A stretch of 64,000 bases of DNA, taken from contig JBDRXL010000004.1 in NCBI GenBank assembly GCA_039802865.1, positions 3,768 to 67,767 on the forward strand, read 5' to 3'. Positions 1 through 64,000 of this stretch are shown piece after piece. Source of the stretch: a candidate division WOR-3 bacterium. Lineage in GTDB: Bacteria; Hydrothermota; Hydrothermia; LBFQ01; DSFT01. Under the pieces are notes generated by a model. That model worked only from the letters and a program-made list of their open reading frames with translations, did not search any database and was not told where the DNA came from. Both the position numbers and the translations under genes were made by a program. How positions within the stretch are numbered: the first letter of the stretch is position 1; each line of letters begins with the position of its first letter.

Positions 1-634
<634 letters not shown>

Positions 635-654
<20 letters not shown>

Positions 655-3106
655 TCAACAATGTTTCCTTTAATTTCTTCAATTCTTCTCTTAATTTTAA
701 ATCATCTTCTCTATCAAAGAATTTTCTTCCTTCGATCCATGTCTGGAGTACTATACTATAAGGAGATAATGGATTTGAATTCCATATTACAAAATCCGCA
801 TCTTTCCCAACCTCAATTGAACCTACAAACTTATCAACACCAAATTGCTTTGCTGGATTTAATGTTATTAACTTTAAGGCATCTGTTGGCTTTAAATTTC
901 CATATTTTATCATTTTCCCTGCTTCACTATTTAACCTCCTTGCAAGTTCAGGAGAATCTGAATTTAAAGAAGTTAAAACATCATTCTTTGTAGTAATAAT
1001 AGCATTATATGGAATGGCATCATAAGTCTCAATTTTATATGACCACCAATCAGAAAATGTTGTTATATAAACATTATAATTTTTTAATTCTTTTGCAATT
1101 TTATATGCTTCAAGAGCATGATGAAACATTCTAACTTGTATATTGAACTTTTTAAGACTTTCCATAAGAGCCAACATTTCATCTTGCCTATATGCATGAC
1201 AATGAATTTGAATTTCTCCTTTTAGTATATCTTTTAATGTTTCCATCCTTAAATTTTTCTTACCATTATAATTTTTTGCCTTAATAAATGCATCTTCAAT
1301 TATTCCAATAACTCCAAGCCTACTTTTTGGATATCTATTTGAACTTTCACTCCAATTACTTTGCTTTGGATTTTCACCAAGTGCAAACTTGATAGTTCTT
1401 GGAGCATTTTTATATATTAAACTATCATCTAAAAATCCCCACTTTAATTTAATAATAGCATTTTGACCTCCAATGGGATTTGCAGAACCATGCATAATAT
1501 GAGCCATTGTAACACCACCTGCAAGTTCCCTATATATATCAATATCAAAAGGATTTATCACATCTATAACTTTAACTTCTGGAACAACAGATTCTGACCA
1601 CTCATTCACTCCACCATCTATTGCTATATGTGAATGGGCATCAAATATACCAGGTGTTATATGTTTATCTTTTGCATCTATTATATAAGCATCTTTCTCA
1701 TTTATATTTCTTGAAATTTTCTTAAATTTACCATCTTCAATTAAAATATCAACATCATTTAAAATTGTATCAGGTAACCAAACTATTGCGTTCTTTATTA
1801 AAACTTTTTTATATTTAGGATAAATTTTATAAAGCCTTGGATATTGAGGTTTTTCCTTTAACTTTTCAATTGCTTTCCTCTCTTGAAAACTCAAAAACTC
1901 ACAATCTAAACAACCCTCATCTGAAAAGTAAATTTTATATTTATCATCCAAAGTTAAAATATAATTTTTAAATTTTGCTTTTACATCTTTACCATTTAAC
2001 TTCACTTTTAATTTTCCACTTTCATTTAAAATTTCAAGCTTAAAAATACTATCATTTATTTTAACATTCCAAATTCCGAAAAATTTTCTTGGATATTTAC
2101 TAATTCTATAAATTACACCATCTATCCAAACTTCAAATAACAAACCATTTTCATCAAAAATACTTCCATCTGTTATTGTAAAATATGCTTTCTTTCCTTT
2201 TTCAATACTTCCATAATCCTTATATATATTTAACATTCTTGCAGGAATTTCGGTTAAAGATAAAATAATTTGATTCTCATCCATTCTCTTTGCTAATTCT
2301 CTTAAATTCTTTAAAAGTTTCTTCTCATCTTTTATATTTTTTGTGCTTAAAGCAAATTTAAAATTATTTTCATATAAAATTCTTGCATTCTCTCTTGAAA
2401 ACTTCCAATCTAATAACTCATTTAATGTTGGTTCATCTCTTATACTATCAATAAATTCAAGTGGTAAAATTAAATTTGTTTGTCTTTTAAGAGCTTCAAT
2501 AATTTTAAATTCCTTGTTTGTTCCATAAATTAAGCTATTTAATTTAAACTCCTCAATAATTTTATAACTTCTCAAAACATTTAACTCATTCTCATTTGAA
2601 AGGAAAATAATATTTTTTATGTTTTCATCATATAAAAACTGCCTTATATATGCAATTGTTCCCATAAGCGAAACAGGATATTTATCTTTATATCTCTCAA
2701 ATGATATTACAAAAAATGGATTATTTAAAATTGTGCTATTTTTAATACTATCTCCATCCAATTTAATAACTTTTGTAAATCCCCGTAATATACTATCATT
2801 TTTTATAATTTGAGCAATTGTAAATCCCAAATTTCTTAAATTTTCTATTTCTTTTAAAGTATCATTTGAAATTTCTCTTAATATCTCAATAAATCCAGGA
2901 TAAACATACTTTCCAGAATAATCAAGAATTAAAATATCATTTGGAATTTTTAAATTTCTACCAACATCTACAATTTTCCCATCTTTTACAATTATTGTTC
3001 CATTTTTTAAAATGCTATCTTTTAAAAAGATATTAGCATTTACAATAGCATAACTATTTATTTTAAGGGTTTTAATTTCAGTTTGAACTAAAAGGTAAAA
3101 GAACAC
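635..3106 (-). CDS. Large amidohydrolase-family protein with two metal-dependent hydrolase domains; GTG start
   Basis: Motifs DAHSHIAIDGG and HCHAYRQDEM are typical of the amidohydrolase superfamily. 823 aa. Start is GTG at 3106, preceded by CTTTAAAATTTTCT. Confidence 0.55.
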
Positions 3107-3127
3107 AGAAAATTTTAAAGTATATAA

Positions 3128-3141
3128 GCCCCAGATGGGGC
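3128..3141. terminator. GC hairpin GCCCCAGATGGGGC between two minus-strand genes, followed by T-rich tract
   Basis: Perfect 6-bp inverted repeat with 3-nt loop. It sits between the stop of 3152..3511 and the start of 635..3106, flanked by copies of the promoter palindrome. Confidence 0.4.
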
Positions 3142-3151
3142 TTTAAAATTT

Positions 3152-3511
3152 CTACTTGGTTGTCTTTTTAGCTTCTGCCTTTACAAATCCCTTATCTGTT
3201 ATAACTTTCACTATTTCCTTATCATCATCTACTGTAATTGTAAAGGCTTTTGTCTTTTCATCATATTTTACTTCCTTTACACCCTTTATGGAAGAAATTT
3301 CTTTTTGAAATGCATCCTTATCAATAGTCTTACCCTCACCAAGTTTATATTCTACCTTAGTCTCACCTTTTACTATATAGAGATAGAACCCACCAGCATA
3401 CTTCTCAGTCTTGGTAGAAGTTTCAGTAGAAGCTTTATGCTCATGAGCTTGCCCAGTAGATTGGGCACTACCCGCAGTCTGAATGGTTAAAGTTAAAATG
3501 AGCTCAAGCAT
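3152..3511 (-). CDS. Hypothetical small secreted protein, HMA-like C-terminal half without CxxC
   Basis: N-terminal hydrophobic segment MLELILTLTIQTAGSA and lysine-rich 119 aa protein. GVKEVKYDEKTKAFTITVDD resembles a ferredoxin-like HMA fold. Promoter palindrome directly upstream. Confidence 0.35.
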   Translation of the reverse strand: MLELILTLTIQTAGSAQSTGQAHEHKASTETSTKTEKYAGGFYLYIVKGETKVEYKLGEGKTIDKDAFQKEISSIKGVKEVKYDEKTKAFTITVDDDKEIVKVITDKGFVKAEAKKTTK

Positions 3512-3530
3512 AATTTAAAAATTTTAAAGC

Positions 3531-4547
3531 CTACTTCTTCAATCTTATTAAAGAGCCAAGACCTATTATAGTAATTAAAATTAAAAATGCTATATAAACA
3601 AAGCTTATATATGGCAGTATATAACTTAAAATACTCAATATAGCAACAAGAATAAAGCCCAAGAAGTAAGCTAAAATATCATTTCTTACAATAAGCTTTC
3701 CAATAATCACAAATCCATATGTAAAGCTAATTAAAAATAGCAAGAGGATAAAAACTATATAAAAAGGAATTGTTAAAATAAGCAAAACAAAGATAATTAT
3801 TAAAATTATTAAATAGAAAGGTAGCAAAAGTATTCCAACTATTGTAATTATAAGCAATATAATTCCAACAACAAGAGCTAATACAAAAATTGAAATAAAA
3901 ACTGAAACAAAAATCGGATATACAAGAAGAATAATTAAAAGTGCAACTAATCCAAAAATTACAGCTTTTAAAGGATTTTCAACAAATCTATCAAATAATC
4001 TTCCTATTATTCCTTTTGAAATTAAGAAAACCAAAAACGTAAAAATAAAAAGTAATAAAAGTGAAATTATCAAGCTAACTTTTTCATCTACTTCCCATTT
4101 ATAAATTTTCTTTCCATTTTCTTCCTCTTTTTCTTTCTCCTTTAGAACAAAGGGCAAAGAACTTACAGAAATAACGGATTTTTCACCTTCAATTCTCCCT
4201 TCATTTTCAAAATTAACAGCTATAAGGGATAAATCACCATCTATATAACCATTTTCTTTGATTATTACATCAATTCCAATAAGTGAAGCATCTCCTTTTA
4301 TTGTATCATCTATTAGAATTTTTTTAGAGACTACAGAAAGATCTCCTTCTATCTTTCCAAAAACAACACAACTATCCCCAAATACAGATACAGAACCATC
4401 TATTTTACCTTTATCAAGAACAATAAGAGAGCCCTTTTCAACTGAAACATCACCCTTGACAAAACCAGAAATTACAACATCCTGTCCTTTTACCTTTATA
4501 TATCCTGATGTATCAGAAATTTCTAAAAATGAAAGTAAAAAGAACAT
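3531..4547 (-). CDS. Bactofilin-like (polymer-forming beta-helix repeat) domain fused to a multi-TM membrane domain
   Basis: N-terminal half has repeated GDxSVxxGS / IDGDLS beta-helix-like repeats (bactofilin/CcmA type). C-terminal half has about 6 hydrophobic helices. Confidence 0.45.
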   Translation of the reverse strand: MFFLLSFLEISDTSGYIKVKGQDVVISGFVKGDVSVEKGSLIVLDKGKIDGSVSVFGDSCVVFGKIEGDLSVVSKKILIDDTIKGDASLIGIDVIIKENGYIDGDLSLIAVNFENEGRIEGEKSVISVSSLPFVLKEKEKEEENGKKIYKWEVDEKVSLIISLLLLFIFTFLVFLISKGIIGRLFDRFVENPLKAVIFGLVALLIILLVYPIFVSVFISIFVLALVVGIILLIITIVGILLLPFYLIILIIIFVLLILTIPFYIVFILLLFLISFTYGFVIIGKLIVRNDILAYFLGFILVAILSILSYILPYISFVYIAFLILITIIGLGSLIRLKK

Positions 4548-4549
4548 AG

Positions 4550-4565
4550 CTTTAAAATTTTAAAG
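4550..4565. promoter_or_regulatory. Perfect palindrome CTTTAAAATTTTAAAG occupying the 20-bp divergent intergenic region; putative bidirectional extended -10 promoter
   Basis: Lies between the ATG of the minus gene (4547) and the ATG of trmFO (4568). Same element recurs upstream of most operon-initial genes. Confidence 0.55.
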
Positions 4566-4567
4566 AT

Positions 4568-5878
4568 ATGAAAGATAGAGTAATTGTAATAGGGGGAGGA
4601 TTAGCGGGAAGTGAGGCAGTATATCAACTTGCTAAAAGGGGTGTAAATGTTATATTATATGAGATGCGCCCGGTGAAAAATACACCTGTTCATAAAACTG
4701 ATAAATTAGGAGAATTAGTATGCTCAAATTCCTTAAAATCAACAGATATTTATAATGCAAATGGACTTTTAAAATATGAATTAAAATTGCTTGATAGCCT
4801 GATATTAAAAGCAGGAGAATATAGTAGAATTGATAATTCAATTGCTCTTGTAGTTGATAGAGAATTATTTTCAGATTATATTACAAATACTATTAAAAAG
4901 TTTGATAATGTGAAAATTATAAGAGAAGAAGTTGTAGAAATACCAAAAGATGAAATTGTAATAATTGCAACAGGTCCTTTAACATCTGAAAAATTAGCAG
5001 AAGATATTAAGAAATTAACAGGAGAAGATTATTTATCATTTTATGATGCGGTATCTCCTATTGTAGATGGTGATACATTAAACTATGAAAAACTATTTTG
5101 GGCAGATAGATTTTCAGAAGAAGGAAATTATTTAAATGCTCCTTTAAATAAGGAAGAATATGAAATTTTTGTAAATGAATTAATAAAAGCAGAAAAAATA
5201 GAACTTCATGATTTTGAAAAAGATATAAAATTTTTTGAAGGATGCCTTCCTATTGAAGAAATGGCTAAAAGAGGAATAGATACATTAAGATATGGTCCAA
5301 TGAATCCTAAGAATTTAATTGATCCAAGAACAGGTAAAGAGCCTTATGCGGTTGTTCAATTAAGACCAGAAAATAAAGATAAAACTGCATTTTCCTTAGT
5401 AGGTTTTCAAACTCAAATGAAGTGGAATGAGCAAAAAAGAGTTTTTAGATTAATACCTGGTCTTGAAAATGCTGAATTTTTAAGATATGGTGTAATTCAT
5501 AGAAATACTTTTATAAAATCACCATTAATTCTAAAAGAAACTTTACAAATGAGAAAATATGAGAATATATTCTTCGCTGGTCAGATAACAGGGGTTGAAG
5601 GTTATATGCCTTCTTGTGCAACAGGTTTAATTGCAGGTATAAATGCTTATAGGTTATTAAAAAATAAAAAAACCATTTACCCAAGCAGACATACAATGAC
5701 TGGAGCATTATTATATTATATAACTCATGAAAATCCAAAATACTTCCAACCTATGAATGCAAACTTTGGATTATTTGTAGATATACCAAAGCATTTAAAG
5801 GGAAAAAATAAGAAGGAGTTTATTATTCAAAGAGCAAAAATGGAATTTGAAAAATTTTTAAAAGAACTATCTGAATAA
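4568..5878 (+). CDS. trmFO: Methylenetetrahydrofolate--tRNA-(uracil54-C5)-methyltransferase TrmFO (Gid)
   Basis: N-terminal VIVIGGGLAGSEA FAD fold and the TrmFO-specific LVCSNSLKS region. 436 aa is typical length. Confidence 0.9.
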   Translation: MKDRVIVIGGGLAGSEAVYQLAKRGVNVILYEMRPVKNTPVHKTDKLGELVCSNSLKSTDIYNANGLLKYELKLLDSLILKAGEYSRIDNSIALVVDRELFSDYITNTIKKFDNVKIIREEVVEIPKDEIVIIATGPLTSEKLAEDIKKLTGEDYLSFYDAVSPIVDGDTLNYEKLFWADRFSEEGNYLNAPLNKEEYEIFVNELIKAEKIELHDFEKDIKFFEGCLPIEEMAKRGIDTLRYGPMNPKNLIDPRTGKEPYAVVQLRPENKDKTAFSLVGFQTQMKWNEQKRVFRLIPGLENAEFLRYGVIHRNTFIKSPLILKETLQMRKYENIFFAGQITGVEGYMPSCATGLIAGINAYRLLKNKKTIYPSRHTMTGALLYYITHENPKYFQPMNANFGLFVDIPKHLKGKNKKEFIIQRAKMEFEKFLKELSE

Positions 5879-5879
5879 A

Positions 5880-6863
5880 CTATTTTCTTCTAACCTTTCT
5901 TATATTTTCTAAATGCTCAGAATATGTTCTTGCAAATAAATGTCTTCTATTATTGTCCGCTACAAAATATAGAAATTTTGTATTTTCAGGTTTTAAAACC
6001 GCTAAAATTGAACTTAAAGATGGGGAACAAATGGGGGTAGGTGGAAGTCCAGGATATAAATAAGTATTGTATGGAGAATCAAATTTTAAGGCATTTTGGT
6101 TCAGCCAATAACTATTTACATTCAAAGCATAAGCAATTGTAGGATTCGCTTGAAGGGGCATATTTATTTTTAATCTATTTAAAAATACACTTGCTATAAT
6201 AGGTTTTTCATCTTCATAAAATGCTTCCTTTTCTACAATAGATGCCAATTTAATAACATCATAAAAATGCAAATTTGATATATTAAACAAACTATCAAAA
6301 GGCTTAATTTTCTCAAAAAATGTCTCAACAAGTTTTTCAATAACAAATTCTTCCCTTTCACCTTCAAAAAATGTATAAGTTTCTGGGAATAAAAAACCTT
6401 CAAGATGTTTAATATCCTTTAATTTTTCATACTTTTGAGAAAGCCTTAATATAAAAATACTATCACTTAAAAGTCTTATGAAATTTTCATAATTTATTTT
6501 TAATTTTTCTTGAAGTAATTTAGCAATTTGAAAGCTGTTCATACCCTCATATATTGTAATTTTTACTTCAATAGGTTTTGGCTTTTGATTTATTAACCTA
6601 AGGAATGTTAAAATTTCACCTTCATTAAAAACAAACTTATAAATCCCACTTTTGATATTCTTATCTTTTTTTGAAATTTTTAATAGTAATTTAAAAAATC
6701 CTTCAAATCTTATAATTCCTTTCTCTTTTAATTTTTTTGAAAATTCAGAAATTGTTTCACCTTTTCTAAAAGGAATTTCAATGGTATTATTTTTATTTGA
6801 AAGGGGAAATAGAAATGCAAGAATTAAAAGAATAACAAAAAAAACAATATAAAATTTCTTCAA
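5880..6863 (-). CDS. mltG: Endolytic murein transglycosylase MltG (YceG family); TTG start
   Basis: N-terminal TM anchor KKFYIVFFVILLILAFLF and YceG-like C-terminal motifs (PYNTYLYPGLPPTPICSPS). 327 aa. Confidence 0.8.
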   Translation of the reverse strand: MKKFYIVFFVILLILAFLFPLSNKNNTIEIPFRKGETISEFSKKLKEKGIIRFEGFFKLLLKISKKDKNIKSGIYKFVFNEGEILTFLRLINQKPKPIEVKITIYEGMNSFQIAKLLQEKLKINYENFIRLLSDSIFILRLSQKYEKLKDIKHLEGFLFPETYTFFEGEREEFVIEKLVETFFEKIKPFDSLFNISNLHFYDVIKLASIVEKEAFYEDEKPIIASVFLNRLKINMPLQANPTIAYALNVNSYWLNQNALKFDSPYNTYLYPGLPPTPICSPSLSSILAVLKPENTKFLYFVADNNRRHLFARTYSEHLENIRKVRRK

Positions 6864-6866
6864 TTT

Positions 6867-6899
6867 CCAAAATTTTAAAACCTAGGCTTTAAAATTTTG
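6867..6899. promoter_or_regulatory. Two copies of the TTTAAAATTTT palindrome in the 40-bp divergent mltG/OFOR intergenic region
   Basis: CCAAAATTTTAAAACC (toward mltG) and GGCTTTAAAATTTTGAGTT-ATG (toward 6904). Confidence 0.5.
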
Positions 6900-6903
6900 A
6901 GTT

Positions 6904-8676
6904 ATGACAAAAAATGACATTACAATAAGAGTGGCTGGAAGAGCTGGTGATGGAAGCCTAACAACCGCTGATGTGCTTTCAAAAGTTTTTAAAGATATAG
7001 GTTTATGGTTAGTAACATATAAGGATTTCCCATCAAATATAAGAGGTTTGCCCACAAATATCACATTGAGAGTAAATGAAAAGAGAATATATTATGGAAG
7101 AAAAGATAAGTTAGATTACTTACTTGCTTTTGATAAAAAGAATGTTGAAATTCATATTAGTGATGTTACAGAAGGTGGAGTTATTATATATGATAATTCA
7201 AATGAAAGTTTAAGCGAAGAATTATTAAAAGAAAATATTCACTATTATTTTGTTCCAATGCAAAGTATAGCAAAAAATCAACTTGGTCTTGAAGTTATTA
7301 AAAACCTTATAGCGGTTGGTGTTATAGCTTATCTTTTAAAAATGGATTATGAAAGAACTAAGGAAATTATATATAATTATTTCTTAAAGTCAAAGGGTGA
7401 AAAAATTGCATCTAAGAATGTAGAAGCATTCGATGCAGGTTATAATTATGCAAAGGAGAATATTGAAAAGAAAGATGATTACATAATTGAAGAAGTAAAA
7501 AATCCTCAAAAAACTTATTTTATAATGGGTAATGAAGCTCTTGCATTTGGAGCTATTGTTGGTGGTTGTAGATTTTATTCAAGTTATCCTATAACGCCAG
7601 CAAGTGAAGTATTAGAAATTTTATCAAGGGAACTTCCAAAGTATGGTGGGGTTGTAATTCAAGCAGAAGATGAAATTGCAGCAGTAAATTTTGCAGTAGG
7701 AGCGGGTTATGCCGGTATAAGGGCAATGACAGGAACAAGTGGTCCAGGAGTTTCACTAAAAACTGAAACAATTGGCCTTGCAGTTATGAATGAAACGCCT
7801 GTTGTAATATATCTTTCACAAAGAGCAGGTCCCTCAACAGGACTTCCTACAAAAGTAGAACAAGCAGATATCTATCATGCTATATTTGGTGGTCATGGAG
7901 ATGCTCCAAGGATTGTAATAACTCCCGGAAATGTGAAAGAAATGTTTGAATTTACAATTTTGGCATTTAATTTAGCAGAGAAATATCAAACACCTGTAAT
8001 TTTATTAGCAGACCAAGTTTTAGCCCAAAATAAATATACTATACCTATTGAAGAAATTGATTTAAGTAAAGTAAAAATTGAAAGGGGTAAATTATTAAGT
8101 CAAGAGCAATTAAATGAATTAATATCAAAGGGTGAAAAATATTTAAGATATAAAATAACAGAAGATGGAATATCTCCAAGGGTAATTCCTGGCATGGAAG
8201 GCGGAATTTTTACAGCAAATTCAAATGAGCATGAAGAAGATGGTTATACAACAGAAGAACCAAATAAGAGAAAAGCAATGCTTGAAAAAAGATTAAGAAA
8301 AATCTATGAAACTGCAAGAAAGAGTGGAGATTTACCAGAGGATTTAATTTTTGGAGAAGGAGATATTGGATTAATAGGTTTTGGATTTACATATGGACCA
8401 ATAATGGAAGCTATGGAAAGATTATTAGAAAAACGAATAAAAGTTAAATTCCTACAAATTAGAACATTATGGCCCTTAGATAAAGAAAAAATTAAAAGTT
8501 TTATAGATAGTTGTAAAAAAGTTATAGTAGTAGAACAGAATGCCCAAGGACAACTTTCAAATATTATAAAAATGTTTTATCCAGAGCATAGTAAAATAGA
8601 AAGTCTAACAAGATATGATGGAAGAGGATTTACACCAGGAGATATTGTAAATAAAGTAATTTCTATAATTTCATAG
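6904..8676 (+). CDS. 2-oxoacid:ferredoxin oxidoreductase alpha subunit (gamma-alpha fusion, two-subunit OFOR type)
   Basis: N-terminal POR gamma-type domain (IRVAGRAGDGSLTTADVL) fused to POR_N pyrimidine-binding domain (GNEALAFGAIVGGCRFYSSYPITPASE). No beta/TPP subunit adjacent. Confidence 0.8.
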   Translation: MTKNDITIRVAGRAGDGSLTTADVLSKVFKDIGLWLVTYKDFPSNIRGLPTNITLRVNEKRIYYGRKDKLDYLLAFDKKNVEIHISDVTEGGVIIYDNSNESLSEELLKENIHYYFVPMQSIAKNQLGLEVIKNLIAVGVIAYLLKMDYERTKEIIYNYFLKSKGEKIASKNVEAFDAGYNYAKENIEKKDDYIIEEVKNPQKTYFIMGNEALAFGAIVGGCRFYSSYPITPASEVLEILSRELPKYGGVVIQAEDEIAAVNFAVGAGYAGIRAMTGTSGPGVSLKTETIGLAVMNETPVVIYLSQRAGPSTGLPTKVEQADIYHAIFGGHGDAPRIVITPGNVKEMFEFTILAFNLAEKYQTPVILLADQVLAQNKYTIPIEEIDLSKVKIERGKLLSQEQLNELISKGEKYLRYKITEDGISPRVIPGMEGGIFTANSNEHEEDGYTTEEPNKRKAMLEKRLRKIYETARKSGDLPEDLIFGEGDIGLIGFGFTYGPIMEAMERLLEKRIKVKFLQIRTLWPLDKEKIKSFIDSCKKVIVVEQNAQGQLSNIIKMFYPEHSKIESLTRYDGRGFTPGDIVNKVISIIS

Positions 8677-8694
8677 GGGCAAGAGCGCCCCTAT
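8677..8694. terminator. Bidirectional hairpin AGGGGCAAGAGCGCCCCT between convergent genes
   Basis: 6-bp GC stem AGGGGC/GCCCCT. It overlaps the stop codons of 6904..8676 (+) and 8691..10148 (-). Confidence 0.45.
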
Positions 8695-10148
8695 CTTATG
8701 ATAATTTTATCTTCAAAATTATTTGACTTTATAAAATAAATTCCAGATTTTAAGTTCAATTGATAATTCCCTTCTTTATATGAAATAAGCTTCTCTCCAT
8801 TTGCTCTATAAATTGTAAATGGAACCTTTGAACTTATAATAACTTTATTTGTTTGATATTTAATACTATATGGTTTCTCTTTATTTATTATTTCCTCAAG
8901 AACAGAAAGCGTAGTTGTAGAGGTATAACTATAATATGTATCACCTGTATTACCATCCCTATAATCATTTGCCCAACTTGTGTAAATTTTTCCATTATCA
9001 ACAATCCATCCATTATAATCATGACCCAAAGGATTCTCACTAAATGGATAATTCACTGAGCTAACTCTTTGAGGAGCACTAAAACTCTGCCCCCAATTAT
9101 TTGAAATTGCCCAATATGTAGCCCATGTTCCTAAGGTAAATGGAGAACAAGAACTATAAGAGCTAATCCTTCCCTGCCATTGAGCAAAAATTTTATCTCC
9201 AGAACTTGCAAGCATTGGAAGAATTTGTTGTGTCCCCCCACCACTTGATGCAATGGGATAAGTTTTTAAAGTACTTCCACCTGTCCAAACAGCAACTCTT
9301 GCTTTACAATTACCATCCACATAAGATATTGCAACTTTACCATTGCTTGCAGTTATATGATCATGTATCTTTGCTGGTCTTTGATAATTTGGACAAGTTG
9401 TATTGGAACCAAAACTAAATCCAGTTTCAGCAATAAATTGGAAACTACTCCCACTATTTGTGCTTCTTAAAAATCCAACATATATAATCCCATTATTTGA
9501 TTGTGAAAAGTCGTTATAAGACATATATATATTACTTCCATCCTTTGCCCAATATCCAACAGTAGAAGGCCAGTTGGTATAACCTACTTGGGTCCATGTA
9601 TTTCCATTATCCGTTGATTTGTAAATTACTAAATTATAACCTCCAAACTTATCAGTTGTGAAATTTGCTAAAATTGTATTATTTCCAATAGCTAAAAGCC
9701 AAGGTTTATCCTTAAAATATGCCCAGTTATCGTTTGGACCCAACGTACTACAAGACCAGTTAGAAGCAGTTGTGCAACCACTCCCGCTTGCGCATCTACA
9801 AAAATAAACTTCACCCTTAGTATTATTAGGATTACAATATATCATTCCAGCAAAAAATAATATATTTGGATTATCTGGTTGAATGGCAATTGCAGGGTCC
9901 CCTATCCAACAATTTGAATTAGGTGAAGTATAGCGTATGTTACCAGCAAATGTATTTCCACCATCAAAACTCATTGCTAAATAGTTACCAGCATATTGAG
10001 AACCATCACCTCTTATCCAAGTTACTAGAACTGTATTTCCTACTTTCTTAACATCAGTCTCTGTATTTTGCATACAAGAGCTCATAGAATAATTGCTCAC
10101 TTTTATTTCACTTCTAAAAGGTGAATCCAAAACTAAAAATAATAACAT
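8691..10148 (-). CDS. BNR/Asp-box repeat (sialidase-like) secreted protein with T9SS C-terminal sorting domain
   Basis: Asp-box motifs STDNGNTW, SFDGGNTF and STNSGSSF. C-terminus ...GNYQLNLKSGIYFIKSNNFEDKIIIR matches the Por_Secre_tail pattern. Classical SD AGGGGGTG upstream of the ATG. Confidence 0.6.
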   Translation of the reverse strand: MLLFLVLDSPFRSEIKVSNYSMSSCMQNTETDVKKVGNTVLVTWIRGDGSQYAGNYLAMSFDGGNTFAGNIRYTSPNSNCWIGDPAIAIQPDNPNILFFAGMIYCNPNNTKGEVYFCRCASGSGCTTASNWSCSTLGPNDNWAYFKDKPWLLAIGNNTILANFTTDKFGGYNLVIYKSTDNGNTWTQVGYTNWPSTVGYWAKDGSNIYMSYNDFSQSNNGIIYVGFLRSTNSGSSFQFIAETGFSFGSNTTCPNYQRPAKIHDHITASNGKVAISYVDGNCKARVAVWTGGSTLKTYPIASSGGGTQQILPMLASSGDKIFAQWQGRISSYSSCSPFTLGTWATYWAISNNWGQSFSAPQRVSSVNYPFSENPLGHDYNGWIVDNGKIYTSWANDYRDGNTGDTYYSYTSTTTLSVLEEIINKEKPYSIKYQTNKVIISSKVPFTIYRANGEKLISYKEGNYQLNLKSGIYFIKSNNFEDKIIIR

Positions 10149-10246
10149 TTCACACCCCCTATCTTAATATAAATTTTGAAATATAAATCTCAAAATTATT
10201 ACTAATAGGAGTAAAAGAAATTTTCATATTTGTTTTTAGATTAGAA

Positions 10247-10651
10247 CTATGTTGAGTAATATATAGCCTTTGTAAGGTCAAAGGAAATCTCCTGCCATTC
10301 ATTACTTAGCTGAACTTCTTGGTTTATATAACCCTTTGAAGAGTTTATACTTATTCTAAATTTACCATTTCCCTTTACATATAACTTTAAGGTATTTTCA
10401 GAGAAATCTACAACATCAGAAGCATAATAGAAACTACAATTCTCATTTGTGATAGCTCTAATTCCAGCAGATTTACAGTTGCCTTTTACATATTGAGGAG
10501 TTCCAAAAACTTTTTCAGATGGAGTTTGAGAATATGTCCAATCTATACTCTCAACATGATAGCTCTTACCATAGACCCAAGTGTTTTTGGGTCCTTCTTT
10601 TATTGTGATAGGGGGGATCAAAAGCGGTTCAAAGGTTAAAAGATAGAACAT
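10247..10651 (-). CDS. Hypothetical protein (ORF trimmed to the ATG at 10651 so that it no longer overlaps tRNA-Phe)
   Basis: The ORF-track N-terminus (MVEQGAENPCVGGSIPSLAN) is the antisense-frame read of the tRNA gene. The first ATG downstream of the tRNA gives MFYLLTFEPLL... No recognisable domain. Confidence 0.3.
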   Translation of the reverse strand: MFYLLTFEPLLIPPITIKEGPKNTWVYGKSYHVESIDWTYSQTPSEKVFGTPQYVKGNCKSAGIRAITNENCSFYYASDVVDFSENTLKLYVKGNGKFRISINSSKGYINQEVQLSNEWQEISFDLTKAIYYST

Positions 10652-10653
10652 AT

Positions 10654-10725
<72 letters not shown>

Positions 10726-10790
10726 AATAACTTTGATAATTTTAAGGCATAAATTTTAAAAATTCAAAAAACATTAAATAAATATCAAAA

Positions 10791-10805
10791 GGCTTTAAAA
10801 TTTTT
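10791..10805 (+). promoter_or_regulatory. GGCTTTAAAATTTTT element 3 nt upstream of the valS ATG
   Basis: Same motif family as the other operon-initial genes. A second copy in reverse orientation (10746-10765) faces the tRNA-Phe 5' end. Confidence 0.45.
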
Positions 10806-10808
10806 GTT

Positions 10809-13364
10809 ATGCCAAAGATAAAAACTTATAACTATAGGGAAGTGGAAGATAGAATTTATAATTTTTGGCTTGAAAATGAATTATTTAAAGCAAATCCAAA
10901 GAATGTTTTAGAAAACAAAAAATTACCATTTTGTATAATGATGCCTCCTCCAAACATAACAGGAAGAATTCATATGGGACATTTATTAAATAATACTATT
11001 CAAGATATTTTAGCAAGATATTATAAAATGAAAGGATATGAAGTTCTTTGGCAACCAGGAACAGACCACGCAGGAATAGCTACTCAAAATGTTGTAGAAA
11101 GACAATTATTAAAAGAAGGGATAAGAAGACAGGATATTTCAAGAGAAGAATTTATAAAAAGAGTATGGGAATGGAAGGAAGAATATGGAAATATTATTAT
11201 AAATCAATTAAAAAGGCTTGGAATAAGTGCGGATTGGTCACGATTAAAATTTACAATGGATGAAGATTATTATAATGCGGTAATTTATGCATTTAAGGAA
11301 TTATATAAAGCAGGTTTAATATACAAGGGACTTTATATTATAAATTGGTGTCCAAGATGTTATACAACATTAGCAAATGAAGAAGTTGAAAGCAAAGAAG
11401 TAAATGGAAAATTATATTATTTAAGATATCCTCTTTTAAATTCAAATGAATATATTGTTGTAGCTACTACAAGACCAGAAACTTATTTGGGAGATGTTGC
11501 AGTTGCAGTAAATCCAAATGATGAAAGATATAAACATTTAATAGGAAAGAAAGTAAAATTACCACTTATTAATTGGAAAAGGAAAGATTATTATAATAAT
11601 GAAGTTTCAGAGGAAATTGAAATAATTTCAGATGAATTTGTAGATATAAATTTTGGAACAGGAGCGGTCAAAATTACCCCTGCTCATGATAAAGATGACT
11701 TTGAAGTTGGCAAAAAATACAATTTGCCAATGATTTTAATAATGGATTATAATGGGATATTAAATGAAAATGCAGGGATATTTAAAGGAATTGAAAGATT
11801 TAAAGCAAGAGAAGAAATTGTTCAAAAGTTAAGTGAAAATGGATATATTGAAAAAATTGAAAATTATAATTATTCAGTTGGAGTATGTTATAGATGTGGA
11901 ACCATAGTTGAGCCAATTATTTCAGAGCAATGGTTTTTAAAACTAACTTACTTTAAAGATATTGCTAAAAAAGTTGTAGAAGAAGGAAAAATTGAAATAA
12001 TACCTGAACATGGAAAGAAAATATATTTTAATTGGTGGGATAATGTAAGAGATTGGGCTATTTCAAGACAAATTTGGTGGGGGCATAAAATCCCTATTGA
12101 AAATGAAGAAGATGTTTTAGATACATGGTTTAGCTCTGCACTATGGCCATTTGCAACACTTGGCTGGCCCAAACAAACAGATGAATTAAAAGCATTCTTT
12201 CCAACAAATATACTAATAACTGGTTGGGATATATTATTCTTTTGGGTTGCAAGAATGATTATAATGAGTTTATTCTTTATGAAAGAAGTGCCATTTAGAA
12301 AAGTTTATTTACATGGGCTTATAAGGGATGAAAAAGGCAGAAAAATGTCAAAAAGTCTTGGAAATTCACCAGAACCCTTGGATTTATTTGAAAAATATTC
12401 AGTTGATGGAGTAAGAATGGGATTAATGCTAATAACACCAGAAGGACAAGATGTAAAATTTTCTGAAAAATATATGGAAGTTGGAAGAAATTATGCAAAT
12501 AAAATCTGGAATATAGGAAGATTTTTACATTTAAACATTACAAATGATTATAAACCACTTGAAAAATTAGAAATTGAAGATAAATGGATTTTATACCAAC
12601 TTGATGAGTTAATTTATAAGGTTAATAAAAGCATTGAAAATTGTGATTTTAATAATACTGCAAAAATTTTATATGATTTTACATGGCATAAATTTGCTGA
12701 TTGGTATATTGAAACAATAAAAACAAGAGAAGATAAAAACTACGCAATTTCAAATGCCTTATTTATATTTGAAAACTTGTTAAAATTACATCATCCATAT
12801 ATGCCATTTATCACAGAAGAATTATATCAAATTTTATTTAAAAAGAAAAAATCAATAATGCTTGAAGAATTTCCAAATACATATGGATTTAATTTTAGAG
12901 AAGATTTTCATAAATTTGAATTCATAAAGAACTTAATCGAAGAAATAAGAGAAATAAAAGGGATATTTAAAGCCCAAACAAAAAAGGATTTAAAACTGCT
13001 TATAAATACCCAAGAAACTAATAAAAATTTAATAGAGCTTATAAAGAATAATTTTAGAATTATTGGCTTTCTTGCTGGTATTGCAGAAATTGGAGAAACA
13101 AAAGAAAAAATTAAAAATAGTGGGGTTATTGCTTTAAATGAATTTCTTGGGTTTTTAATGTTAGAAAATATAAACATTGAAAATGAAAAAGAAAGATTAT
13201 ATCAAGAGCTTAAAGAACTTGAAAAATTATATAGCTCTATAAAACAAAGGCTTAATGATAATGAATTTTTAAATAAAGCTCCAAAAGAAGTAATTGAAAG
13301 TCAAAGAAATAAACTAATAGAGATTGAAGGAAAAATAAAAAGATTAAATAGGATTTTAGAATGA
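10809..13364 (+). CDS. valS: Valine--tRNA ligase
   Basis: HIGH-type motif PPPNITGRIHMGHLLN and KMSKS motif (GRKMSKSLGN). 851 aa with a C-terminal coiled coil. Confidence 0.95.
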   Translation: MPKIKTYNYREVEDRIYNFWLENELFKANPKNVLENKKLPFCIMMPPPNITGRIHMGHLLNNTIQDILARYYKMKGYEVLWQPGTDHAGIATQNVVERQLLKEGIRRQDISREEFIKRVWEWKEEYGNIIINQLKRLGISADWSRLKFTMDEDYYNAVIYAFKELYKAGLIYKGLYIINWCPRCYTTLANEEVESKEVNGKLYYLRYPLLNSNEYIVVATTRPETYLGDVAVAVNPNDERYKHLIGKKVKLPLINWKRKDYYNNEVSEEIEIISDEFVDINFGTGAVKITPAHDKDDFEVGKKYNLPMILIMDYNGILNENAGIFKGIERFKAREEIVQKLSENGYIEKIENYNYSVGVCYRCGTIVEPIISEQWFLKLTYFKDIAKKVVEEGKIEIIPEHGKKIYFNWWDNVRDWAISRQIWWGHKIPIENEEDVLDTWFSSALWPFATLGWPKQTDELKAFFPTNILITGWDILFFWVARMIIMSLFFMKEVPFRKVYLHGLIRDEKGRKMSKSLGNSPEPLDLFEKYSVDGVRMGLMLITPEGQDVKFSEKYMEVGRNYANKIWNIGRFLHLNITNDYKPLEKLEIEDKWILYQLDELIYKVNKSIENCDFNNTAKILYDFTWHKFADWYIETIKTREDKNYAISNALFIFENLLKLHHPYMPFITEELYQILFKKKKSIMLEEFPNTYGFNFREDFHKFEFIKNLIEEIREIKGIFKAQTKKDLKLLINTQETNKNLIELIKNNFRIIGFLAGIAEIGETKEKIKNSGVIALNEFLGFLMLENINIENEKERLYQELKELEKLYSSIKQRLNDNEFLNKAPKEVIESQRNKLIEIEGKIKRLNRILE

Positions 13365-14350
13365 ACGTTATAAAACCTTTAATTTTTGAAAATGATAAAC
13401 TATTAATTTTAGACCAAAGGAAATTGCCATTTGAAGAAGTTTATATAGAAGTTAAAAGTAGTGAGCATATGGCAAAACTAATAAAAGATATGGCTTTAAG
13501 AGGAGCTCCCTTAATAGCAATATCTGCTTGTTATTCAATTTTAATAGATGTGTTAAATAATAAAGAAAGGGAAGAATTATTAAAATCTATTGAAATTTTA
13601 AAGCATTCAAGACCTACCGCTATAAATTTATTTAATGCTTTAAGCGAAGTAGAAAAAATAATTTTAAATAGTAAAAATTTAAAGGAAGAATTGTATAATT
13701 TTGTAATAAAATTAGACCAGGAAGAAAAAGAAAGATGTTTAAGAATCTCAGAAAATGGCTTAAAGATATTTAAAAAGGAAAGTGTTGTTTTAACTTATTG
13801 TAATACGGGATTTTTAGCAACAACAGGAATAGGAACAGCCCTTGGAGTTATATATAAAGCATTTGAAAAGGGATTAATAAAAGAAGTTATTATTCCAGAA
13901 ACAAGACCATATTTACAAGGCTCACGCTTAACTCTTTATGAGCTTGAAAAGTTAAAAATTCCATATAAATTAATAACAGATAATTCAATAGCTTTTTTAA
14001 TGTCAAAAGGTTATATCGATTTGGTAATTGTAGGGGCAGATAGAGTTTTAAGTGATGGCACATTAATAAATAAAATTGGAACATTAAACATAGCCATATT
14101 ATCAAAATACTTTAACATTCCATTTTATACTGCATTTCCTATTTCAACTTATGATAACAATTCAAAAATAGAAGATGTTATAATAGAAGAAAGAGGTAAG
14201 GAAGAAGTTATAAAAATTAATAATAATTTAATAACTCTTGAAAATGCAAAAGTATTAAATTATGCTTTTGATATAACCCCAGCAAATTTAATAACAGGAT
14301 ATATAACAGATGAGGGAGTAAATTATGGAGGGCGTAAAGAAGTTATTTGA
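13361..14350 (+). CDS. mtnA: eIF-2B alpha/beta/delta family isomerase (S-methyl-5-thioribose-1-phosphate isomerase MtnA-like)
   Basis: N-terminus LILDQRKLPFEEVYIEVKSSEHMAKLIKDMALRGAPLIAISA is typical of MtnA/e2b2. Overlaps valS by ATGA. Confidence 0.75.
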   Translation: MNVIKPLIFENDKLLILDQRKLPFEEVYIEVKSSEHMAKLIKDMALRGAPLIAISACYSILIDVLNNKEREELLKSIEILKHSRPTAINLFNALSEVEKIILNSKNLKEELYNFVIKLDQEEKERCLRISENGLKIFKKESVVLTYCNTGFLATTGIGTALGVIYKAFEKGLIKEVIIPETRPYLQGSRLTLYELEKLKIPYKLITDNSIAFLMSKGYIDLVIVGADRVLSDGTLINKIGTLNIAILSKYFNIPFYTAFPISTYDNNSKIEDVIIEERGKEEVIKINNNLITLENAKVLNYAFDITPANLITGYITDEGVNYGGRKEVI

Positions 14351-15014
14351 TGAAATTTTTGGAACAAGAGGTAAGAATCTTCCACAAATATGGCATTGGT
14401 CTAATGAGGTTGAAAGCTATTATTTAATAAAAATTTTAAAGAAAATAAAGCCAAAATTTATACTTGATGCAGGATGTGGTGTAGGATTAAAGTTAGAAAG
14501 AATTAGAAATTATAATGTAATTGGCTTTGATTATTCATTTAATGCTTGTAAAATTTGTAAAAATGATGGATTTAAGGTTATTCAAGCATCAATTCATCAA
14601 ATTCCATTTAAAGATAACACATTTGATTTTATTTATGCATTTCAAGTAATACAACATTTACCAAATTGGGATTACATTAAAATGTCATTTAAGGAAATTT
14701 CAAGAATTCTTAAAGAAAATGGATATTTTTTTACAATTAATTATAGGCTTGGAGGAAGGCTAAAAGAACGATATATGCCAATTAATGAAAATAACAATAT
14801 ATTACATAGATGGGCATTTGATGTAAATGATTATATCAATTTAGCAAAAGAAAATAATTTGAAATTAGTGCGCTTTGGAACAATTTTAAATATAAAACCA
14901 AAAGGAATTGGAAGATTGCCAATTTTAAAAAATTTCTATAAATTTATTGATTATCAAATTTTTAACTTAAATTACCAAAAAGGACTATATCTTATAGGTT
15001 TGTTTAAAAAATGA
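14325..15014 (+). CDS. Class I SAM-dependent methyltransferase
   Basis: Motif I ILDAGCGVGLKLE and the Methyltransf_11-like spacing of post-I/II motifs. Confidence 0.7.
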   Translation: MEGVKKLFDEIFGTRGKNLPQIWHWSNEVESYYLIKILKKIKPKFILDAGCGVGLKLERIRNYNVIGFDYSFNACKICKNDGFKVIQASIHQIPFKDNTFDFIYAFQVIQHLPNWDYIKMSFKEISRILKENGYFFTINYRLGGRLKERYMPINENNNILHRWAFDVNDYINLAKENNLKLVRFGTILNIKPKGIGRLPILKNFYKFIDYQIFNLNYQKGLYLIGLFKK

Positions 15015-15886
15015 GTCTTTCAATTTTTCAAGATAAAGAAATTTTTGAAATTTATTTTAACTATGTTAAAAAGAGATATAAATTTAAGGATTTGGGAAAT
15101 GGTTTTATTATAAGAAAAGTTGGAAAAGTAAAAAGATTACATTATGCAATTGATGATTTAATAGATTGGTGGGATTTGAATATAAGTAAAGATGAAGTTG
15201 AAAGAATTTTAAAAAGTGAAATTTATTATAAAGCAGTTTTTAAAAATATCCTTGAAAACTCAAAAATTAAGAGTGTATTAGATAGCTTAACGATAAGACC
15301 AATTAATATATCATTTTCAAAAGTTTATTATATAGACCTTAAAGAGCTAAACAGTGAGGAGAAAATTTTAAAAAGTTTATCTTATAATCAAAGAAGAAAT
15401 TTAAAAAAATATGGAAATAGATTAAATAGAGTAGGTTATGAGTTTTTTAGAGCGGAAAGTTATAAGCCTTACAAGGAGAAAATGTTAGAATTTATTTTAA
15501 AAAGGCACGAAAATACGATATTTTCAGATTTTGAATTCCAGAACTTAAAATTCAAAGTTTTGGATATCTTGGAAGAAAAAAGGATGGTTTATACCTATGT
15601 AATGAAAATTAAAAATGAAATAGCTTCTATAAATATTGTTTTAGTATCAAATAAAATAGCTTATTGGTGGATAACAGCAATTAACGAGAAATTTTATGAA
15701 TTTTCACCAGGAAGGATGAGTGTATGGAATATATTAAAAGATTTATTAAAAGAAAAATTTTTAGAATTTAATTGTATGAAGGGTGAATCAGAATATAAAA
15801 CACTTTGGACAGATAAATTTTATAAGCTTTATAGATATGAATTTGAGCCAAGTATACTTAAAAAATTTTTTTCTTTTATGTTTTAA
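15011..15886 (+). CDS. GNAT-fold acyltransferase, FemAB/BioF2-like (Acetyltransf_6-like)
   Basis: C-terminal half resembles FemX/CelD-like GNAT domains. Weak assignment from pattern only. Confidence 0.35.
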   Translation: MSLSIFQDKEIFEIYFNYVKKRYKFKDLGNGFIIRKVGKVKRLHYAIDDLIDWWDLNISKDEVERILKSEIYYKAVFKNILENSKIKSVLDSLTIRPINISFSKVYYIDLKELNSEEKILKSLSYNQRRNLKKYGNRLNRVGYEFFRAESYKPYKEKMLEFILKRHENTIFSDFEFQNLKFKVLDILEEKRMVYTYVMKIKNEIASINIVLVSNKIAYWWITAINEKFYEFSPGRMSVWNILKDLLKEKFLEFNCMKGESEYKTLWTDKFYKLYRYEFEPSILKKFFSFMF

Positions 15887-15927
15887 CTCTATGCTTTAAA
15901 ATTTTAAGTAGTTAGTAGTATCATTGT

Positions 15928-18900
15928 TTGATTTGGATATTAGTTAGTTGGAATGTTGAAGGAATAAAAGATTCTATTTATTTTAGTTATTCGGAGAAAA
16001 AAGTTTATATATTTAAAACATATAGAAACGCTATAATAGATACATCAAAAGTTTTAACATTTGAGGAATACTTTAATACTATTGCTGATAGCTTATTTTA
16101 TACAAATTATAAAAATTCTATAAAAACTCAATCAAGTGAGCAATCTGGTTTAATATCTACAATTAAAGCACCTATTGAACTTCCAAGAGCTCTTGGATTT
16201 CTTGGAGGAAATGAAGCCAAGATAGATATTTCAGGTAATCAATCTATGGAATTTGGAGGTTCAACAAATACAATAATTTCACCTGTTAATTATGGTTCTA
16301 ATACTTTACCACAACTTCAAATGAAGCAAACAATAAATGTAAATTTAAAAGGAACTATTGGGAAAAAACTTAATGTGAATATAACCCATAATTCTGAAGA
16401 ATTAGACCAAACAAAAAATAAAGTAAGATTATCATATAATGGTGAAGAAGATGAGGTATTTCAATTAATAGAATTGGGAGATGCTAGTAGCTTACAATTT
16501 CCATCCACAAAATTTTCAAGTCTTCCTTTAACTTCTGAAAATTCCTTATTTGGTATAAGAGCAAATACCCAATTAGGCCCAATTAAAAGCACAATAGTAA
16601 TAGCAAGAGAAAAAGGTCAAGTTAGCTCTAAATCTACAAAAGCAAACTTCCAACAAACAACAGATACAATATATTCAAGAGATTATGAAAAACTAAAATT
16701 CTTTTATTTAGATGAACCTGATTCTATAATTGAGCTTAAAGTTTTTATAGATGATAGAAATAATACAAATAATAGTTTATCGATTTATGGAAAGGCTTGT
16801 TTTAATGCAGATATAAATACTTATTGTGAAGATGGATATTTTGATTTAGATACAAGTTATATTAAATGGGGCGGAAATGTAATTGAATTTACAAGAACAA
16901 TAAATGAAAATTATGTAATTGGTGTTTATTATAAAACCGCAACAAACAAAACAGTAGGCTCATTAAATCCATTAGTATTAAAATTAATAAAACCAGAGAA
17001 TTTATCATCAATAATAGGTGAAAATAACCCTATAAAACTATACTTATGGAAATTACAACTTAAAAATGTCTATTATATAGGTTTTGATAGCACTACTACA
17101 AGCTTAAACCTTACAATTTATAAAGATACTGTTCCAAATCCCATTGATGGTGAAAATGGTAAAAAATATATTCAAATTTTTAAACTTGATAATAATAATG
17201 ATGGTCAAGTAGATTTAAGTTATACAGGTCCAGATGGAAAAATTTATTCAATTTTAGCAAGGGGGTATTTGATATTTCCTGATTTAGAACCATTTCCAGA
17301 TTCAATTATTTATAAAAAATATAATTTCATTGGTTCAGAAGGAACGAAGTTCTTTATGATAGTCCAAAACGTAAGAAGAAGTCAAAGCATTGAAATTCCA
17401 CCAGATGCTATACCAAGTAGTATAAAAGTATATGTAAATGGAGTAGAACTTCCACAAAGTGATTATATAATATCAGGAAATAGAATTATTTTTAATAAGT
17501 ATATAGACCCTAATGCAGATATTGAAATTAGATATGAAACAGGAAGTATATTTCAATTTGGAAGTAAGTCAATTATAGGAATAAGAAATGATTACTATTT
17601 TAATGAGAATTTTAGAATTGGTTCTTCATATCTTTTTAGAAGTGTAAGTGCAGGATTTGTAAGACCAGAAGTAAATAATGAATCAAAAAGAACACAAATT
17701 CTTGAATTTGATTTTGATGGAAAGTGGAATTTAGATTTATTAAATAAACTATTCTTAAAACTACCAAATTATTCTGGGAATTCAACAATAAATTTAAAAG
17801 GAGAAATTGCTCAAAGCATTCCACAAATATCAACAACTAATGAAGCTTATATTGATGATATGGAAAATGTAAATGAAAGTAATAGTATAAGTCTTGGAGG
17901 ATTTGATTGGCATTATGGCTCATTACCACCAAGTTATAATCCTAATAATTATGTAAAATTTTTAAAGTGGAGACCATTTGGAGTTCCAAAAGGCCAAATA
18001 TATCCAAATTTAACTGATGATAGAGAAAAGAACTCTATTGAAAATACAATTGGATTTTATTTTGAACCTATGAATTTAAATCAAACAAATAATTGGTTTA
18101 GTGTTTTAAGTTTAATTGACAAAACGGGATATGACTTTTCAAGGGTTAGCACAATTGAAATTATTTTAAGAAGTAAAGAAAATCTAATAGTTAGAATAGA
18201 TGTTGGTTATGATATTCCAGAAGACCAAATAAGAAGAGATATAAATGGAAATTTAAAAGGACCTAATGGAACACTTGATAGTGAAGATAAAAATAATAAT
18301 TGTTTATTAGATGTTGGAGAAGATGTAGGATTTGATGGAGATTATGATTTTGATGTTAATAATAATTTTGCAGGAACGAAAAATAATGGAAGGCTTGATA
18401 GTGAAGGACTTGTAGATTGTTGGAGATTAAATCAAAATTCTAATTATTGGACATTTATATTAGATATGAATCAAGTGCAACCTGTTAGTGATGTAAATGG
18501 ATGGAAATTTTATAGATTATCATTTTTAGATCCAGATTCAACTTATGGAAAACCTGATATTTATAGAGTTAGATATGTTAGATTGACATTCTTAGGATTT
18601 ACAAAATCTGATACGATATTTTTAGCAAAATTAAACTTTAAAGGGAATAAATGGTTAGTTGGAACAACATTAAATCCCCCAGAAAAATTCTCAATATCTC
18701 AAATAAATACAAAGGAAAATCCAGAATATATTAAACCCCCTTGGGTCAAACAATATATAAATCCTGATGGAACAATTGAAAGTGAAGGCTCACTATTATT
18801 AAGCTATGAAAATATCCCACAAAATAAAGAATTTTTAGCATATAGAACAAGCTCACGAGGAAATAATTTGATATTTTATAATAAAATTTCATTTTATATT

Positions 18901-21006
18901 AGACCTTCACAAAAAACAATTCCCCCTTATCCAAAAGTTATATTTAAATATGGAAAAGATACATTAAACTATTATTTTTATGAATATCAAATATCTTCAA
19001 GTGATTGGCAGATTGTAGATATAGACTTAAAGAAAATTGTTGAATTTAAAAAAGAAATTTTAAATAGTGGCAATTTTGATCCTTCACAAGTTTATAAAGG
19101 AGAAAACTATGGATTTAAAGGTAATCCAAATTTATTAGATATAAGATTTTATGGAATTTCAATAATTAATGAAAGCTCAATTCCTATCTCTGGTGATATA
19201 TGGATAGATGAAATAAGAACTACTGAACCAGATAATATAAGAGGATTAGCTATGGAACTAAGTGGAAATATAAGTTTTGGAAACCTTATGAGTTTAAATT
19301 TATCTTATACAAATAGAAAGGCAGGTTTTAGAGGTTTATTAGATGAATATCCTTATAATGATAACTTACAAAACATAGGCTTAAGCTACTCTATAAGCTT
19401 AGATAGATTAATGAATAAAAACTGGGGCATAAATTTGCCTATCACATTAAGTTATAATTCGCAAGAAGTATATCCAAAATATCAAACTGGAACAGACCTT
19501 ATAATTCAAGAAAATAAAGAAAAATATGGAACATTTAATAATAAATATTCAATTTCTACAAATTATAAAAAATCTCCTTCAAACAATAAAATTTTAAGAT
19601 ACTTATTAGATCCATTTAGCTTTCAATATAATTATAGTGCTAATTATTCAAAAAGTTATACATCCGCAGATAGTTCCAACTCATTTAATATAAGTGGAAA
19701 TTATAATTTAATACCTACCATTTTAAAACCACCTAAAATTCTAAATAAAGAAATATATTACTTACCAAAAAGCGTAGGACTTTCACTAAATTATTTAGAA
19801 GATTATAAAAAGAACATAAACTTTATATCCAATACATCCCAATTTACACCAAATAGACAAATAGGCGGAGGTTTTAACATCAATTATTCTATAATAAATA
19901 ACTTAACGAACTCCTACAATCAAAATAGAAACTTTGATAGAATTAAGAATAAATTAACTTCTTTCTCTGAAAACTTTATTAATTCACTTAACTTTTCATT
20001 ACCATTTACAACTCACAACCTAACTTACAGTGCTAATTATCAAGAATCACAAGTATCAAATGATACTTCAAAAATTTATAATATAAATCAAGGTTCAAGT
20101 ATAGGTTATAGTTTTTCAACAAGAAATATATTTACAAAAATTAAATTAAATGAGCCAAGTGTAAATTTATCATATGGAAAGAATTATAATATACCAAATC
20201 AAAGAAAATCACAAAATTATAAATTTAGATTAGGATTTTCTTCACCTATAATAGATAGCCAATTCACATGGTCTGAAAATTATAGCATAAAATATAGTCA
20301 ATCTGCAGATTTTGGAAATTTTAGAATTTCTACAGAGCCTAATTATACTTTAAATAGAAGCTATTCAACAATCATTTCCACAAAAGAAGATAAAGTTTAT
20401 CCAACAATTTCCATAGATATATCTTCTATTCCATTACCTGATTTTATAAAACAATTCATTCCTTCCTCACCAACTATAACCTCAAATCTAAAAATTACAA
20501 ATTCAAAAACTATAAATTTAAAACCTGACAAATCTATTGAATTAGTTAATAGCTATAGTAGAGATTTTTCACCTCTATTTCAAACTTCATTTTCTTTAAA
20601 AGACGGAACAAGTATTTCTATTGTATATAATAATAATATGCAAATCTCAACATTTAAAGATTATAGGAATGCCAAAAGCATTTATACAAAGAATGATATT
20701 ACAATTAGTTTATCAAGAACAATTACACCCCTTGATAACTTTCCTCTTGTAAGCAATTTAAAAAGTAACTTAAATATAACTTTTAGCTATAATTTAAACA
20801 CTTCAAAACAAATTAGTATTAATGATAATAGGGAAAATATAGATTTTGATAATTATAGTAGGAATATAAGCTTTCAGGCAAGTTATATATTTAGCAGTAG
20901 TATTGATGCCAATTTAAACATAAATCATACAAGAAGTTTAAATAGAATTACCTTCATAGGAAATCAAAACTTTACAATATTACTTAACATAGATATTAAA
21001 TTCTAA
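15928..21006 (+). CDS. Giant (1692 aa) putative outer-membrane protein; SprA-like T9SS translocon candidate. TTG start, no canonical signal peptide
   Basis: The first about 1000 residues are mixed beta domains. The last about 700 residues are N/S/Y-rich with alternating amphipathic strands and end ...NFTILLNIDIKF (aromatic C-terminal residue typical of OM beta-barrels). An in-frame TAG lies 4 codons upstream of the TTG. Confidence 0.4.
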   Translation: MIWILVSWNVEGIKDSIYFSYSEKKVYIFKTYRNAIIDTSKVLTFEEYFNTIADSLFYTNYKNSIKTQSSEQSGLISTIKAPIELPRALGFLGGNEAKIDISGNQSMEFGGSTNTIISPVNYGSNTLPQLQMKQTINVNLKGTIGKKLNVNITHNSEELDQTKNKVRLSYNGEEDEVFQLIELGDASSLQFPSTKFSSLPLTSENSLFGIRANTQLGPIKSTIVIAREKGQVSSKSTKANFQQTTDTIYSRDYEKLKFFYLDEPDSIIELKVFIDDRNNTNNSLSIYGKACFNADINTYCEDGYFDLDTSYIKWGGNVIEFTRTINENYVIGVYYKTATNKTVGSLNPLVLKLIKPENLSSIIGENNPIKLYLWKLQLKNVYYIGFDSTTTSLNLTIYKDTVPNPIDGENGKKYIQIFKLDNNNDGQVDLSYTGPDGKIYSILARGYLIFPDLEPFPDSIIYKKYNFIGSEGTKFFMIVQNVRRSQSIEIPPDAIPSSIKVYVNGVELPQSDYIISGNRIIFNKYIDPNADIEIRYETGSIFQFGSKSIIGIRNDYYFNENFRIGSSYLFRSVSAGFVRPEVNNESKRTQILEFDFDGKWNLDLLNKLFLKLPNYSGNSTINLKGEIAQSIPQISTTNEAYIDDMENVNESNSISLGGFDWHYGSLPPSYNPNNYVKFLKWRPFGVPKGQIYPNLTDDREKNSIENTIGFYFEPMNLNQTNNWFSVLSLIDKTGYDFSRVSTIEIILRSKENLIVRIDVGYDIPEDQIRRDINGNLKGPNGTLDSEDKNNNCLLDVGEDVGFDGDYDFDVNNNFAGTKNNGRLDSEGLVDCWRLNQNSNYWTFILDMNQVQPVSDVNGWKFYRLSFLDPDSTYGKPDIYRVRYVRLTFLGFTKSDTIFLAKLNFKGNKWLVGTTLNPPEKFSISQINTKENPEYIKPPWVKQYINPDGTIESEGSLLLSYENIPQNKEFLAYRTSSRGNNLIFYNKISFYIRPSQKTIPPYPKVIFKYGKDTLNYYFYEYQISSSDWQIVDIDLKKIVEFKKEILNSGNFDPSQVYKGENYGFKGNPNLLDIRFYGISIINESSIPISGDIWIDEIRTTEPDNIRGLAMELSGNISFGNLMSLNLSYTNRKAGFRGLLDEYPYNDNLQNIGLSYSISLDRLMNKNWGINLPITLSYNSQEVYPKYQTGTDLIIQENKEKYGTFNNKYSISTNYKKSPSNNKILRYLLDPFSFQYNYSANYSKSYTSADSSNSFNISGNYNLIPTILKPPKILNKEIYYLPKSVGLSLNYLEDYKKNINFISNTSQFTPNRQIGGGFNINYSIINNLTNSYNQNRNFDRIKNKLTSFSENFINSLNFSLPFTTHNLTYSANYQESQVSNDTSKIYNINQGSSIGYSFSTRNIFTKIKLNEPSVNLSYGKNYNIPNQRKSQNYKFRLGFSSPIIDSQFTWSENYSIKYSQSADFGNFRISTEPNYTLNRSYSTIISTKEDKVYPTISIDISSIPLPDFIKQFIPSSPTITSNLKITNSKTINLKPDKSIELVNSYSRDFSPLFQTSFSLKDGTSISIVYNNNMQISTFKDYRNAKSIYTKNDITISLSRTITPLDNFPLVSNLKSNLNITFSYNLNTSKQISINDNRENIDFDNYSRNISFQASYIFSSSIDANLNINHTRSLNRITFIGNQNFTILLNIDIKF

Positions 21007-21464
21007 AGGGATTTTTTAATTCTTTCTATAATTTTTGTAGTGGAAAAACCTTCAATATAAGGGACAATTTTAACCTCTTTTACAAACTCTCTTCCAATTA
21101 CATCTTCTTCTTTATAATCTCCACCTTTTACAAGAATATCAGGTTTTAAAAATTTTATCAAATTATAAGGTGTTTCCTCATCAAAACTTAAAATTATATC
21201 CACATATGAAATTGCAGATAATATCTCTATTCTCTCATTTAATGAAAAAATTGGTCTTTTTTCACCTTTTATTTTTTTAACAGAACTATCTGAATTTATT
21301 GCCAAAATTAAGAAATCTCCAAAACTTTTAGCAGTTTTTAAAAGTCTAATATGTCCAATATGTAATATATCAAAAACCCCATTTGTAAAAACAATAATTT
21401 TCCCCTCTTTTTTTAAATTTTCTACAATTTCCTTTGCTTCTTGCCAACTTTTATATTTTTCCAT
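21003..21464 (-). CDS. D-glycero-beta-D-manno-heptose 1-phosphate adenylyltransferase (RfaE domain II / cytidylyltransferase-like)
   Basis: KIIVFTNGVFDILHIGHIRLLKTAK carries the HxGH nucleotidyltransferase motif. 153 aa. Confidence 0.8.
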   Translation of the reverse strand: MEKYKSWQEAKEIVENLKKEGKIIVFTNGVFDILHIGHIRLLKTAKSFGDFLILAINSDSSVKKIKGEKRPIFSLNERIEILSAISYVDIILSFDEETPYNLIKFLKPDILVKGGDYKEEDVIGREFVKEVKIVPYIEGFSTTKIIERIKKSL

Positions 21465-23455
21465 TAACTAGCTATAAACTTATTTCTATACTTAAAATCT
21501 CCATTAATATCAATTATATAAATGCCCTTTTGAAGCTTTATGTTTATTTTGTTTTGTCCTCTGTTTAAATAAACATCCTTTTTAAAAAGCAATCTTCCAT
21601 CTATACTATATATTTTTATATAAGCACTTCCATTTGTGGGAGCATTAATACCTAATAAGTTTTTTGAAAATTTAACATAAAATATCCTTGACAAATTCTC
21701 ATTTGTTAAAAGGACATTACTTTCATCTATATAATGATTATAATAATCCGCCATTAAACCAACAGGTTCTTTTTGAAAGTTAAAATAAAATGTTTGAATT
21801 TGTAATGAATCAACATCAATAAATGTATCAATTTGAGTATTATCAGAAAACTTTATTCTTATTGGGAATTTTGGTATTCTAAATTTTGCCCAATTTGTAG
21901 ATTGAACTTGTTCTAAGGTAATATAAAGGTCATAACTTGAACCATTGAAATTCTTTGAAAGTGTAAATTTGAACTTTGGATGACCAGGCTTATATATCCA
22001 TTGATAAAAGAAATAACCAATAGCAGTATCCTTATTTTCTATATTTAAAAATTCCTTTATATCATTTTCAAAATCAACGATTCTTGCATATGAAAACTTC
22101 CTTTTATTTCCATAATAATTAAGAGCTTGAAAGAATTTTTGATCACCTATAGCACTATCATTATAAATTGCCCTAAATAAAAGTCTTAAAGCATGAAGCA
22201 CTGCAGAACCTTTACTATATGTTATTGCCCCATCGAACACATCACCAAGTGTTGGTCCAGGATTATAAATTGGCTTATTATAATCTCCATAATTAAGATA
22301 TCTTGAAATATCGCAATGAATTTGTCCCATATATCCTCTACAATTTCCTAGATCTCCATAACCCAAAGCATATTCATCATAAACAGCTTCTGAAAATGTT
22401 GCAAAACTTTCATTTATGAATATATCTTTAAAAGTTGCACATGTTACCATATCTCCCCACCACTGATGTGCAAGCTCATGAGCGCTTAAAACTTGATTAT
22501 TAGTAACTTTTGTAAATGTATTTGTTTGGTCTTCCATAGCCCCACCAAAGAAACCTTCAAATATCTCAACTTCCGCATATTTCTCATTATAAAATGGATA
22601 AATTCCATATACATTTGAAAAAATTGTAAGCATATTTGGTAAATATAATGATGGACTATTATTATTTGGTCCTAAGTAATGATAAACTGGCATGTTAATA
22701 TTATTATAACTCCATGTTTGAGTTTGGATATTAAATGAAGGTGAAGAAGCAAATACAATTAAATATGGAGCAATAGAATAACTTTCCCTATAATGATAAG
22801 TTATCCAGTTTCCTTCAATTATACTATCAATTAAAATACCATTTGCTATTGTCTTCCAATTATTTTTAACCTTTATTTTTGCTTCAACTGTTTCTGGTTT
22901 TTCATATGGTAAATCAAAACTTGGCAACCATCTTCTAAGCCCAAATGGCTCATTATCTGCATATATTATACTATTTTGCTTCAAATCCAACCCCCCTCCA
23001 AATGATGAACCACTTCTATTAACCGTTCCTTTATAATAAATTTCCACTTTAAATAAACTATCTTTTGGAATTTGTGAAAGAAATTTTATAATAATAAGTG
23101 TATCACCAGGCGTATAGTATGTGAAATTGGTTTGATAGCTATTATTATAAAAGAACTTAATAGAATCAATTGTTAAATTATTCTTAACAGTATCAGTCCA
23201 ATATGGTACAACATAATAACCTTTTATAAAATGCAAATGAATACTATCTGTTGGGTCTATAGCTTTTAAAGTTATTTTATTATAAGCATTTAAAATTGGT
23301 CTTGTATTTTGGGCATTTTTTACACTATCTATCCATATAAAGTAATCATATTTTATAACTTCAAAAGTTTTATATTCTACATCAGGCCAAGTATAGGATA
23401 ATATAAATTTTTCATTAAGGGTTTTTTCAGGGATAAAGCTCAAAAAGAAAAACAT
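21464..23455 (-). CDS. M1-family aminopeptidase with T9SS C-terminal sorting domain
   Basis: Gluzincin motif HELAHQWWGD...E and a GAMEN-like GGAMED. C-terminus ...IKLQKGIYIIDINGDFKYRNKFIAS is Por_Secre_tail-like. Confidence 0.8.
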   Translation of the reverse strand: MFFFLSFIPEKTLNEKFILSYTWPDVEYKTFEVIKYDYFIWIDSVKNAQNTRPILNAYNKITLKAIDPTDSIHLHFIKGYYVVPYWTDTVKNNLTIDSIKFFYNNSYQTNFTYYTPGDTLIIIKFLSQIPKDSLFKVEIYYKGTVNRSGSSFGGGLDLKQNSIIYADNEPFGLRRWLPSFDLPYEKPETVEAKIKVKNNWKTIANGILIDSIIEGNWITYHYRESYSIAPYLIVFASSPSFNIQTQTWSYNNINMPVYHYLGPNNNSPSLYLPNMLTIFSNVYGIYPFYNEKYAEVEIFEGFFGGAMEDQTNTFTKVTNNQVLSAHELAHQWWGDMVTCATFKDIFINESFATFSEAVYDEYALGYGDLGNCRGYMGQIHCDISRYLNYGDYNKPIYNPGPTLGDVFDGAITYSKGSAVLHALRLLFRAIYNDSAIGDQKFFQALNYYGNKRKFSYARIVDFENDIKEFLNIENKDTAIGYFFYQWIYKPGHPKFKFTLSKNFNGSSYDLYITLEQVQSTNWAKFRIPKFPIRIKFSDNTQIDTFIDVDSLQIQTFYFNFQKEPVGLMADYYNHYIDESNVLLTNENLSRIFYVKFSKNLLGINAPTNGSAYIKIYSIDGRLLFKKDVYLNRGQNKINIKLQKGIYIIDINGDFKYRNKFIAS

Positions 23456-23460
23456 ATTGA

Positions 23461-23497
23461 AATTTTAAAGCTTATTGAAACTTTAAAATTTTAAAAC
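23461..23497. promoter_or_regulatory. Paired palindromic elements in the 43-bp divergent intergenic region (M1 peptidase / trxB)
   Basis: AAATTTTAAAGCTTAT reads toward the minus gene as GCTTTAAAATTTCAAT-ATG. CTTTAAAATTTTAAAACT-ATG reads toward trxB. Confidence 0.5.
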
Positions 23498-23498
23498 T

Positions 23499-24422
23499 AT
23501 GGAATATGATATTATTATAATTGGAGGGGGACCTGCGGGATTTACAGCGGGAATTTATGTAGCAAGGGCAATGTATAAGGCTATAATTATAGAAAAGGGA
23601 GTAGCAGGTGGACAAGTTGCAATATCAGATATTGTAGATAATTATCCTGGATTTATTGAAATTAAAGGTTCAGAGCTAAGTCAAAAAATGTTAGAGCATG
23701 TAATGAAATTTGAAGTTCCAATAGAATATGATGAAGTAATTGACTTATGGAAAGAAGATAGATATTTTTATGTTAAGCTTTTAAGTGAAAAGATATTAAA
23801 ATCAAAAGCGGTAATTGTAGCAACAGGAGCAAGCCCAAGAAAGCTTAATGTTCCTGGAGAAATGGAATTTTATGGAAGAGGAGTTTCTTATTGTGCGGTT
23901 TGTGATGGAGCATTTTTTAGAAATAAAGTAGTCGCAGTAGTAGGTGGAGGAGATTCTGCATTTACAGAAGGTTTATATTTATCAAATATTGTTTCAAAGC
24001 TTTATTTAATTCATAGAAGAGACCAATTTAGAGCTCAAAAATTATATGTTGAGAGATTAAAGGAAAGAAATAATGTTGAATTTATTTTAAATACCGTAGT
24101 TAAAGAAATTAAAGGAGATAGAAAAGTTAAAGAAGTAATTCTCCAAAATGTAAAAACAAATGAGATATTTAACTTACAAGTTGATGGTATTTTTATTTAT
24201 ATTGGAATGGTGCCACAAAATCAAATTTTAAAAAATTTTAAAGAAATCAAATATGATGAAAGTGGATTTGTAATAGCGGATGAAACAACAAGAACACCAG
24301 TTGAGGGTTTGTTTGTTGCTGGTGATTTAAGAAGTAAGCATTTAAGACAAATTGCAACCGCAGTAAGTGATGGAGCTTATGCAGGAACCTTAGCAGTTGA
24401 ATATATTCAACATAATTTTTAA
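23499..24422 (+). CDS. trxB: Thioredoxin-disulfide reductase
   Basis: GGGPAG FAD motif, CAVCDG redox-active site and GGGDSA NADPH motif. Confidence 0.9.
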   Translation: MEYDIIIIGGGPAGFTAGIYVARAMYKAIIIEKGVAGGQVAISDIVDNYPGFIEIKGSELSQKMLEHVMKFEVPIEYDEVIDLWKEDRYFYVKLLSEKILKSKAVIVATGASPRKLNVPGEMEFYGRGVSYCAVCDGAFFRNKVVAVVGGGDSAFTEGLYLSNIVSKLYLIHRRDQFRAQKLYVERLKERNNVEFILNTVVKEIKGDRKVKEVILQNVKTNEIFNLQVDGIFIYIGMVPQNQILKNFKEIKYDESGFVIADETTRTPVEGLFVAGDLRSKHLRQIATAVSDGAYAGTLAVEYIQHNF

Positions 24423-24423
24423 G

Positions 24424-24440
24424 GCTTTAAAATTTCAATT
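24424..24440 (+). promoter_or_regulatory. GCTTTAAAATTTCAATT element immediately upstream of the sufS ATG (TAAAAT then 7 nt then ATG)
   Basis: The identical 17-mer precedes the lysS ATG at 53798-53814 and the 21464..23455 ATG. Confidence 0.5.
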
Positions 24441-25661
24441 ATGAATATAGAAAAAATAAGAAAAGATTTTCCATTTTTAAATAACAATTTTATTTACTTT
24501 GATAATGCTGCAAGCTCACAAAAACCAATTTATGTAATTGAAAAAATTAAAGAAATTTATGAAAATTACTATTCTAATGTTCATAGAGGTGTTTATAAAA
24601 TATCAGCAAAAATAACAGATGAATATGAAAGGACTCGTTTAAAAATATCAAAATTTATAAATGCTAAAAGCGAAAAAGAAATTATATTTACAAGAAATGC
24701 TACTGAAAGTTTAAATTTAGTCTCTTATATTTTATCTGATGAAATTAAAGAAGGAGATGAAATTGTAATAACAATTTCTGAGCATCATTCAAATTTGGTT
24801 CCATGGCAACAACTAGCTATAAGAAAAGGGGCAATTTTAAAATATATTGATGTTTATGATGATGGAAGATTAAATTTAGAAAATCTTGATGAAATTATTA
24901 CAAAAAAAACAAAAATTTTAGCAATAGGACATGCCTCAAATATAACAGGTATTATTCAACCAATAGAAGAAGTTATAAGTTATACAAGAAAAGTTTGTAA
25001 TGCTTATATTATAGTAGATGCATGTCAAAGTGCTCCCCATATTAAATTAGATGTTCAAAAAATTAATTGTGATTTTTTAGCATTTTCTTCTCACAAAATG
25101 CTTGGACCTACTGGAATTGGTATTCTTTGGGCAAAAGAAGAATTATTGGAAAAACTTCCACCATTTTTATATGGTGGAGATATGATTGATACTGTTGAAT
25201 TATACAAAACAACATTTAATGAAATACCTTATAAATATGAAGCAGGAACACCTAATTTTGTTGATGCAATAGCTTTTGGAATTGCTATTGATTATTTAAG
25301 TGAAATTGGAATGGATAATATATATAATCATGAACAAAAATTGCTTAAAGTAATGCTTGAAGAAATGTTAAATTTAGATTTTATTGAAATTTATGGACCA
25401 AAAGATATCAATAATAGATTATGTATTGTCCCTTTTAATGTAAAAAATTTACATCCCCATGATGTTGCATCATTTTTAGATTATAAAAATATATTTGTTA
25501 GGAGTGGGCATCATTGTGCTCAACCACTATTAAGAAGACTTAAAGCTTTTAATACAGTTAGAGCAAGTTTATATTTGTATAATACAATTGAAGAAGTTGA
25601 AATTTTTATAAGTGCATTAAAGGAAATTTATAGGTATGTTAAACTTCAAAAATCTCAATAG
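24441..25661 (+). CDS. sufS: Cysteine desulfurase, SufS subfamily
   Basis: PLP-lysine motif SSHKMLGPTGIG and SufS signature RSGHHCAQP. 406 aa. Confidence 0.85.
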   Translation: MNIEKIRKDFPFLNNNFIYFDNAASSQKPIYVIEKIKEIYENYYSNVHRGVYKISAKITDEYERTRLKISKFINAKSEKEIIFTRNATESLNLVSYILSDEIKEGDEIVITISEHHSNLVPWQQLAIRKGAILKYIDVYDDGRLNLENLDEIITKKTKILAIGHASNITGIIQPIEEVISYTRKVCNAYIIVDACQSAPHIKLDVQKINCDFLAFSSHKMLGPTGIGILWAKEELLEKLPPFLYGGDMIDTVELYKTTFNEIPYKYEAGTPNFVDAIAFGIAIDYLSEIGMDNIYNHEQKLLKVMLEEMLNLDFIEIYGPKDINNRLCIVPFNVKNLHPHDVASFLDYKNIFVRSGHHCAQPLLRRLKAFNTVRASLYLYNTIEEVEIFISALKEIYRYVKLQKSQ

Positions 25662-26028
25662 AATACTCTACAATTGAATTTAAACTTGCTCTTACAGAAC
25701 AATATTTATTTTGTGATAAAGAAACCGCCCTTTCAATTTTCTCTCTTTCTTTATCTAAATCTTTTCCATAAAACTTATAAATAAGTTTAATATATTCATA
25801 TTTTCTTGGATGCTCTTGTGCTCTTTTACCATCTGCAATAATCTCAAATCTATCATACTGGACTCTCATTTTATTTAAAATTTCAACAATATCTATACCA
25901 GTGCATCCAATTAGTGCCATAAGAAGAAGTTCCATAGGTCTTGGCGTATTCTCATCCATTATTAACTTTCTTCCTGTTTCACTCTCAAATAAAAAATTAT
26001 CATCTTTATATTCAAGTTTAACAATCAT
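25639..26028 (-). CDS. OsmC/Ohr family peroxiredoxin-like protein
   Basis: ELLLMALIGCTGIDIV motif with the conserved Cys. 129 aa. Convergent 23-nt overlap with sufS. Confidence 0.75.
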   Translation of the reverse strand: MIVKLEYKDDNFLFESETGRKLIMDENTPRPMELLLMALIGCTGIDIVEILNKMRVQYDRFEIIADGKRAQEHPRKYEYIKLIYKFYGKDLDKEREKIERAVSLSQNKYCSVRASLNSIVEYSIEIFEV

Positions 26029-26030
26029 CT

Positions 26031-26246
26031 TTACCTCCTTATAAGAAAGAAAATTAGAGTAAAAATCAAACTTAATATAATTGAAATTAAAATTGATGTG
26101 CCAAGCGGAAAGTAAAATGTAAAATTATCTTTTTGAATTAATATATCACCTGGCAGTTTAAACTTTGGAAAAAGAATAATTAAAAAACCAAATATAAGAA
26201 AAACAATTCCAATTATAATAAATAATTTTCCAAGTTCTGAAAACAT
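26031..26246 (-). CDS. DUF2905-family small membrane protein
   Basis: 71 aa with two TM segments and a central PGDI...FYFPLG signature. Promoter palindrome CTTTAAAATTTAAAATT-ATG directly upstream overlaps the stop of the upstream gene. Confidence 0.55.
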   Translation of the reverse strand: MFSELGKLFIIIGIVFLIFGFLIILFPKFKLPGDILIQKDNFTFYFPLGTSILISIILSLIFTLIFFLIRR

Positions 26247-26250
26247 AATT

Positions 26251-28314
26251 TTAAATTTTAAAGTATGAAAAAACTATTGATAAAGCAATTCCAAATAACC
26301 AAAAAGATAAAAATAATACGAACTTTTTATAGTCATAATGAAACTTTACTAAATGCTTACCCTTTGGAACTTCTATTGCCATAAATGTCCAATTCGCTCT
26401 TAAAATTTTAACTTCCCTATTATCAAGCTTTGCTTTCCAATAAGGATAATAACTATTACTTAAAACTAAAATTGCATCTTTATCACTTTCATATTCAATA
26501 AGAATTTCATTTGTTGTATATTTTAATATCTTAACAGGTTTATAAAACTCATTTAAATTATAAGTTTTTTTAGGCTCATCATTTAAATATACACACTCAT
26601 GCACTTTTAAATTTTTTACATTTGAAAAGAAAGTAGAACTATCTTTAATTACTTGTGCACAATAAACTAAATAAGCTCTTGGTAAATAATCTTTCAATTC
26701 TACAAAACCACTATCAGTTATATAATACTTAACATTTGCCATTTTTAATAAATTTTCAAACCCTTCTTTTCTCTTTACAATATGATCATAAAACTCTACA
26801 TAATATTTTGAAACAAGTGGATCATAACCTTCCGTTAATTCTATTTTATTTATATTACCCGAATTTCTTGGCAATATGATTCCTTTATAAAACCTTGCAT
26901 TTACCCTATATTCTCCTAAGTTATTAGCTTTTAAATATTCTACAAAATAAGGCTTATAATAGCTTTCAACATCACTATATCTTTCAATTTTAAAATAGCT
27001 ATTAAAGTTAATGTATATATCCAAAAATACCAAAATAGCAAGTGAATATAAAAATAAGTTTTCCTTTAAAATACCTTTTACAAAACCATAACTTAAAACA
27101 TACAATAATGCTAAAATTATTAAAAATTTAAAAATTTCTTCTCCATTTTCAGTTTGAGTTTTAAAGAAAAAGAAGAAAAGAAAAACAAGAATAATGAAAA
27201 GAACAATATAATTTAAAAGTCTTAAATTTTTATTTTTTAAGACATAATTTATTCCATAACAAGAAAGAATTGCTACTATAACTGGCATTAAAAATAAGGC
27301 TCTTGCAGGTGCTCTTAAACCTTTAATAACTCCACTCTCATATAAAACTTTTAAAATAGGATTTTGATCACCAAGAGCTAAAAAGAATAAAATTATTGAA
27401 GAAATAATTAAAGATAAAACAAATTTATTTTTATAGCTTGATAATGCTCCAATTATTGAAAAAATAATTCCAATTAAGGAAAAGTAAAATGTCATCTCTG
27501 TATAAAAATAATAAGGTCCAGCAGAATAATTATCATTCATAATTGAGCCATAAAAATTAGGTATAATAAAAGTAATAATTCTATCAAGATGAAATGACAT
27601 TTCAAGTAAAAATTTCAAATCACTTTCAACTCTCTTGCTTATATTAAATAAGTCAATACCTTGAAAATAATAAGAAAGAACAAATGGCATAAAAACAATT
27701 AAAAAGATAATAAATTTTAAAAAATACTTTCTATCTTCAAGAATTTTAAAAAAGTAAATAAAGAAGATAATTATAAGTAAATAAAATGGTTTTTGAGGAT
27801 GAACAGTAAAAGCAAATCCCATAAAAAGTGCAGAAATATGAGGTTTATCCAAAAAATAAAGAATTAATGGAATAAGTGGTATAAAATCATAAGTGTGTGG
27901 GTGAATTATTGTTAAAATATAACAACTTGAAAATGTATATATAAGGGCACTTATAACAGCAATTTCACTTTGAAATTTTAATTTATTTTTTACATAAAGA
28001 TAGAAAAATATAAGAGATAACAAATAGCTTAAACTTACAAGGATATTAAAAACATAAAGGGAATTATTAAAAATACCAATGAAGTTCCTTAAAATAAAAA
28101 TTGGATTTAATTCAAATAATTGAATATTGTTAATAAATGGAAGTGTAGAAAATAAATAAGGATTAAAAGCTGGAAAATTTCCATTTTTTAGATTTTCTGT
28201 AAGGAAATAGAACATTGGATAAAACTCTTCAATTGCATCATCAAATAAAGGCTTTCCTTGAAATAGTGGAAAGAAAAATAGAAACCAAAAAATAAGAAGT
28301 ATAAGATAATACAT
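26251..28314 (-). CDS. YfhO-family polytopic membrane protein (putative glycosyltransferase/flippase-like)
   Basis: 687 aa, more than 12 TM helices N-terminally and a C-terminal soluble beta-rich domain. Architecture is typical of YfhO. Confidence 0.5.
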   Translation of the reverse strand: MYYLILLIFWFLFFFPLFQGKPLFDDAIEEFYPMFYFLTENLKNGNFPAFNPYLFSTLPFINNIQLFELNPIFILRNFIGIFNNSLYVFNILVSLSYLLSLIFFYLYVKNKLKFQSEIAVISALIYTFSSCYILTIIHPHTYDFIPLIPLILYFLDKPHISALFMGFAFTVHPQKPFYLLIIIFFIYFFKILEDRKYFLKFIIFLIVFMPFVLSYYFQGIDLFNISKRVESDLKFLLEMSFHLDRIITFIIPNFYGSIMNDNYSAGPYYFYTEMTFYFSLIGIIFSIIGALSSYKNKFVLSLIISSIILFFLALGDQNPILKVLYESGVIKGLRAPARALFLMPVIVAILSCYGINYVLKNKNLRLLNYIVLFIILVFLFFFFFKTQTENGEEIFKFLIILALLYVLSYGFVKGILKENLFLYSLAILVFLDIYINFNSYFKIERYSDVESYYKPYFVEYLKANNLGEYRVNARFYKGIILPRNSGNINKIELTEGYDPLVSKYYVEFYDHIVKRKEGFENLLKMANVKYYITDSGFVELKDYLPRAYLVYCAQVIKDSSTFFSNVKNLKVHECVYLNDEPKKTYNLNEFYKPVKILKYTTNEILIEYESDKDAILVLSNSYYPYWKAKLDNREVKILRANWTFMAIEVPKGKHLVKFHYDYKKFVLFLSFWLFGIALSIVFSYFKI

Positions 28315-28739
28315 TATTTAAATAAATTCAATATCTCCTCATCACCTAACTCTTTTGCTAAGTCCAAAGGTGTTTCTCCTTTATTATTTTTAGCATTCTT
28401 ATCAGCACCAAATTTTATCAACTCCTTTATAACAAAATAATTTCCTTTTTTAATTGCTATATGTAATGGAGTATTTCCTTCATTATCCTTAACATTAACA
28501 TCTGCTTTATTTTCCAATAAAAACTTTATAATATCTTCATAATTATTTTCAACCGCTATATGCAATGGAGTTTTACCGTCTTTATTTTTGATATTTATAT
28601 CTGCTCCCTTATTTACAAAATCCTTTACTTTACTTAACTCACCTTTTGAAACACTTTCTAATAACTCTTGACTATATCCACTTTTATAAGCTTGATTACA
28701 AGAAATAACCAAAAGTATAAGAAAAATTAAACTTCTCAA
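28314..28739 (-). CDS. Ankyrin-repeat lipoprotein; TTG start 1 nt downstream of tRNA-Glu
   Basis: Three ANK repeats (GKTPLHIAVENNYEDIIKFLLENKADVN...). With TTG as initiator the N-terminus is MRSLIFLILLVISC, a lipoprotein signal with lipobox VISC. The ORF-track ATG at 28770-28772 lies inside the tRNA gene. Confidence 0.65.
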   Translation of the reverse strand: MRSLIFLILLVISCNQAYKSGYSQELLESVSKGELSKVKDFVNKGADINIKNKDGKTPLHIAVENNYEDIIKFLLENKADVNVKDNEGNTPLHIAIKKGNYFVIKELIKFGADKNAKNNKGETPLDLAKELGDEEILNLFK

Positions 28740-28811
28740 TGCCCCCAAGGGGAATCGAACCCCTGCCTCCACCTTGAAAGAGTGGTGTCCTAGCCGCTAG
28801 ACGATGGGGGC
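28740..28811 (-). tRNA. tRNA-Glu (anticodon TTC)
   Basis: Reverse complement GCCCCCATCGTCTAGCGGCTAGGACACCACTCTTTCAAGGTGG...GGTTCGATTCCCCTTGGGGGCA has the anticodon loop CTTTCAA and a T-loop GGTTCGATTCC. Confidence 0.85.
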
Positions 28812-28818
28812 AAGTTTG

Positions 28819-28843
28819 AAAATTTTAAAGCCTTAAAATTTCA
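28819..28843. promoter_or_regulatory. Double palindrome AAAATTTTAAAGCCTTAAAATTTCA between the tRNA-Glu 5' end and the divergent TTG-initiated M1 peptidase gene
   Basis: On the minus strand it reads GGCTTTAAAATTTTCAAACTT, ending 8 nt before the mature tRNA 5' G. On the plus strand CCTTAAAATTTCAAA ends directly before the TTG. Confidence 0.55.
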
Positions 28844-28845
28844 AA

Positions 28846-31341
28846 TTGTTAAACATAATTTTTTCCCTTGCAGACTTTCAGAATTTTATAAAATATGAAT
28901 TCTATGTAAAATTCATTGATTCACTTGATATTATTAAAGCACATCAAACAATATATTACATCAATAATTCAAAAGACACACTAAAACATATTGAACTTAA
29001 TTTATATGCTAATGCATTTAGACCAAATTCAAAATATAATCAAGATATTAAAAGAATAAGAAAAGTTAAAATAACCGAATTAGATAAAGCAAAGGAAAAA
29101 GAATTAGGATATATAAGAATTGATAGTTGTTCTGAAAAATTTGATACAAATGATATGTTTATGAAAGTTTATAAAACAATTTTACCAGGGGAAACTGCAA
29201 AGATTGAAATTAAATTTACATTAAAAATTCCTAAATTATTTGATAGACTTGGAAAAGATGAAGAGGAATATGAAATTACGCAATGGTATCCAAAAGTTGG
29301 AGTATATGATGAAAGGGGTTGGAGAACATATGGATATAGATATAATACGGAATTTTATGGAGATTATGCTGATTGGGAAGTTCATATAGAAGTTCCAAAA
29401 AATTATATTATAGGAGCAAGTGGATATTTAATAGATTCAACTATTTTAGACAGTATTAAAGTTTTACACTTTAAACTTGAAAAAGCACATGACTTTGCAT
29501 TTGTAATGAGTAAAAGATATAAAGTAAGAATATCTGAATTTAACAATATAAAAATTTATACCCTTTATTATTCAAATGATACATTATTTGCTAAATTATG
29601 CGAGCAACATGCGATAAATTCATTAAAAATGTTTAGCAATTATTTATATCCATATCCTTATAAAACATTAACTATTGTTGAAAGTCATTTAAGAGCGGGT
29701 GGAGGTATGGAATATCCAGCATTAATTTTAATTACAAATCCAAAAAGTTTAAGAAGGTTTGGAAGTTTAAGAAACTTCATGGATATAGAAAATTTAAAAG
29801 AATATTATACAGCAATTGTTGTCGCTCATGAAGTTGGACATCAATGGTTTTATGGAATTATTGGAAATGATGAAGCTTATGAAGCTTGGATGGATGAGGG
29901 TATGAATAGTTATCTTGAAAGTTATTATAATCAGAATTATTTTAGTTTGGATAGTATTTATAAGATGTTTGGAAAATTTTCAAAAATTATGAAATTTTAT
30001 TTAAATAATTATGATTTTAGACTTTTTAGTGATTACTTTGTATATTTAAATCCTTATGATGAGCCAATGTTAGGAAAACCTGCATGGGAAATGAAAAATT
30101 ATTGGCAAGTTTATAATAGGGGTAAAAACTTAATGTATGCCTTAAAAGATATTATGGGTGATAGTTTATTTGATTTATTATTAAAAGAATACTTTAAAGA
30201 ATATGCATTTAAGCATCCAAGAAGTGAAGATTTCTTTAATTTAGCAGAAAAAATTTCCCATTTAGATTTAAAAGAATTTCAAAATCAATGGCTATATTCA
30301 AAAGGATTACCAAATTATGGAGTATATAAAATTAAGGAGGGAACATTTCTAATAAAGGGAACTTATAATTATCCAATTTCTGCTTTAATTGATAATAAAA
30401 TTATAAAAGTTAAACCTGATACTATTATAAAAGCAAATAGTATTATTTTAGACCCATTTAATAGAACACTTGAAATAGATGAATGGGATAATACATATCC
30501 AAGAAGATTTGAAATTAAACCATTCTTTACAATTCCTAAAATGGGCTATTATCAAATTTCATTTATACCAATTATATTTTATAATCCCTTGGATAATTAC
30601 TTTTTTGCTCTTTACTTAAATGGTTCTGAAAGTTATAAAAGGCACTTTTTAAATTATGGTGGAAATACAAAAGGTGAATTTTATTTAAAATTTTCTGAAA
30701 ATTATTTCAATTCAAAAATTAAGTTTGTAAAAGGATTTTTTAGCTTTGAAACAGGAATTAAAACCAATTATATTAAAATTTTGCTCTTTAATCAATATAT
30801 TAACAATTTAGAATATCTTGATAGTAGTTATTTTGAGAAAATAAACAATTGGGGATTTGATATTAGTTTAAAATATAAATACTTTGAAAGTTTTCTAAAA
30901 TTAGCAAGAGATTTTAACAAAAATGAAAATTACTTTAAGTTTGGTTTTAATTACAAAAATCAATTTTTAGATAAAATTCAATTAAAGCTTTATTATCAAA
31001 GGATTTTAGGAAATTATCCAATCATTGAAAGAATTTATATAGATGGTGGATTTTTGTATCCCGATATATTTGAGATATTACTTCCATATAGTGGGAGTTG
31101 GTTTTATTCAAAATACATAGTATTTAATGATGGGATTTATTCAAAAAGAGGAGAAAATATATATTTTGATGAATTTATTTTAGGTGATATTAAATTTTCA
31201 ATTTTTCCTATGTTTGGCATTTATTCAACAATTGGCTATACTAATAAAATTTATTATGATTATGGAATTTATCTTAAAGTTTTTAAATTGGAGTGTAGAA
31301 TTTTTTATTCAAATAAAATCTCATTCATTTTTAGATTATAA
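28846..31341 (+). CDS. M1-family zinc metallopeptidase with long C-terminal beta-rich (barrel-like) extension; TTG start
   Basis: HEVGHQWFYG...E gluzincin motif at about residue 330. The last about 300 residues are Y/F/N-rich alternating strands ending ...YSNKISFIFRL. Confidence 0.65.
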   Translation: MLNIIFSLADFQNFIKYEFYVKFIDSLDIIKAHQTIYYINNSKDTLKHIELNLYANAFRPNSKYNQDIKRIRKVKITELDKAKEKELGYIRIDSCSEKFDTNDMFMKVYKTILPGETAKIEIKFTLKIPKLFDRLGKDEEEYEITQWYPKVGVYDERGWRTYGYRYNTEFYGDYADWEVHIEVPKNYIIGASGYLIDSTILDSIKVLHFKLEKAHDFAFVMSKRYKVRISEFNNIKIYTLYYSNDTLFAKLCEQHAINSLKMFSNYLYPYPYKTLTIVESHLRAGGGMEYPALILITNPKSLRRFGSLRNFMDIENLKEYYTAIVVAHEVGHQWFYGIIGNDEAYEAWMDEGMNSYLESYYNQNYFSLDSIYKMFGKFSKIMKFYLNNYDFRLFSDYFVYLNPYDEPMLGKPAWEMKNYWQVYNRGKNLMYALKDIMGDSLFDLLLKEYFKEYAFKHPRSEDFFNLAEKISHLDLKEFQNQWLYSKGLPNYGVYKIKEGTFLIKGTYNYPISALIDNKIIKVKPDTIIKANSIILDPFNRTLEIDEWDNTYPRRFEIKPFFTIPKMGYYQISFIPIIFYNPLDNYFFALYLNGSESYKRHFLNYGGNTKGEFYLKFSENYFNSKIKFVKGFFSFETGIKTNYIKILLFNQYINNLEYLDSSYFEKINNWGFDISLKYKYFESFLKLARDFNKNENYFKFGFNYKNQFLDKIQLKLYYQRILGNYPIIERIYIDGGFLYPDIFEILLPYSGSWFYSKYIVFNDGIYSKRGENIYFDEFILGDIKFSIFPMFGIYSTIGYTNKIYYDYGIYLKVFKLECRIFYSNKISFIFRL

Positions 31342-32443
31342 AATTTAAATCCAAAAATATAGCTTCATCATAGCGAATTCCAAATCTTAAAATTCTATTA
31401 TTAAATTTAACATCCTTAAATGCCTTAAGTAAAGGATAATAACTAATGGGCTCAATTAAAGGCAGATGAAATATATAATTCTCTTCCTTACTATACACAC
31501 TTAAACTGCCTTTTATTTTAATACCAATTGAAAGAAAGTTATTATTATTGTAATATGAGAAAATTAATTTCATTTCATCTGAATTAAGAAGTGAAGGAAT
31601 TTGATTATAAATTAGCCATTTTGAAACATAGCGCTTATTATTAAATGTATAAGGCATAGCATAAAGAAATTCAATTTTAAAGGGATGTTTTTTAAAATAT
31701 GACCAAAATGCTAATTTTGGAGGTGTTTTATTTATGGTTTCTTTACTATATTGAAAGTCATCAATTGAAATTTCAAATAGAAAATGTTGATTTTTATAAG
31801 TAAATGATAAAATTGTGTTAGTTTCATAACCTTCATTCCATTGTAAATTATAACTTGAAATAAAAGGATTAAAAAGACTAAATGGAATGTTTAGCTCATA
31901 TGGTAAAGGTAAAATTCCATAATCTGTAATATAAAAATCTCCAAATCTTGTATATATTTCAACTCTTCTTATTGTTAAATATCTATTTATTAAATAACCT
32001 GGTGGATAAATTTTTTGATTAAGACTAACACTTTCGGGAGTTATTATTGAATTTATTTGATTTAAATAAAAACTATACGAAAAACTTTCATTTTTATAAT
32101 TTATACTAATGCCATCAAGAGCAAAGTTATCCCAAAGAATAGCTTTTGATATTTTTAAAGCTCTTCTTCCTAATGTAATATAGAAATTATTAAAATTCAT
32201 AATTAAAAATGCATTTTCATAACCCCCATATAATCCATTAAATTCCCTTTTATTATAACTTCCCTTTTCATAAAATCCACCCACTTGTATCAAAAAATTC
32301 TTTTTATTTATATTTAACCCCAAAAATCTATGACTTTCAAATTCTAAAAATATCCCCTCTGGATAATCTAAAACAAACCTATTACCAAAACTATCAACTT
32401 CACTTAAAATCCAAAAGGAAATTAAAAAATTAAACATAAACAT
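31331..32443 (-). CDS. Hypothetical outer-membrane beta-barrel-like protein
   Basis: Hydrophobic N-terminus MFMFNFLISFWILS and aromatic-rich amphipathic strands throughout. No assignable family. Convergent 11-nt overlap with the M1 gene. Confidence 0.3.
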   Translation of the reverse strand: MFMFNFLISFWILSEVDSFGNRFVLDYPEGIFLEFESHRFLGLNINKKNFLIQVGGFYEKGSYNKREFNGLYGGYENAFLIMNFNNFYITLGRRALKISKAILWDNFALDGISINYKNESFSYSFYLNQINSIITPESVSLNQKIYPPGYLINRYLTIRRVEIYTRFGDFYITDYGILPLPYELNIPFSLFNPFISSYNLQWNEGYETNTILSFTYKNQHFLFEISIDDFQYSKETINKTPPKLAFWSYFKKHPFKIEFLYAMPYTFNNKRYVSKWLIYNQIPSLLNSDEMKLIFSYYNNNNFLSIGIKIKGSLSVYSKEENYIFHLPLIEPISYYPLLKAFKDVKFNNRILRFGIRYDEAIFLDLNFII

Positions 32444-32461
32444 ACTTTAAAATTTTAAACT
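32444..32461. promoter_or_regulatory. 18-bp divergent intergenic region consisting only of the palindrome ACTTTAAAATTTTAAACT
   Basis: ATG of the minus gene at 32443 and TTG of the plus gene at 32462. Reads as xTTTAAAATTTTAAAxT on both strands. Confidence 0.5.
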
Positions 32462-32728
32462 TTGAGAAAATTACTTTTAATTTTTACAATTATATTTAAT
32501 ATTAATGCAATTGTTCTTTCAAGTTTTCACAATCATTTTCATTATTCAAAATTTGAAAATTGTTTAGTTTTAAATTATCAAAATAACTCACCTAATTTTA
32601 ACAGCTTTGAAATCAAGATTGAAAAGCCATTAAAAATTTTTGAAATTTTATTATCTTTTAAAAATGAAGAATTTAAATTAACTTATATAACAGAACTCAA
32701 AATCCGCTCACCACCAATCATATCATAA
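32462..32728 (+). CDS. Hypothetical small secreted protein (TTG start)
   Basis: Signal-peptide-like N-terminus (M)RKLLLIFTIIFNINAIVLS. 88 aa. Confidence 0.3.
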   Translation: MRKLLLIFTIIFNINAIVLSSFHNHFHYSKFENCLVLNYQNNSPNFNSFEIKIEKPLKIFEILLSFKNEEFKLTYITELKIRSPPIIS

Positions 32729-32809
32729 AATCAAAAATAACTCTTTAAATTTAAAAAATTAAATTAAAAAGTTATTAAAAATTTAAAAAACAAAAAAGGA
32801 GGTTTAAAA

Positions 32810-34627
32810 ATGATAACTTTAATTATAAGCTTTGAAAGTTTAAAAATATGTGTGTTTGATAAAAAAACAAATGAACCGCTTGAAGCGGTGCAGATTTATA
32901 CATCTTTAACCTTTACATTTACTGACCATAATGGTTGTGCTAATGTAAAAATGAAAGATAATGATAGCTTAATAGTTTATAGGATTGGATATAAAACTTT
33001 AACACTTAAAAGAGAAGAAATTTCAGATAAAATTTATCTTGAAAGTTCTGGAATTACATTAAAAACTGTAAATGTGATATCAAAAGCAATTAAAGTAAAA
33101 GAAATAAAAAATATCAAAGAAGAAGTTGAAAATATAAATTTTGGAAATGTTATAAATAAGCCTATTATTTCTGGATTTAATAGAGATAAATATAATATTA
33201 TTGTTGATGGTGCATTTTTAAATGACCAAAGCGATTATTTAGACCATCCTATTGTAATTGATCCTGATTTAGTAAATAATATCTTTATTGGAAATTCCCA
33301 AAATAATGCTTTATTTGGTTTAAATTCAATAGCAGGTGGAATTGATTTAAAATTATTTGATATTGAAGAGAAAAATAAATTTTCTTTGTTTAGTGAATAT
33401 TTATCACAAAATAATAGAATATCTGCCGGAATAAAAAATAATAGAAATTTTGGAGATTTTTCATATAAATTTGGTATAAAGGGTTCAATTAGTCAAAATT
33501 TTGTAAATCCAGAAATAGAAAATACTTCTGATAGCTCATTTTATTCTATTTTATCAATCAAATATAAAGAATTTCAAATAGGTAATTACTTTAGCTTTAT
33601 AAATTATGGTGTTATTAATTCTGATGGAGGGGCAAGAAATTTATTTCTAAATCCAAGATTAAGTTATAAGAGCTTTATATTTGACTTTCAATACTCAGAT
33701 CAAATGGAATTGGGACATATTCATGGATTGTCCATAAAACATAGTAATGAGGGAACAAGGCTAAAATTATATACTGCACAAGGTATATACAACTCAGATA
33801 AATTCTATATTAATTTAATGTTAAATCGCTTTGAGGGAAGTGGGGAAGAAACTTCAAATTACAATAGATTTTTATTTACAATGTTATATTCAAACAAACT
33901 TAAAGACATTTTAAACTACTCTTTCTCTATAATTCCTAACTATTCAGATTTTGATAATAAATTAAAAGTTGGCTTTTCATTTTTAATTAATAAACCTATA
34001 AAAGATTTTAGTTTTACACTTTCACAATCAATTCAATATCCCTCACTTCAACAACTCTCATTTACAGGTATTCATGAAACTGCCAATAGATATGAAATTG
34101 CTAATGAAAACCTAAAAGAAGAATATTCATTTAATTTTTCTATAGATTATAAGCATTCTTTAAACTTCATATCTCTTTCAATCTCACCTTCAATAAACTA
34201 TATCAAAAACTTCATCCTTCTAACCCCATTAGATACTATCATACAAGGTTATAAAGCTTATACTTTTGAAAACAGAGATGTTTATATTCTAAATCTCAAT
34301 TCAGATATCTTTCTTATCTTTAAGAAAAACTTATTTATCAATTTAAATATCCTATATTCACAACCATCCATAAACATCCCCTTCTATTCAAAACCCCAAA
34401 TAAAAACAAAACTAACTTATAAGTTTTTAGAGTTATACCATAGGGTCATATTCGCAGATTCTATATATTCAATTTTCTCAACAGGTTTAAATTACTCTAT
34501 AAAGTTTATTAAGTCCAATCTCTTAATAGATAACATATTTAATGAGTATTACATTGAACCGACTAATCCCTTTGGAACACCAAATCCTTATAGAAATATA
34601 TCATTGAAGTTAAATTTTGATTTTTAA
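32810..34627 (+). CDS. TonB-dependent receptor-like outer-membrane protein (carboxypeptidase-regulatory-like N-domain plus plug plus barrel)
   Basis: N-terminal CarbopepD_reg-like strand pattern, plug-like GGIDLKLFD, and C-terminus ending ...LKLNFDF. Classical SD AAGGAGGT 7 nt upstream of the ATG. Confidence 0.45.
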   Translation: MITLIISFESLKICVFDKKTNEPLEAVQIYTSLTFTFTDHNGCANVKMKDNDSLIVYRIGYKTLTLKREEISDKIYLESSGITLKTVNVISKAIKVKEIKNIKEEVENINFGNVINKPIISGFNRDKYNIIVDGAFLNDQSDYLDHPIVIDPDLVNNIFIGNSQNNALFGLNSIAGGIDLKLFDIEEKNKFSLFSEYLSQNNRISAGIKNNRNFGDFSYKFGIKGSISQNFVNPEIENTSDSSFYSILSIKYKEFQIGNYFSFINYGVINSDGGARNLFLNPRLSYKSFIFDFQYSDQMELGHIHGLSIKHSNEGTRLKLYTAQGIYNSDKFYINLMLNRFEGSGEETSNYNRFLFTMLYSNKLKDILNYSFSIIPNYSDFDNKLKVGFSFLINKPIKDFSFTLSQSIQYPSLQQLSFTGIHETANRYEIANENLKEEYSFNFSIDYKHSLNFISLSISPSINYIKNFILLTPLDTIIQGYKAYTFENRDVYILNLNSDIFLIFKKNLFINLNILYSQPSINIPFYSKPQIKTKLTYKFLELYHRVIFADSIYSIFSTGLNYSIKFIKSNLLIDNIFNEYYIEPTNPFGTPNPYRNISLKLNFDF

Positions 34628-35154
34628 AACCTATTTAAGTCATTTGCTATTTCTTTTGGTTTTAAACCTAATGGGAAGTATCCTATAATTTTGTTATCTT
34701 TTATAAAAATTATAAATGAACTGTGAGATATATAGCCATTTTCATTAAATTGATAAGCTATTGAGAAAAATTTTGTAATTTTATAGAGTTCGTTTTCATC
34801 CTTTGGAACAAGTCCGATAAAATGTTTATTAAAATTTTTTAGATATTGTTTTAAAATCTCGGGTTTATCCCTATGAATATCAACACTTATAAACAATACT
34901 TTAACATCTTTTTTTATATATTTTAAGGCTTCTGATATATCTTTTAGTGCACTATAGCAAACATCGGGACATAAAGTATATCCAAAATAAATAAGGTTGT
35001 ATTTTTCCAATAAACTTTTAAACTCAACTAGATTTCCATTATGATCAATAAGTATAAAGTCTTGGTTAATTTCAATAGGTTTTTCTAACAACATACCATT
35101 ATATTTATATGAGCAGGACCCCGAAAGGAGCCCAAAAATAAAAAATAATCTCAT
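34624..35154 (-). CDS. SCO1/SenC family copper chaperone (thioredoxin fold), lipoprotein
   Basis: CPDVC motif ([12 protein letters not shown]) and lipoprotein signal [14 protein letters not shown]. Confidence 0.75.
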
Positions 35155-35586
35155 TCTATTACCGAGAATGTTCCAGGAAGATGAATATTTTTAGGATGTA
35201 AATTGCACCAGATAGTATATGAGCCAACTTTATTAGCAATAAATGAAAATGATTTTGTTTCCTTAGATTTTAGTGTCCAATTTACTTCTTCATAACCATC
35301 AATAGAGAAGTTTTCGCTTATAGGAGATTCATTTATAATATTTATATTAACCTTTGTTCCCTTTCTTACAATAAGATTAGAAGGCTCATTTATCACATTA
35401 AACTGCCTTACATTCTTTATTTGAACTCCTTCAATAGTAGCCTCAGGGATAGTAATATCATATGCTCTTATGTGTATAGTGAAATTTGCTTCCTTAGCTT
35501 TGTTAGTCAAACCTGTAATGGCAACATAGCCCAAACTTATCACTATCGCTCCAATGATGATTGTTAGGTTTAGCTTTTTCATCATC
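35151..35586 (-). CDS. Cupredoxin-like (putative copper-binding) membrane-anchored protein
   Basis: C-terminal [15 protein letters not shown] (Cys-x2-His type-1-copper-like ligands) and beta-sandwich pattern. Start reassigned to ATGATG at 35586 preceded by the strong SD CAGAAGGAGGTAAG. Confidence 0.45.
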
Positions 35587-35616
35587 TTACCTCCTTCTGT
35601 TAGCATAGCTAACTTG

Positions 35617-35632
35617 AAAATTTTAAAGCATA
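35617..35632 (-). promoter_or_regulatory. GCTTTAAAATTTTCAAG element 27 nt upstream of an SD-bearing leader
   Basis: Minus-strand reading is GGGTATGCTTTAAAATTTTCAAGTTAGCTATGCTAACAGAAGGAGGTAAGATGATG. The leader contains the small palindrome TTAGCTATGCTAA and a canonical SD, unlike most genes here. Confidence 0.45.
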
Positions 35633-35663
35633 CCCTGATAAAATTGTGGATATTTGATATAAA

Positions 35664-36818
35664 TTATTGATTTATATACTTTTCAAAAAGTTCAATATGC
35701 TTATTTCTTAAATCAATTTCTTGACCATCTATAAATGCCCTTATAATTTTTGAATTAAAATCAAATATATCTCCATCTGCTATAAAGAAAGTAGCACTTT
35801 TATTTTTTTCAATAGAACCATATTCCTCATCAATCCCTAAAATTTTAGCACAATTTATAGTTATTGAATTTAAAGCGGTTATTTTATCAAGACCAAATGC
35901 AATACTACTTGATACATGATAAGGTAAATTGCGCTCATCAAATATACCAAATGCTGAGCCACTTGTAGAAATACAAAAATTTATACCATTATCATTTAAA
36001 AATTTTGGAAGGGTAAAAATATCATCATATGGATTATCTTCTTTTGGTAATTTATGGATTCCATCTAAAATAACATCAATTTTATAATTCTTTAAGTATT
36101 CAATAGCTTCTCTTATCCCATAAGTTCCAACAATTACAATTTTTATATCAAAAGCTCTTGAAAATTCAATAGCACTAATTATTTCATCTTTATTATTAAT
36201 ATGAATAAAAACTGGCAATTTTTTATTTAAAACATCCAAAATAGCATCATAATTTAAATCTCTTTGATAATTACCTTGTAGTAAATATGCTTTTGCACTT
36301 CTAAAAAATTCATAAATTTTTGAAATTTTTTTATTATCCCAATATATATGAATTCCTGTCCTTTCCTTTATTACCATTTCCCTTTGAGTTCTTCCATTTA
36401 ATTTAATAACACTTGAAAAACCAGATATTAAATAACCTCTTGGAACACTATTTACAATTAAAATTCCATTACTCCTTATAACTCTAATATGCTCACTACT
36501 TGGATTTATAGCATTATAACTTTTTAATAAAGCATTAAATTCCCCAATTTCTGATAAATCATTTGTAGCTCTAACTGCCGCAATTTCTACAAGTCCAACA
36601 GCACTAATTGAATTTATAAATCCTGGATATAAATTTTTAAATTCTCCATCAATTATTTTGAAATTATCCAAAACTTTTATATTTTTCCCTATATCCTTAA
36701 TAATTCCATTTTCTACTAATACATCTACACTATCTATTCTACCTTTTGGTGTATAGACATTTACATTTTTAATTAAAAAACTTTGAGTAATTATTGTTAA
36801 AATTATAATATTTTCCAT
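35664..36818 (-). CDS. Amidohydrolase-like protein (paralogous to a domain of 635..3106)
   Basis: Shares the ...KNLYPGFINSISAVGLVEI segment with ...KYVYPGFIEILREISND of the 823-aa protein. Metal ligands not clearly conserved. Confidence 0.4.
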   Translation of the reverse strand: MENIIILTIITQSFLIKNVNVYTPKGRIDSVDVLVENGIIKDIGKNIKVLDNFKIIDGEFKNLYPGFINSISAVGLVEIAAVRATNDLSEIGEFNALLKSYNAINPSSEHIRVIRSNGILIVNSVPRGYLISGFSSVIKLNGRTQREMVIKERTGIHIYWDNKKISKIYEFFRSAKAYLLQGNYQRDLNYDAILDVLNKKLPVFIHINNKDEIISAIEFSRAFDIKIVIVGTYGIREAIEYLKNYKIDVILDGIHKLPKEDNPYDDIFTLPKFLNDNGINFCISTSGSAFGIFDERNLPYHVSSSIAFGLDKITALNSITINCAKILGIDEEYGSIEKNKSATFFIADGDIFDFNSKIIRAFIDGQEIDLRNKHIELFEKYINQ

Positions 36819-38140
36819 TTTGTTCCTTCTTTTGTATCCTCTAATATAATTCCAATGTTTTTAAGCTTTTCTCTAATTTTATCAGAAAGCTCATAAATTC
36901 CTCTTTTTCTCAAATCCTGCCTAATTTCAATTATAATATCCATCAATTCATCTATTTTATTAACTCTTCTTTCAAATTCTAAATTAAATCCCAAAACATT
37001 TAATAAAAATCTAATAGTAAATGCAATATCTATTGCTTTTTGAGTATTTTTATATGCTTCATTTATAGATTCAAATATAATTGAAAGCGCTTTTGGTGTA
37101 TTTAAATTATCATCCATTGCTTCTTCAAAATTCTTTATTATATCAAAAACTAAATTTCCTTCCCTATTAAATTCTAAAAGAAAATTTTTTATCCTTTGCC
37201 AACTATTTTTAGCATCTTCAAGTAATTTTTCTGAAAACTCCAAAGGTGATCTATAATGCGCTCTTAGAAAGAATAATCTTATAACATTTGGTTCATAAAT
37301 TTCTAAAACATCTTTTGCAGAGAAGAATAAACCCGTTGATTTTGACATTTTTTCACCACCAAGTGTTAAAAAGCCTGTATGAATCCAAAAATTAGAAAAT
37401 GTTTGACCAGTAAACGCTTCACTTTGAGCTATCTCATTTTCATGATGTGGAAAAATTAAATCCTCCGCTCCTCCATGTATATCAATTGTTTTCCCAAGAT
37501 GAGTTATACTCATAGCAGAGCATTCAATATGCCAACCAGGTCTTCCTCTTCCAAATGGACTATACCAATAGGGCTCATTTTCCTTATAAGATTTCCAAAG
37601 AGCAAAATCATAAGGTTTTCTTTTTGATGGATCCGGTTCTATTCTATAACCACTTATTAAATCTTCTAAACTTTTCTTAGAAAGTTTTCCATAATTTTCA
37701 AATTTTTCAACATCAAACCACACATTATTATTTGAGATATATGCAAATCCCTTATTTATTAAATTTTCAATAATTTCAATAATTTCTTGAATATGTAGTG
37801 TTGCTTTTGGAAAAAATTCAACATTTTTAAAGTTCATCATTTTTGCATAATTAATATATTCCATCTCATATTTTTGAGCCAGTTTTCTCCAATCAACTTG
37901 TAGTTCTTTTGATTTATTTATAATTTTATCATCAATATCTGTAAAATTCTGAACATAAATAACTTCATAACCTTTATATTCAAGATATCTTCTTAAAATA
38001 TCAAAACTTGTAAAAGTTCTTAAATGGCCCATATGTGGAACATCTTGAACAGTCATTCCACATACATACATTTTAACTTTATTATCTTCGAGGGGTTTGA
38101 ACTCCTTTAACTGATTAGTTAAAGTATCGTATAACTTCAT
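36803..38140 (-). CDS. cysS: Cysteine--tRNA ligase
   Basis: HIGH motif CGMTVQDVPHMGHLRT, KMSKS motif (GEKMSKSTGL) and a zinc-binding Cys. Confidence 0.95.
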   Translation of the reverse strand: MKLYDTLTNQLKEFKPLEDNKVKMYVCGMTVQDVPHMGHLRTFTSFDILRRYLEYKGYEVIYVQNFTDIDDKIINKSKELQVDWRKLAQKYEMEYINYAKMMNFKNVEFFPKATLHIQEIIEIIENLINKGFAYISNNNVWFDVEKFENYGKLSKKSLEDLISGYRIEPDPSKRKPYDFALWKSYKENEPYWYSPFGRGRPGWHIECSAMSITHLGKTIDIHGGAEDLIFPHHENEIAQSEAFTGQTFSNFWIHTGFLTLGGEKMSKSTGLFFSAKDVLEIYEPNVIRLFFLRAHYRSPLEFSEKLLEDAKNSWQRIKNFLLEFNREGNLVFDIIKNFEEAMDDNLNTPKALSIIFESINEAYKNTQKAIDIAFTIRFLLNVLGFNLEFERRVNKIDELMDIIIEIRQDLRKRGIYELSDKIREKLKNIGIILEDTKEGTKWKIL

Positions 38141-38149
38141 AGTTTTTTA

Positions 38150-38166
38150 AGGGGCAAATAGCCCCT
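38150..38166 (-). terminator. Hairpin AGGGGCAAATAGCCCCT overlapping the stop codon of the S8 peptidase gene, 9 nt upstream of the cysS ATG
   Basis: 6-bp GC-rich stem with a 5-nt loop. Weak U-tract on the minus strand. Confidence 0.35.
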
Positions 38167-40784
38167 CAGTTATTTATAAGTTTATAAACTTTATCATTAA
38201 CTTTTAAGATATATATACCCTTTGACTTTACAGGTACTTTATAAATGCCATATTTTGCATCTTTAATAGTTGTTTGGTGTATCTTAGAACCATCTATGGA
38301 ATAAACACTGATACTTATATTTTGAGCATCTTTTAGATGATATTTTATTATAATTTTTGAATTTTTTAAGTTTGGATATATTCCAAATGGAATTATACCA
38401 ATTTCATCCGCAGAAACATTCACAAAGCAATTTAAAATAGCAGACATTAGCTCTTCTCTTTTATTCCATCCTGATTGAGTATTACTAATTGCTTCAAAAG
38501 GACCAGCCAAAAACACAGTCTTACACATTCCATTTTCTATTCTATATACCATTGCTCCTCCATAATCTCCACTTCCTAAAACATTAGTCCATTTAAATGC
38601 TCTTCTTGCTCCTGCTTGTGGAGATATATTATCATTAGAATTAGCATTTTGAGCTCCATCAGGATTAAACAATCTAAACTTTAAATTATTTCCAAGAGGG
38701 TCATTTGTTTCTGCTACCATCGTTTTATAAGAAATGCCTGTTTGAACAACACTTGCTCCAAGATAATTTGTAATAAATTGACTTCCATTTTGATCTTCTG
38801 CCAAATACTGACTTGATATAAATAATTTTTTACCACTATTTAACCAATTTATGAGAGTATCTCTTTCTTCATTTGTCAAAACATTACTACTTCTATTTCC
38901 TGTATGCCATATTATAATACTTCTTGCACTTGAATAAAAAGCATCTTTATCACTAAACTTTACTATATCATAAACTTTTCCTAAGCTATCAAGAGCTTGC
39001 ATATAATAATTTTCAAAACTTGTTAATGTATCAGCATCTACTAAAAGAATTTCAGGAAAACCTATGGTAAGTCTTAAATTTAATATAGTATCAGCATTTT
39101 GTGGGGATGAAATAACTTTTACTTTAAAATTCCAAAATCTTGGTTGATTCCCACTTATACTAACTTCAAAAAAGTCCGCAGGTTCAATAACTTGCCCCAT
39201 CGTTATATTCCCAGCATTAATATTGCCATCTATAACAGTTATATTAGGGTCATCATTTATAAGTTGAAGTTGAACATTATTAGCATTTCTATAACATCTT
39301 GGATTAGTTAAAGTTAGATAAAGTTTTACTTGTTCTCCAACTTCTGCTCTTTTATTATTATTGTAATTTGAATCATCTACTCTAATTTTTAAAACATTTA
39401 CACCTGCAAACTTTGCCATTCTCACTGCTTTATAAGCATTTACCCTACCAGAGCCAATTAAACCAGCATAATTTGGATTCAAAGCATCTATATTATCAGC
39501 AGAACATAATAAAACTGTATCTACTTCATCAACACTTAAATTAGGATTAGCTGCTTTTATAAGAGCAGCAACACCAGCAGCGGAAGGACTTGACATTGAA
39601 GTTCCAGAGTAAGCAGCATAAGTATAAGAATTATTAGAAGAATTCCAGGCAGTTGAAAGGACATTAACACCAGGTGCTGATACATCTACCCATGTTCCAT
39701 AATTTGAAAAATTTGCTTTAATATCATTTTGATCCGTTGCAGCCACACATACTACTACATCATTATAGCCACACGGATATCTAATAGCATTTGCTCCATC
39801 ATTTCCTGCACTTGCATAATTATTAGCTCCCAAAGACCTAGCATAAGATAATGCATTATACTGAGAACTATTAAAACTTGAACCTCCATAGGAATGATTT
39901 ATGATTTTAGCTCCGTTATTAGCAGCATAATATGTCCCGTTGATAGAATAGTATATATATCCACAATTTCCGGTTCTTATAGCCATTGCTTTTGCACCCC
40001 AAGCCTCACCTGCTACTCCAACATTATTATTTGTCCAGGCAGCCATTATTCCCGTTGTATGCGTTCCATGGTCATCAAAATTAGGATCACAAGGCTCGGG
40101 TCTTGGATTGTTATCATTACTATAAAAATCCCAACCTATTAAATCATCTTTAAAGCCATTTCCATCATTATCAACATTATCTAAATCTCCTGGATCAAAC
40201 TGCCAAGTAGAACCATTAAAAAATATAGTATAACCATTTCCATTTGCATCTTCCCCAAGATTATTCCAAATAATTCCTCCCAAATCTGGATGGTCCCAAA
40301 CAACCGCATTATCAACAGCGGCAACAACAATACCATTAGCATTAGTAATATCCCAGGCATTAAAAGCTTGTATCTTTGGAAGATGCCATTGATTTGGAAC
40401 TAAGGGGTCATTTGGTGTTAAATCAACTTTATATATATACCATGGCTCTACATATTCAAACATTCCAGTAGATTGTAAATTTCTAATAACTCTTTCAACA
40501 TCTATCTCGTTATTAAAGTAAATTACAATAATCCTATGAAGGCCTAATTCCATAGCTTCCGGTGTAATTTTACCAAGTATAAGACCCTCAACAGATCTTA
40601 TATTTAAATTTTGAAGTATAGAATTTATACTATGAGGAAGTCTATAAAATCTTGTAAAAGCCCCATTTACATAATCTACGCTCTTTATTTCAAAGAGTGG
40701 AAAATACTCAGCTCTTACCTTTGCTATAACTCTATCTTTTAAGTAAAGTGCTTGTTCATTTAAACTAAAAACAAAGAAAAGCAT
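38166..40784 (-). CDS. S8-family subtilisin-like serine peptidase with T9SS C-terminal sorting domain
   Basis: Catalytic triad contexts AAVDNAV (Asp), DDHGTHTTGIMAA (His) and GTSMSSPSAAGVAAL (Ser). C-terminus ...KGIYILKVNDKVYKLINN. Promoter element AAGCTTTAAAATTTCATT-ATG upstream. Confidence 0.85.
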   Translation of the reverse strand: MLFFVFSLNEQALYLKDRVIAKVRAEYFPLFEIKSVDYVNGAFTRFYRLPHSINSILQNLNIRSVEGLILGKITPEAMELGLHRIIVIYFNNEIDVERVIRNLQSTGMFEYVEPWYIYKVDLTPNDPLVPNQWHLPKIQAFNAWDITNANGIVVAAVDNAVVWDHPDLGGIIWNNLGEDANGNGYTIFFNGSTWQFDPGDLDNVDNDGNGFKDDLIGWDFYSNDNNPRPEPCDPNFDDHGTHTTGIMAAWTNNNVGVAGEAWGAKAMAIRTGNCGYIYYSINGTYYAANNGAKIINHSYGGSSFNSSQYNALSYARSLGANNYASAGNDGANAIRYPCGYNDVVVCVAATDQNDIKANFSNYGTWVDVSAPGVNVLSTAWNSSNNSYTYAAYSGTSMSSPSAAGVAALIKAANPNLSVDEVDTVLLCSADNIDALNPNYAGLIGSGRVNAYKAVRMAKFAGVNVLKIRVDDSNYNNNKRAEVGEQVKLYLTLTNPRCYRNANNVQLQLINDDPNITVIDGNINAGNITMGQVIEPADFFEVSISGNQPRFWNFKVKVISSPQNADTILNLRLTIGFPEILLVDADTLTSFENYYMQALDSLGKVYDIVKFSDKDAFYSSARSIIIWHTGNRSSNVLTNEERDTLINWLNSGKKLFISSQYLAEDQNGSQFITNYLGASVVQTGISYKTMVAETNDPLGNNLKFRLFNPDGAQNANSNDNISPQAGARRAFKWTNVLGSGDYGGAMVYRIENGMCKTVFLAGPFEAISNTQSGWNKREELMSAILNCFVNVSADEIGIIPFGIYPNLKNSKIIIKYHLKDAQNISISVYSIDGSKIHQTTIKDAKYGIYKVPVKSKGIYILKVNDKVYKLINN

Positions 40785-40806
40785 AATGAAATTTTAAAGC
40801 TTATTA

Positions 40807-41904
40807 CTAAACTCTAAATCTTAAAATTGCTCCAATCTCATTTGATATTAATTCATTAAGTTTTAAAGTATGAGCTATTTCAACATTTCCACCATTCTCA
40901 ATTACAAAATCTATTAAATAATCTGTAATATCTTTTAAAACTTCAATATCTTCACAGGGAAAATCAAACTCCTTATGATAAAATAATCCATTCGAATGGC
41001 ATACATAACCATTATGATGAAAATTCAAATTTACAATCAAAGTTCTTATATTATACATTAAAGCATGTTTTACAACATTTTCAATACCAATAGTAGCTAA
41101 ACCATTTCCAAGTTTCTCTCTAAATTCTTCAAATAATTTTTCTTCTTCCTTAATATCAATTTCTTCAAGCTTTTCAATAAGCTTTCTAAAAATTTGTTCC
41201 TTATTATTATGCTCTGTCCTTAAAAAACCAAAAAACATTCTTTCAATATATTTTGGAAAATAACTTAAAACCAAATTTCCTGATTTTTCATCAGGAGTAG
41301 AAATAAAAATTCTATCAATTTTAAATCTATTAACTATTTCCTCAATCCTTTGCAAAATATACTTTGAAATTTTTCTTTCATATTCACTTATAACATTTTC
41401 TATATTCTGTCCTCCAATCGTTCTTACAACAGGCTTAGAAGAAGACTTTAAAGTTGTTTTATATACTCCACTTTCAATATAAGGTAAAGTAAAACTTAAA
41501 TCTTCCTCAATAGTATGAATACCCTTACTATCTACAATGAAAATTTTTAAATTTTTATGGCTATAATTTACAATTAAATTTCTACCAAACTCACTTTCAA
41601 GATAATTTATAAAATTTATATAAGGTTTTCGAGATATTATTATTTTGTTTGGTAACTTAAAAGGAAGTTTTCTTATTTCCAAATTTTTTGTTTTTATATC
41701 CAAAAATAAAGCAATAGAATATACAGGAAGACCCCCTTCATTTTCAAGAAAATAAGGATTTAAAATTAAATTTTCAATCTCTTCAAGCTCGTTTTCATAC
41801 TCTTTAATTTCTTTTTTTAGATTTTTAAAGTTTAATATATATCTTGGTGGTCTATCCGCCCTATCTTCCGGTGTTGTTGAAAGATAAATATTAATGTATC
41901 TCAT
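40807..41904 (-). CDS. Bacterial eRF1/Pelota-like (baeRF-type) protein with GGQ motif
   Basis: Central VVRTIGGQNIENVISEYERK (GGQ). The C-terminal GLATIGIENVVKHALMYNIRTLIVNLNF resembles eRF1 domain-3 ([28 protein letters not shown]). Terminal ...ISNEIGAILRFRV matches the G(I/V)(G/A)AILR(Y/F) signature of eRF1/Pelota. Last gene of a 4-gene operon. Confidence 0.55.
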   Translation of the reverse strand: MRYINIYLSTTPEDRADRPPRYILNFKNLKKEIKEYENELEEIENLILNPYFLENEGGLPVYSIALFLDIKTKNLEIRKLPFKLPNKIIISRKPYINFINYLESEFGRNLIVNYSHKNLKIFIVDSKGIHTIEEDLSFTLPYIESGVYKTTLKSSSKPVVRTIGGQNIENVISEYERKISKYILQRIEEIVNRFKIDRIFISTPDEKSGNLVLSYFPKYIERMFFGFLRTEHNNKEQIFRKLIEKLEEIDIKEEEKLFEEFREKLGNGLATIGIENVVKHALMYNIRTLIVNLNFHHNGYVCHSNGLFYHKEFDFPCEDIEVLKDITDYLIDFVIENGGNVEIAHTLKLNELISNEIGAILRFRV

Positions 41905-42505
41905 ATATTCCCTCCTTTATTTGTCGTGATAAAGGCTCCTCATCTCTATATCCACAATTTAAAACAAAGGCTATTTGCCACTTATTATAATCCATCCTCA
42001 GAAAGTAATTAACAAACTCCTCTTCTACTGTTTTAGCAGAAAAACCAACAGGTCCCGTATCAAGACCTTCTGCTCTTGCTTGAACCATCATAGCTTGGGC
42101 TATCATCCAACTAACAGAAAAATGATAATTTCTATTATAAGTTAAATCTGTAAGTCCAACAAACATAATAGGGGCTCCACCAAGTGTTTTTATAAATTCT
42201 TTCATATAATTTCTCCACCACTCTTTTAAATTATCTGGAACAATATTATATAAAATTGCTAAATCCCTTGTTATCGAATAAGTTTGATTTATAATATTTA
42301 CCGCTCTTTCCTTTGCCCAATATTGTAAAATAACTAAGGTAAAAGGTATTATAAAATCTTGTAATATAAAAGATGGAACTTCTGAAATTCTTCTAATAGC
42401 ATCCTCCGTTGGCATAACGGACTTATATTTCCTTATCGTTCTTCTACTTTCAATAGTCTTAAATACAACATTTGGGAGTTTATTAGTATATTTCATATAT
42501 TCCAC
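41891..42505 (-). CDS. Nitroreductase-family (FMN-dependent) protein, tandem paralog A
   Basis: ESRRTIRKYKS (RRSxRxF-like) N-motif, GGAPIMFVGL and AEGLDTG motifs. More than 80% nucleotide identity over long stretches with the upstream paralog. Confidence 0.7.
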   Translation of the reverse strand: MEYMKYTNKLPNVVFKTIESRRTIRKYKSVMPTEDAIRRISEVPSFILQDFIIPFTLVILQYWAKERAVNIINQTYSITRDLAILYNIVPDNLKEWWRNYMKEFIKTLGGAPIMFVGLTDLTYNRNYHFSVSWMIAQAMMVQARAEGLDTGPVGFSAKTVEEEFVNYFLRMDYNKWQIAFVLNCGYRDEEPLSRQIKEGIYEIH

Positions 42506-43082
42506 TCCTCAATTCTTTAACAATAGGCTCCTCATCTCTATATCCACAATTTAAAACAAATGCCACTTGCCATTTATTATAATCCATAGCTAAAAAATCT
42601 TCTATTAGTTCTTTTTCTACACTTTTACTTGTAAATGTAACACTTCCAGTATCAAGACCTTCTGCTCTCGCTTGAATCATTATAGCTTGTGCTATTATCC
42701 AACTAACAGAAAAATGATAATTTTTATTATTTTTTAAATCCGTAAGTCCAATGAACATAATAGGAGCTCCACCAAGTGTTTTTATAAATTCCTTTATAAA
42801 TTCTTTATACCAATCCTTTAAATTATCTGGAACAATATTATATAAAACCGCCAAATCCCTTGCTACTGAATAAGTTTCATTTATGATATTTACTGCCCTT
42901 TCCCTTGCCCAATATTGTAAAATTATTAACTTAAATGGAATTGGAAAATCTTGTAATATAAAAAATGGAACTTCTGAAATTCTTCTAATAGCATCTTCTG
43001 TTGGCATAATAGATTTATATTTCCTTATCGTTCTTCTACTTTCAATAGTCTTAAATACAACATTTGGAAGTCTTGTAATCAT
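42483..43082 (-). CDS. Nitroreductase-family (FMN-dependent) protein, tandem paralog B
   Basis: Same motifs as 41891..42505. 23-nt overlap with paralog A. Confidence 0.7.
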   Translation of the reverse strand: MITRLPNVVFKTIESRRTIRKYKSIMPTEDAIRRISEVPFFILQDFPIPFKLIILQYWARERAVNIINETYSVARDLAVLYNIVPDNLKDWYKEFIKEFIKTLGGAPIMFIGLTDLKNNKNYHFSVSWIIAQAIMIQARAEGLDTGSVTFTSKSVEKELIEDFLAMDYNKWQVAFVLNCGYRDEEPIVKELRSGIYEIY

Positions 43083-43588
43083 TCAATCCTCCATATTATA
43101 GCTTCTCTATTTGGTAATTTTGGTTCTATCTTAATCGCTGGATAGCCAAGCAGCAAAATAGCAAAAAACTCATATTCCTGAGGATTTATATTAAATTCAT
43201 TATATATATAATCCTTAAAATTCTCATTCAACTGAAATATCACCTCAGAAACAATACCATAACTTATTGCTTGAATTCTCATATTATATATAGCAGCAGA
43301 AGTGGAACCATATTGAGTTAATTGATTATATTCTTCTTTAACTTTTGCACAAAAGCATAAAATTATAGTATTAGCTTTTTTGTCTAATTTTTTTGATATG
43401 CTTAAAGCTTTATCTCCTGTAATTGCTATGAATTTCCAAGGTTGTGGGGGATTTAAACCATAAGGTGCATATGTTCCAGCTTTTAATATATTTTCTATAA
43501 TATCCTTAGGAATGGGCTTTAAAGCAAACTTATCAGTATTCTTCAATAGTCTGTTTAGCTCATATAAAATTTTACCTTCCATAGGCAT
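43079..43588 (-). CDS. Divergent nitroreductase-fold protein (third member of the operon)
   Basis: GLNPPQPWKFIAI and TIILCF segments are typical of the nitroreductase superfamily. Promoter element GCTTTAAAATTTTAATGCCT-ATG upstream. ATGA overlap with the next gene. Confidence 0.55.
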   Translation of the reverse strand: MPMEGKILYELNRLLKNTDKFALKPIPKDIIENILKAGTYAPYGLNPPQPWKFIAITGDKALSISKKLDKKANTIILCFCAKVKEEYNQLTQYGSTSAAIYNMRIQAISYGIVSEVIFQLNENFKDYIYNEFNINPQEYEFFAILLLGYPAIKIEPKLPNREAIIWRIE

Positions 43589-43608
43589 TAAAATTTTAAA
43601 GCTATCAT

Positions 43609-44238
43609 ATGTATAAATTTAAAAATTTTGTTCATCCTTTATTTGCCTCAAACACATATGTAATTTATAAGGAAAATAGTAATGAATGCATTATTATTGA
43701 CCCAACAGATATTGCTTTTAGAGATTTAGCAAAGTTTTTAGAAAATAATAATTTAAAGCCAATAAGTATCATAAACACCCATGGGCATTATGACCATATT
43801 AGTGGAATTGATTTAGTAAGAGAAACTTATAAAATTCCACTTTATATACATAAAAATGAAGAAGAATTTTTAAGAAATCCCGAACTAAATTTATCTATTT
43901 ATCTTGGAAAGAATTTAATTATAAAGCCTGCTGAATACTATGTTAATGATAATGATGAAATTATGGGCTTTAAAATTATACATACCCCAGGACATACCCC
44001 TGGGAGTATATGCTTGAAAGTAGAAAATATTTTAATAGTTGGCGATTTGATATTTTTAAATTCCATAGGAAGGGTGGATTTACCGCTTTCAAGCGAAGAA
44101 GATATGAGAAATTCACTAATTAAAATTTTAAATTACATAGATGAAGATACGACAATTTTGCCAGGTCATGGAAGAAGTTTTAAATTAGAAGATTTAAAAA
44201 GAGAAAATGAAATACTATGGAGCTTTATAAATTTTTAG
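43609..44238 (+). CDS. MBL-fold metallo-hydrolase (glyoxalase II-like)
   Basis: HGHYDHISG (HxHxDH) and downstream His/Asp ligands. Confidence 0.8.
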   Translation: MYKFKNFVHPLFASNTYVIYKENSNECIIIDPTDIAFRDLAKFLENNNLKPISIINTHGHYDHISGIDLVRETYKIPLYIHKNEEEFLRNPELNLSIYLGKNLIIKPAEYYVNDNDEIMGFKIIHTPGHTPGSICLKVENILIVGDLIFLNSIGRVDLPLSSEEDMRNSLIKILNYIDEDTTILPGHGRSFKLEDLKRENEILWSFINF

Positions 44239-45107
44239 ATGAATTTATTGATTATTTAATGTCGGAAAGGGGTTATAGTTATCATACCTTAGATGGTTAT
44301 AAAAGGGATGTTAATAAATTTATTATGTTCATTGAAATGAATAATTATGATATTGAGAATTTAGATGTTAATGAGCTTCAAAAATTTGTGAATTATTTAT
44401 CTAATCTTGGTTTTTCAGCATCATCTATTGAAAGATGTATAGCAGCGGTAAGAAGCTTTTTGAAATTTTTATATATCTATCATAATATAAATACATCTAT
44501 TTCAGAGCTTATAGAACTCCCAAGGAAAAAGCAATTTATGCCCGATGTTATGACAGTAGAAGAAATAGAATTATTACTTAATCAACCAGATATAACAACA
44601 GAAAAGGGTTTAAGAGATAGAGCTATTATGGAGCTATTATACGCAACAGGAATGAGGGTTAGTGAGGCATTATCACTTAAAGTATATGATGTAAACTTAG
44701 ATGATAGAATTGTTAGAATTAGTGGAAAGGGTAATAAAGAGCGCATTGTTCCATTTCACGAAACTGCAAGGGAATTTTTATATAAATACTTAACAAATGC
44801 AAGAAGTAAATTTATTAAAAATAGAGATAATGGTTATTTATTCCTTAATTCAAAGGGAAATAGACTTTCAAGAATAGGATTTTGGAAAATTTTAAAAGAA
44901 TATGCAATAACAATTGGTCTTGAAAACAAAGTTCATCCTCATGTTTTTAGACACTCATTTGCTACTCATATGCTTATGAATGGTTGTGATTTAAGAATCT
45001 TACAAGAGATTCTAGGACATTCCTCTATCTCTACTACTCAAAGATATACTTATATTTCGATTGCTCATTTAAAGGAAATTCATAAAAAATATCATCCAAG
45101 AGCATGA
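44217..45107 (+). CDS. xerD: Tyrosine recombinase XerD/XerC
   Basis: C-terminal RHSFATHMLMNGCDLRILQEILGHSSISTTQRYTYIS carries the R-H-R-Y catalytic residues. Phage-integrase N-terminal SAM-like domain. Confidence 0.8.
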   Translation: MELYKFLDEFIDYLMSERGYSYHTLDGYKRDVNKFIMFIEMNNYDIENLDVNELQKFVNYLSNLGFSASSIERCIAAVRSFLKFLYIYHNINTSISELIELPRKKQFMPDVMTVEEIELLLNQPDITTEKGLRDRAIMELLYATGMRVSEALSLKVYDVNLDDRIVRISGKGNKERIVPFHETAREFLYKYLTNARSKFIKNRDNGYLFLNSKGNRLSRIGFWKILKEYAITIGLENKVHPHVFRHSFATHMLMNGCDLRILQEILGHSSISTTQRYTYISIAHLKEIHKKYHPRA

Positions 45108-45703
45108 TAAGAGTTCTTGGAATTAATGGCTCACCAAGAGGTGAAAAATCAAGAGCATTCTTTCTACTAGAAAAATCCTTAGAAGTTTGTAGGAATTTAG
45201 GTGCAGAAATAGATATTATTCATCTTTCAAAGGTTTATATTGAGCATTGTTCTGGTAATTATAGTGAAAATAGAGAGCTTTGCAATGTTGAAAATTGTAT
45301 AAAAACAAAGGATAGTTTTAAGTATGTTTTAAATAAAATGTTATTAGCAGATGGAATCATATTTTCAACCTCTGTTCAATGGTTTGGAGTTTCATCCTTA
45401 ATGAAAACTTTAATTGATAGATTAACAAGTGCAGAAAATAAAGAGAAGTTATTTGATGGAAAAGTTGCTGGATTTATAGCAGTTGCAGAAGAAGATGGAG
45501 CTATGAATGCTATTTTACAAATGGTTTCCGCATTTAATTTTATGGGCTTTTTAATTCCACCATATGCGTTCGTTTATAGCACTGGATTTTATGATGATAT
45601 TAGTAAAGATATTGAAGCTATTGAAGATGCTAAAAGGCTTGGAAGAAATATTATTTTAGCAATAAAGGCTATACAAAATATCCAAAATTGGTGGGAAATT
45701 TAA
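45104..45703 (+). CDS. NADPH-dependent FMN reductase / iron-sulfur-flavoprotein-like
   Basis: Flavodoxin-like MIRVLGINGSPRGEKS. Cys cluster HCSGNYSENRELCNVENC is reminiscent of Isf proteins. Confidence 0.65.
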   Translation: MIRVLGINGSPRGEKSRAFFLLEKSLEVCRNLGAEIDIIHLSKVYIEHCSGNYSENRELCNVENCIKTKDSFKYVLNKMLLADGIIFSTSVQWFGVSSLMKTLIDRLTSAENKEKLFDGKVAGFIAVAEEDGAMNAILQMVSAFNFMGFLIPPYAFVYSTGFYDDISKDIEAIEDAKRLGRNIILAIKAIQNIQNWWEI

Positions 45704-47073
45704 ATATAACTTCTTAAAAATAACTTTTGACCAAATCTATCAATTATTATTTCAATATATCTATTTTTCTTAACTATTTCAAATGCTCTATTAAAATCGC
45801 TTTCATTTCTAATTTCTATTCTATTCATAGACAAAATTACATCTCCTTTATTAATTCCTATATAATCAGCCATACTACTTGAAATTACATCAAGAACAAC
45901 TATGCCTTTACTTGTTTTAAGTCTAAACTTTTGAGCAATAATAGAGTTATTTATTGTATATTTAATTCCAAAATCACTTTTAAATTCATCATATTTAAAT
46001 TCTTTTGAAACAATTTCAACATTATAAAATTTACCATTTCTAAAAACTTTTAATTTTAATTTTTCTTCAGGTAATAAAAAATATGTTAAATTATGCCAAT
46101 CTCCAACATTTCTAATTTGCTTTCCATTAACCTCTACAATAATATCTCCCTCTTTTATATTTGGTTCTCTTGAATTGCTTACAAGAAGTCCAAAACCATC
46201 ATATTTAAGAGCCTTTTTAAGTTCTTCATTCAATGGCTGAATTTCAATCCCAATATACGCTTCTCTTATTTTACCATATTTTATAACCTCATTAAAAAAT
46301 TTTTTAACAGTATTTATAGGGATAGCAAATCCTATTCCTTCAAATCCTCCTGATTGTGAAAATATAAATGTATTAATTCCAATAACTTCACCTCTTATAT
46401 TAACTAATGCTCCACCACTATTTCCAGGATTTATAGCAGCATCTGTTTGAATCATATTCTTATATTCTCTATCTTCCTTTCCTTTAACTGATCTTCCAAT
46501 TGCACTAATTATACCAGCGGTTATTGTAGGTTCTGTATTTTCAAGATAAAATGCTAATGGATTTCCAATAGCTACTACCCATTCTCCTACCATTAAACTA
46601 TCGGAATTTCCAAGTTTTGCAAATGGGAAATTTTTCTTATCTGATTTAATTTTAAGCAATGCTAAATCCAATTTACTATCTTTATATATTAATTTTGCTG
46701 GATATTGCTCAGAATTTGGAAATGTTACTAAAATGGATTCTGGTTTTTCTCCTATTACATGCTCATTTGTTATAACATATCCATCAGGTGTTATTACAAC
46801 CCCTGAACCAAGTGATTGAACAGTTCTTATACTATAACTTGGAGGAATTATTTCTCTCCAAAATGGATCAAGAAATGGTGGATATTCTTCTACAACTTGC
46901 TTTGTTAAAACAGTTATAGAAACAACACTAGAAGAAGCTATCTGACTTGCATAAACAATAGCTGTTGCTCTTGTGCTATCTATTATTCTATTTAATAAGA
47001 ATTTATCATCATTTTCAGATGAATAACCCTTTGAATTACAAGCTATTAAGAGTAAAAATAAAACTTTTTTCAT
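45700..47073 (-). CDS. htrA: HtrA/DegP-family periplasmic serine protease with two PDZ domains, lipoprotein signal
   Basis: Triad contexts TNEHVI, DLALLKI and GNSGGALVN. N-terminus MKKVLFLLLIACNS. Confidence 0.85.
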   Translation of the reverse strand: MKKVLFLLLIACNSKGYSSENDDKFLLNRIIDSTRATAIVYASQIASSSVVSITVLTKQVVEEYPPFLDPFWREIIPPSYSIRTVQSLGSGVVITPDGYVITNEHVIGEKPESILVTFPNSEQYPAKLIYKDSKLDLALLKIKSDKKNFPFAKLGNSDSLMVGEWVVAIGNPLAFYLENTEPTITAGIISAIGRSVKGKEDREYKNMIQTDAAINPGNSGGALVNIRGEVIGINTFIFSQSGGFEGIGFAIPINTVKKFFNEVIKYGKIREAYIGIEIQPLNEELKKALKYDGFGLLVSNSREPNIKEGDIIVEVNGKQIRNVGDWHNLTYFLLPEEKLKLKVFRNGKFYNVEIVSKEFKYDEFKSDFGIKYTINNSIIAQKFRLKTSKGIVVLDVISSSMADYIGINKGDVILSMNRIEIRNESDFNRAFEIVKKNRYIEIIIDRFGQKLFLRSYI

Positions 47074-48209
47074 TCTATATAACTTTCAGGAACAATGAAA
47101 ATATCTTCCCTTACTTTCTCGGGTTTTTCATAAATTACTTCAAGTGTCCCTACTCTATAACAATTTGGACATTCAATATAAAAGCTATTATATGTTGAAT
47201 TACAAGCCTGACAAATATATAAACTACTTTTGATAGCCATATCAACAATATATTTTATAATTGATTCATCTTTTAAAATTTGATAAACTTTTGAAATTAA
47301 AACGAGATTTGAAACAAAGATGTCTTTATTTTCATAAAAGTAATCTCTTGCTATTGAATAATCACCCATATTATGCAAAATTCTAATATAATCTAACTTA
47401 GCAATTGGATTTGGATGTTCTTTTAAATAATTAAGAAGCTCATCAATTTTATTCATTTCAAAATATATTTCTCTTAATTCATCCTTTACAAAACTATATA
47501 AATTCGGTTTTTTATTTAAACCACTAAGGATAAAATCCAAAGCCTTATTAAAATTCCCTTTATAGAATTGATAAATACCTCTTGCTAAATCTACAAATCC
47601 ATCTTCATATATTTTGCTTGCTTCTGCTATCAACTTTTGAGATGTTTCAAAATCTCCATTTCTAACAGCCAAAATTGAAAGCTTTGATAATATATTTGAA
47701 ATTTGCTCTTTCTCAAAATTATGAACAATCTTCTTATAATAATAAGCAGAATTTTTATAATCTTTCAAATGCTCATAAAGTTTTGCAATCAAAAAATAAT
47801 AATCTTTATCATCCAACTTATGGTCTAATAAAAATTCAAGTCCTTCCTTTGGTTTATTCAATTTTATATAAATTTCACCAACTAATAAAATTGCTCTTTT
47901 CTTAATAGCCTCATCTACATAAACTCCAACAATTAAAGAGCGTGCTAATCTAACCGCTTTTTCAAGCTTACCAATTTGCATATACAAAAATGCTAAATGA
48001 AGATATATATAATACTTATCTGTAATTTTAGAAATTTTTAACTCCTCCTTTAACAAATCAATAGCAACATTAACAGGATGCTTTAAAATATCATTAACCT
48101 TCTTTACAATTTCTTTACTTGGACTATATTTTGGAGTATATAAATCCCTTATATATCCAAAAAGAAAAAATAAAATTATGATAAGGATTGCAAGATAAAT
48201 CCAAATCAT
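47070..48209 (-). CDS. lapB: LapB (YciM)-like LPS assembly regulator: N-terminal TM, TPR repeats, C-terminal rubredoxin-type zinc ribbon
   Basis: MIWIYLAILIIILFFLFGYI TM, multiple TPR-like helices, and C-terminal CQACNSTYNSFYIECPNCYRVG. Confidence 0.65.
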   Translation of the reverse strand: MIWIYLAILIIILFFLFGYIRDLYTPKYSPSKEIVKKVNDILKHPVNVAIDLLKEELKISKITDKYYIYLHLAFLYMQIGKLEKAVRLARSLIVGVYVDEAIKKRAILLVGEIYIKLNKPKEGLEFLLDHKLDDKDYYFLIAKLYEHLKDYKNSAYYYKKIVHNFEKEQISNILSKLSILAVRNGDFETSQKLIAEASKIYEDGFVDLARGIYQFYKGNFNKALDFILSGLNKKPNLYSFVKDELREIYFEMNKIDELLNYLKEHPNPIAKLDYIRILHNMGDYSIARDYFYENKDIFVSNLVLISKVYQILKDESIIKYIVDMAIKSSLYICQACNSTYNSFYIECPNCYRVGTLEVIYEKPEKVREDIFIVPESYIE

Positions 48210-48502
48210 TTTTCTTCCTCCATTAAAAATTTCCTAAGTTCATCAAGTTCATTTTCAAGGTTTTTTATTTTCTTTTCCTTAGAATTTAGTTGAATTTTAG
48301 CTCTTGTTATTTCAATAAGGGCAATTATAGAAGCAAATGCAAAACCAAATATAAAGGACACAAAAATAATAACCCACAATGGAACATTTTCATAAATACT
48401 ACCAAATATATGAAAAGTTAATCTATATTCGCTATTTTCTAATAAGAAGTAAAATATCATTAAAGAAAGAATTAAAAGTAATATAAAACGAAGAAATGTC
48501 AT
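48206..48502 (-). CDS. lapA: LapA (YciS/DUF1049)-like small membrane protein
   Basis: Two TM helices and a C-terminal coiled coil. Start taken as the ATG at 48502 (MTFLRFILLL...), preceded by ACTTTAAAATTTTGATT. Overlaps lapB by 4 nt. Confidence 0.55.
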   Translation of the reverse strand: MTFLRFILLLILSLMIFYFLLENSEYRLTFHIFGSIYENVPLWVIIFVSFIFGFAFASIIALIEITRAKIQLNSKEKKIKNLENELDELRKFLMEEEK

Positions 48503-48559
48503 AATCAAAATTTTAAAGTATTCAATTTAATTCTTTTTCAACTCTTTTTATATCCGCCT

Positions 48560-48745
48560 CAACCATTATTTCCCAAAATCACCTAACAAAATATCTACCT
48601 CCGCAGGTCTATAAAATTTTCCCAAACAATATCAAAACCAACAATTCTAAAAACTAATTCAACAAATTCTAATAATACTAGAATTACCACTTTCAAGAAG
48701 AAACTTTGCTAAATAAGCTCCATCTTGCCCTCTAATTCTAGTAAA
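48560..48745 (-). pseudogene. gmd: Decayed remnant of GDP-mannose 4,6-dehydratase (gmd): N-terminal and C-terminal fragments with an internal deletion
   Basis: Minus-strand translation gives ...NFTRIRGQDGAYLAKFLLESGNSSIIRIC* (compare Gmd [21 protein letters not shown]) and YRPAEVDILLGDFGK* (compare Gmd [21 protein letters not shown]). No start codon and multiple stops. The promoter palindrome at 48742-48753 still precedes it. Confidence 0.5.
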
Positions 48746-48748
48746 ATT

Positions 48749-49840
48749 TTAAAGTTTTACAACTTCTTCAAAAACTTTTAAATGTTCCTTTGCTGTTTTT
48801 TCCCAACTAAAAATTTTTATTCTTTCAAAACCCTTATTAATTAAATATTGTCTTAAACTATTATCTGTTAATAATTTATAAATGCTTTCAGAAATACTTT
48901 CTATACTATAAGGGTCAAAATAATATGCAGCATCACTACAAATTTCAGGCAAACTTGAAACATTTGATATTGCGGTAGGAACACCACAAGCCATAGCTTC
49001 CAAAGGTGTAAAACCAAAACCCTCATACAAAGATGGAAGAATAACTAATAATGAAGCATTATAGTATTTAATAAGCTCATTATCAGAAGCTCTTGTTATT
49101 TCTATAATTTCTTGTTCTAAATTTAAGCTTTTCTTTAATCTATCAATTTCATCTTCTTTTTTAAATTTTTCTCCAATAATTACAAGTTTTAAATTTTTAA
49201 AATCACTTTTTATTTTTAAAAATGCCTTAACTAATCTTTCTAAATTTTTATGTGGTTTTCTATTTCCAACATAAAGAATATAATCTCCAAGATTTTTTTC
49301 CTTTTTAAATAACTCTATTTCCTCCTTTGAAATTGGCTTGAAAACATCTGATATTCCCCAATATATTACTCTTATTTTGCTTTCTATTCTTGGATAAAAA
49401 TTTAAAATATCCTTAGCGGTAAAATTTGAATTTGTAATAATAATTTTTGACTTCTTTAAGGCTCTTTTTAAAACAATTTTTGCAGACTTTACTTTAAGTT
49501 TATTAAAAAATTTAGGAAATTTAAATTGAGTTAAATCATGAACTGTGACAATACTATTTTTAGGCAATAAAAAAGGAACATTATATTGAGGAAAATGAAA
49601 CACATCAAAACTTTTTTCAAGTTTTTTTAAAAGAATACTACCTTCAATTTGCTCATAAATAGAATAAATAGGAGAATTGTAAGGTATATAATTTTTAAAT
49701 ATACTTTGCTTTAATACTTCAACATACCCCCCTGCAAAAACTTCAACATCTGACATTTTTACAATTTCACTATAAACACCTTCTATATATCTACCAATTC
49801 CAGACTTTTTATAAAATCTTGCATCTAAAAAAATTCTCAT
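48749..49840 (-). CDS. Glycosyltransferase family 4 (GT-B fold)
   Basis: C-terminal EGFGFTPLEAMACGVPTAISNVSSLPE (E-x7-E GT4 motif). Confidence 0.8.
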   Translation of the reverse strand: MRIFLDARFYKKSGIGRYIEGVYSEIVKMSDVEVFAGGYVEVLKQSIFKNYIPYNSPIYSIYEQIEGSILLKKLEKSFDVFHFPQYNVPFLLPKNSIVTVHDLTQFKFPKFFNKLKVKSAKIVLKRALKKSKIIITNSNFTAKDILNFYPRIESKIRVIYWGISDVFKPISKEEIELFKKEKNLGDYILYVGNRKPHKNLERLVKAFLKIKSDFKNLKLVIIGEKFKKEDEIDRLKKSLNLEQEIIEITRASDNELIKYYNASLLVILPSLYEGFGFTPLEAMACGVPTAISNVSSLPEICSDAAYYFDPYSIESISESIYKLLTDNSLRQYLINKGFERIKIFSWEKTAKEHLKVFEEVVKL

Positions 49841-49842
49841 AT

Positions 49843-50508
49843 TTAAAACTCCTTTGATATTACAACTACAAATTCCCCCTTTTCCTTTATTTTATCTTTA
49901 ACTTCACTTAAATTTCCATATATATACTCTTCAAAAGCTTTTGTCATTTCCCTTGCTATAAAAACTTTTCTATTTCCAAAAACTTCTAAAATTTCCTCTA
50001 AAAATTCTTTAATTTTATAAACTGAAACATAAATTACAATAGAACCTTCAAAATTTTTATATTTTAAAAGCTCATTTATTCTCTTACTTTTTTTCTTTGG
50101 TAAAAATCCCAAAAATAAAAATTTATCAGTTTCAAGACCACTAACACTTAAAGCAGAAATAACCGCAGAAGGTCCAGGAATAGGTATAACTTCTATATTA
50201 TTTTCTCTACAGGTTCTTACCAATCTATATCCAGGGTCTGAAATTAAAGGAGTTCCAGCATCTGATATTAAACCTATATTTTTTCCTTCTTCTAATAGTT
50301 TTAATACTTCTTTTACTCTTCTTTGTTCATTTCCTTCAAAATATGATAACAACTTTTTATTCTTTATATCATAATAATCTAATAAAATTTTCGCTCTTCT
50401 TGTATCTTCACATAAAATTATATCTACAAACTTTAATGTTTCAATTGCCCTTATTGTAATATCCTTTAAATTCCCAATTGGTGTAGCAATGATAAATAAT
50501 TTCCCCAT
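49843..50508 (-). CDS. rsmI: 16S rRNA (cytidine1402-2'-O)-methyltransferase RsmI
   Basis: MGKLFIIATPIGNLKDITIRAIETLKFVDIILCEDTRRAKILL, a tetrapyrrole-methylase-fold RsmI signature. Confidence 0.85.
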   Translation of the reverse strand: MGKLFIIATPIGNLKDITIRAIETLKFVDIILCEDTRRAKILLDYYDIKNKKLLSYFEGNEQRRVKEVLKLLEEGKNIGLISDAGTPLISDPGYRLVRTCRENNIEVIPIPGPSAVISALSVSGLETDKFLFLGFLPKKKSKRINELLKYKNFEGSIVIYVSVYKIKEFLEEILEVFGNRKVFIAREMTKAFEEYIYGNLSEVKDKIKEKGEFVVVISKEF

Positions 50509-50511
50509 CGC

Positions 50512-50527
50512 AAGCTTTATAATTTTA
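50512..50527. promoter_or_regulatory. AGCTTTATAATTTTAG element in the 24-bp divergent rsmI/50533 intergenic region (contains a perfect TATAAT)
   Basis: Reads GCTTTATAATTTTAGGGCT-ATG toward 50533 and CCCTAAAATTATAAAGCTTGCG-ATG toward rsmI. Confidence 0.45.
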
Positions 50528-50532
50528 GGGCT

Positions 50533-52005
50533 ATGTTATATATCTTCTTTAATTGGATTGTTAGAATAGATGGAAGCATAGATACACTTGATAGATGTTA
50601 TAGTTTAGAAATAATTAACAATGATGTAATAATTGGTGGGAATTATGGGAATAATCTATTTTTAGCAAAATTAAATGGAAATGATGGAAGTATTATTTGG
50701 CAGAAAATTTTAAGTTTTAGTGGATATGGTAGAAATAATATAAAAGCTATAAGAATTGACCCTTTGGATAATAATATAGCGGTAGCTGGAACAGTTTATC
50801 CATTTTCAAATAGTTCAACACCTTGTGGATATGTTGCAAAATTTAGAAGTGATAACGGAAATTTGATATGGCAATATATAGACCAAGATAATCAAAGTTG
50901 TTCAAATGGGGGATTTATTAGCTCAGAAAGATATGGATTTTCTGATTTAATAATTGGACCCGATAATAATTATTATGCGGTAGGAAGTGATTTTGAAATT
51001 TGGTTTGATGGAGCTTTTAGTAATTCAGCAAGATATATTGTAAAGGTAAATAGAAACACAGGTCAAAGAATTTTTAGAAATAGTCCAGGAGGATTTATGT
51101 ATAAAAAAATAAAATCAATTGATAATAGCTCAGTTATAGCGGTTGGGCATGGAGATAGAGGTGAAGTTCAAAAATTTTCTATAAATGATGGTTCTATAAT
51201 TTGGTCAAATACATATTCAACAAGCTCAAGAATTTATGCAGTTGATAAATTAGCAAATGGAAATATCGTAGTTGGAGGATGGAAAAATGATGACTTTTAT
51301 GTAGGATTATTAAATAATAATGATGGTTCTATTCTTGCTGAATGGACAAAGAATGGAGCAGGAAATAGCTTGGATATTTTAAATAACTTGGTCTCAATTG
51401 GAAATGATATTTATGCAGTTGGATATTTAAATAATGGATTTACAGGTAATGATGCCTATATTGTAAAGCTAAATCAATTATTAAATGTAGTATGGCAAAA
51501 AACATTAAATAACATTCCAAACTCAAATGATTATTTTCTTTCAATAAAAACAACATCAGATAATAAATTACTTGTAGGAGGAACATTAAGCTATTCAATT
51601 ACAGGAAATGACTTTGTTATTTACAAATTAGATCCTACGACAGGTGATACAATTTATACATTCAAATATGATTATAATGGTTTAATAGATATAGCATATG
51701 ACTTTAAGGATATAAATGATACCCTTTATGCTTGTGGTATTTCATATAGCACAACGAATAATGCTGATATAGTAGTTATAAAGTGGAATAAGCCCACTAA
51801 TATAGAAGAAAACATTGAAAGCAAAGAGTTTATTCAAAAATCTAATAAATTAAAATTCTTAAAAAATGGATTAGTAGAAATATATCATCCTGATGGGAAA
51901 GTTTATAAAAAATTGTTTGTAAAAGAAAATGAAGAAATGACAATAAAAAGAGGATTTTTTATAATGAAATTCAATTCTAAAACATATAAAATTATTATAA
52001 GATGA
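50533..52005 (+). CDS. Beta-propeller repeat protein (PQQ-like repeats) with T9SS C-terminal sorting domain; no canonical signal peptide
   Basis: Roughly 40-residue repeats each ending DGS(I/L)IW(Q/S). C-terminus ...RGFFIMKFNSKTYKIIIR. Confidence 0.45.
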   Translation: MLYIFFNWIVRIDGSIDTLDRCYSLEIINNDVIIGGNYGNNLFLAKLNGNDGSIIWQKILSFSGYGRNNIKAIRIDPLDNNIAVAGTVYPFSNSSTPCGYVAKFRSDNGNLIWQYIDQDNQSCSNGGFISSERYGFSDLIIGPDNNYYAVGSDFEIWFDGAFSNSARYIVKVNRNTGQRIFRNSPGGFMYKKIKSIDNSSVIAVGHGDRGEVQKFSINDGSIIWSNTYSTSSRIYAVDKLANGNIVVGGWKNDDFYVGLLNNNDGSILAEWTKNGAGNSLDILNNLVSIGNDIYAVGYLNNGFTGNDAYIVKLNQLLNVVWQKTLNNIPNSNDYFLSIKTTSDNKLLVGGTLSYSITGNDFVIYKLDPTTGDTIYTFKYDYNGLIDIAYDFKDINDTLYACGISYSTTNNADIVVIKWNKPTNIEENIESKEFIQKSNKLKFLKNGLVEIYHPDGKVYKKLFVKENEEMTIKRGFFIMKFNSKTYKIIIR

Positions 52006-53804
52006 GCACTATTTTAAATTTTTTAATTTCTTATAGTTGTGAATTGGTAATGGTTCCAATGAGGGATAGTGTTAAGTTAGCTACTGAAATTTGTAAGCCT
52101 TGGCCCTTTTTCCCACCATACTTAGTTATTCTTGTAAGAACACCATATGATAGAAATGGTGTTGGATTAAATTACTTTAAACCATTTATAACAGATTATA
52201 AAAGATATGTTTTAGTAATTCAAAGTTTAAGAGGATTCCAAGGAAGTGAAGGTAATCCTTCTGTATTTGCTACTGATGGTTGGGGTCAGCTTCAAGATGG
52301 CTATGATGCTATAAATTGGATAATAAGTCAAAGTTGGGCAAGAGATAGTGTTTGCGGTTCTTGGTTTTCCGCAATGGGTATAACTCAATACTTACTTTCT
52401 GGAACAGGACATCCTAATTATATATGTGCAGTTCCTTTTGTAGGTGCTCATAGTTTATATCATTATGCAGCATTTCAGGGAGGAGAATTTCGCAAACAAC
52501 TTGTTGAAAATTGGCTAAATGGCTTGAATGTTGGATATTTAATTGATTCTGTTGCTTCACATCCTTCCTATGATACATTTTGGAAATTTTTAAATCTTGA
52601 AGAAAGATTAAATTATGTAAAAATTCCTATGCTTCACTTTGGAGGATGGTTTGATATATTTATTGAAAGTCAAGTAGATATATTCAATAAATTGCATTTT
52701 TCTGGTATGCCAGGAGCAAAAAATAAACAAAAACTCATAATTGGTCCTTGGACTCATTTAGGGTTTGGACAAGCAAATCAAGGGGACCTAGTATTTCCAA
52801 ATGCAATTATAGATTTTCTAGACTTTGATAATGATTTTTATATGGCAATAGGGAGTTGGTATGATTGTCATTTAGCTGGAAAACAAAGTGCTTGTGATTA
52901 TATAAATAGTTTTCCACCTGTTAAATTTTATATTATTGGATTAAATGAATGGGCTTATTCTGACACATTTCCACCAAGAGGAATTTATTATAGGAATTTT
53001 TATTTAAGAAATGATGGTTCAATTTCACAAAACTATCCAACTGAAAATACAGGTTATTCACAATATATATATAATCCTTACGACCCAACACCAACCATTG
53101 GAGGAAATGAGTTATTAGACCCAACTCAAGCAGGTCCAAAAGATCAAAGTCCTTTAATAAATAGAAGCGATGTGATAGTATTTCAAACTCCACTCTTAAC
53201 TGATACATTATTAGTAATAGGGACAATTTATGCAAAACTATATATTTCATCTGATAGACTTGATACAGATTTTTCGGTTAGACTTGTAGATGTATTCCCA
53301 GATGGTAGGAAAATTTTAGTTACTGATGGTATAATAAAGGCAAGATATAGATATGGATTTGAGCAAGAAGTTTTATTAACACCTAATCAAATTGACTCAG
53401 TAATTGTAAGAGTTGGAACAACCGCCTGGGCATTCTTACCAGGACATAGACTTATGGTAATTATTTCATCTGCAAATTATCCAAGATTTGAGGCAAATCC
53501 AAATAATGGAGGACCATTTAAAAGGGATGATCCTAATAAACTTATAGCAACAAATAGAATTTATCATAATAGCCACTATCCTTCATATATAAGCCTTCCC
53601 ATATATCAAACTACTGATATTAAGGAAGCAAAGGAAGAAAAAATTTATTATATAAAAGGCAATAGGTTGTGCACTAAAAAAATGGCAAATTTATATTCTG
53701 CAAATGGACGCTTTTTGAAGAAAATAAATGGATGTGAAAAGTTAAATAAGGGGGTATATATTTTGAAAGTTAAAAACAAAACATATAAAGTAATAATGCT
53801 TTAA
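52002..53804 (+). CDS. CocE/NonD-family (S15, X-Pro dipeptidyl-peptidase-like) hydrolase with T9SS C-terminal sorting domain
   Basis: Alpha/beta-hydrolase core with the nucleophile elbow GSWFSAMG. The C-terminal beta-sandwich PDGRKILVTDGIIKARYRYG is typical of CocE/NonD. Tail ...KGVYILKVKNKTYKVIML. ATGA overlap with the previous cargo gene. Confidence 0.65.
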   Translation: MSTILNFLISYSCELVMVPMRDSVKLATEICKPWPFFPPYLVILVRTPYDRNGVGLNYFKPFITDYKRYVLVIQSLRGFQGSEGNPSVFATDGWGQLQDGYDAINWIISQSWARDSVCGSWFSAMGITQYLLSGTGHPNYICAVPFVGAHSLYHYAAFQGGEFRKQLVENWLNGLNVGYLIDSVASHPSYDTFWKFLNLEERLNYVKIPMLHFGGWFDIFIESQVDIFNKLHFSGMPGAKNKQKLIIGPWTHLGFGQANQGDLVFPNAIIDFLDFDNDFYMAIGSWYDCHLAGKQSACDYINSFPPVKFYIIGLNEWAYSDTFPPRGIYYRNFYLRNDGSISQNYPTENTGYSQYIYNPYDPTPTIGGNELLDPTQAGPKDQSPLINRSDVIVFQTPLLTDTLLVIGTIYAKLYISSDRLDTDFSVRLVDVFPDGRKILVTDGIIKARYRYGFEQEVLLTPNQIDSVIVRVGTTAWAFLPGHRLMVIISSANYPRFEANPNNGGPFKRDDPNKLIATNRIYHNSHYPSYISLPIYQTTDIKEAKEEKIYYIKGNRLCTKKMANLYSANGRFLKKINGCEKLNKGVYILKVKNKTYKVIML

Positions 53805-53814
53805 AATTTCAATT

Positions 53815-55290
53815 ATGATAAACAAACCAGAGGAATTTTTTATTAGATTAAAGAAAGTAGAAGAATTAAGAGAATTAGGAATTGAACCATACGCTTATAA
53901 ATTTCATAAAAATTTTAGTGCTAAATATCTAAAAGAAAATTTTGAAAAATTACAAAATGAAGAAATAAAATTTGCTGGAAGAATTATGAGTGTAAGGATT
54001 ATGGGTAAAGCCTTATTTGCAACATTAAGAGATGAAACAGAAGATATACAAATTTATATTAAAACAGGTGAAACTGAAAATCCATTTAATATAGATAATG
54101 TCGCGAAAGCATTTGACAAATACATTGATATTGGAGATATTATAGGAGTGGAAGGAAAATTATTTAAAACTCATACAGGAGAAATAACTATTTTTGTAAA
54201 AAAATTTCAAATACTTTCTAAATGTCTATTACCTCTTCCTGACAAATGGCATGGATTAAAAGATATAGAGCTTCAATATAGAGAAAGATATTTACATTTA
54301 ATTGTAGATAGAGAAGCAATCGAAACATTTAAAAAGAAATCCAAAATTATTAAATTAACAAGAGAATTTTTTGAAAATAACGGATTTATTGAAATAGATA
54401 CTCCAATTCTTCAACCAATATATGGAGGAGCAAATGCTACACCTTTTGAAACATATTCAAATGCCCTTGATACAAAATTATATTTAAGAATAGCCAATGA
54501 ATTATATTTAAAGCGATTAATTGTAGGAGGATATGAAAGAGTTTATGAAATAATAAAAAATTTTAGAAATGAAGGCATAGATAAAAGTCATTATCCTGAA
54601 TTTTTAGCCTTAGAAGCTTATTTAGCATATGCTGATTATTATGATATGATGGAAATTAGCGAAAATTACTTAAACTTTATTGTTAAAAATGTATTTAATA
54701 GTGAAGAAATTGAATATCAAGGAAATATAATATCATTTAAACTACCTTTTAAAAGAATCTCATATATAGAAGAGCTAAAAAATGCACTTGGATTTAATCC
54801 CATTGAAGCTGATATTGAATTTTTAAGAGAAAAGGCAAAAAGATATATTGAAAATGTTGAAAAAATGAGCAAAGGAAAAATTATAGATAAATTATTTGAT
54901 GAACTTATAGGGAAAAATTTAATTCAACCTACAATTGTAATGGATCACCCCATTGAAACTTCTCCACTTGCAAAAATTCATAGGAAATATAAGGATAGAG
55001 TTGAAAGATTTGAGATATATTTAGCAGGATTTGAAATTGTAAATGCATTTAGTGAGTTAAATGATCCTATTGAACAAAGAAAAAGATTTGAAGAACAAAT
55101 AAAATTAAGAGCAATGTATAACGATAAGGAACTACCAGAAGAAATAGATGAAGACTTTTTAAATGCTCTTGAATATGGTATGCCTCCTACGGGTGGATTA
55201 GGATTTGGGCTTGATAGAATTTGTATGATTTTATTAAATAAAACTTCAATAAGAGATGTTATTCCATTTCCTCAATTAAAACCTAAATGA
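53815..55290 (+). CDS. lysS: Lysine--tRNA ligase (class II)
   Basis: N-terminal OB-fold anticodon-binding domain and class II motifs 1-3 (FRNEG, GGLGFGLDR). The GCTTTAAAATTTCAATT element overlaps the stop codon of the upstream gene. Confidence 0.95.
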   Translation: MINKPEEFFIRLKKVEELRELGIEPYAYKFHKNFSAKYLKENFEKLQNEEIKFAGRIMSVRIMGKALFATLRDETEDIQIYIKTGETENPFNIDNVAKAFDKYIDIGDIIGVEGKLFKTHTGEITIFVKKFQILSKCLLPLPDKWHGLKDIELQYRERYLHLIVDREAIETFKKKSKIIKLTREFFENNGFIEIDTPILQPIYGGANATPFETYSNALDTKLYLRIANELYLKRLIVGGYERVYEIIKNFRNEGIDKSHYPEFLALEAYLAYADYYDMMEISENYLNFIVKNVFNSEEIEYQGNIISFKLPFKRISYIEELKNALGFNPIEADIEFLREKAKRYIENVEKMSKGKIIDKLFDELIGKNLIQPTIVMDHPIETSPLAKIHRKYKDRVERFEIYLAGFEIVNAFSELNDPIEQRKRFEEQIKLRAMYNDKELPEEIDEDFLNALEYGMPPTGGLGFGLDRICMILLNKTSIRDVIPFPQLKPK

Positions 55291-55886
55291 TTTTAAACTT
55301 AAAATTGGACATATTTAGTAAGTTTGAAGATAATGAATTTATTATAAAAAATGATGAAGTTGGAATATTTTTATTTATAAATGGGAAAAATTACATAATT
55401 GGAAAGTTTTCAAAAACTTATAACTTATTTTCTATTTTAAATGAACTATTTGAACTTTATGAAGAAATTGAAATTTTTGATAGTTATGAAATTAGCCAAG
55501 AAATTATAGAATTTATAAAAAATTCAGAAGAAGGAACATATATTAAAAACGGAGAAATTTTCAAAATGGAAATTCCTAAAATGGAATTAAAATTGAACTT
55601 TAATTATAGAGTTCAAATTCTTTGTGGAAATGATACCGCCCATATTTATGTTGAAGAACCCCTTGACTTAAACTTTAAAGAGTTAATGAATAGTTTTAAA
55701 AACTGCCAAGTTTATATAAATCCCATAAGCTTAAATGTAAAGTGTAATGAAACATCAATTATTTTATTTAAAGATGGAAAAGCAATTATTAGAGAAAAGG
55801 ATATAAGCATAGAAAGAGCAAAACAAATATATGAAAAAATAATTTTTAAGAACTTTTGCTTTAAAATTTTAAATGAAACACTTTGA
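55287..55886 (+). CDS. Hypothetical protein
   Basis: 199 aa with no recognisable motifs. Translationally coupled (ATGA) to lysS. Confidence 0.3.
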   Translation: MILNLKLDIFSKFEDNEFIIKNDEVGIFLFINGKNYIIGKFSKTYNLFSILNELFELYEEIEIFDSYEISQEIIEFIKNSEEGTYIKNGEIFKMEIPKMELKLNFNYRVQILCGNDTAHIYVEEPLDLNFKELMNSFKNCQVYINPISLNVKCNETSIILFKDGKAIIREKDISIERAKQIYEKIIFKNFCFKILNETL

Positions 55887-56514
55887 AATTATAATATTGT
55901 TAATACCATTAATTTCCTTTATTATTGGAGTTTTCTTTTATCCATATATGCCAGAGAAAATCGAAATACATTGGAATACAAACTTTCAAGTAGATCAGTA
56001 TGTATCAAAGTTCTGGGGTTTGTTTTCACTTCCTATCACACTTTTATTACTTAGTTTCCTTTTTATAATCATTCCAAAAGTTGATCCATTAAGGGAGAAT
56101 TATAAAAAGTTTGAAAAATACTATAAAGGTTTTTGTTTTCTAATTCTAATTTTTTTATTTTTAACCTATTTATGGTTAATTGCTTGGAATATTGGTATAA
56201 GAATAATAAGCTTAAGTGCTTTTCTCTCAATTAGTCTTGGAATAATATCCTTTTATCTTGGTATTCTTTTAGAAAATGTAAAACAAAATTGGTTTATAGG
56301 AATTAGAACCCCTTGGACTTTAAGCAATGAAAAAGTTTGGGATAAAACTAATAAAACTGCTGGGAAATTATTTAAATTTTCATCAATAATAATTTTTCTT
56401 GGTGTAATTTTTCCAAAATATCTAATTTTTTTAATTGTAATTTTAGCAATTTTAATTAGCGTTTATTCAATCATTTACTCCTACCTTCTATATCAAAAAA
56501 TTACTAACCTTTAA
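55873..56514 (+). CDS. SdpI/YhfL-family membrane protein
   Basis: Multi-TM with the family signature NWFIGIRTPWTLSNEKVW. Confidence 0.5.
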   Translation: MKHFEIIILLIPLISFIIGVFFYPYMPEKIEIHWNTNFQVDQYVSKFWGLFSLPITLLLLSFLFIIIPKVDPLRENYKKFEKYYKGFCFLILIFLFLTYLWLIAWNIGIRIISLSAFLSISLGIISFYLGILLENVKQNWFIGIRTPWTLSNEKVWDKTNKTAGKLFKFSSIIIFLGVIFPKYLIFLIVILAILISVYSIIYSYLLYQKITNL

Positions 56515-58486
56515 TATTTTCCCAAACAAGCACAGCAATATCCTTAACATTTATATTAACATTTTTCCTATTAACACCATCAGATATCATAACATTACAA
56601 AATGGACAAGATACAGAAATCATATGTGGTTCCTTATTTAACAATTCCTCAACTCTTTCTATATTTATTCTCTTTCCAATTTTCTCCTCCATCCACATTC
56701 TACCTCCCCCTGCTCCACAACAAAAGCTATTATCTTTACTTCTATCTGCCTCTATTAAATTTCCAATATAATTTATAATTTCTCTTGGTTGCTCAATTAT
56801 ATTATTATGCCTTGATAAATAGCAAGGGTCATGATAAATAATTTTTTGAGCATTTTTATTTAGTTTAATTTTCCCTTCTTTTATGAGATTTAATATAATT
56901 TCAGAATGATGATAAACCTCTACATTTAAACCAAAGGATGTATATTCATTTTTTATAGTATTATAGCAGTGGGGACAAATTGTAATAATTTTTTTAATAG
57001 AGTATTTTTGAAATGTTTGAATATTTTCAAATGCAAGTGTTTGAAATAAAAATTCATTACCTGTTCTTCTTGCACTATCACCAGTGCATTTTTCCTCATC
57101 TCCAAGAACAGCAAATTTAACATTAGCCTTATTTAATATATTAACTAATGCCTTAATTGTATTTTGAGCCTTGTTATCATAAACCCCAGCACATCCCATC
57201 CACAATAAATATTCAAACTCATATTTTGGATTTTCTTTTAAAATTACTACATTTAATTCCTTAGCAAATTTATATCTTTCATTCTTTGGAGCATTCCAGG
57301 GATTAAATTGATTTTCCATCCCTTTATAACTATTATTTAAACTACTTGGATAAATTCCATTTTCAAAAAGTCCCCTTCTATAATTTATTATTAAATCTAA
57401 TTGATTTATACCTACGGGACAACTATGAACACAAGCTCCACAACTTGTGCAAGACCAAACTGCATCTTCACCCACTACTAATCCTAATAATTTATCTTCC
57501 TTTGTTTCTAAGTATTCAAAAGCATAATCCCTTGTATCAAGAACAATTTTCTTAGGGTCTAAGGGCTTTCCTGTTGCATAAGCAGGACAAACACTTGTGC
57601 ACCTTCCACATATAGTGCAAGCATCTACCATTAATAATTTATACCAAGGCAAATCCTTTAAATAATGATAACCTGTCTTTATCTCCTCTTCACTTACATT
57701 TTCATTACTTAATAACTCAATTAAATTCTTATTTACATCATGTTTTGCACTTAGCTCCTTTTTATAAAAAATCAAATTTAATGTAGAGCTAAATATATGA
57801 AATAATTTTGAATAGGGAATATATCCAATAAATATCATTGTAGTCCAAGCATGAATATTCCAAATAATTTTATGCCAAAATGAAATTTCATATTCTGATA
57901 AATTATAAAACAATAAATGAGATAAAAAATAGCCAAAAAATGAAAATTTTTCAAATTCTGGCTTAAAGTAAGCAATCCTTAATGCTTCTAATAAAAATCC
58001 TTCAATAGCCAAAATTAGCAATAAAATTAAAATTACATTATCTTCAAATATATTTCTTAAAAATGTTGGAAGGAAGAAAGCTCTTCTTAATAATGCTAAA
58101 ATAATTCCAAAAATTAAGAAAACACCTGCTAAATCTGAAATAAATGATAAAAATAAATAAAAATCTCCATAAATAAACTTAATTCCTAAATCCATTTGAA
58201 TACCAACAAGAATTGTAGTTATTGTTAAAATAATCATAGCCCAAAATATAGGAACATGTGAAAACAAACCAAATTTCCTTTTAGAAACCTTATATTGAAA
58301 TAAAACATTTTTTATAAATGAGCCTATATTTAAACTTATTCTCTCTTTCTTACCAAGAGCCCAAATCCTAAAATGTCTATAAAATCCATATATAAAAAAA
58401 GCAAGAGAAATTATAAAAGTTATATACATTAGAGCAAATTCAAAGTGAGATATATTCCATCCAAGTGGTCTTGTAATTTGCTCCAT
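56504..58486 (-). CDS. Membrane-bound Fe-S oxidoreductase: NarI/HdrE-like heme-b membrane domain fused to HdrD/GlpC-like 2x[4Fe-4S] plus CCG domains
   Basis: About 5 N-terminal TM helices, ferredoxin motifs CTICGRCTSVCP and CTSCGACVHSCP, and cysteine-rich CCG-type repeats (CxxCxxCxxxC, CCGAGGG). Confidence 0.6.
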   Translation of the reverse strand: MEQITRPLGWNISHFEFALMYITFIISLAFFIYGFYRHFRIWALGKKERISLNIGSFIKNVLFQYKVSKRKFGLFSHVPIFWAMIILTITTILVGIQMDLGIKFIYGDFYLFLSFISDLAGVFLIFGIILALLRRAFFLPTFLRNIFEDNVILILLLILAIEGFLLEALRIAYFKPEFEKFSFFGYFLSHLLFYNLSEYEISFWHKIIWNIHAWTTMIFIGYIPYSKLFHIFSSTLNLIFYKKELSAKHDVNKNLIELLSNENVSEEEIKTGYHYLKDLPWYKLLMVDACTICGRCTSVCPAYATGKPLDPKKIVLDTRDYAFEYLETKEDKLLGLVVGEDAVWSCTSCGACVHSCPVGINQLDLIINYRRGLFENGIYPSSLNNSYKGMENQFNPWNAPKNERYKFAKELNVVILKENPKYEFEYLLWMGCAGVYDNKAQNTIKALVNILNKANVKFAVLGDEEKCTGDSARRTGNEFLFQTLAFENIQTFQKYSIKKIITICPHCYNTIKNEYTSFGLNVEVYHHSEIILNLIKEGKIKLNKNAQKIIYHDPCYLSRHNNIIEQPREIINYIGNLIEADRSKDNSFCCGAGGGRMWMEEKIGKRINIERVEELLNKEPHMISVSCPFCNVMISDGVNRKNVNINVKDIAVLVWENIKG

Positions 58487-58490
58487 ATTG

Positions 58491-58515
58491 TAAATTTTAA
58501 AGCTTTAAAATTTTA
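58491..58515. promoter_or_regulatory. Overlapping double palindrome TAAATTTTAAAGCTTTAAAATTTTA filling the 32-bp divergent intergenic region
   Basis: Minus reading is GCTTTAAAATTTACAAT-ATG (56504..58486). Plus reading is GCTTTAAAATTTTAACT-ATG (58519). Confidence 0.55.
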
Positions 58516-58518
58516 ACT

Positions 58519-59802
58519 ATGAAAATTTCTGTATCAGGAATTAGAGGAGTTTATCCTACACAAATGAATCCTTATAGTGCTTTAATTTGGACAAATGCAT
58601 TTTGTAATTTCTTAGAAGGAAAAAATATTATTATATCAAGAGATACAAGATATTCTGGAAAAGTTTTATATCCAATTGTTTTAAATACTGCACTCTCTAC
58701 TTGTAAAAATGTTTATTCACTTTCAATATGCCCAACACCAACAAGCTTATTTATAATAAAAGAACTAAATTTAGATGGTGGAATCATAATAACTGCAAGC
58801 CATAATCCAAGCGAATATAATGCATTAAAATTAGCTATAAAAAATAGATTTTTATTTGAAGAAGAGCTTGAAAAATTAAAAGAAAAATTGAATAATTTAG
58901 AATTTAGTAGTTGTATAGGAGAAGTAATTTATGCAGAAAATAGTTATAAAATTCATCTTGATAAAATTGTAGATTTTGTAGGTTTTAAATTATATAATAG
59001 TTCAATGAAAGTTGCTATTGATTGTGTGAATGGTGCTGGATATAAAGCATTTCCAGAGCTTCTTGAAAAATTTGGAATTAAAAATATTATTAAAATTAAT
59101 TGTGATAATTCTGGTATTTTTACAAGAAATCCAGAACCGAGAAAGGAACATTTAAAACATTTAGAACAATTACTAAATGAATGTGATTTAGTATTTGCAA
59201 CTGACCCTGATGGAGATAGATTATTATTTGGGGTTAAAAATTATGGTTTGCTTTCAGAAGAATATACCCTCTTAATTGGAATTTCTGAAATTCTTGAAAG
59301 GAAAAAAGGAGATATTGTTGTTAATTATTCTACAACAATGCTTGTTGAATTTATAGCTAAAAAATACAATGTTAATGTTATTCGCTCAAAAGTTGGTGAA
59401 GCAAATGTTCTTAAAAAAATTTATCAAACAAATAGTATTGTAGGTGGGGAAGGGAATGGTGGGGTTATATATCCTGCCTTTAATGAAACAAGAGATGGGC
59501 TTCTTTCAATGGGTTTAATTTTAAATAGTTATATTGAAGGGAGAATTTTTAAAATTTTAGATGAATTACCAAAAACATATTTTATAAAGGAAAAGGTAGA
59601 AAATTTTGAATTTGAAAAAATTAAAGAGATTTTTTTAAATGAATTTGGGGATTTTGAAAAGAATTTTGAAGATGGCTTATATTTAAGAAAAAATAATAGC
59701 TGGATACATATAAGAGCATCAAATACAGAACCAATTATTAGAGTTTATGCAGAAAGCCTTGAAAAAGAATTTGTAGATTATGTTAAAAGTTTAATAAAAT
59801 GA
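58519..59802 (+). CDS. Phosphohexomutase (phosphoglucosamine/phosphomannomutase family)
   Basis: Active-site TASHNPSEYNALK (phosphoserine loop), metal-binding TDPDGDR and sugar-binding GGEGNGG. Confidence 0.8.
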   Translation: MKISVSGIRGVYPTQMNPYSALIWTNAFCNFLEGKNIIISRDTRYSGKVLYPIVLNTALSTCKNVYSLSICPTPTSLFIIKELNLDGGIIITASHNPSEYNALKLAIKNRFLFEEELEKLKEKLNNLEFSSCIGEVIYAENSYKIHLDKIVDFVGFKLYNSSMKVAIDCVNGAGYKAFPELLEKFGIKNIIKINCDNSGIFTRNPEPRKEHLKHLEQLLNECDLVFATDPDGDRLLFGVKNYGLLSEEYTLLIGISEILERKKGDIVVNYSTTMLVEFIAKKYNVNVIRSKVGEANVLKKIYQTNSIVGGEGNGGVIYPAFNETRDGLLSMGLILNSYIEGRIFKILDELPKTYFIKEKVENFEFEKIKEIFLNEFGDFEKNFEDGLYLRKNNSWIHIRASNTEPIIRVYAESLEKEFVDYVKSLIK

Positions 59803-61229
59803 GTTTTTTATTTAGTTTTATAGTGATAAATGAAGTGATGAATTATCCAAGTGATGAAAGTTGTGGAGAATTTGTTGAAATTTATAATAATTCAAGTGAT
59901 ACTATTTATTTAAATGGCTTTAAAATAATTGATGGAGAAGATATTGATTTTATTACAACTCTTCAAAATCCACCAAATTATATATCTTCAAGAACCTTCA
60001 TATTACCTTATGAATATACGCTTATAATTGATCCTGATTACTTTTCTGGAAATTGTTCAGTTAATTATAATTTACAAGGAAATGTTTTAATAGTTGATGA
60101 TGCATCAGTTGGAAATGGTATTGCAAAAAATGACAGCATTTATATATTAAATCAAAATAATGATACAATTGCAAAATTTCAAAAACCCATATTAAATATC
60201 CAAATGGGTTATTCTGTTGAAAGGATAAATTTTGATATAGATGAATGGGGGATTAGTAATGTTTTAAATGGAACTCCAAACTACCAAAATTCTATATTTT
60301 CAAATAGCTTGATAAAAGTTGATACTATTTTTATAGTTTCAAACATTTTAAAGATTATATTAAAGAATTTATCAAATTCCACATTTTCAGATAATATAAA
60401 AATCATATCAGGTGATACACTCAATTTTAACATAACTATAAATCCAAATAGCACTTATGAAATTGACTTAAATTTAAATACTTTAAAATCCATAAAGCTT
60501 GAAATTCTTTCTCAAAACTTCAATAAATTCTTTTATATTCCAATAACTTATCCAACTTTAATTATAAATGAAATTGAATATGATGCACAAGTTGAATGGT
60601 TTGAAATATATAACAATTCAGAAATAGAAGTTGATTTATCAAAATTTAAAATAAGAGATTTAGCAAAGAATGAATTTCATTTAAGTGGAAAAATTGCTCC
60701 AAAGGGATTTAAAGTTTTTAGAGCGGATAGTTTTCCAGATTTTATTACCCTTAATGATAACTATGAAAGTTTAATTTTACTTTCTGAATTTAATTTAATG
60801 TTTGATAGTGTTTATTATACATCTTCATATGGAGGAAAAGAAAATTATACACTTGAAAAAATAAATCCAAGTTTAAAAGGTTATTTAAGTGATAGTTGGA
60901 AAAGCTCACTTTATGAATTTGGAACACCAAATAAAGTAAATAGTGTTTATATTTCTGATAGCTCATTAAATTTAGAGATTTTTATTTCAAATAAAAGGGT
61001 TAAAAGAGGTGAGATTTTAACAATTTCAGCATATTTAAGTCAAAACGATGATATTGATGTTTATCTTTTTGATGATATTGGAAGGCTTATAAATAAGGTT
61101 TATAGTGTAAGAAATACAAATAGAGTAATTTTTAATTTAAATACTTCAAATTTAAGAGGAGGAATTTATATTATTCTGTTTAAAGGCACAAAATTTAATA
61201 AAAAAGCTTATTTTAGAATTGTTGAGTAA
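59799..61229 (+). CDS. Lamin-tail-domain (LTD) repeat protein with T9SS C-terminal sorting domain
   Basis: Two LTD-like modules (IVINEVMNYPSDE...FVEIYNNSSDTIYLNGFKI and LIINEIEYDAQVEWFEIYNNSEIEVDLSKFKI). Tail ...GGIYIILFKGTKFNKKAYFRIVE. Confidence 0.45.
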   Translation: MSFLFSFIVINEVMNYPSDESCGEFVEIYNNSSDTIYLNGFKIIDGEDIDFITTLQNPPNYISSRTFILPYEYTLIIDPDYFSGNCSVNYNLQGNVLIVDDASVGNGIAKNDSIYILNQNNDTIAKFQKPILNIQMGYSVERINFDIDEWGISNVLNGTPNYQNSIFSNSLIKVDTIFIVSNILKIILKNLSNSTFSDNIKIISGDTLNFNITINPNSTYEIDLNLNTLKSIKLEILSQNFNKFFYIPITYPTLIINEIEYDAQVEWFEIYNNSEIEVDLSKFKIRDLAKNEFHLSGKIAPKGFKVFRADSFPDFITLNDNYESLILLSEFNLMFDSVYYTSSYGGKENYTLEKINPSLKGYLSDSWKSSLYEFGTPNKVNSVYISDSSLNLEIFISNKRVKRGEILTISAYLSQNDDIDVYLFDDIGRLINKVYSVRNTNRVIFNLNTSNLRGGIYIILFKGTKFNKKAYFRIVE

Positions 61230-62046
61230 AAAATTCCAATGAAATATCCACCCATTTTGAAGAATGAGTAATTGCTCCAACTGAAATATAATCAACACCC
61301 AATAAAGCAATATCTCTTACATTATTTAAATTCACTCCACCTGAAACTTCAATTTTTAACTTTCCATTTACTAAATTCATAGCTTGTTTAATCATTTCTA
61401 AACTAAAATTATCAAGCATAACTATATCAATAGGATATTTTAAAACAATTTCCAATTCACTTAAATTTGAAACTTCAATTTCAATCTCTTTGCCAAATGG
61501 TTTATTTTTAAGAGCTAATTTTATAGCGTTTTCAATTCCCCCAACCGCTCTAATATGATTATCCTTAATTAAAATTCCATCAAATAAACTAAATCTATGA
61601 TTATATCCACCCCCTATTCTAACTGCATATTTTTCAAGATTCCTATAAATTGGTGTTGTTTTTCTTGTGTCAAGAATTTTACAATTTGTGCCTTCAATAG
61701 CTTTTACAAAATTATAAGTATTTGTAGAAATACCAGAAAGTTTTTGAAGAAAATTTAAAGCAATTCTCTCACATCTTAATATATCTTTTATATTTCCCTT
61801 AACTTCTGCAATAATTTCACCTTTCTTTACAAAATCTCCATCCTTAAAAAATAATTCTACTTCAATTGAAGGATTTACATACTTAAAAACTTCCTTAAAG
61901 ATATCAATACCACATAAAATTAGATTTTCCTTTGAAATTGCTATAAATTTTCCATTTCCTTTTATTTCAAGAATTTCTGTTGTTAAATCTCCATAAAAAC
62001 TATCTTCTAAAATTGCATATTCAATGAGCTTTCTTATATTAAGCAT
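61213..62046 (-). CDS. nadC: Nicotinate-nucleotide pyrophosphorylase (quinolinate phosphoribosyltransferase)
   Basis: N-terminal ...ILEDSFYGDLTT... and the QPRTase TIM-barrel pattern. 277 aa. Confidence 0.85.
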   Translation of the reverse strand: MLNIRKLIEYAILEDSFYGDLTTEILEIKGNGKFIAISKENLILCGIDIFKEVFKYVNPSIEVELFFKDGDFVKKGEIIAEVKGNIKDILRCERIALNFLQKLSGISTNTYNFVKAIEGTNCKILDTRKTTPIYRNLEKYAVRIGGGYNHRFSLFDGILIKDNHIRAVGGIENAIKLALKNKPFGKEIEIEVSNLSELEIVLKYPIDIVMLDNFSLEMIKQAMNLVNGKLKIEVSGGVNLNNVRDIALLGVDYISVGAITHSSKWVDISLEFFTQQF

Positions 62047-62051
62047 TTATA

Positions 62052-62068
62052 GTTTAAAATTTTAAAGC
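62052..62068. promoter_or_regulatory. Palindrome GTTTAAAATTTTAAAGC in the 24-bp divergent nadC/alr intergenic region
   Basis: ATG of nadC at 62046 and TTG of alr at 62071. Confidence 0.5.
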
Positions 62069-62070
62069 TT

Positions 62071-63096
62071 TTGGCAATTGCTTATATAAATTCAAAAAAT
62101 TTATTATATAATTTTGAGCAATTTAAAAACTATACAAAAACAGAAATAATTCCTGTTTTAAAATCAAATGCATATGGTCATGGTATTAAAGAAGTTTTTA
62201 GTGTTTTAAAAGATAAAGTTAAAAAAATAGCAGTTTTTGATTTAGACGAAGCTTTGACATTAAACTTTGAAAATACATTAATTTTAAAACCTTTATATAA
62301 TAAGGATGAAATTCTTCAAGCTTATCAAAATAATTTTATATTCAACTTATGCTCACATAAGCAATTAGAAATTATAAAAAAACTTAAAATTAAACCCCGT
62401 GTTGAAATTGAAATAGATACAGGAATGAATAGAACTGGAATATGGTATGAAGAATTTGAAAATTTTTATAATGAGGCTAAAAATGATGTTAAGGTTGAAG
62501 GTATTTATTCACATTTTGCAAATGCTGATATAGAAGAAGATAATTTTAGTAGTATTCAATATGAAAGATTTTTAAAAGTTTCAAAAGATATAAGTGTAAA
62601 AAAACATATCTCAAATACTGCTTCAAGTTTAAGATACAATTATTATTTAGACTTTATAAGAGTTGGGATTGGAATTTATGGAATTTATCCAGCGATATTT
62701 TTAAAAAAATTTTTAAATTTAAAACCTGTTATGAGTTTAAAAGCAGAAGTTATACAAGTAAAGTTTTTAAAAAAAGGTGAAAGTGTTGGATATGGAAGAA
62801 CATTTATAGCAAATAAAGATATGAAAATTGCTATTATTTCATTTGGTTATGCAGATGGATTTCATATTGAATGCTCTAATATAACTGAAGTATTTGCAAA
62901 GAATAAATATAGGAAAGTGCTTGGAAGAATATCTATGGATATGAGTGTAATTGAAGGTGATGATTTAGAAGAAGGAGATTTAGTAGAAATTTGGGGTGAA
63001 AATATTAATATTTTAGACATATCTCAAAGAATAGGGAAAATTCCTTATGTTTTATTAACATCCTTAGGAAATAGAGTGAAAAGAGTTTTAATTTAA
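62071..63096 (+). CDS. alr: Alanine racemase (TTG start)
   Basis: PLP-lysine motif PVLKSNAYGHG and a C-terminal beta domain. 341 aa. Confidence 0.85.
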   Translation: MAIAYINSKNLLYNFEQFKNYTKTEIIPVLKSNAYGHGIKEVFSVLKDKVKKIAVFDLDEALTLNFENTLILKPLYNKDEILQAYQNNFIFNLCSHKQLEIIKKLKIKPRVEIEIDTGMNRTGIWYEEFENFYNEAKNDVKVEGIYSHFANADIEEDNFSSIQYERFLKVSKDISVKKHISNTASSLRYNYYLDFIRVGIGIYGIYPAIFLKKFLNLKPVMSLKAEVIQVKFLKKGESVGYGRTFIANKDMKIAIISFGYADGFHIECSNITEVFAKNKYRKVLGRISMDMSVIEGDDLEEGDLVEIWGENINILDISQRIGKIPYVLLTSLGNRVKRVLI

Positions 63097-63884
63097 CGCC
63101 AATTTAATTTTTTTCTTAAAATATCAAAGAAATCTTCTGTTTTATTTAGTTTAATTAAGGAAGTTTTTTCATCTGAAAGCTCAACATCAAAACTTAAAGC
63201 TCCTTCACATTCCTTTAATAATTCTCCATCTGAATTAATACGCCATTTACCAAGTTTAGGTTTTACTGTAATGTTTATAATAATTTCTTTTGGCAAAACA
63301 ATAGGTCTTGCAGATAAATTATGGGGACAAATAGGAGTTATTATATAAGCTTTTACAGATGGATGCAAAATTGGACCACCAGCAGATAAATTATAAGCGG
63401 TTGAACCAGAAGGAGAAGAAATAATTACGCCATCTCCATAAAAAGATGTTATAATTGAATTTCTTGTTTTTATAATAATTTCAACAACTCTTCCAGATAT
63501 TGTATTTACACTAAAATCGTTTAAAGCACTATCAACTTCAATTCCATCTATATACAACTTTAATCTATCTCTTCTATCTAAATAGTAATTTCCACTTAAA
63601 AGTGCATCTTTTATTAATTCAATATCATCTATATCAAAAAATGTTAAAAATCCCAATTTACCAAATTTTATACCAATTATGGGCTTTTTGAATTTTTTGG
63701 CACATCTTAATAATGTTCCATCACCCCCAAGTGAAATAATAACATCACATATTTCATTTAATTCCTTATCCGAATATATTCCTCCAATACTTTCTGAAAT
63801 ATAAACTTCTTTAAAAACAGATTTTATTCTTTCAATAGCACTACTTAAATTATAACTACTATTTCCAAAAACTCCTACTTTCAA
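63093..63884 (-). CDS. nadK: NAD(+) kinase (TTG start)
   Basis: GGDGTLL motif and NDFSVN / DGxxxST motifs. Confidence 0.85.
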   Translation of the reverse strand: MKVGVFGNSSYNLSSAIERIKSVFKEVYISESIGGIYSDKELNEICDVIISLGGDGTLLRCAKKFKKPIIGIKFGKLGFLTFFDIDDIELIKDALLSGNYYLDRRDRLKLYIDGIEVDSALNDFSVNTISGRVVEIIIKTRNSIITSFYGDGVIISSPSGSTAYNLSAGGPILHPSVKAYIITPICPHNLSARPIVLPKEIIINITVKPKLGKWRINSDGELLKECEGALSFDVELSDEKTSLIKLNKTEDFFDILRKKLNWR

Positions 63885-64000
63885 ACCTTCTTTCTCATCC
63901 TTAAATCAAGAGCAATAGCTGAAACAATGAAAATTGAAGAAAGTGTTCCAAATATAATACCCCAAAATAGAATAAATGAAAACCCATATAATACAGGTCC
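63881..64000 (-). CDS. C-terminal fragment of a hydrophobic (membrane) protein, continues beyond window end
   Basis: Minus-strand translation ...GPVLYGFSFILFWGIIFGTLSSIFIVSAIALDLRMRKKV*. The stop TGA overlaps the TTG start of nadK. Confidence 0.3.
   Translation of the reverse strand, partial: GPVLYGFSFILFWGIIFGTLSSIFIVSAIALDLRMRKKV

Follow-up and report, generated by a model that had tools for sequence, protein, structure and literature searches.

In a 64,000-nucleotide stretch of DNA (the window) from an uncultured bacterium of candidate division WOR-3, whose GC content is 26% and coding density about 96%, one short motif stands immediately ahead of about 28 of the 33 protein-coding transcription unit starts (~85%). 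Read in the direction of the gene that follows, its consensus is A-n-G-C-T-T-T-A-A-A-A-T-T-T. The exact core is the 11-mer CTTTAAAATTT, and the full signal, A-n-G-CTTTAAAATTT, covers 12–14 bases. The motif also precedes tRNA-Glu, tRNA-Phe, and one ORF-less stretch that is a candidate RNA, its orientation is always that of the downstream gene, and its spacing is short and fixed. The excess of this motif next to start codons in the window is confirmed as real. A-n-G-CTTTAAAATTT is best read as a promoter that yields leaderless mRNAs, a known mode of expression whose predicted extent is unusual here. More precisely, the sequence makes it very likely that the motif is a -10-centred, -35-less housekeeping promoter of the sigma70 type, from which mRNAs with no leader or a leader of 0–5 nt would be transcribed. 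The copies are as follows.

183..193 (-), core; 4 nt before ATG 178 of an lpdA-like gene running off the window; within the 3' end of gene 175..654
3110..3120 (-), core; 3 nt before GTG 3106 (S49 peptidase/NfeD); preceded by a hairpin terminator, 3126-3143
3519..3529 (-), core; 7 nt before ATG 3511 (119-aa gene)
4550..4560 (+), core CTTTAAAATTT, focal site; 7 nt before trmFO ATG 4568; 6-bp overlap with the opposite-strand copy
4555..4565 (-), core; 7 nt before ATG 4547 (bactofilin-like 338-aa gene)
6870..6880 (-), core TTTTAAAATTT; 6 nt before TTG 6863 (YceG/MltG)
6887..6897 (+), core; 6 nt before ATG 6904 (pyruvate:ferredoxin oxidoreductase-like)
10737..10747 (-), degenerate copy CCTTAAAATTA; 11 nt before the mature 5' end of tRNA-Phe (10725)
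10751-10761, second copy upstream of tRNA-Phe, TTTTAAAATTT
10793..10803 (+), core; 5 nt before valS ATG 10809
15894..15904 (+), core; 23 nt before TTG 15928 (1692-aa ORF), the single short-leader case
23460..23470 (-), core; 4 nt before ATG 23455 (M1 peptidase)
23481..23491 (+), core; 7 nt before ATG 23499 (thioredoxin-reductase-like)
24425..24435 (+), core; 5 nt before ATG 24441 (class V aminotransferase, sufS-like)
26253..26263 (-), core; 6 nt before ATG 26246 (71-aa DUF2905 gene, 26034..26246)
28820..28830 (-), core; 8 nt before the mature 5' end of tRNA-Glu (28811)
28831..28841 (+), core CCTTAAAATTT; 4 nt before TTG 28846 (M1 peptidase); back to back with the tRNA-Glu copy
32445..32455 (+), core; 6 nt before TTG 32462 (88-aa ORF, 32462-32728)
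32450..32460 (-), core GTTTAAAATTT; 6 nt before ATG 32443 (370-aa gene)
35618..35628 (-), core; 11 nt before ATG 35606 (cupredoxin-like)
40789..40799 (-), core; 4 nt before ATG 40784 (S8 peptidase)
43586..43596 (+), core CATTAAAATTT; 12 nt before ATG 43609 (metallo-beta-lactamase fold)
43591..43601 (-), core; 2 nt before ATG 43588 and 8 nt before a second ATG (nitroreductase-like operon)
48508..48518 (-), core; 5 nt before ATG 48502 (LapA-domain protein, 98 aa by independent call)
48744..48754 (-), core; then about 225 nt with no ORF or Rfam match (RNA or long leader)
50515..50525 (+), variant core CTTTATAATTT with TATAAT; 7 nt before ATG 50533; opposite strand carries TAAAAT/TATAAA serving gene 49843..50508
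53799..53809 (+), core; 5 nt before lysS ATG 53815
55859..55869 (+), core; 3 nt before ATG 55873 (SdpI family); wholly within upstream ORF 55287..55886
58492..58502 (-), core; 5 nt before ATG 58486 (Fe-S/CCG protein)
58503..58513 (+), core; 5 nt before ATG 58519 (phosphoglucomutase family); back to back with 58492..58502
62052..62062 (+), core GTTTAAAATTT; 8 nt before TTG 62071 (alanine racemase)
62057..62067 (-), core; 10 nt before ATG 62046 (nadC)

Frequency, Position, and Composition of the Motif

The exact 11-mer occurs 28 times in the window against 1.59 +/- 1.12 expected, with a maximum of 5 in shuffled sequence, and for the 16-mer at the focal site, with up to three mismatches allowed, 38 occurrences compare with 11.8 +/- 3.2 in shuffles. 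The zone 0–12 nt upstream of same-strand starts makes up 0.6% of positions, and 22 of the 28 exact copies end there, each ahead of a start codon or a tRNA, where chance predicts 0.16 (binomial P = 2e-44). In gene interiors (59.8 kb) there are 0 exact sense copies. The original prediction, that the element lies upstream of nearly every operon-initial gene and is enriched there relative to coding sequence, is thus borne out within the window. Each of the 20 positions that it listed holds a copy, and two further copies had been missed, at 183-193(-) and 55859-55869(+). Within genes, sense copies with up to one mismatch number 9 against 7.9 expected, and selection against them is not demonstrable at this threshold. 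No target is obvious for four exact copies, those at 3141(+), 13593(-), 14431(-), and 24233(-). Several others lie inside the 3' ends of coding sequence, exactly where the downstream gene begins; at lysS, the stop codon TAA of the upstream gene (53802-53804) forms the first three bases of TAAAAT. For comparison, 79 Firmicutes loci and one relative came out of a contig search with TrmFO, the former used as negative controls only, and a single copy was counted in 112 kb drawn from eight Firmicutes loci of equal AT-richness.

Across 30 copies, TA..AT is invariant, with TAAAAT in 29 and TATAAT in one, and TAAAAT matches T-12, A-11, and T-7 of a sigma70-type -10 hexamer. The flanks were not used in selecting copies, yet they are conserved (A in 26/30, G in 20/30, and C in 27/30). 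Outside the hexamer, conservation covers A(-18), G(-16), C(-15), and TT(-14/-13) upstream and TTT downstream, together with an A at logo +12/+13, 4–5 nt past TAAAAT, in 20–24 of the 30 copies. Conservation ends beyond about 14 nt. A -35 signal was sought in the logo and none was seen, the region from -35 to -5 being flat. A scan for canonical sigma70 promoters (TTGACA, a 16–18-nt spacer, and TATAAT) is uninformative, since it returned 133 sites against 131 in shuffles. The description of the element as an extended -10 promoter holds in part: it fits the -10 type, carries TAAAAT, is oriented, and stands ahead of tRNAs, but it is not the canonical TGn form. Its placement before both tRNAs likewise holds for tRNA-Glu, at 8 nt, while the tRNA-Phe copy is degenerate and lies at 11 nt.

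Measured from the end of the motif to the start, the commonest spacing is 5 nt; 25/30 copies lie between 2 and 8 nt, and 11 genes have 7–12 nt. A mode of 5 nt places the end of the hexamer about 7 nt ahead of the start codon, and the distance from hexamer end to start in the window ranges from 4 to 10 nt.

Start Codons and Shine-Dalgarno Use

A Shine-Dalgarno site is present at 0/28 motif-adjacent first genes, as opposed to about 10/20 internal genes and three leadered genes, which carry AAGGAGG-like sites. The earlier claim that Shine-Dalgarno sequences are absent from the motif-adjacent first genes is upheld, but they are not confined to the three genes that it named, as many internal operon genes have them too; a gene start that it gave at 35586 was not found. 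Several start codons are fixed by the proteins themselves. TrmFO begins MKDRVIVIGGGLAGS, with GxGxxG at residues 9–14, the N-terminus of ValRS aligns to within 3 residues of 13 homologues, and the N-termini of the DUF2905 and lpdA-like proteins fix their starts likewise. The starts adopted here match independent gene calls, and most were set without knowledge of the motif; those of LapA, the 88-aa ORF, and Ank were refined knowing it. Taken together, the fixed short spacing, the first genes free of Shine-Dalgarno sites, and the starts fixed by N-termini agree with the predicted leaderless or very-short-leader geometry.

The motif also has value for gene prediction. Two seemingly orphan copies led to the DUF2905 gene (E = 2.4e-19), which is missing from a mechanical list of ORFs of at least 90 aa, and to the start of the lpdA-like gene (Pyr_redox_2 from residue 7). 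A revised start for the LapA-domain protein is the same in the independent call, while the motif-based start of the ankyrin lipoprotein differs from it. TTG or GTG starts occur at five motif-adjacent genes, with TTG at four; leaderless initiation elsewhere favours AUG or GUG (PMC4633059). Directly upstream of the 3110-3120 copy lies a hairpin terminator, which points to a transcript boundary followed by re-initiation. Across the whole window, Rfam searches picked up the two tRNAs and nothing else, and a permissive threshold gave nothing credible at 48480-48780 or 10100-10810. Folding of the 222-nt stretch past the 48744 copy was not significant (z = -1.67).

Divergent Spacers

At the focal site, the 20-nt spacer 4548-4567 between the divergent genes 3531..4547(-) and 4568..5878(+) is AGCTTTAAAATTTTAAAGAT. 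In four divergent spacers of 18–24 bp (4548-4567, 32444-32461, 43589-43608, and 62047-62070; a variant is at 50509-50532), two opposite copies overlap by 6 bp and their hexamers by 2 bp. In divergent spacers of 32–43 bp, the two copies stand back to back. The palindrome CTTTAAAATTTTAAAG arises from the 6-bp overlap of two opposite copies where divergent genes are 18–24 bp apart. The unit is thus not a perfect palindrome, as had been proposed, but an oriented 11–14-mer, and a 16-mer palindrome forms only where opposite copies overlap.

Overlapping -10 elements of this kind have precedent. In symmetry-based bidirectional promoters, -10 elements on opposite strands overlap in a short, A/T-rich, symmetric sequence, with a preferred offset of 18 bp, at which A-11 pairs with T-7, and further enriched offsets of 29, 23, 12, 10, and 7 bp (Warman et al., bioRxiv 10.1101/2020.01.31.928960). 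The four spacers of 18–24 bp share the overlap of opposite -10 elements, with start sites that are predicted here, and the offset would be about 15 bp at 4548-4567, where the hexamers overlap by 2 bp, rather than 18 bp. Because both start sites would coincide with start codons, the whole intergenic region is only about 20 bp.

Relatives of the Window

In four relatives (L001, L088, L089, and L092), identified by ValRS at 59–84% identity or TrmFO at 89% and ranging from 28 to 52% GC, a TA[ATG]A[ATC]TT box ends 1–10 nt before the start of 24/34 first genes (chance at most 0.05 per gene). This placement is kept at non-orthologous genes. In a sister group (L090, L091, and L093; about 52% ValRS identity), the box precedes 0/34 first genes and a Shine-Dalgarno site precedes 19/34. 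In L001, the motif is also found ahead of a tRNA-Ser pair and of tRNA-Asn.

Comparison With Known Systems

The best reading of the pattern, judged from sequence, is that it represents the GeneMarkS-2 'group C' in a new lineage. In group C, a Pribnow box lies 6–8 nt from first-gene starts (PMC6028130), and in both group C and mycobacteria Shine-Dalgarno sites serve internal and leadered genes and not leaderless first genes (PMC6028130, PMC4633059). The window appears to share with these leaderless promoters both the -10 distance and the division of Shine-Dalgarno use. It differs in lineage, a WOR-3 subclade as opposed to Actinobacteria and Deinococcus-Thermus, in base composition, as the classic leaderless cases are GC-rich and the genome here has 26% GC, and in consensus, TAnnnT there being far shorter than the almost invariant A-n-GCTT-TAAAAT-TTT of the window. 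The leaderless share is 25–50% by prediction in group C, about one quarter by measurement in mycobacteria, and 167/262 in Deinococcus deserti (PMC6028130, PMC4633059); the predicted share of about 85% of protein-coding units in the window is higher. Nothing relevant came out of literature searches on WOR-3 with leaderless expression, on leaderless mRNAs in metagenome-assembled genomes, or on the exact 11-mer.

Sigma70 promoters that lack a -35 box, the extended -10 (TGn) type among them, occur for example in Epsilonproteobacteria and Mollicutes. The motif shares with extended -10 promoters the absence of a detectable -35 hexamer and the presence of extra conserved bases directly upstream of the -10 element, and it departs from them in having G-16 and C-15 followed by TT in place of TG at -15/-14, and a fixed TTT after the hexamer. 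A canonical TGn element was rejected, as -15/-14 are C (27/30) and T (28/30) and the conserved G is at -16. WOR-3 is commonly positioned close to the FCB group, and the sigma-AB promoters of Bacteroidetes, with TAnnTTTG at -7, TTTG at -33, and translation without Shine-Dalgarno sites, are a further comparison. Common to both are an A/T-rich motif in the -10 region, a run of T after it, and served genes without Shine-Dalgarno sites, whereas the motif here is restricted to first genes and internal genes use Shine-Dalgarno sites. A sigma-AB promoter was rejected on two counts: TAnnTTTG is not matched, the fifth base being A (30/30) and the eighth T and not G, and TTTG is missing at -33. An archaeal TATA/BRE leaderless promoter (group D), with its TATA about 22–26 nt upstream, was likewise set aside given the spacing of 2–12 nt and the bacterial genes served (TrmFO, MltG, XerC, and HtrA).

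Alternative Explanations

The placement of the motif can be read in other ways. The closest to our own, and an unlikely one, is a promoter that is not strictly leaderless: the hexamer would be shifted to TTTAAA, or +1 would fall at the conserved A, giving leaders of 1–6 nt and translation through some feature other than a 5'-terminal start codon. The A at logo +12/+13, the 11 genes with spacings of 7–12 nt, and the four motif-adjacent TTG starts are in its favour. TTTAAA, however, lacks A-11 and T-7, which all sigma70-type -10 elements require; the modal spacing puts the A of ATG 8 nt past TAAAAT, a normal distance for transcription start; and no Shine-Dalgarno site fits in a leader of 5 nt or less, a length that the literature counts as leaderless. 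The motif might alternatively act in RNA, within the 5' UTR of longer transcripts, either as a non-Shine-Dalgarno ribosome- or S1-binding enhancer ('group B', Bacteroidetes) or as an endonuclease site releasing monocistronic mRNAs. An A/U-rich, gene-oriented signal immediately 5' of start codons would suit such a role, as would the several copies inside upstream coding sequence, which are perhaps co-transcribed. We nevertheless consider it very improbable. The motif carries about 15 bits or more, and the known preferences of S1 or RNase E are far less specific than this. It precedes tRNA genes and a non-coding stretch, and one copy comes directly after a terminator hairpin. If the motif were an RNA signal, the divergent genes 18–24 bp apart would each have to be served by a promoter within the coding region of the other, and no other conserved signal is seen. 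Finally, group B motifs precede all genes (PMC6028130), while this one is absent from internal operon genes.

Two further explanations treat the motif as something other than a promoter or RNA signal. The dimeric DNA-binding protein site suggested by the original prediction, as the palindromic operator of a global regulator or nucleoid protein, draws on the perfect 16-bp palindrome at the focal site and on six more sites within one mismatch. These make just 7 palindromic sites in total, however, and 4 of them are the 18–24-bp divergent spacers. Single-direction promoters are asymmetric, continuing with CAATT, TTGTT, TCAT, and similar sequences, and the wider divergent spacers hold two separate copies in another register (e.g., 58492-58513). 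Palindromy thus comes in two different registers and is confined to divergent gene pairs whose opposite copies overlap or abut, and on this ground the operator is rejected; a fixed orientation at 2–12 nt from the start, across unrelated housekeeping genes and tRNAs, also speaks against it, leaving it with very little probability. Least probable of all, to the point of being negligible, is a dispersed repeat (REP or MITE-like) or A/T-rich low-complexity sequence filling small intergenic spaces. Many near-identical short intergenic copies are what it would produce. Yet the flanks are not conserved beyond about 14 nt, orientation is strictly tied to the downstream gene at a fixed spacing, copies in coding 3' ends sit exactly at downstream gene starts, function and not position is conserved in relatives with 47–52% GC, and the motif is absent from control genomes that are equally A/T-rich.

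Proposed Mechanism

Under the preferred reading as a leaderless promoter, a sigma70-family RNA polymerase would read TAAAAT as the -10 hexamer through T-12, A-11, and T-7. The upstream A-18, G-16, C-15, and TT-14/-13, together with the downstream TTT, may replace the -35 box, and these extra bases would provide specificity beyond that of a bare A/T hexamer in a genome with 74% A+T. Transcription would then begin 7–8 nt past the hexamer, which by geometry is the first base of the start codon or 1–5 nt before it, and a start at this distance would give an mRNA without a Shine-Dalgarno leader. By analogy with mycobacteria and Deinococcus, translation would start from the 5' end of the mRNA. Later operon genes have Shine-Dalgarno sites or overlapping stop/start junctions in the sequence and would rely on these. 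The same promoter is placed ahead of the tRNA genes, where it would leave a 5' leader of 4–7 nt for RNase P. This scheme assumes TAAAAT as the register of the -10 hexamer; were the hexamer TTTAAA, the conserved A 4–5 nt past TAAAAT would fit a nearer start site. The spacings of 7–12 nt imply leaders of a few nucleotides at those genes, and not strictly none.

A bolder reading is that almost all expression in this WOR-3 subclade is leaderless, driven by a -35-less promoter of about 14 nt and a housekeeping sigma with an unusual specificity for G-16/C-15, with bidirectional spacers of 20 bp and extra leaderless mRNAs from tRNA excision. We put this forward tentatively and regard it as rather doubtful. 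If true, leaderless expression would be more extreme here than in any bacterium described.

Implications

If the promoter reading is confirmed, abundant leaderless expression would extend to a new, uncultured, AT-rich group at the phylum level and exceed published bacterial frequencies. In such genomes, software that relies on Shine-Dalgarno sites to call genes will get starts wrong and overlook small genes, and the near-invariant 14-mer offers a ready promoter model for annotating transcription units in these MAGs. Because a sister clade that uses Shine-Dalgarno sites exists, there is a natural contrast for how lineages switch initiation modes, which may help to trace what changes in sigma factor and ribosome go with such a switch.

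Start Codons Adjoining tRNA Genes

Both tRNA genes in the window are followed by an in-frame start codon 0–2 nt past their 3' end. Excision of a tRNA so placed would leave a leaderless mRNA, with predicted 5' ends at 28739 and 10653/10651. The arrangement resembles mitochondrial tRNA punctuation in that the start codon of an ORF directly follows the tRNA, and it differs in occurring in a bacterium and in two cases only. The tRNA-Asn of the relative mentioned above is followed by a normal gene led by a Shine-Dalgarno site.

Occurrence of the Motif in the Window

The window (64 kb, 26.5% GC, ~96.5% coding) is compact, with many gene overlaps and many intergenic spacers of just 18-45 nt. Its gene content is bacterial (TrmFO, MltG/YceG, ValRS, LysRS, CysRS, XerC, and HtrA). 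A MAG labelled 'candidate division WOR-3 bacterium' (locus L001) has a TrmFO with 89% identity to the one in the window, and proteins identical to those of the window are found in several assemblies from MAGs and metagenomes, GCA_039802925.1 and ERZ4756919 among them. The data covered this one 64-kb window and ~90 kb from relatives, with gene starts taken from mechanical ORFs, independent calls from public assemblies, and a few refinements, some of which were made with knowledge of the motif.

The focal spacer at 4548-4567, AGCTTTAAAATTTTAAAGAT, separates two divergent genes, 3531..4547(-) and 4568..5878(+). The original prediction described a 16-mer, which is found 38 times in the window at ≤3 mismatches, compared to 11.8 ± 3.2 times in shuffles. 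The signal is sharper for the oriented 11-mer CTTTAAAATTT, with 28 exact copies against 1.59 ± 1.12 expected. In 22 of these, the end lies 0-12 nt before a start codon or tRNA on the same strand, a zone that makes up 0.6% of all positions, so that 0.16 copies would be expected there (P = 2e-44). Exact sense copies are absent from gene interiors (59.8 kb of the window). When one mismatch is allowed, the spacing from motif end to start has a mode of 5 nt and is 2-8 nt in 25 of 30 copies. TAAAAT alone occurs 401 times in the window, and eight Firmicutes loci of equal AT-richness (112 kb) contain one copy of the motif, about chance level. A copy is present at all 20 of the sites originally listed, and two others were found at 183-193(-) and 55859-55869(+).

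Inside genes, sense near-copies (≤1 mismatch) are at expectation (9 vs. 7.9), while their antisense counterparts are about twofold in excess of codon-shuffled genes (31 vs. 15.4 ± 4.2; exact copies, 3 vs. 0.76), as at 16341-20998 in a 1692-aa ORF. This excess may represent antisense promoters or dipeptide bias. Four exact copies have no assigned target: three are antisense within genes (13593, 14431, and 24233), and the fourth, 3141-3151(+), flanks the hairpin terminator AAGCCCCATCTGGGGCTT (3121-3151), which sits directly upstream of one motif copy. Pointing into the 3' end of a minus-strand gene, the fourth copy may represent a relic or an antisense promoter, or else belong to the stem of a bidirectional terminator.

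First Genes, Internal Genes, and tRNAs

The motif is found 2-12 nt upstream of 28 of the 33 protein-coding transcription unit starts in the window. One motif-associated gene has a clearly longer spacing, and four units lack the motif:

15928-21006, plus strand: 1692-aa ORF; motif 23 nt upstream, no Shine-Dalgarno sequence
8691..10148: no motif, strong Shine-Dalgarno site
32810..34627: no motif, strong Shine-Dalgarno site
cysS, with hairpin 38141-38165, minus strand: no motif, no Shine-Dalgarno sequence
nadK: no motif

The 1692-aa ORF has no Pfam match on record. The GC-rich cysS hairpin, GAGGGGCTATTTGCCCCTT, ends 8 nt before the ATG and has no T-run behind it.

First and internal genes split in their Shine-Dalgarno use. 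As predicted, none of the motif-adjacent first genes has such a sequence; its supposed restriction to a minority of genes with longer leaders does not hold, as about half of the 20 internal genes feature AAGGAGG-like sites, the remainder overlapping the preceding gene. The motif also precedes both tRNA genes. The copy before tRNA-Glu ends 8 nt from the mature tRNA, as had been noted, while the tRNA-Phe copy is degenerate and ends 11 nt away rather than 12. In some cases the promoter is nested in the coding end of the gene before it. The -10 hexamer of lysS (53799-53815) takes its first three bases from the TAA stop of the S15 peptidase gene (53802-53804), the SdpI promoter is contained entirely in the preceding ORF (55859-55886), and the lpdA-like gene combines a motif copy of its own with an ATGA overlap with the gene upstream (175-193).

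Start Codons and Genes Predicted by the Motif

The start codons next to the motif are not an artefact: the N-termini of TrmFO and ValRS fit the called starts. TrmFO begins with MKDRVIVIGGGLAGS, which places its dinucleotide-binding motif at the very N-terminus, and ValRS, aligned with 13 homologues from several phyla, begins within three residues of them. The motif also has predictive value for genes. Initially, no target was apparent for four exact copies (26253-26263(-), 183-193(-), 32445-32455(+), and 48744-48754(-)), and the following features lie behind them:

26034-26246, minus strand: DUF2905 gene, 71 aa; ATG 6 nt after copy 26253-26263
Copy 183-193, minus strand: lpdA-like flavoprotein gene; ATG 4 nt after the copy, gene runs off the window
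32462-32728, plus strand: 88-aa ORF; TTG start 6 nt after copy 32445-32455
48519-48743, minus strand: ORF-less stretch of ~225 nt after perfect copy 48744-48754

The 71-aa product matches DUF2905 clearly (E = 2.4e-19, from position 1 of the profile onward), and its gene is missing from both the list of ORFs of at least 90 aa and the independent gene calls at that place. The motif copy of this gene sits in the last codons of a YfhO-like gene, and its own last codons overlap the Shine-Dalgarno site belonging to the gene that follows, OsmC. The 88-aa ORF has no Pfam match and takes up most of the 366 nt of 'intergenic' sequence that precede the Shine-Dalgarno-led gene at 32810. The ORF-less stretch has no Rfam match even at E ≤ 1; its first 62 nt are able to form the hairpin TAGAATTA...TAATTCTA (although the overall fold, with z = -1.67, is not significant), and it could be a novel small RNA or a long leader. 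A second copy (48508-48518) stands directly before the next gene, LapA, and indicates a start at ATG 48502 instead of TTG 48508, in agreement with the independent call (98 aa).

Conservation Among Relatives

The surroundings of a ladder of ValRS homologues were retrieved, with taxonomic labels as in the record titles. In L001 and L088 (ValRS 75% identical, GC 30%), CTTTAAAATTT is found 4-10 nt before the starts of first genes that are non-orthologous to those of the window, as well as before a tRNA-Ser pair and tRNA-Asn. In L089 and L092 (ValRS 59-61%; GC 52% and 47%), the box is C-y-T-T-A-w-A-w-T-T, 5-10 nt from the start. Across these four loci, TA[ATG]A[ATC]TT ends 1-10 nt before the start in 24 of 34 first genes (chance ≤0.05 per gene), and 6 of the 34 have a Shine-Dalgarno sequence. 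In the sister-group loci L090, L091, and L093 (ValRS 51-53%, GC 38-39%, one labelled WOR-3), the box precedes none of 34 first genes and 19 have a Shine-Dalgarno sequence, a strong AAGGAGG, with a few genes keeping CCTTAAAATGATTAT directly before the ATG (e.g., RNase R at L091 19049 and L093 19063). On this distribution, the architecture is a trait of a single clade and independent of base composition.

Proposed Promoter Structure and Mechanism

In an alignment of 30 copies on the core, where flanking positions played no part in selection, conservation extends upstream to an A three bases from the C (26/30) and to a G directly preceding the C (20/30, with A in the others), and downstream to T/A/A, giving the consensus A-n-G-C-T-T-T-A-A-A-A-T-T-T-(T)-(A)-(A). 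In these copies the stretch from 35 to 5 nt before the core carries almost no information, so a -35 element is absent; searching the window for standard -35/-10 pairs likewise gave no more than shuffles (133 vs. 131 sites). The core includes TAAAAT, which has T-12, A-11, and T-7 of a sigma70-type -10 hexamer. In this register the conserved G and C are G-16 and C-15, which differ from the canonical TG of the extended -10 promoter originally proposed. These additional positions plausibly supply the specificity that TAAAAT lacks in a 74% A+T genome.

The best-supported reading of these features is a -10-centred, -35-less promoter read by the housekeeping sigma factor. Modally, the A of the ATG lies 8 nt after the hexamer (4-10 nt in most cases), and if sigma recognizes TAAAAT at -12 to -7, transcripts would start either at the start codon itself or 1-5 nt upstream, with translation presumably dependent on the 5' end. 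The original proposal of leaderless or short-leader mRNAs agrees with what the sequences show, namely how the motif is enriched, oriented, spaced, and conserved, how Shine-Dalgarno use divides first from internal genes, that copies precede tRNA genes, and that a hairpin terminator stands just before one copy; sigma recognition, the exact start sites, and the mode of translation are inferred from these.

An alternative possibility, raised because the element had been described as a perfect palindrome, is a site for a dimeric DNA-binding protein. Only seven sites in the window are within one mismatch of the 16-mer, and four of these are divergent pairs with 18-24-nt spacers (4548-4567, 32444-32461, 43589-43608, and 62047-62070) in which plus- and minus-strand copies share a 6-bp overlap. 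Divergent pairs with 32-43-nt spacers have two separate copies, some of them back to back on opposite strands:

28820-28830/28831-28841: abutting copies
58492-58502/58503-58513: abutting copies

The symmetry register of back-to-back copies is unlike that of overlapping ones, and one-direction promoters run on into CAATT, TTGTT, TCAT, and similar sequences. The palindrome is thus a by-product of an asymmetric, oriented functional unit, and this speaks against a dimeric operator. As promoters, the overlapping divergent copies are similar to the symmetry-based bidirectional promoters that Warman et al. described (bioRxiv 10.1101/2020.01.31.928960), although the start-site offset predicted from window geometry is ~15 bp as opposed to the preferred 18 bp.

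This kind of architecture is already known, and the pattern matches group C of GeneMarkS-2. Genomes of that group, found mainly among Actinobacteria and Deinococcus-Thermus, have a Pribnow box at 6-8 nt from the starts of first genes and use Shine-Dalgarno sites elsewhere, with leaderless expression predicted for 25-50% of operons (PMC6028130). In mycobacteria, about one quarter of transcripts lack a leader; a normal -10 hexamer lies upstream of these, and their 5' ATG or GTG is necessary and sufficient (PMC4633059). The window differs in its lineage, which is new (a literature search found no paper linking WOR-3 to leaderless expression), in its greater extent (~85% of units, predicted from the motif), in its low GC content, and in its long, nearly invariant consensus.

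Start Codons Adjoining tRNA Genes

Almost directly behind each of the two tRNA genes (28737-28811(-) and 10649-10725(-)) comes a start codon that is in frame with the next ORF, and neither tRNA gene encodes CCA. The discriminator base of tRNA-Glu (28740) abuts a TTG (28739-28737) in frame with an ankyrin-repeat ORF, which would then begin (M)RSLIFLILLVISC|NQ, read here as a probable lipoprotein-type signal peptide that would be lost with the independently called start at 28712. Two bases beyond the discriminator of tRNA-Phe (10654), ATG 10651 opens a 134-aa ORF. In L001, tRNA-Asn is instead followed by an ordinary Shine-Dalgarno-led gene. In mitochondrial tRNA punctuation, tRNA excision releases leaderless mRNAs. 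Cleavage of the tRNA 3' ends at the discriminator, if it occurs, would likewise turn the RNAs behind these two tRNAs into leaderless mRNAs, a likeness known here from the two gene arrangements.

What the first reader, a model, noticed from the sequence alone, without database searches (positions are those of the whole stretch)
40807..43588. Operon of three nitroreductase-fold paralogs ending in a bacterial eRF1/Pelota-like protein with intact GGQ. This is my best candidate for the undescribed system in this window.
Four minus-strand genes overlap by 4-23 nt: 43079..43588, 42483..43082, 41891..42505 and 40807..41904. They sit behind a single promoter element. The last gene encodes a 365-aa protein with eRF1/Pelota family hallmarks. 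These are a central GGQ (VVRTIGGQNIEN) and a domain-3-like block GLATIGIENVVKHALMYNIRTLIVNLNF (compare eRF1 [28 protein letters not shown]). The protein ends in EIGAILRFRV, matching the G(I/V)(G/A)AILR(Y/F) signature of eRF1/Pelota domain 3. Bacteria terminate translation with RF1/RF2. eRF1-like (baeRF-type) proteins in bacteria are rare. They are thought to act in ribosome rescue, peptidyl-tRNA hydrolysis or conflict systems. The partners here are three FMN-nitroreductase-fold proteins, which is unexpected. Two are a recent tandem duplicate with the RRSxRxF-type motif ESRRTIRKY, and one is divergent. The same fold provides the oxidising subunit in TOMM/RiPP maturation (SagB/McbC) and in BluB-like chemistry. 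That suggests the operon either couples a redox modification to translation or forms a novel stress or defence module.
Basis: partly seen in the sequence, partly recalled or inferred. Interest (0 to 1): 0.75.

Follow-up and report, generated by a model that had tools for sequence, protein, structure and literature searches.

The report
Balon-like GGQ protein with nitroreductase partners
An uncultured WOR-3 bacterium carries a small operon in which a distant relative of the ribosome-hibernation factor Balon, unusual in keeping the catalytic-type GGQ motif of release factors, is always encoded next to nitroreductase-type flavoproteins, a pairing not found in the literature searched and whose function is untested.

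The parts
43591..43602 (-). Promoter-like, start-proximal motif GCTTTAAAATTT (contains a -10-like TAAAAT) 2 nt upstream of the NTR-A ATG. Probable start of the transcription unit, giving a leaderless or very short-leader mRNA.
   Evidence: The motif occurs 37 times against 6.4+-2.4 in shuffles. 24 of 37 copies lie 2-12 nt before ORF starts, and one lies 7 nt before tRNA-Glu. Variants precede the first module gene in all orthologous loci. NTR-A has no SD.
43079..43588 (-). NTR-A: small (169 aa) nitroreductase-fold protein. It has lost the N-terminal FMN-phosphate motif (LLKNTDKF in place of RxSxK/RxF) but keeps AP-x3-N-x2-QPW (43436-43468).
   Evidence: Pfam PF00881 at 36.3 bits against a 23.5 cutoff. 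PDB sequence hits are small NAD(P)H nitroreductases and IYD. Motif alignment. Orthologues occur in all 16 sub-clade I contigs that reach that far upstream.
42483..43082 (-). NTR-B1: 199-aa nitroreductase-fold protein of a WOR-3-restricted subfamily. It has an invariant RRTIRKY (43017-43037), but the AP(S)SxNxQPW block has degenerated to VPFFILQDFPIPF. It overlaps NTR-A by 4 nt (ATGA), with a GGAGG SD at 43088-43092.
   Evidence: Pfam PF00881 at 26.1 bits. No PDB sequence hit. AF2 model pLDDT 78, and all Foldseek hits are nitroreductase-superfamily structures. 57 homologue clusters, almost all at >=57% identity. Invariant residues.
41891..42505 (-). NTR-B2: tandem duplicate of NTR-B1 (78% identity). 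Its probable true start is the ATG at 42496. RRTIRKY lies at 42425-42445.
   Evidence: identity; start, SD. Every other sub-clade I contig examined has a single NTR-B gene. B2-like proteins occur only in the closest relatives (P0164, P0165).
40807..41904 (-). 365-aa three-domain baeRF-1/Balon-like protein. The N domain has the highly conserved loop PEDRADRPPRY (41839-41871). The middle domain has a long loop carrying RTIGGQNIE (41398-41424; GGQ = 41407-41415). The C (Pelota/eRF1_3-like) domain has a two-strand insert and ends in GAILRFRV (40810-40833). An AGGAG SD lies at 41912-41916.
40789..40800 (-). Second copy of GCTTTAAAATTT, 4 nt upstream of the S8 peptidase ATG (40784). Probable start of the next transcription unit, and therefore the 3' boundary of the four-gene unit.
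   Evidence: The downstream gene differs in the orthologous loci (BioY, an SDR, an unknown 488-aa protein), so it is not part of the conserved module.

Best explanation
The unit is a lineage-specific two-component translation-stress module of WOR-3 (Caldifarciminota) bacteria.

Component 1 is a divergent Balon/baeRF-1-family protein. By homology with Balon it docks in the ribosomal A site independently of the codon (it has no NIKS or YxCxxxF motif), probably together with EF-Tu. Unlike Balon, its middle-domain loop carries a strictly conserved GGQ. I infer that it can hydrolyse peptidyl-tRNA, so that it acts as a stop-codon-independent release/rescue factor, clearing nascent chains as ribosomes stall or shut down, rather than only as a plug.

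Component 2 is a nitroreductase-fold flavoprotein. In this window's sub-clade it is a translationally coupled NTR-A:NTR-B heterodimer. Complementary decay of the two FMN motifs would leave a single functional flavin site in this heterodimer. In the sister sub-clade it is an ordinary homodimeric enzyme. I infer that it supplies a redox-linked function, either sensing or gating by NAD(P)H/flavin state or removing a redox-active or nitroaromatic stressor, that is needed whenever the GGQ factor is used.

Shown here: superfamily membership, GGQ conservation, gene linkage, operon structure and motif complementarity. Inferred: A-site binding (about 0.7), heterodimer with one FMN site (about 0.5), catalytic GGQ (about 0.4), direct functional coupling beyond co-expression (about 0.5).

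For: GGQ: it is invariant in all 12 full-length homologues down to 37% identity and across loci with 26-54% GC. RTxGGQNxE is the third most conserved 11-mer between the two sub-clades (0.69 against a mean of 0.35). It lies in the loop just before the long middle-domain helix, as in aeRF1. Loop length is nearly constant within the clade, which Burroughs & Aravind report for Q-bearing, putatively active families. Related baeRF_family10 proteins carry GGW[SA]Q within one residue of the same column.

Linkage: 22 of 22 evaluable GGQ-clade contigs have adjacent nitroreductase genes. Sub-clade I has NTR-A and NTR-B upstream with overlapping frames. Sub-clade II has one canonical NTR downstream. The flanking genes differ between loci. 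In the reverse test, NTR-B genes on five further contigs (two look-ups) all sit in the same triad. None of six GGQ-less relatives has one.

Operon: internal SD sites, 4- and 14-nt overlaps and the bracketing promoter-like motif.

Heterodimer: NTR-A lacks RxSxK/R but keeps AP..N..QPW. NTR-B keeps RRTIRKY but has lost AP(S)SxN..QPW. The single sub-clade II enzyme keeps both. Arg10, Ser12, Lys14 and Ser39 are FMN contacts in NfsB.
Against: There are no biochemical data for any member. The structurally closest proteins (Balon, MSMEG_1130, Rv2629) are non-catalytic and are held outside the peptidyl-transferase centre.

The register of this GGQ relative to the aRF1 GGQ is unresolved. The family profile places aRF1's GGQ three residues upstream. 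The narrow profile and hhalign do not align the loop at all. The AF2 model has pLDDT below 50 over residues 139-170.

The helix after GGQ is less basic than in eRF1, as read directly from the sequence. The nearest relatives, P0016 and P0017, replace GGQ with ATK and GAK, so this loop is evolutionarily labile.

The tree suggests a single origin of GGQ plus NTR linkage (I+II monophyly at 64% bootstrap). The GGQ-NTR correlation is therefore one evolutionary event, maintained afterwards, and many sub-clade I contigs are near-identical populations.

The NTR partner differs in type, number, position and transcription unit between the sub-clades. That fits a loose functional association better than a fixed complex.

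The cross-subunit assignment of the two FMN motifs rests on recalled NfsB crystallography and was not verified here. No multimer prediction could be run.
Confidence: 0.4

Rival explanations
1. It is an ordinary, non-catalytic Balon-type hibernation factor in a lineage-specific redox-stress operon. The protein only plugs the A site of idle ribosomes. The GGQ tripeptide is a clade-specific structural feature of the lasso-like loop. The nitroreductases are general NAD(P)H-dependent detoxification enzymes co-regulated with it, with no direct interplay.
For: The closest structures are all non-catalytic Balons. Balon genes are reported to sit in stress-response operons of variable content. A divergent neighbouring unit encodes an MBL-fold hydrolase and an NADPH-dependent FMN reductase, which suggests a redox-stress neighbourhood. 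The NTR partner type, position and transcription unit vary between sub-clades. The GGQ register is ambiguous and the loop is poorly modelled. The closest relatives lack GGQ.
Against: This reading does not explain why RTxGGQNxE is among the three most conserved segments at 37% overall identity. It does not explain why linkage to a nitroreductase is 22 of 22 in the GGQ clade and 0 of 6 outside it. It does not explain why NTR-A and NTR-B are found only in this triad, or why adjacency survived re-arrangement of gene order and flanks.
Confidence: 0.35
2. It is a response module against a nitroaromatic or redox-active translation inhibitor. The nitroreductase inactivates (or activates) a PTC-targeting small molecule of the chloramphenicol type, which some nitroreductases are known to reduce (recalled knowledge). 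The GGQ factor rescues ribosomes stalled by it.
For: This gives a direct chemical reason to link a nitroreductase with a PTC-directed factor. Balon genes are reported next to drug-resistance genes (Smr, MarC, EmrB). Burroughs & Aravind propose that baeRF-1 rescue pathways arose in response to ribosome-targeting effectors.
Against: This is entirely inferential. There is no efflux, resistance or biosynthetic gene in the module or its conserved flanks. NTR-A and NTR-B are highly derived, not typical NfsA/NfsB-like drug reductases.
Confidence: 0.1
3. It is a RiPP/TOMM-type maturation system in which SagB/McbC-like nitroreductase-fold dehydrogenases oxidise a ribosomal peptide, with the eRF1-like protein as an accessory.
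Against: No YcaO, cyclodehydratase or docking-protein gene and no precursor-like ORF occur in the module or within about 10 kb. The conserved core in other genomes is only the NTR genes plus the eRF1-like gene. NTR-B's fold neighbours are generic nitroreductase, IYD, BluB and FbiB-C structures, not McbC or SagB.
Confidence: 0.02
4. It is an anti-phage or inter-genomic conflict module that shuts down translation on infection.
For: baeRF-1 proteins have been discussed in a conflict context. Across bacteria the family is patchy and laterally spread.
Against: No PADLOC model hits any of the four proteins. The module sits in housekeeping, syntenic chromosomal context (aminoacyl-tRNA synthetases, gyrB, recG) with no mobile-element hallmarks and host-like GC. 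Within WOR-3 it looks vertically inherited.
Confidence: 0.05

Closest known systems
Balon (P. urativorans AOC03_06830; mycobacterial MSMEG_1130 and Rv2629), the ribosome hibernation factors of the baeRF-1 clade
   Different: Sequence identity is only 12-13%, and NCBIfam scores are far below the family cutoffs (40 bits against 330). It carries an invariant GGQ, whereas Balon is characterised by its absence. It has a roughly 28-residue loop before the GGQ. No HPF/RaiA, Hsp20 or RtcB genes lie nearby; the fixed neighbours are nitroreductases instead.
Pfam baeRF_family10 (PF18854), the Q-bearing baeRF-1 family of Burroughs & Aravind 2019
   Same: It is the nearest named sequence family. Relatives P0018, P0019, P0022 and P0034 hit it, and P0012 and P0016 hit it below threshold. 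Many of its members carry GGW[SA]Q, a GxuQ-type motif predicted to be potentially catalytic, within one residue of the WOR-3 GGQ column.
   Different: The window protein itself does not hit PF18854 even at E<=1. Its motif is a canonical GGQ rather than GGWSQ. The family-10 neighbourhoods examined have no nitroreductase.
Archaeal/eukaryotic class-I release factor aRF1/eRF1
   Same: It has a GGQ in the middle-domain loop preceding a long helix, and an eRF1_3-type C domain ending in GAILRF.
ArfB (YaeJ), the bacterial GGQ-containing, codon-independent ribosome rescue factor
   Same: It is the closest functional analogy for the best explanation: GGQ-dependent peptidyl-tRNA hydrolysis without stop-codon recognition (plus general knowledge).
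   Different: The fold is unrelated, since ArfB has the bacterial RF-PH domain. ArfB has no flavoprotein partner. The analogy is inferred and was not tested.
NfsB/YdjA-type homodimeric FMN nitroreductases (PF00881)
   Same: All three partner proteins pass the Pfam gathering score and NTR-B models as this fold. The single sub-clade II partner is a canonical member, with E=8.5e-18 to 2fre NAD(P)H-flavin oxidoreductase.
   Different: NTR-A and NTR-B each retain only one of the two FMN-contact motifs, in complementary fashion. They are always encoded as an overlapping pair. That implies a heterodimer with one active site, which is atypical for a family of homodimers with two sites.

Membership tests
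Balon / baeRF-1 ribosome hibernation factors | Three-domain aeRF1-like fold that is structurally closest to Balon homologues | tested here: met
Balon / baeRF-1 ribosome hibernation factors | Sequence score above the curated cutoffs of the NCBIfam hibernation-factor equivalog models (NF052287/8/9) | tested here: not met
   The scores are 40.3, 18.5 and 17.7 bits against cutoffs of 330, 480 and 320. This makes it a remote relative, not an equivalog.
Balon / baeRF-1 ribosome hibernation factors | Absence of the GGQ motif, replaced by a lasso loop and bL27 trap | tested here: not met
   GGQ is present and invariant in the clade. The Balon paper states that GGQ is absent in Balon, MSMEG_1130 and Rv2629. 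Whether there is a bL27 trap could not be assessed.
Balon / baeRF-1 ribosome hibernation factors | Absence of the NIKS stop-codon recognition motif | tested here: met
   There is no NIKS and no YxCxxxF in the sequence.
Balon / baeRF-1 ribosome hibernation factors | HP motif in the N domain that contacts the decoding centre | tested here: inconclusive
   The best-conserved N-domain loop is TTPEDRxDKPPRY. No His-Pro occupies the conserved Pro column in this clade or in most relatives. Equivalence to Balon's HP motif could not be established without Balon's sequence and structure alignment.
Balon / baeRF-1 ribosome hibernation factors | Beta-hairpin (two-strand) insertion in the C domain at the zinc-ribbon position, used for EF-Tu contact | tested here: inconclusive
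   The model shows extra strands at 299-302 and 307-309 inside the C domain. Relative P0028 shows CxxC...CxxC in this segment of the alignment, consistent with the degenerate zinc ribbon described. No structural superposition on Balon's hairpin was possible.
Balon / baeRF-1 ribosome hibernation factors | Binds the ribosomal A site, with EF-Tu(GDP), under stress | not testable with these tools
   This requires biochemistry or cryo-EM.
Balon / baeRF-1 ribosome hibernation factors | Typical neighbourhood with HPF/RaiA or other stress genes (Hsp20, RtcB, OsmC and similar) | tested here: not met
   None of these lies in the window neighbourhood or in the orthologous loci. Nitroreductases are the only conserved neighbours.
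Pfam baeRF_family10 (PF18854) / Host_attach (PF10116) | Hit above the Pfam gathering score | tested here: not met
   The window protein gives no hit at E<=1. P0012 and P0016 are sub-threshold at about 20 bits. P0018 passes at 31 bits against 27.1.
aRF1/eRF1 class-I release factors | GGQ in the middle-domain loop | tested here: inconclusive
   The tripeptide is present and conserved, in the loop before the long helix. However, the family profile puts aRF1's GGQ 3 residues upstream, and other alignments do not cover the loop.
aRF1/eRF1 class-I release factors | NIKS/YxCxxxF decoding motifs and Pfam eRF1_1/eRF1_2/eRF1_3 domains | tested here: not met
   There are no decoding motifs. Only eRF1_3 is hit, below threshold at 20.9 bits against 25.8.
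Pelota/Dom34 | No catalytic glutamine, loop A in the N domain, and best structural match to Pelota | tested here: not met
FMN nitroreductase superfamily (PF00881) | Pfam hit above the gathering score, and the nitroreductase fold | tested here: met
   The scores are 36.3, 26.1 and 29.4 bits against 23.5. The NTR-B model matches only nitroreductase-superfamily structures.
FMN nitroreductase superfamily (PF00881) | Both FMN-contact motifs (RxSxK/RxF/Y and AP(S)SxNxQPW) present in one chain, giving a homodimer with two sites | tested here: not met
   NTR-A keeps only the second motif and NTR-B only the first. The sub-clade II enzyme keeps both.
SagB/McbC-type TOMM dehydrogenase system | Adjacent YcaO cyclodehydratase and a precursor peptide | tested here: not met
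   None is present in the module, in the roughly 10-kb flanks or in the orthologous loci.
Known anti-phage defence systems (PADLOC-DB) | Match to any defence protein model | tested here: not met
   No hits at E<=0.01 for any of the four proteins.

The most novel reading that the evidence does not exclude
A bacterial descendant of archaeal aRF1 has kept, or regained, release activity. It would be a GGQ-dependent, codon-independent peptidyl-tRNA hydrolase of the Balon family whose use is obligatorily tied to a dedicated flavoprotein. In most lineages that flavoprotein is an asymmetric NTR-A:NTR-B heterodimer with a single FMN site, which senses or transmits cellular redox state to the ribosome. 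This would be the first catalytic Balon-family member and the first direct flavin/redox input into ribosome rescue or hibernation.
Probability: 0.2. Interest if true: 0.8.

Novelty: new variant of a known kind. Interest (0 to 1): 0.55.

Why it matters
Balon showed that bacterial aeRF1 homologues are widespread ribosome hibernation factors, and their loss of GGQ is central to how they are thought to work. This finding is a well-defined clade with four properties: it keeps the Balon architecture, it keeps a canonical GGQ under strong constraint, it is invariably linked to flavoenzymes, and its closest GGQ-less relatives lack that linkage.

That makes a concrete test case for an open question: is any bacterial aeRF1-like protein catalytically active? 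The test needs only recombinant proteins and standard release assays.

If the nitroreductase pair really is a one-site heterodimer working with the factor, it would add a redox input to ribosome rescue or hibernation. It would also be an unusual example of sub-functionalised nitroreductase subunits.

If the GGQ is merely structural, the locus is a lineage-specific Balon-type stress operon of modest interest.

Tried and rejected
1. Single-sequence searches against Pfam and the PDB gave only a sub-threshold eRF1_3 hit and E~0.8 to aRF1. The identity of the protein emerged only from NCBIfam, a family profile and the fold search.

2. The narrow GGQ-clade profile against the PDB, and hhalign against human eRF1, did not align the GGQ loop. 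The register therefore stays unresolved.

3. The generic sigma-70/terminator scan gave 62 promoter-like sites against 53+-7.5 expected, which is uninformative. It was superseded by the over-represented start-proximal motif.

4. The search for related loci with the broad alignment A3 failed because there was no conserved stretch. The narrower A2 was used instead.

5. The RiPP/TOMM reading is rejected: no YcaO or precursor gene, and generic nitroreductase fold neighbours.

6. The defence reading is rejected: no PADLOC hits, and housekeeping synteny.

7. The 177-aa gene upstream of GGQ-less P0017 was tested as a possible cryptic nitroreductase. It has no Pfam hit and does not align.

8. L033, an apparent 744-aa fusion of a tRNA synthetase with the eRF1-like protein, was examined. 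It was set aside as a probable assembly chimera, because both halves are truncated mid-domain and the upstream genes look archaeal.

9. Literature searches for baeRF or Balon together with nitroreductase found nothing relevant.

10. The literature check of NfsB FMN contacts confirmed the residues but not which subunit contributes each.

11. The N-domain 'HP motif' could not be located by column statistics.

12. A first tree script timed out. A faster NJ/bootstrap version was used.


Full report
**Observation.** The four minus-strand ORFs are at the stated coordinates: 43079-43588 (169 aa), 42483-43082 (199 aa), 41891-42505 (204 aa) and 40807-41904 (365 aa). They overlap by 4, 23 and 14 nt. The middle overlap is 14 nt if NTR-B2 starts at the ATG at 42496, which has a GAGGA Shine-Dalgarno sequence (SD). 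Each internal gene has a strong SD (GGAGG, GAGGA, AGGAG) embedded in the end of the preceding gene. The first gene has none. GGQ (residues 164-166, 41407-41415), the domain-3-like block and the C-terminal GAILRFRV are all present.

**Transcription unit.** A generic sigma-70 scan is not above chance. However, the 12-mer GCTTTAAAATTT, which contains a -10-like TAAAAT, occurs 37 times in the window with at most one mismatch, against 6.4+-2.4 in shuffles. 24 of the 37 copies lie 2-12 nt upstream of the start codon of an ORF of at least 60 aa, against 6.8% for random positions. One copy lies 7 nt upstream of tRNA-Glu, which argues for a transcriptional element that yields leaderless or very short-leader mRNAs.

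One copy sits 2 nt before the NTR-A ATG (43591-43602). The next same-strand copy sits 4 nt before the S8 peptidase ATG (40789-40800), and there is none between them. Variants of the motif precede the first gene of the module in every orthologous locus, including GC-rich ones.

**What the 365-aa protein is.** Pfam alone gives only a sub-threshold eRF1_3 hit (E=5.4e-4) and no baeRF or Host_attach hit. A single-sequence PDB search is insignificant. NCBIfam matches the 'AOC03_06830 family ribosome hibernation factor' model, which is Balon, at E=2.6e-10 over residues 72-362. It also matches the MSMEG_1130 and Rv2629 models more weakly. All of these are far below the equivalog cutoffs.

It is therefore a remote member of the bacterial aeRF1-like (baeRF-1) clade described by Burroughs & Aravind (PMC6514570). 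Members of that clade were shown in 2024 to be ribosome hibernation factors (PMC10901736).

**The GGQ.** Balon, MSMEG_1130 and Rv2629 are explicitly described as lacking GGQ. They carry a lasso loop held outside the peptidyl-transferase centre, and a bL27 trap. Here, RT[IV]GGQ[NK][IL][ED] is invariant in all 12 full-length homologues, down to 37% identity. It is also present in every additional GGQ-clade locus with a complete gene, across genomic GC of 26-54%. It is the third most conserved 11-residue segment between the two deep sub-clades, at 0.69 against a protein-wide mean of 0.35.

An exhaustive profile search of 1.84 billion representatives found 649 relatives at E<1e-3, but only two 50%-identity clusters with this GGQ. 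The next relatives have ATK (P0016) or GAK (P0017) in those columns. Further out, the family splits into a 'G-x-x-E' group and a large 'GGW[SA]Q' group whose Q falls within one residue of the WOR-3 Q. A GGWSQ representative is a Pfam baeRF_family10 protein. That is the family Burroughs & Aravind single out as keeping a conserved glutamine and as possibly catalytic.

The exact register relative to aRF1 is unresolved. The broad profile places aRF1's GGQ three residues upstream. The narrow profile and hhalign do not cover the loop. The helix after GGQ is also less basic than in eRF1, as read from the sequence.

**Distribution and phylogeny.** The window protein is identical to a hypothetical protein of a candidate division WOR-3 MAG. 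WOR-3 is the phylum Caldifarciminota in NCBI taxonomy. Among 185,579 species-representative genomes, only four loci encode the clade, all WOR-3 or 'Ca. Hydrothermia'.

An NJ tree with 200 bootstraps groups sub-clade I (AT-rich, includes the window) with sub-clade II (GC-rich) at 64%. P0016 is sister to them at 97%, and P0017 is next out at 100%. The simplest history is a single origin or retention of the GGQ in the I+II ancestor. Loss in P0016 cannot be excluded.

**Gene neighbourhood.** Sub-clade I loci all have NTR-A (about 165 aa), then NTR-B (about 198 aa), then the eRF1-like gene, with overlapping frames. Their flanks differ: MBL/XerD/FMN_red, an RluD-type pseudouridine synthase, or an S8 peptidase upstream; BioY, an unknown 488-aa gene, an SDR or an S8 peptidase downstream. 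Sub-clade II loci have the eRF1-like gene followed by a single canonical nitroreductase, set between gyrB or carbamate kinase and recG. There each gene has its own promoter-like motif.

I scored all fetched loci with my own ORF caller and HMMs. 22 of 22 distinct evaluable GGQ-clade contigs have the nitroreductase partner(s). Two contigs are not evaluable: one is cut by the contig end and one is a chimera. In the reverse test, NTR-B genes on five further contigs (two look-ups) all sit in the same triad. Six GGQ-less relatives (P0016, P0017, P0019, P0022, P0034 and L037) have no nitroreductase neighbour.

Two caveats apply. Many sub-clade I contigs are closely related populations, and the tree implies that the GGQ-NTR correlation is one evolutionary event that has since been maintained. 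The notable point is that adjacency survived changes in gene order, partner type, flanks and base composition. No paper in the searchable library links Balon or baeRF proteins to nitroreductases.

**The partners.** All three window proteins pass the Pfam Nitroreductase gathering score. B1 and B2 are 78% identical. All other sub-clade I contigs examined have one NTR-B gene, so the duplication is recent and lineage-specific.

NTR-A and NTR-B are not detectably similar to each other. NTR-A resembles small NAD(P)H nitroreductases and IYD in the PDB. NTR-B has no PDB sequence match, but it models as a nitroreductase fold (pLDDT 78) with generic nitroreductase, IYD, BluB and FbiB-C neighbours. Its family is tight and apparently restricted to WOR-3. 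The sub-clade II partner is a canonical NAD(P)H-flavin oxidoreductase, with E=8.5e-18 to 2fre.

Aligned against E. coli NfsB (sequence from memory), the motifs are complementary. NTR-A has lost the N-terminal FMN motif (R10 to L, S12 to N/S/I, K14 to D/R/S) but keeps AP-x3-N-x2-QPW. NTR-B keeps an invariant RRTIRKY but has VPFFILQDFPIPF in place of AP(S)SxNxQPW. The sub-clade II enzyme keeps both. Arg10, Ser12, Lys14 and Ser39 are FMN contacts in NfsB (PMC10805014).

That the two motifs come from opposite subunits at each site is recalled from the NfsB crystal structures and was not verified here. If it is right, an A:B heterodimer would have exactly one complete FMN site. The 4-nt ATGA overlap and the strict co-occurrence fit an obligate heteromer.

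**Mechanism.** Shown here: superfamily membership, GGQ conservation, linkage, operon structure and motif complementarity.

Inferred: the protein binds the ribosomal A site without reading a codon, by homology with Balon (about 0.7). The GGQ loop confers peptidyl-tRNA hydrolase activity, making it a release/rescue factor rather than only a plug (about 0.4). The flavoprotein provides a redox-linked sensing, gating or detoxifying function that the factor's use requires (about 0.5 for any direct coupling).

The main rival, at about 0.35, is a non-catalytic Balon-type factor in a redox-stress operon. It fits the structural neighbours and the variability of the partner. It leaves the constraint on GGQ and the exclusive linkage unexplained.

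A speculative variant, at about 0.1, links nitroreductase chemistry to a nitroaromatic PTC inhibitor. The RiPP/TOMM and defence readings are rejected: there is no YcaO or precursor gene, the fold neighbours are generic, there are no PADLOC hits, and the synteny is housekeeping.

**Verdict.** This is a new variant of a known kind: a GGQ-bearing, nitroreductase-linked sub-family of the Balon superfamily, confined to an uncultured thermophile-associated phylum. Interest is moderate to high because it offers a clean, experimentally tractable test of whether any bacterial aeRF1 homologue is catalytic, and because the flavoprotein partnership was not found in the literature searched.

Noticed in passing
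window-wide, e.g. 43591-43602(-), 40789-40800(-), 28830-28841(+), 53798-53809(+), 58492-58513 (both strands): The motif GCTTTAAAATTT occurs 37 times with at most 1 mismatch, against 6.4+-2.4 expected. Most copies lie 2-12 nt upstream of start codons of genes that lack an SD, and one lies 7 nt upstream of tRNA-Glu. It looks like a -10-type promoter producing leaderless or very short-leader mRNAs. First genes of operons carry it, and internal genes use SD sites. Variants occur in GC-rich WOR-3 relatives too.
   Followed up: partly
L033:1235-3469 (JGI contig Ga0079995_1034942): A 744-aa ORF joins an archaeal-type Glu/Gln-tRNA synthetase, truncated in its anticodon-binding domain, in frame to residue ~70 of the eRF1-like protein. 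The upstream genes look archaeal. It is most likely a metagenome assembly chimera, not a real fusion.
   Followed up: partly
window 41891-42505 vs 42483-43082: The tandem duplication of NTR-B (78% identity) was seen only in this window and its closest relatives (P0164, P0165). All other sub-clade I contigs examined have one copy. The annotated GTG start of NTR-B2 (42505) is probably wrong. The ATG at 42496 has a proper SD.
   Followed up: partly
window 43609-45703 (+): A divergent unit encodes an MBL-fold hydrolase, an XerC/D-like tyrosine recombinase and an NADPH-dependent FMN reductase, with overlapping frames. It begins only 20 nt from the NTR-A start. The same trio is syntenic in L001 and L002 but absent in other loci. 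It may be a second flavin/redox unit sharing the bidirectional promoter region.
   Followed up: no
L006, L010, L019-L029 (e.g. L019:5675-6403): In the 'Ca. Hydrothermia' group, a FabG-like short-chain dehydrogenase gene overlaps the 3' end of the eRF1-like gene by 4 nt. This extends the operon with a further NAD(P)H-dependent oxidoreductase.
   Followed up: no
window 38166-40784 (-) and the S8 peptidase genes next to the module in L005, L006, L010 and L019-L023: A large secreted S8 subtilase, with a T9SS-type Por_Secre_tail sorting domain in the window and in L019-L023, recurs next to the module in several genomes, on either side and in either orientation. CysRS is beside it in the window, L005 and L006. 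This is probably residual synteny.
   Followed up: no
P0013-P0015 (233/213 aa; contigs up to 23 kb): These are shortened versions of the eRF1-like protein with several internal deletions, one of which removes the first G of GGQ. They may be gene-calling artefacts or decayed copies.
   Followed up: no
L007:7131-10562: The GGQ-less relative P0016 is followed, with a 4-nt overlap, by a reverse gyrase gene, which indicates a (hyper)thermophilic host. A Usp-domain gene lies a few genes upstream.
   Followed up: no
L038 (P0034 locus): A GGWSQ-type baeRF_family10 gene lies a few genes from Archease and RtcB (RNA repair). This echoes the Balon-RtcB association reported in the literature.
   Followed up: no
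window 34624-35606 (-): SCO1/SenC and cupredoxin-like genes sit side by side, which suggests copper handling and possibly an aerobic-type oxidase accessory function in this WOR-3 genome.
   Followed up: no

Follow-up and report, generated by a model that had tools for sequence, protein, structure and literature searches.

Divergent genes in a hot-spring bacterium of the candidate division WOR-3 (class Hydrothermia), which we take to be placed in the FCB group, are separated by little more than what appear to be their promoters. The host has a very compact, tiny genome of 26% GC. In the window, i.e., the whole stretch of 64 kb that was analysed, the spacers between the start codons of at least six divergent gene pairs measure 18-32 bp and consist of an A/T palindrome only, and the element on which this palindrome is built is present at all 10 divergent junctions. 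Each spacer probably represents two directional, -35-independent housekeeping promoters, one per strand and of a type used genome-wide, which would give rise to mRNAs that are leaderless or have leaders of 1-6 nt. An earlier note on this DNA had listed four such spacers, at 4548-4567 (20 bp), 32444-32461 (18 bp), 58487-58518 (32 bp), and 62047-62070 (24 bp). All of them exist, but the count was too low, as those at 43589-43608 (20 bp) and 50509-50532 (24 bp) are of the same kind. The proposal that both genes have their promoter DNA in the spacer is supported at the sequence level. In contrast, the palindrome had been taken for a single symmetric element serving both strands, and it appears instead to consist of two copies of a directional 12-bp promoter, the same element apparently functioning singly elsewhere.

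The functional unit, GCTTTAAAATTT, comprises a GCTT extension, a TAAAAT -10 box, and a TT tail. In its consensus, (a)(a/t)GCTT-TAAAAT-TTy, the extension corresponds to G-16, C-15, T-14, and T-13 and the tail to T-6 and T-5, while the hexamer has the second-position A and sixth-position T of the sigma-70-type TAnnnT pattern and is TAAAAT at nearly all sites. Exact matches to GCTTTAAAATTT number 18 in the 64 kb against approximately 0.1 by chance according to a composition-based estimate; matches with at most one mismatch number 37 against 6.4 expected, and the 14-mer TTTAAAATTTTAAA is present in five copies against 0.15 expected. None of the dinucleotide-preserving shuffles reached the observed counts. 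Of the 37 element matches, 23 have an ORF of 80 aa or more beginning 3-16 nt behind them, the baseline being 4.9% (p = 2e-21), and in five related hot-spring WOR-3/Hydrothermia genomes the element lies upstream of 55 of 107 genes. These genes are functionally unrelated and include those for aminoacyl-tRNA synthetases, pyruvate:ferredoxin oxidoreductase (POR), peptidases, TrmFO, NadC, and Alr. Bare TAAAAT occurs approximately 800 times in 128 kb, or about once per 160 bp, and is so common that specificity would have to come from the T flanks and from G and C, which are rare. C-15 is found at 73% and G-16 at 54% of 59 start-proximal TAAAAT hexamers, as opposed to 14-16% at 738 other TAAAAT sites, and T-14 at 83% of the start-proximal ones. 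Recognition of the GC at -16/-15 is a conjecture.

Away from the divergent junctions, some 20 tandem genes and three tRNA genes are preceded by a lone element, which is always directed toward the gene; all seven exact copies in a tandem context are oriented toward the downstream gene. One such copy, with a non-palindromic flank, lies at 24424-24435 (+) in the 18-bp gap before a cysteine desulfurase-type gene, 7 nt from its ATG at 24441. Upstream of tRNA-Glu (28740-28811, -), an exact GCTTTAAAATTT at 28820-28831 (-) has its -10 box end 10 nt before the mature 5' end, and it stands back-to-back with the element GCCTTAAAATTT of an M1 peptidase gene (28830-28841, +; TTG at 28846), with which it has a GC in common. 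The variant GCCTTAAAATTA is found upstream of tRNA-Phe (10654-10725, -), at 10737-10748 (-), with the -10 box ending 13 nt before the mature 5' end; the distances for the three tRNA genes are 10, 13, and 15 nt. The presence of the element in front of tRNA genes indicates a transcription signal rather than a translation signal. Rfam searches, of the whole window at the gathering threshold and of two non-coding gaps at permissive E-values, returned nothing but two tRNAs; the spacers and their vicinity gave no match to a known RNA. Two exact copies, at 3140-3151 (+) and 13593-13604 (-), have no gene facing them.

The 32-bp spacer at 58487-58518 lies between a gene for an Hdr/CCG-type Fe-S protein (56504-58486, -) and a GlmM-like mutase gene (58519-59802, +), and it is kept in the relative L007. 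It had been described as holding palindrome copies only. The exact 14-mer is missing, and its copies there have one or two mismatches, but the spacer does contain AAATTTTAAAGCTTTAAAATTT, a palindrome that is perfect over 22 bp, differs in register, and is centred on GC (58492-58513). In this back-to-back register, the predicted promoter element GCTTTAAAATTT of the GlmM-like gene occupies 58502-58513 (+), with its -10 box TAAAAT at 58506-58511, 7 nt from the ATG at 58519. That of the Hdr-like gene occupies 58492-58503 (-), with its -10 box at 58499-58494, 7 nt from the ATG at 58486, and the central GC at 58502/58503 is all that the two have in common. Transcription start sites (TSSs) are predicted at 58518/58519 for the GlmM-like gene, whose mRNA would be leaderless, and at 58487/58486 for the Hdr-like gene, i.e., approximately 31 bp apart. 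The GlmM-like orthologues in the relatives L007, L008, L009, and L011 (80-83% amino-acid identity) have the same upstream element, while their neighbours and start codons differ.

In a crossed register with the consensus GCTTTAAAATTTTAAAGC, assigned to spacers of 18-24 bp, the elements interdigitate such that the -10 boxes have AT in common. Two such elements fill the 20-bp spacer at 4548-4567, between the gene of a bactofilin-domain membrane protein (3531-4547, -) and trmFO (4568-5878, +). They lie at 4549-4560 (+, -10 box 4553-4558) and 4566-4555 (-, -10 box 4562-4557), with a 2-bp overlap of the hexamers and 9 nt from each box end to the start codon. The TSSs predicted there are G 4565 (+) and G 4550 (-), with 15 bp between them, which would be typical of this register, where C-15 of one promoter is expected to be the complement of the predicted +1 G of the other. 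The 24-bp spacer at 62047-62070, between nadC (61213-62046, -) and alr (62071-63096, +, TTG start), is likewise interdigitated, with elements at 62051-62062 (+, -10 box 62055-62060, 10 nt to the TTG) and 62068-62057 (-, -10 box 62064-62059, 12 nt to the ATG). In L007, this spacer has been reduced to 18 bp by a 6-bp deletion outside the palindrome, and both starts are GTG. At 43589-43608, between a nitroreductase-family gene (43079-43588, -) and an MBL-fold hydrolase gene (43609-44238, +), the interdigitated pair is GCATTAAAATTTTAAAGC (43585-43602). The 18-bp spacer at 32444-32461, ACTTTAAAATTTTAAACT, separates the gene of a 370-aa hypothetical protein (31331-32443, -) from an 88-aa signal-peptide-like ORF (32462-32728, +, TTG start). 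Its elements interdigitate, with 8 nt between either -10 box (32448-32453, +; 32457-32452, -) and the corresponding start codon; neither flanking ORF has a family match, which makes this pair the least supported. In the 24-bp spacer at 50509-50532, the + element GCTTTATAATTT (50514-50525) has the consensus TATAAT in place of TAAAAT (50518-50523), with CCCTAAAATTAT on the - strand, and relatives carry CTTTATAATTT. Two longer divergent spacers hold separate elements, namely one of 43 bp at 23456-23498 (elements at 23471-23460, -, and 23480-23491, +) and one of 40 bp at 6864-6903, between a yceG/mltG-like gene (-) and the POR gene (+), where they are back-to-back (6881-6870, -, and 6886-6897, +). 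The separation at 23456-23498 indicates that the two promoters need not overlap.

A -35 region outside the neighbouring ORFs is impossible in the short spacers, as the earlier note had pointed out, and none is conserved anywhere: across 58 aligned promoters, the information content does not exceed 0.39 bit from -60 to -19, and G at -33 is found in 2 of the 58, whereas a canonical sigma-70 promoter has TTGACA 16-18 bp upstream of the -10. These observations fit the branch of that argument in which the -35 is dispensable and the promoter is of the extended -10 type. The extension itself is different, however, in that TGn requires T-15 and G-14, where C-15 and T-14 are found here, with a conserved G at -16. 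A generic -35/-10 scan around two spacers gave matches at chance level. A terminator scan around two spacers found none, which argues that the palindromes are not terminators. A tblastn search of the sequence set for the primary sigma factor, with regions 2-4 of E. coli RpoD as an approximate query, produced its sole match in an unrelated contig of 38% GC.

The distance from the end of the hexamer to the start codon is mostly 6-9 nt (43 of 58 start-proximal copies), with a mode of 7 and a full range of 4-16 nt. Given this spacing, the main consequence of the predicted promoters, which the earlier note had missed, must be that the mRNAs are leaderless or nearly so. Such transcripts would explain the missing Shine-Dalgarno (SD) sequences, as GGAG/GAGG-type sites precede 0 of 55 motif genes and 12 of 52 others (p = 8e-5). 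Operon-internal genes lack the element and some of them use GGAGG; initiation at these genes would rely on an SD sequence or on overlapping stop and start codons. The spacing peaks at 7 for ATG starts and at 8 for TTG starts, which usually have a preceding A, suggesting that a purine is fixed at the seventh or eighth position past the hexamer. Transcription would start at 7-8 nt past the hexamer, on the A of ATG, on the A preceding TTG, or on a purine that precedes the start codon by 1-6 nt. For spacings of 10-16 nt, as with nadC (12) and the gene at 43609 (14), short leaders rather than none are to be expected. TTG is the start codon of approximately one quarter of the motif genes. This codon poorly supports leaderless translation in model bacteria, and an alternative initiation route may operate at the genes that have it.

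It might be argued that the start codons are mis-called and that the true starts lie downstream, behind ordinary 5' UTRs with ribosome-binding sites, inasmuch as the ORF list reports the longest ORF and the spacing at 43588 and 48508 favours another in-frame ATG that follows within a few codons. This explanation is extremely improbable in view of the family profiles, which align with N-terminal residues in the range 1-8 of five proteins (TrmFO residue 2 with profile position 3, GlmM-like 3 with 4, Alr 1 with 1, NadC 8 with 2, and the TrxR-like protein). In addition, the GxGxxG motif of TrmFO already begins at residue 8, the L007 orthologues start at identical positions, with ATG, TTG, and GTG interchanging and the protein conserved from codon 2, and the first codons contain no SD-like sequence. 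That the palindromes are chance low-complexity sequence has a negligible likelihood, even though the genome is 74% A+T and bare TAAAAT abounds; the shuffle counts, the enrichment, and the positional lock to gene starts refute it, as do cross-species conservation and the absence of the element from other low-GC genomes. L007 has kept the element in both orthologous divergent pairs while the flanks have changed, and 53 kb of low-GC Bacteroidetes contigs, used as a negative control, gave 0 matches. The 18-mer palindrome also lies between two ORF starts in approximately 17 more metagenome contigs of 24-27% GC, unlike in approximately 65 chance matches elsewhere; comparison of these contigs with the window by protein similarity gave no orthologues, and their lineage is deduced from GC content and motif use only.

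Perfect dyad symmetry over 14-22 bp is typical of dimeric regulators, and unidirectional sites, too, have a symmetric A/T core, AAAATTTT, as would be expected if an abundant dimeric DNA-binding protein, be it a global repressor or a nucleoid-associated protein, had its operators on the gene starts and the promoters were elsewhere. We consider this very improbable, since the tandem copies are asymmetric in their informative G/C flank and gene-directed, the distances to start codons and tRNA 5' ends are those of a -10 box, and the change from TAAAAT to TATAAT is tolerated. The element moreover precedes about half of all genes without any regulon limit, and no other conserved upstream promoter signal remains. 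It is also improbable that the element acts in the RNA as an A/U-rich, SD-independent ribosome loading site, with promoters located inside the neighbouring genes, which was the second branch of the earlier argument. This would account for motif genes without SD sequences, FCB-group relatives commonly use A-rich non-SD signals near the start codon (group B; PMC6028130), and one above-threshold -35/-10 match in trmFO faces the left gene. Yet three tRNA genes carry the element upstream as well, operon-internal genes lack it and have GGAGG in its place, whereas group B signals are found at internal genes as well, and the conserved G-16/C-15 and invariant TA...T are better suited to DNA recognition. 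The absence of a conserved upstream promoter and the chance level of generic promoter matches likewise speak against it.

If the palindromes are pairs of directional promoters, there is neither a -35 region nor a 5' UTR to accommodate, and diverging genes could therefore be packed until their promoters overlap. RNA polymerase would then occupy each palindrome in one orientation at a time. Mutation of one half-site is expected to kill mainly one direction, that of the -10 box concerned, and to alter only the start-site region of the other. A bolder version, which we regard as rather doubtful, would have the lineage run nearly all its transcription units from one 12-bp -35-independent promoter through a new G-16/C-15 contact, with the crossed palindrome as an obligatory 15-bp orientation toggle between divergent housekeeping genes and with ribosomes routinely initiating on 5'-AUG and 5'-A-UUG ends, including those of mRNAs released by tRNA 3' processing. 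If true, bacterial gene expression would here have been pared down convergently to a state like that of mitochondria or archaea.

Additional conserved bases directly in front of the -10 box, in combination with a missing or dispensable -35, are reminiscent of the TGn extended -10 promoters of E. coli, reportedly described by Mitchell et al. in 2003, and of the -16 TRTG region in Gram-positive promoters. Here, unlike in TGn, the conserved bases are G-16, C-15, T-14, and T-13 rather than T-15/G-14, and a contact with sigma region 3.0 is only putative. Bacteroidetes promoters have a -7 TAnnTTTG and a -33 TTTG. The element resembles the former in its T-rich extension downstream of the -10 TA, in a presumably related FCB-group lineage, but it is shifted by one base in register (TAAAATTT versus TAnnTTTG) and has neither the terminal G nor the -33 TTTG; a Bacteroidetes-type reading was ruled out on spacing and register. 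In Thermococcus kodakarensis, bidirectional promoters are built around a shared TATA box, with divergent TSSs 52 bp apart, and a symmetric A/T element between divergent, presumably leaderless genes of a thermophile is similar to that arrangement. The genes here are bacterial, however (TrmFO, Alr, SecDF, and TonB-dependent receptors), and the spacers leave far too little room for a TATA box at -26 and suit a -10 box, which argues against an archaeal TATA architecture. An archaeal TATA/BRE promoter was ruled out by this gene content and by the position of the element 4-16 nt from the start codons.

Leaderless genomes of group C are already known, as are promoters made bidirectional by -10 symmetry, and what is new here is a compact, lineage-specific variant. 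The architecture had been called unusual; the spacers are compact indeed, but bidirectional promoters of this sort are documented, which makes it less unusual than claimed (bioRxiv 10.1101/2020.01.31.928960; PMC12825309). Warman, Grainger, and colleagues have described -10 elements that overlap on opposite strands, preferentially between pairs of mRNA genes, and that RNA polymerase binds in either orientation but not in both (bioRxiv 10.1101/2020.01.31.928960; PMC12825309). The preferred distance between the two TSSs in E. coli is 18 bp, distances of 29, 23, 12, 10, and 7 bp occur as well, and hexamer position 2 is paired with position 6; that work rests on TSS maps and in vitro transcription (bioRxiv 10.1101/2020.01.31.928960; PMC12825309). 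In the definition of Warman et al., transcription proceeds both ways from divergent TSSs that lie 7-25 bp apart; the distances predicted here are 15 and 31 bp. As in E. coli, A/T-rich hexamers on opposite strands coincide or abut, those of the crossed register overlapping as in -10 symmetry, and divergent transcription is predicted to proceed from a single short, pseudo-symmetric sequence. The differences are that the hexamers share positions 5-6 (AT), or only the upstream GC is shared, and that both transcripts are predicted to be leaderless, which reduces the whole intergenic region to 18-32 bp. Furthermore, the element has a conserved GC extension and no -35, and is near-invariant genome-wide, its activity being predicted from sequence. 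A literature search for divergent leaderless pairs with overlapping promoters gave nothing directly comparable.

Group B genomes, with non-SD ribosome-binding sites, dominate the FCB group, while in group C genomes, as defined with GeneMarkS-2, the first genes of operons have a Pribnow box at a distance of 6-8 nt from their start codons, and internal genes have an SD sequence (PMC6028130). The genes analysed here show the latter pattern, with a spacing mode of 7 and SD sequences confined to non-motif genes, and their 6-9 nt spacing matches the 6-8 nt of the leaderless genes of M. tuberculosis (PMC6028130). The dual leaderless/SD pattern is also found in Actinobacteria, Deinococcus-Thermus, and Aquifex (PMC6028130; TA-like signal of Zheng et al., 2011, PMC3160421). 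In contrast with known leaderless genomes, the motif here is 12 bp long and almost invariant, as opposed to TAnnnT, and TTG starts are frequent. Frequent leaderless expression would thus extend to WOR-3, with a share in this sample of approximately 51% of genes, at or above the maximum of 46% in the 2011 survey (Zheng et al., 2011, PMC3160421). The WOR-3 MAG paper mentions neither promoters nor leaderless genes. As an experimental proxy, the cultured WOR-3 strain sy37 was considered and rejected, as it is not close (60.6% GC, 2.39 Mb).

With two promoters and two translation starts held in 18 bp, these spacers would mark a limit of promoter and 5' UTR compression in a free-living bacterium. 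As 18 bp leave essentially no room for operators, little transcriptional regulation and a built-in competition of the divergent genes are to be expected, and a minimal bidirectional promoter of 18-22 bp would lend itself to the ideas on orientation competition developed in E. coli. Gene starts and operons in these MAGs could be called by a precise rule, namely that GCTTTAAAATTT places the end of its -10 box 6-9 nt ahead of the start codon. Inside trmFO, the generic scan gave a 10/12 -35/-10 match on the minus strand (4647-4618), not above chance there, which could provide the left gene with a leadered transcript.

The four start-to-start gaps that the earlier note had described between divergent genes are all present exactly where it placed them, at 4548-4567 (AGCTTTAAAATTTTAAAGAT), 32444-32461 (ACTTTAAAATTTTAAACT), 58487-58518 (ATTGTAAATTTTAAAGCTTTAAAATTTTAACT) and 62047-62070 (TTATAGTTTAAAATTTTAAAGCTT), and they are predicted to be bidirectional promoter regions devoid of a -35 element. 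The 14-mer TTTAAAATTTTAAA occurs five times in the window against 0.15 expected; 58487-58518 contains it only with mismatches, and positions 58492-58513 within that spacer form a perfect 22-bp palindrome in a different register, with GC at its centre. The start codons are correct for most of the eight flanking genes: NCBIfam profile alignments begin at the first residues of TrmFO (4568), the GlmM-like mutase (58519), NadC (62046) and Alr (62071), as does a Pfam alignment for the bactofilin-domain protein (4547), and the GxGxxG motif of TrmFO begins at residue 8. The Hdr/GlmM and NadC/Alr pairs are preserved in the related hot-spring genome L007 (83% amino-acid identity), where the start codons are unchanged in position and swapped in identity (ATG to GTG, TTG to GTG). 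Support is weakest for the 32443/32462 pair, neither protein of which has a family match in profile searches; the 88-aa ORF at 32462 opens with the signal-peptide-like MRKLLLIF.

When the 45 nt upstream of every window ORF were listed, a 12-bp element, GCTTTAAAATTT(y), composed of a GCTT extension, a TAAAAT hexamer and a TT tail, was found ahead of about half of them, pointing at the gene in every case. It is present in 18 exact copies in 64 kb, compared with approximately 0.1 by chance in a composition-based estimate, and in 37 copies with at most one mismatch, compared with 6.4 in shuffles; an ORF of 80 aa or more starts 3-16 nt further on in 23 of these 37, against a random-position baseline of 4.9% (p = 2e-21). 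One site carries the consensus TATAAT (GCTTTATAATTT, 50514-50525). To avoid circularity, the flanks were compared at instances chosen by TAAAAT and nearness to an ORF start alone. Start-proximal hexamers (n = 59) have G-16 in 54% of cases, C-15 in 73%, T-14 in 83%, T-13 in 86%, T-6 in 93% and T-5 in 83%, versus 16, 14, 44, 41, 52 and 40%, respectively, for other TAAAAT occurrences (n = 738). Bare TAAAAT is therefore too common to serve as a marker, and specificity lies in the flanks. The exact copies in tandem contexts are all co-oriented with their gene (7/7), and the downstream flank in such contexts is not a mirror image (GCTTTAAAATTTCAATT-ATG at 24424; GCTTTAAAATTTTTGTT-ATG at 10792).

Since the element also precedes tRNA genes, where a translation signal is not expected, it is taken to be a transcription signal, which a sigma factor would recognize. 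An exact copy lies at 28831-28820, where 10 nt separate the end of the hexamer from the mature 5' end of tRNA-Glu; tRNA-Phe is preceded by GCCTTAAAATTA with a spacing of 13 nt, and tRNA-Val of the related genome L009 by an exact copy with a spacing of 15 nt. The earlier note had argued that no -35 region could exist outside the flanking coding sequences, leaving either a dispensable -35 or promoters located inside the neighboring ORFs. For tightly packed pairs, a -35 element would indeed sit within the opposing ORF, at a depth of 12-20 nt. Among 58 aligned start-proximal copies from five genomes, no position from -60 to -19 exceeded 0.39 bit and the G and C of TTGACA were not enriched upstream, which favors a dispensable -35 as the main explanation. 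A generic -35/-10 scan around two of the spacers gave matches at chance level.

All 10 divergent junctions of the window carry the element, nine of them on both sides. In a crossed register, with the consensus GCTTTAAAATTTTAAAGC, the starts of the plus and minus elements are separated by 17 bp, the last two bases (AT) are common to both TAAAAT boxes, and C-15 of each promoter complements the predicted +1 G of the other, so that the predicted transcription start sites (TSSs) are 15 bp apart. This register is found at 4548-4567, 32444-32461, 62047-62070 and 43589-43608, and in relatives that include L007 (12604-12621) and L008 (16925-16942); the window copies differ from the consensus at one or two flank positions, the exact 18-mer being absent from the window. 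In a back-to-back register (AAATTTTAAAGCTTTAAAATTT), only the central GC is common to both elements and some 31 bp separate the predicted TSSs. It is represented by 58492-58513 and its L007 orthologue, by 28820-28841 between tRNA-Glu and a peptidase gene, and by L008 8553. Looser spacings of 40-43 bp occur at 6864-6903 and 23456-23498. The proposal that one symmetric element serves both strands is retained as to the predicted bidirectional regions and revised as to the unit, which appears to be a pair of interdigitated directional promoters and not a single common element.

Leaderless transcription would complete this reading. Across the window and four relatives (L007, L008, L009 and L011), 55 of 107 genes carry the element, with the hexamer ending 4-16 nt from the start codon (mode 7). 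None of these 55 has a Shine-Dalgarno (SD)-like sequence (GGAGG and similar), compared with 12 of the 52 others (p = 8e-5), almost all of which are operon-internal with 4-nt overlaps. Spacing peaks at 7 and 9 for ATG-start genes and at 8 for TTG-start genes, the latter usually with A in front (tttcaaaa-TTG, tttgaaaa-TTG), indicating that a purine is fixed at the seventh or eighth position past the hexamer whichever start codon is used. This purine would be the initiating nucleotide, and transcripts would begin with 5'-AUG, with 5'-A-UUG as implied by TTG at spacing 8, or with 2-6 extra nt. The two transcripts of each pair are predicted to lack leaders, which leaves a complete intergenic region of 18-32 bp. 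TTG starts are enriched among element genes (14/54 versus 4/49, p = 0.02; window and L007-L011), and ATG, TTG and GTG interchange at the same codon among orthologues. Non-AUG codons are inefficient on leaderless mRNAs in model bacteria; here, leaderless translation may proceed from TTG too. The spacing of nadC is 12 nt in the window (62047-62052) and 6 nt in L007 (12606) owing to a 6-bp interspecies indel, which would eliminate a leader of about 5 nt with the palindrome kept; leader length thus seems free to vary from 0 to 6 nt.

Proteins identical to those of the window are present in several NCBI MAGs, including GCA_039802925.1, and relatives at 80-83% identity are labelled candidate division WOR-3 or Candidatus Hydrothermia and are of hot-spring origin. 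WOR-3 presumably belongs to the FCB group, and the gene content of the window is bacterial and diderm (SecDF, TonB-dependent receptors, LapA, MltG/YceG). The element before the GlmM-like gene is kept in four other species, in which the neighboring gene and the start codon differ. The NadC/Alr spacer has shrunk from 24 to 18 bp in L007 by loss of 6 bp outside the palindrome, which is intact despite changes in both start codons. In 53 kb of Bacteroidetes contigs of 29-31% GC, no copy was found with one mismatch allowed. A scan of metagenome contigs for GCTTTAAAATTTTAAAGC gave 87 loci: about 17, all of 24-27% GC, have ORF starts 8-16 nt from both hexamers, and about 65 (30-63% GC) have no such starts. 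In two contigs of 42-44% GC (L056, 255-272; L069, 7638-7655), the 18-mer lies exactly between divergent starts (CAT-GCTTTAAAATTTTAAAGCC-ATG), flanked by a 405-aa mutase-like ORF and an 84-108-aa ORF, and other L069 genes have TATAAT 7-8 nt ahead of ATG. The arrangement thus extends beyond a single lineage. These contigs, from a much less A/T-rich organism, point to a bidirectional leaderless design of the same compactness in another lineage of thermophiles.

Bidirectional promoters and leaderless genomes are both of known kinds. In bacteria, the near-symmetry of -10 elements often makes promoters bidirectional, with divergent TSSs in E. coli most often 18 bp apart but also 29, 23, 12, 10 or 7 bp; RNA polymerase occupies them in a single orientation at a time, and in archaeal divergent pairs, which have a common TATA box, the TSSs are separated by 52 bp (Warman, Grainger and colleagues; bioRxiv 10.1101/2020.01.31.928960; PMC12825309). 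The predicted TSSs here instead adopt two specific registers, of 15 and 31 bp, and the two orientations would likewise be mutually exclusive. The mode of 7 matches the 6-8 nt between Pribnow box and start in leaderless genes of M. tuberculosis and the GeneMarkS-2 "group C" pattern (PMC6028130), and the spacing also fits the TA-like signal of Zheng et al. (PMC3160421). Placement of a Pribnow box beside the start codon is a well-described genome feature, mainly in Actinobacteria and Deinococcus-Thermus (PMC6028130; PMC3160421), with Aquifex as one example in the 2011 survey (PMC3160421). The lineage here is WOR-3; in the FCB group, non-SD "group B" signals are usual (PMC6028130). The element accounts for about 51% of sampled genes, compared with a maximum of 46% in the 2011 survey (PMC3160421). 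Its 12-bp motif is near-invariant and has a GC extension in place of the TGn of extended -10 promoters. Promoters are not treated in the WOR-3 papers compared here. Judged from sequence, the differences from these systems lie in the lineage, the GC-extended motif, the two registers, the minimal intergenic regions and the gene share.

The window has a GC content of 26% and extreme gene density, its 52 accepted ORFs forming 51 junctions that are mostly overlaps or gaps below 45 bp. Short G+C-rich hairpins at gene ends fill tiny gaps (GCCCCAGATGGGGC, 3124-3139; GGGCAAGAGCGCCC, 8677-8690; GGGGCAAATAGCCCC, 38150-38165) and are likely compact terminators, and several convergent pairs overlap by 4-23 nt, with no space for any terminator. 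No gene lies in front of two of the exact GCTTTAAAATTT copies: 13593-13604 (-) is antisense within ORF 13361-14350, and 3140-3151 (+), which is joined to the 3' arm of hairpin GCCCCAGATGGGGC, is directed into 3152-3511 at its 3' end. These two may be antisense promoters or may have arisen by chance. Within 15893-21006 (+), the element at 15893-15904 is atypical, lying 25 nt from the TTG of a 1692-aa ORF without a Pfam match, with stop codons in between, a rare leadered case with no obvious SD. Two non-coding stretches unusually long for this genome, 48509-48748 (240 nt) and 26029-26250 (222 nt), have no Rfam match, and each is preceded by a one-mismatch element located where the upstream gene ends (48755-48744 (-) and 26264-26253 (-)). 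The former could represent a gene remnant or an undescribed small RNA, the latter a long SD-containing leader of the 129-aa ORF 25639-26028. Finally, at 28737-28811 (-), tRNA-Glu directly adjoins an ORF, its discriminator A (28740) being followed at once by TTG AGA AGT; this ORF (to 28314) encodes MRSLIFLILLVISC, a lipoprotein signal peptide, and ankyrin repeats. Similarly, at 10649-10725 (-), tRNA-Phe ends at 10654 and ATG 10651 opens a 134-aa ORF. At both sites, leaderless mRNAs would be freed by tRNA 3' processing, an arrangement reminiscent of mitochondrial tRNA punctuation.
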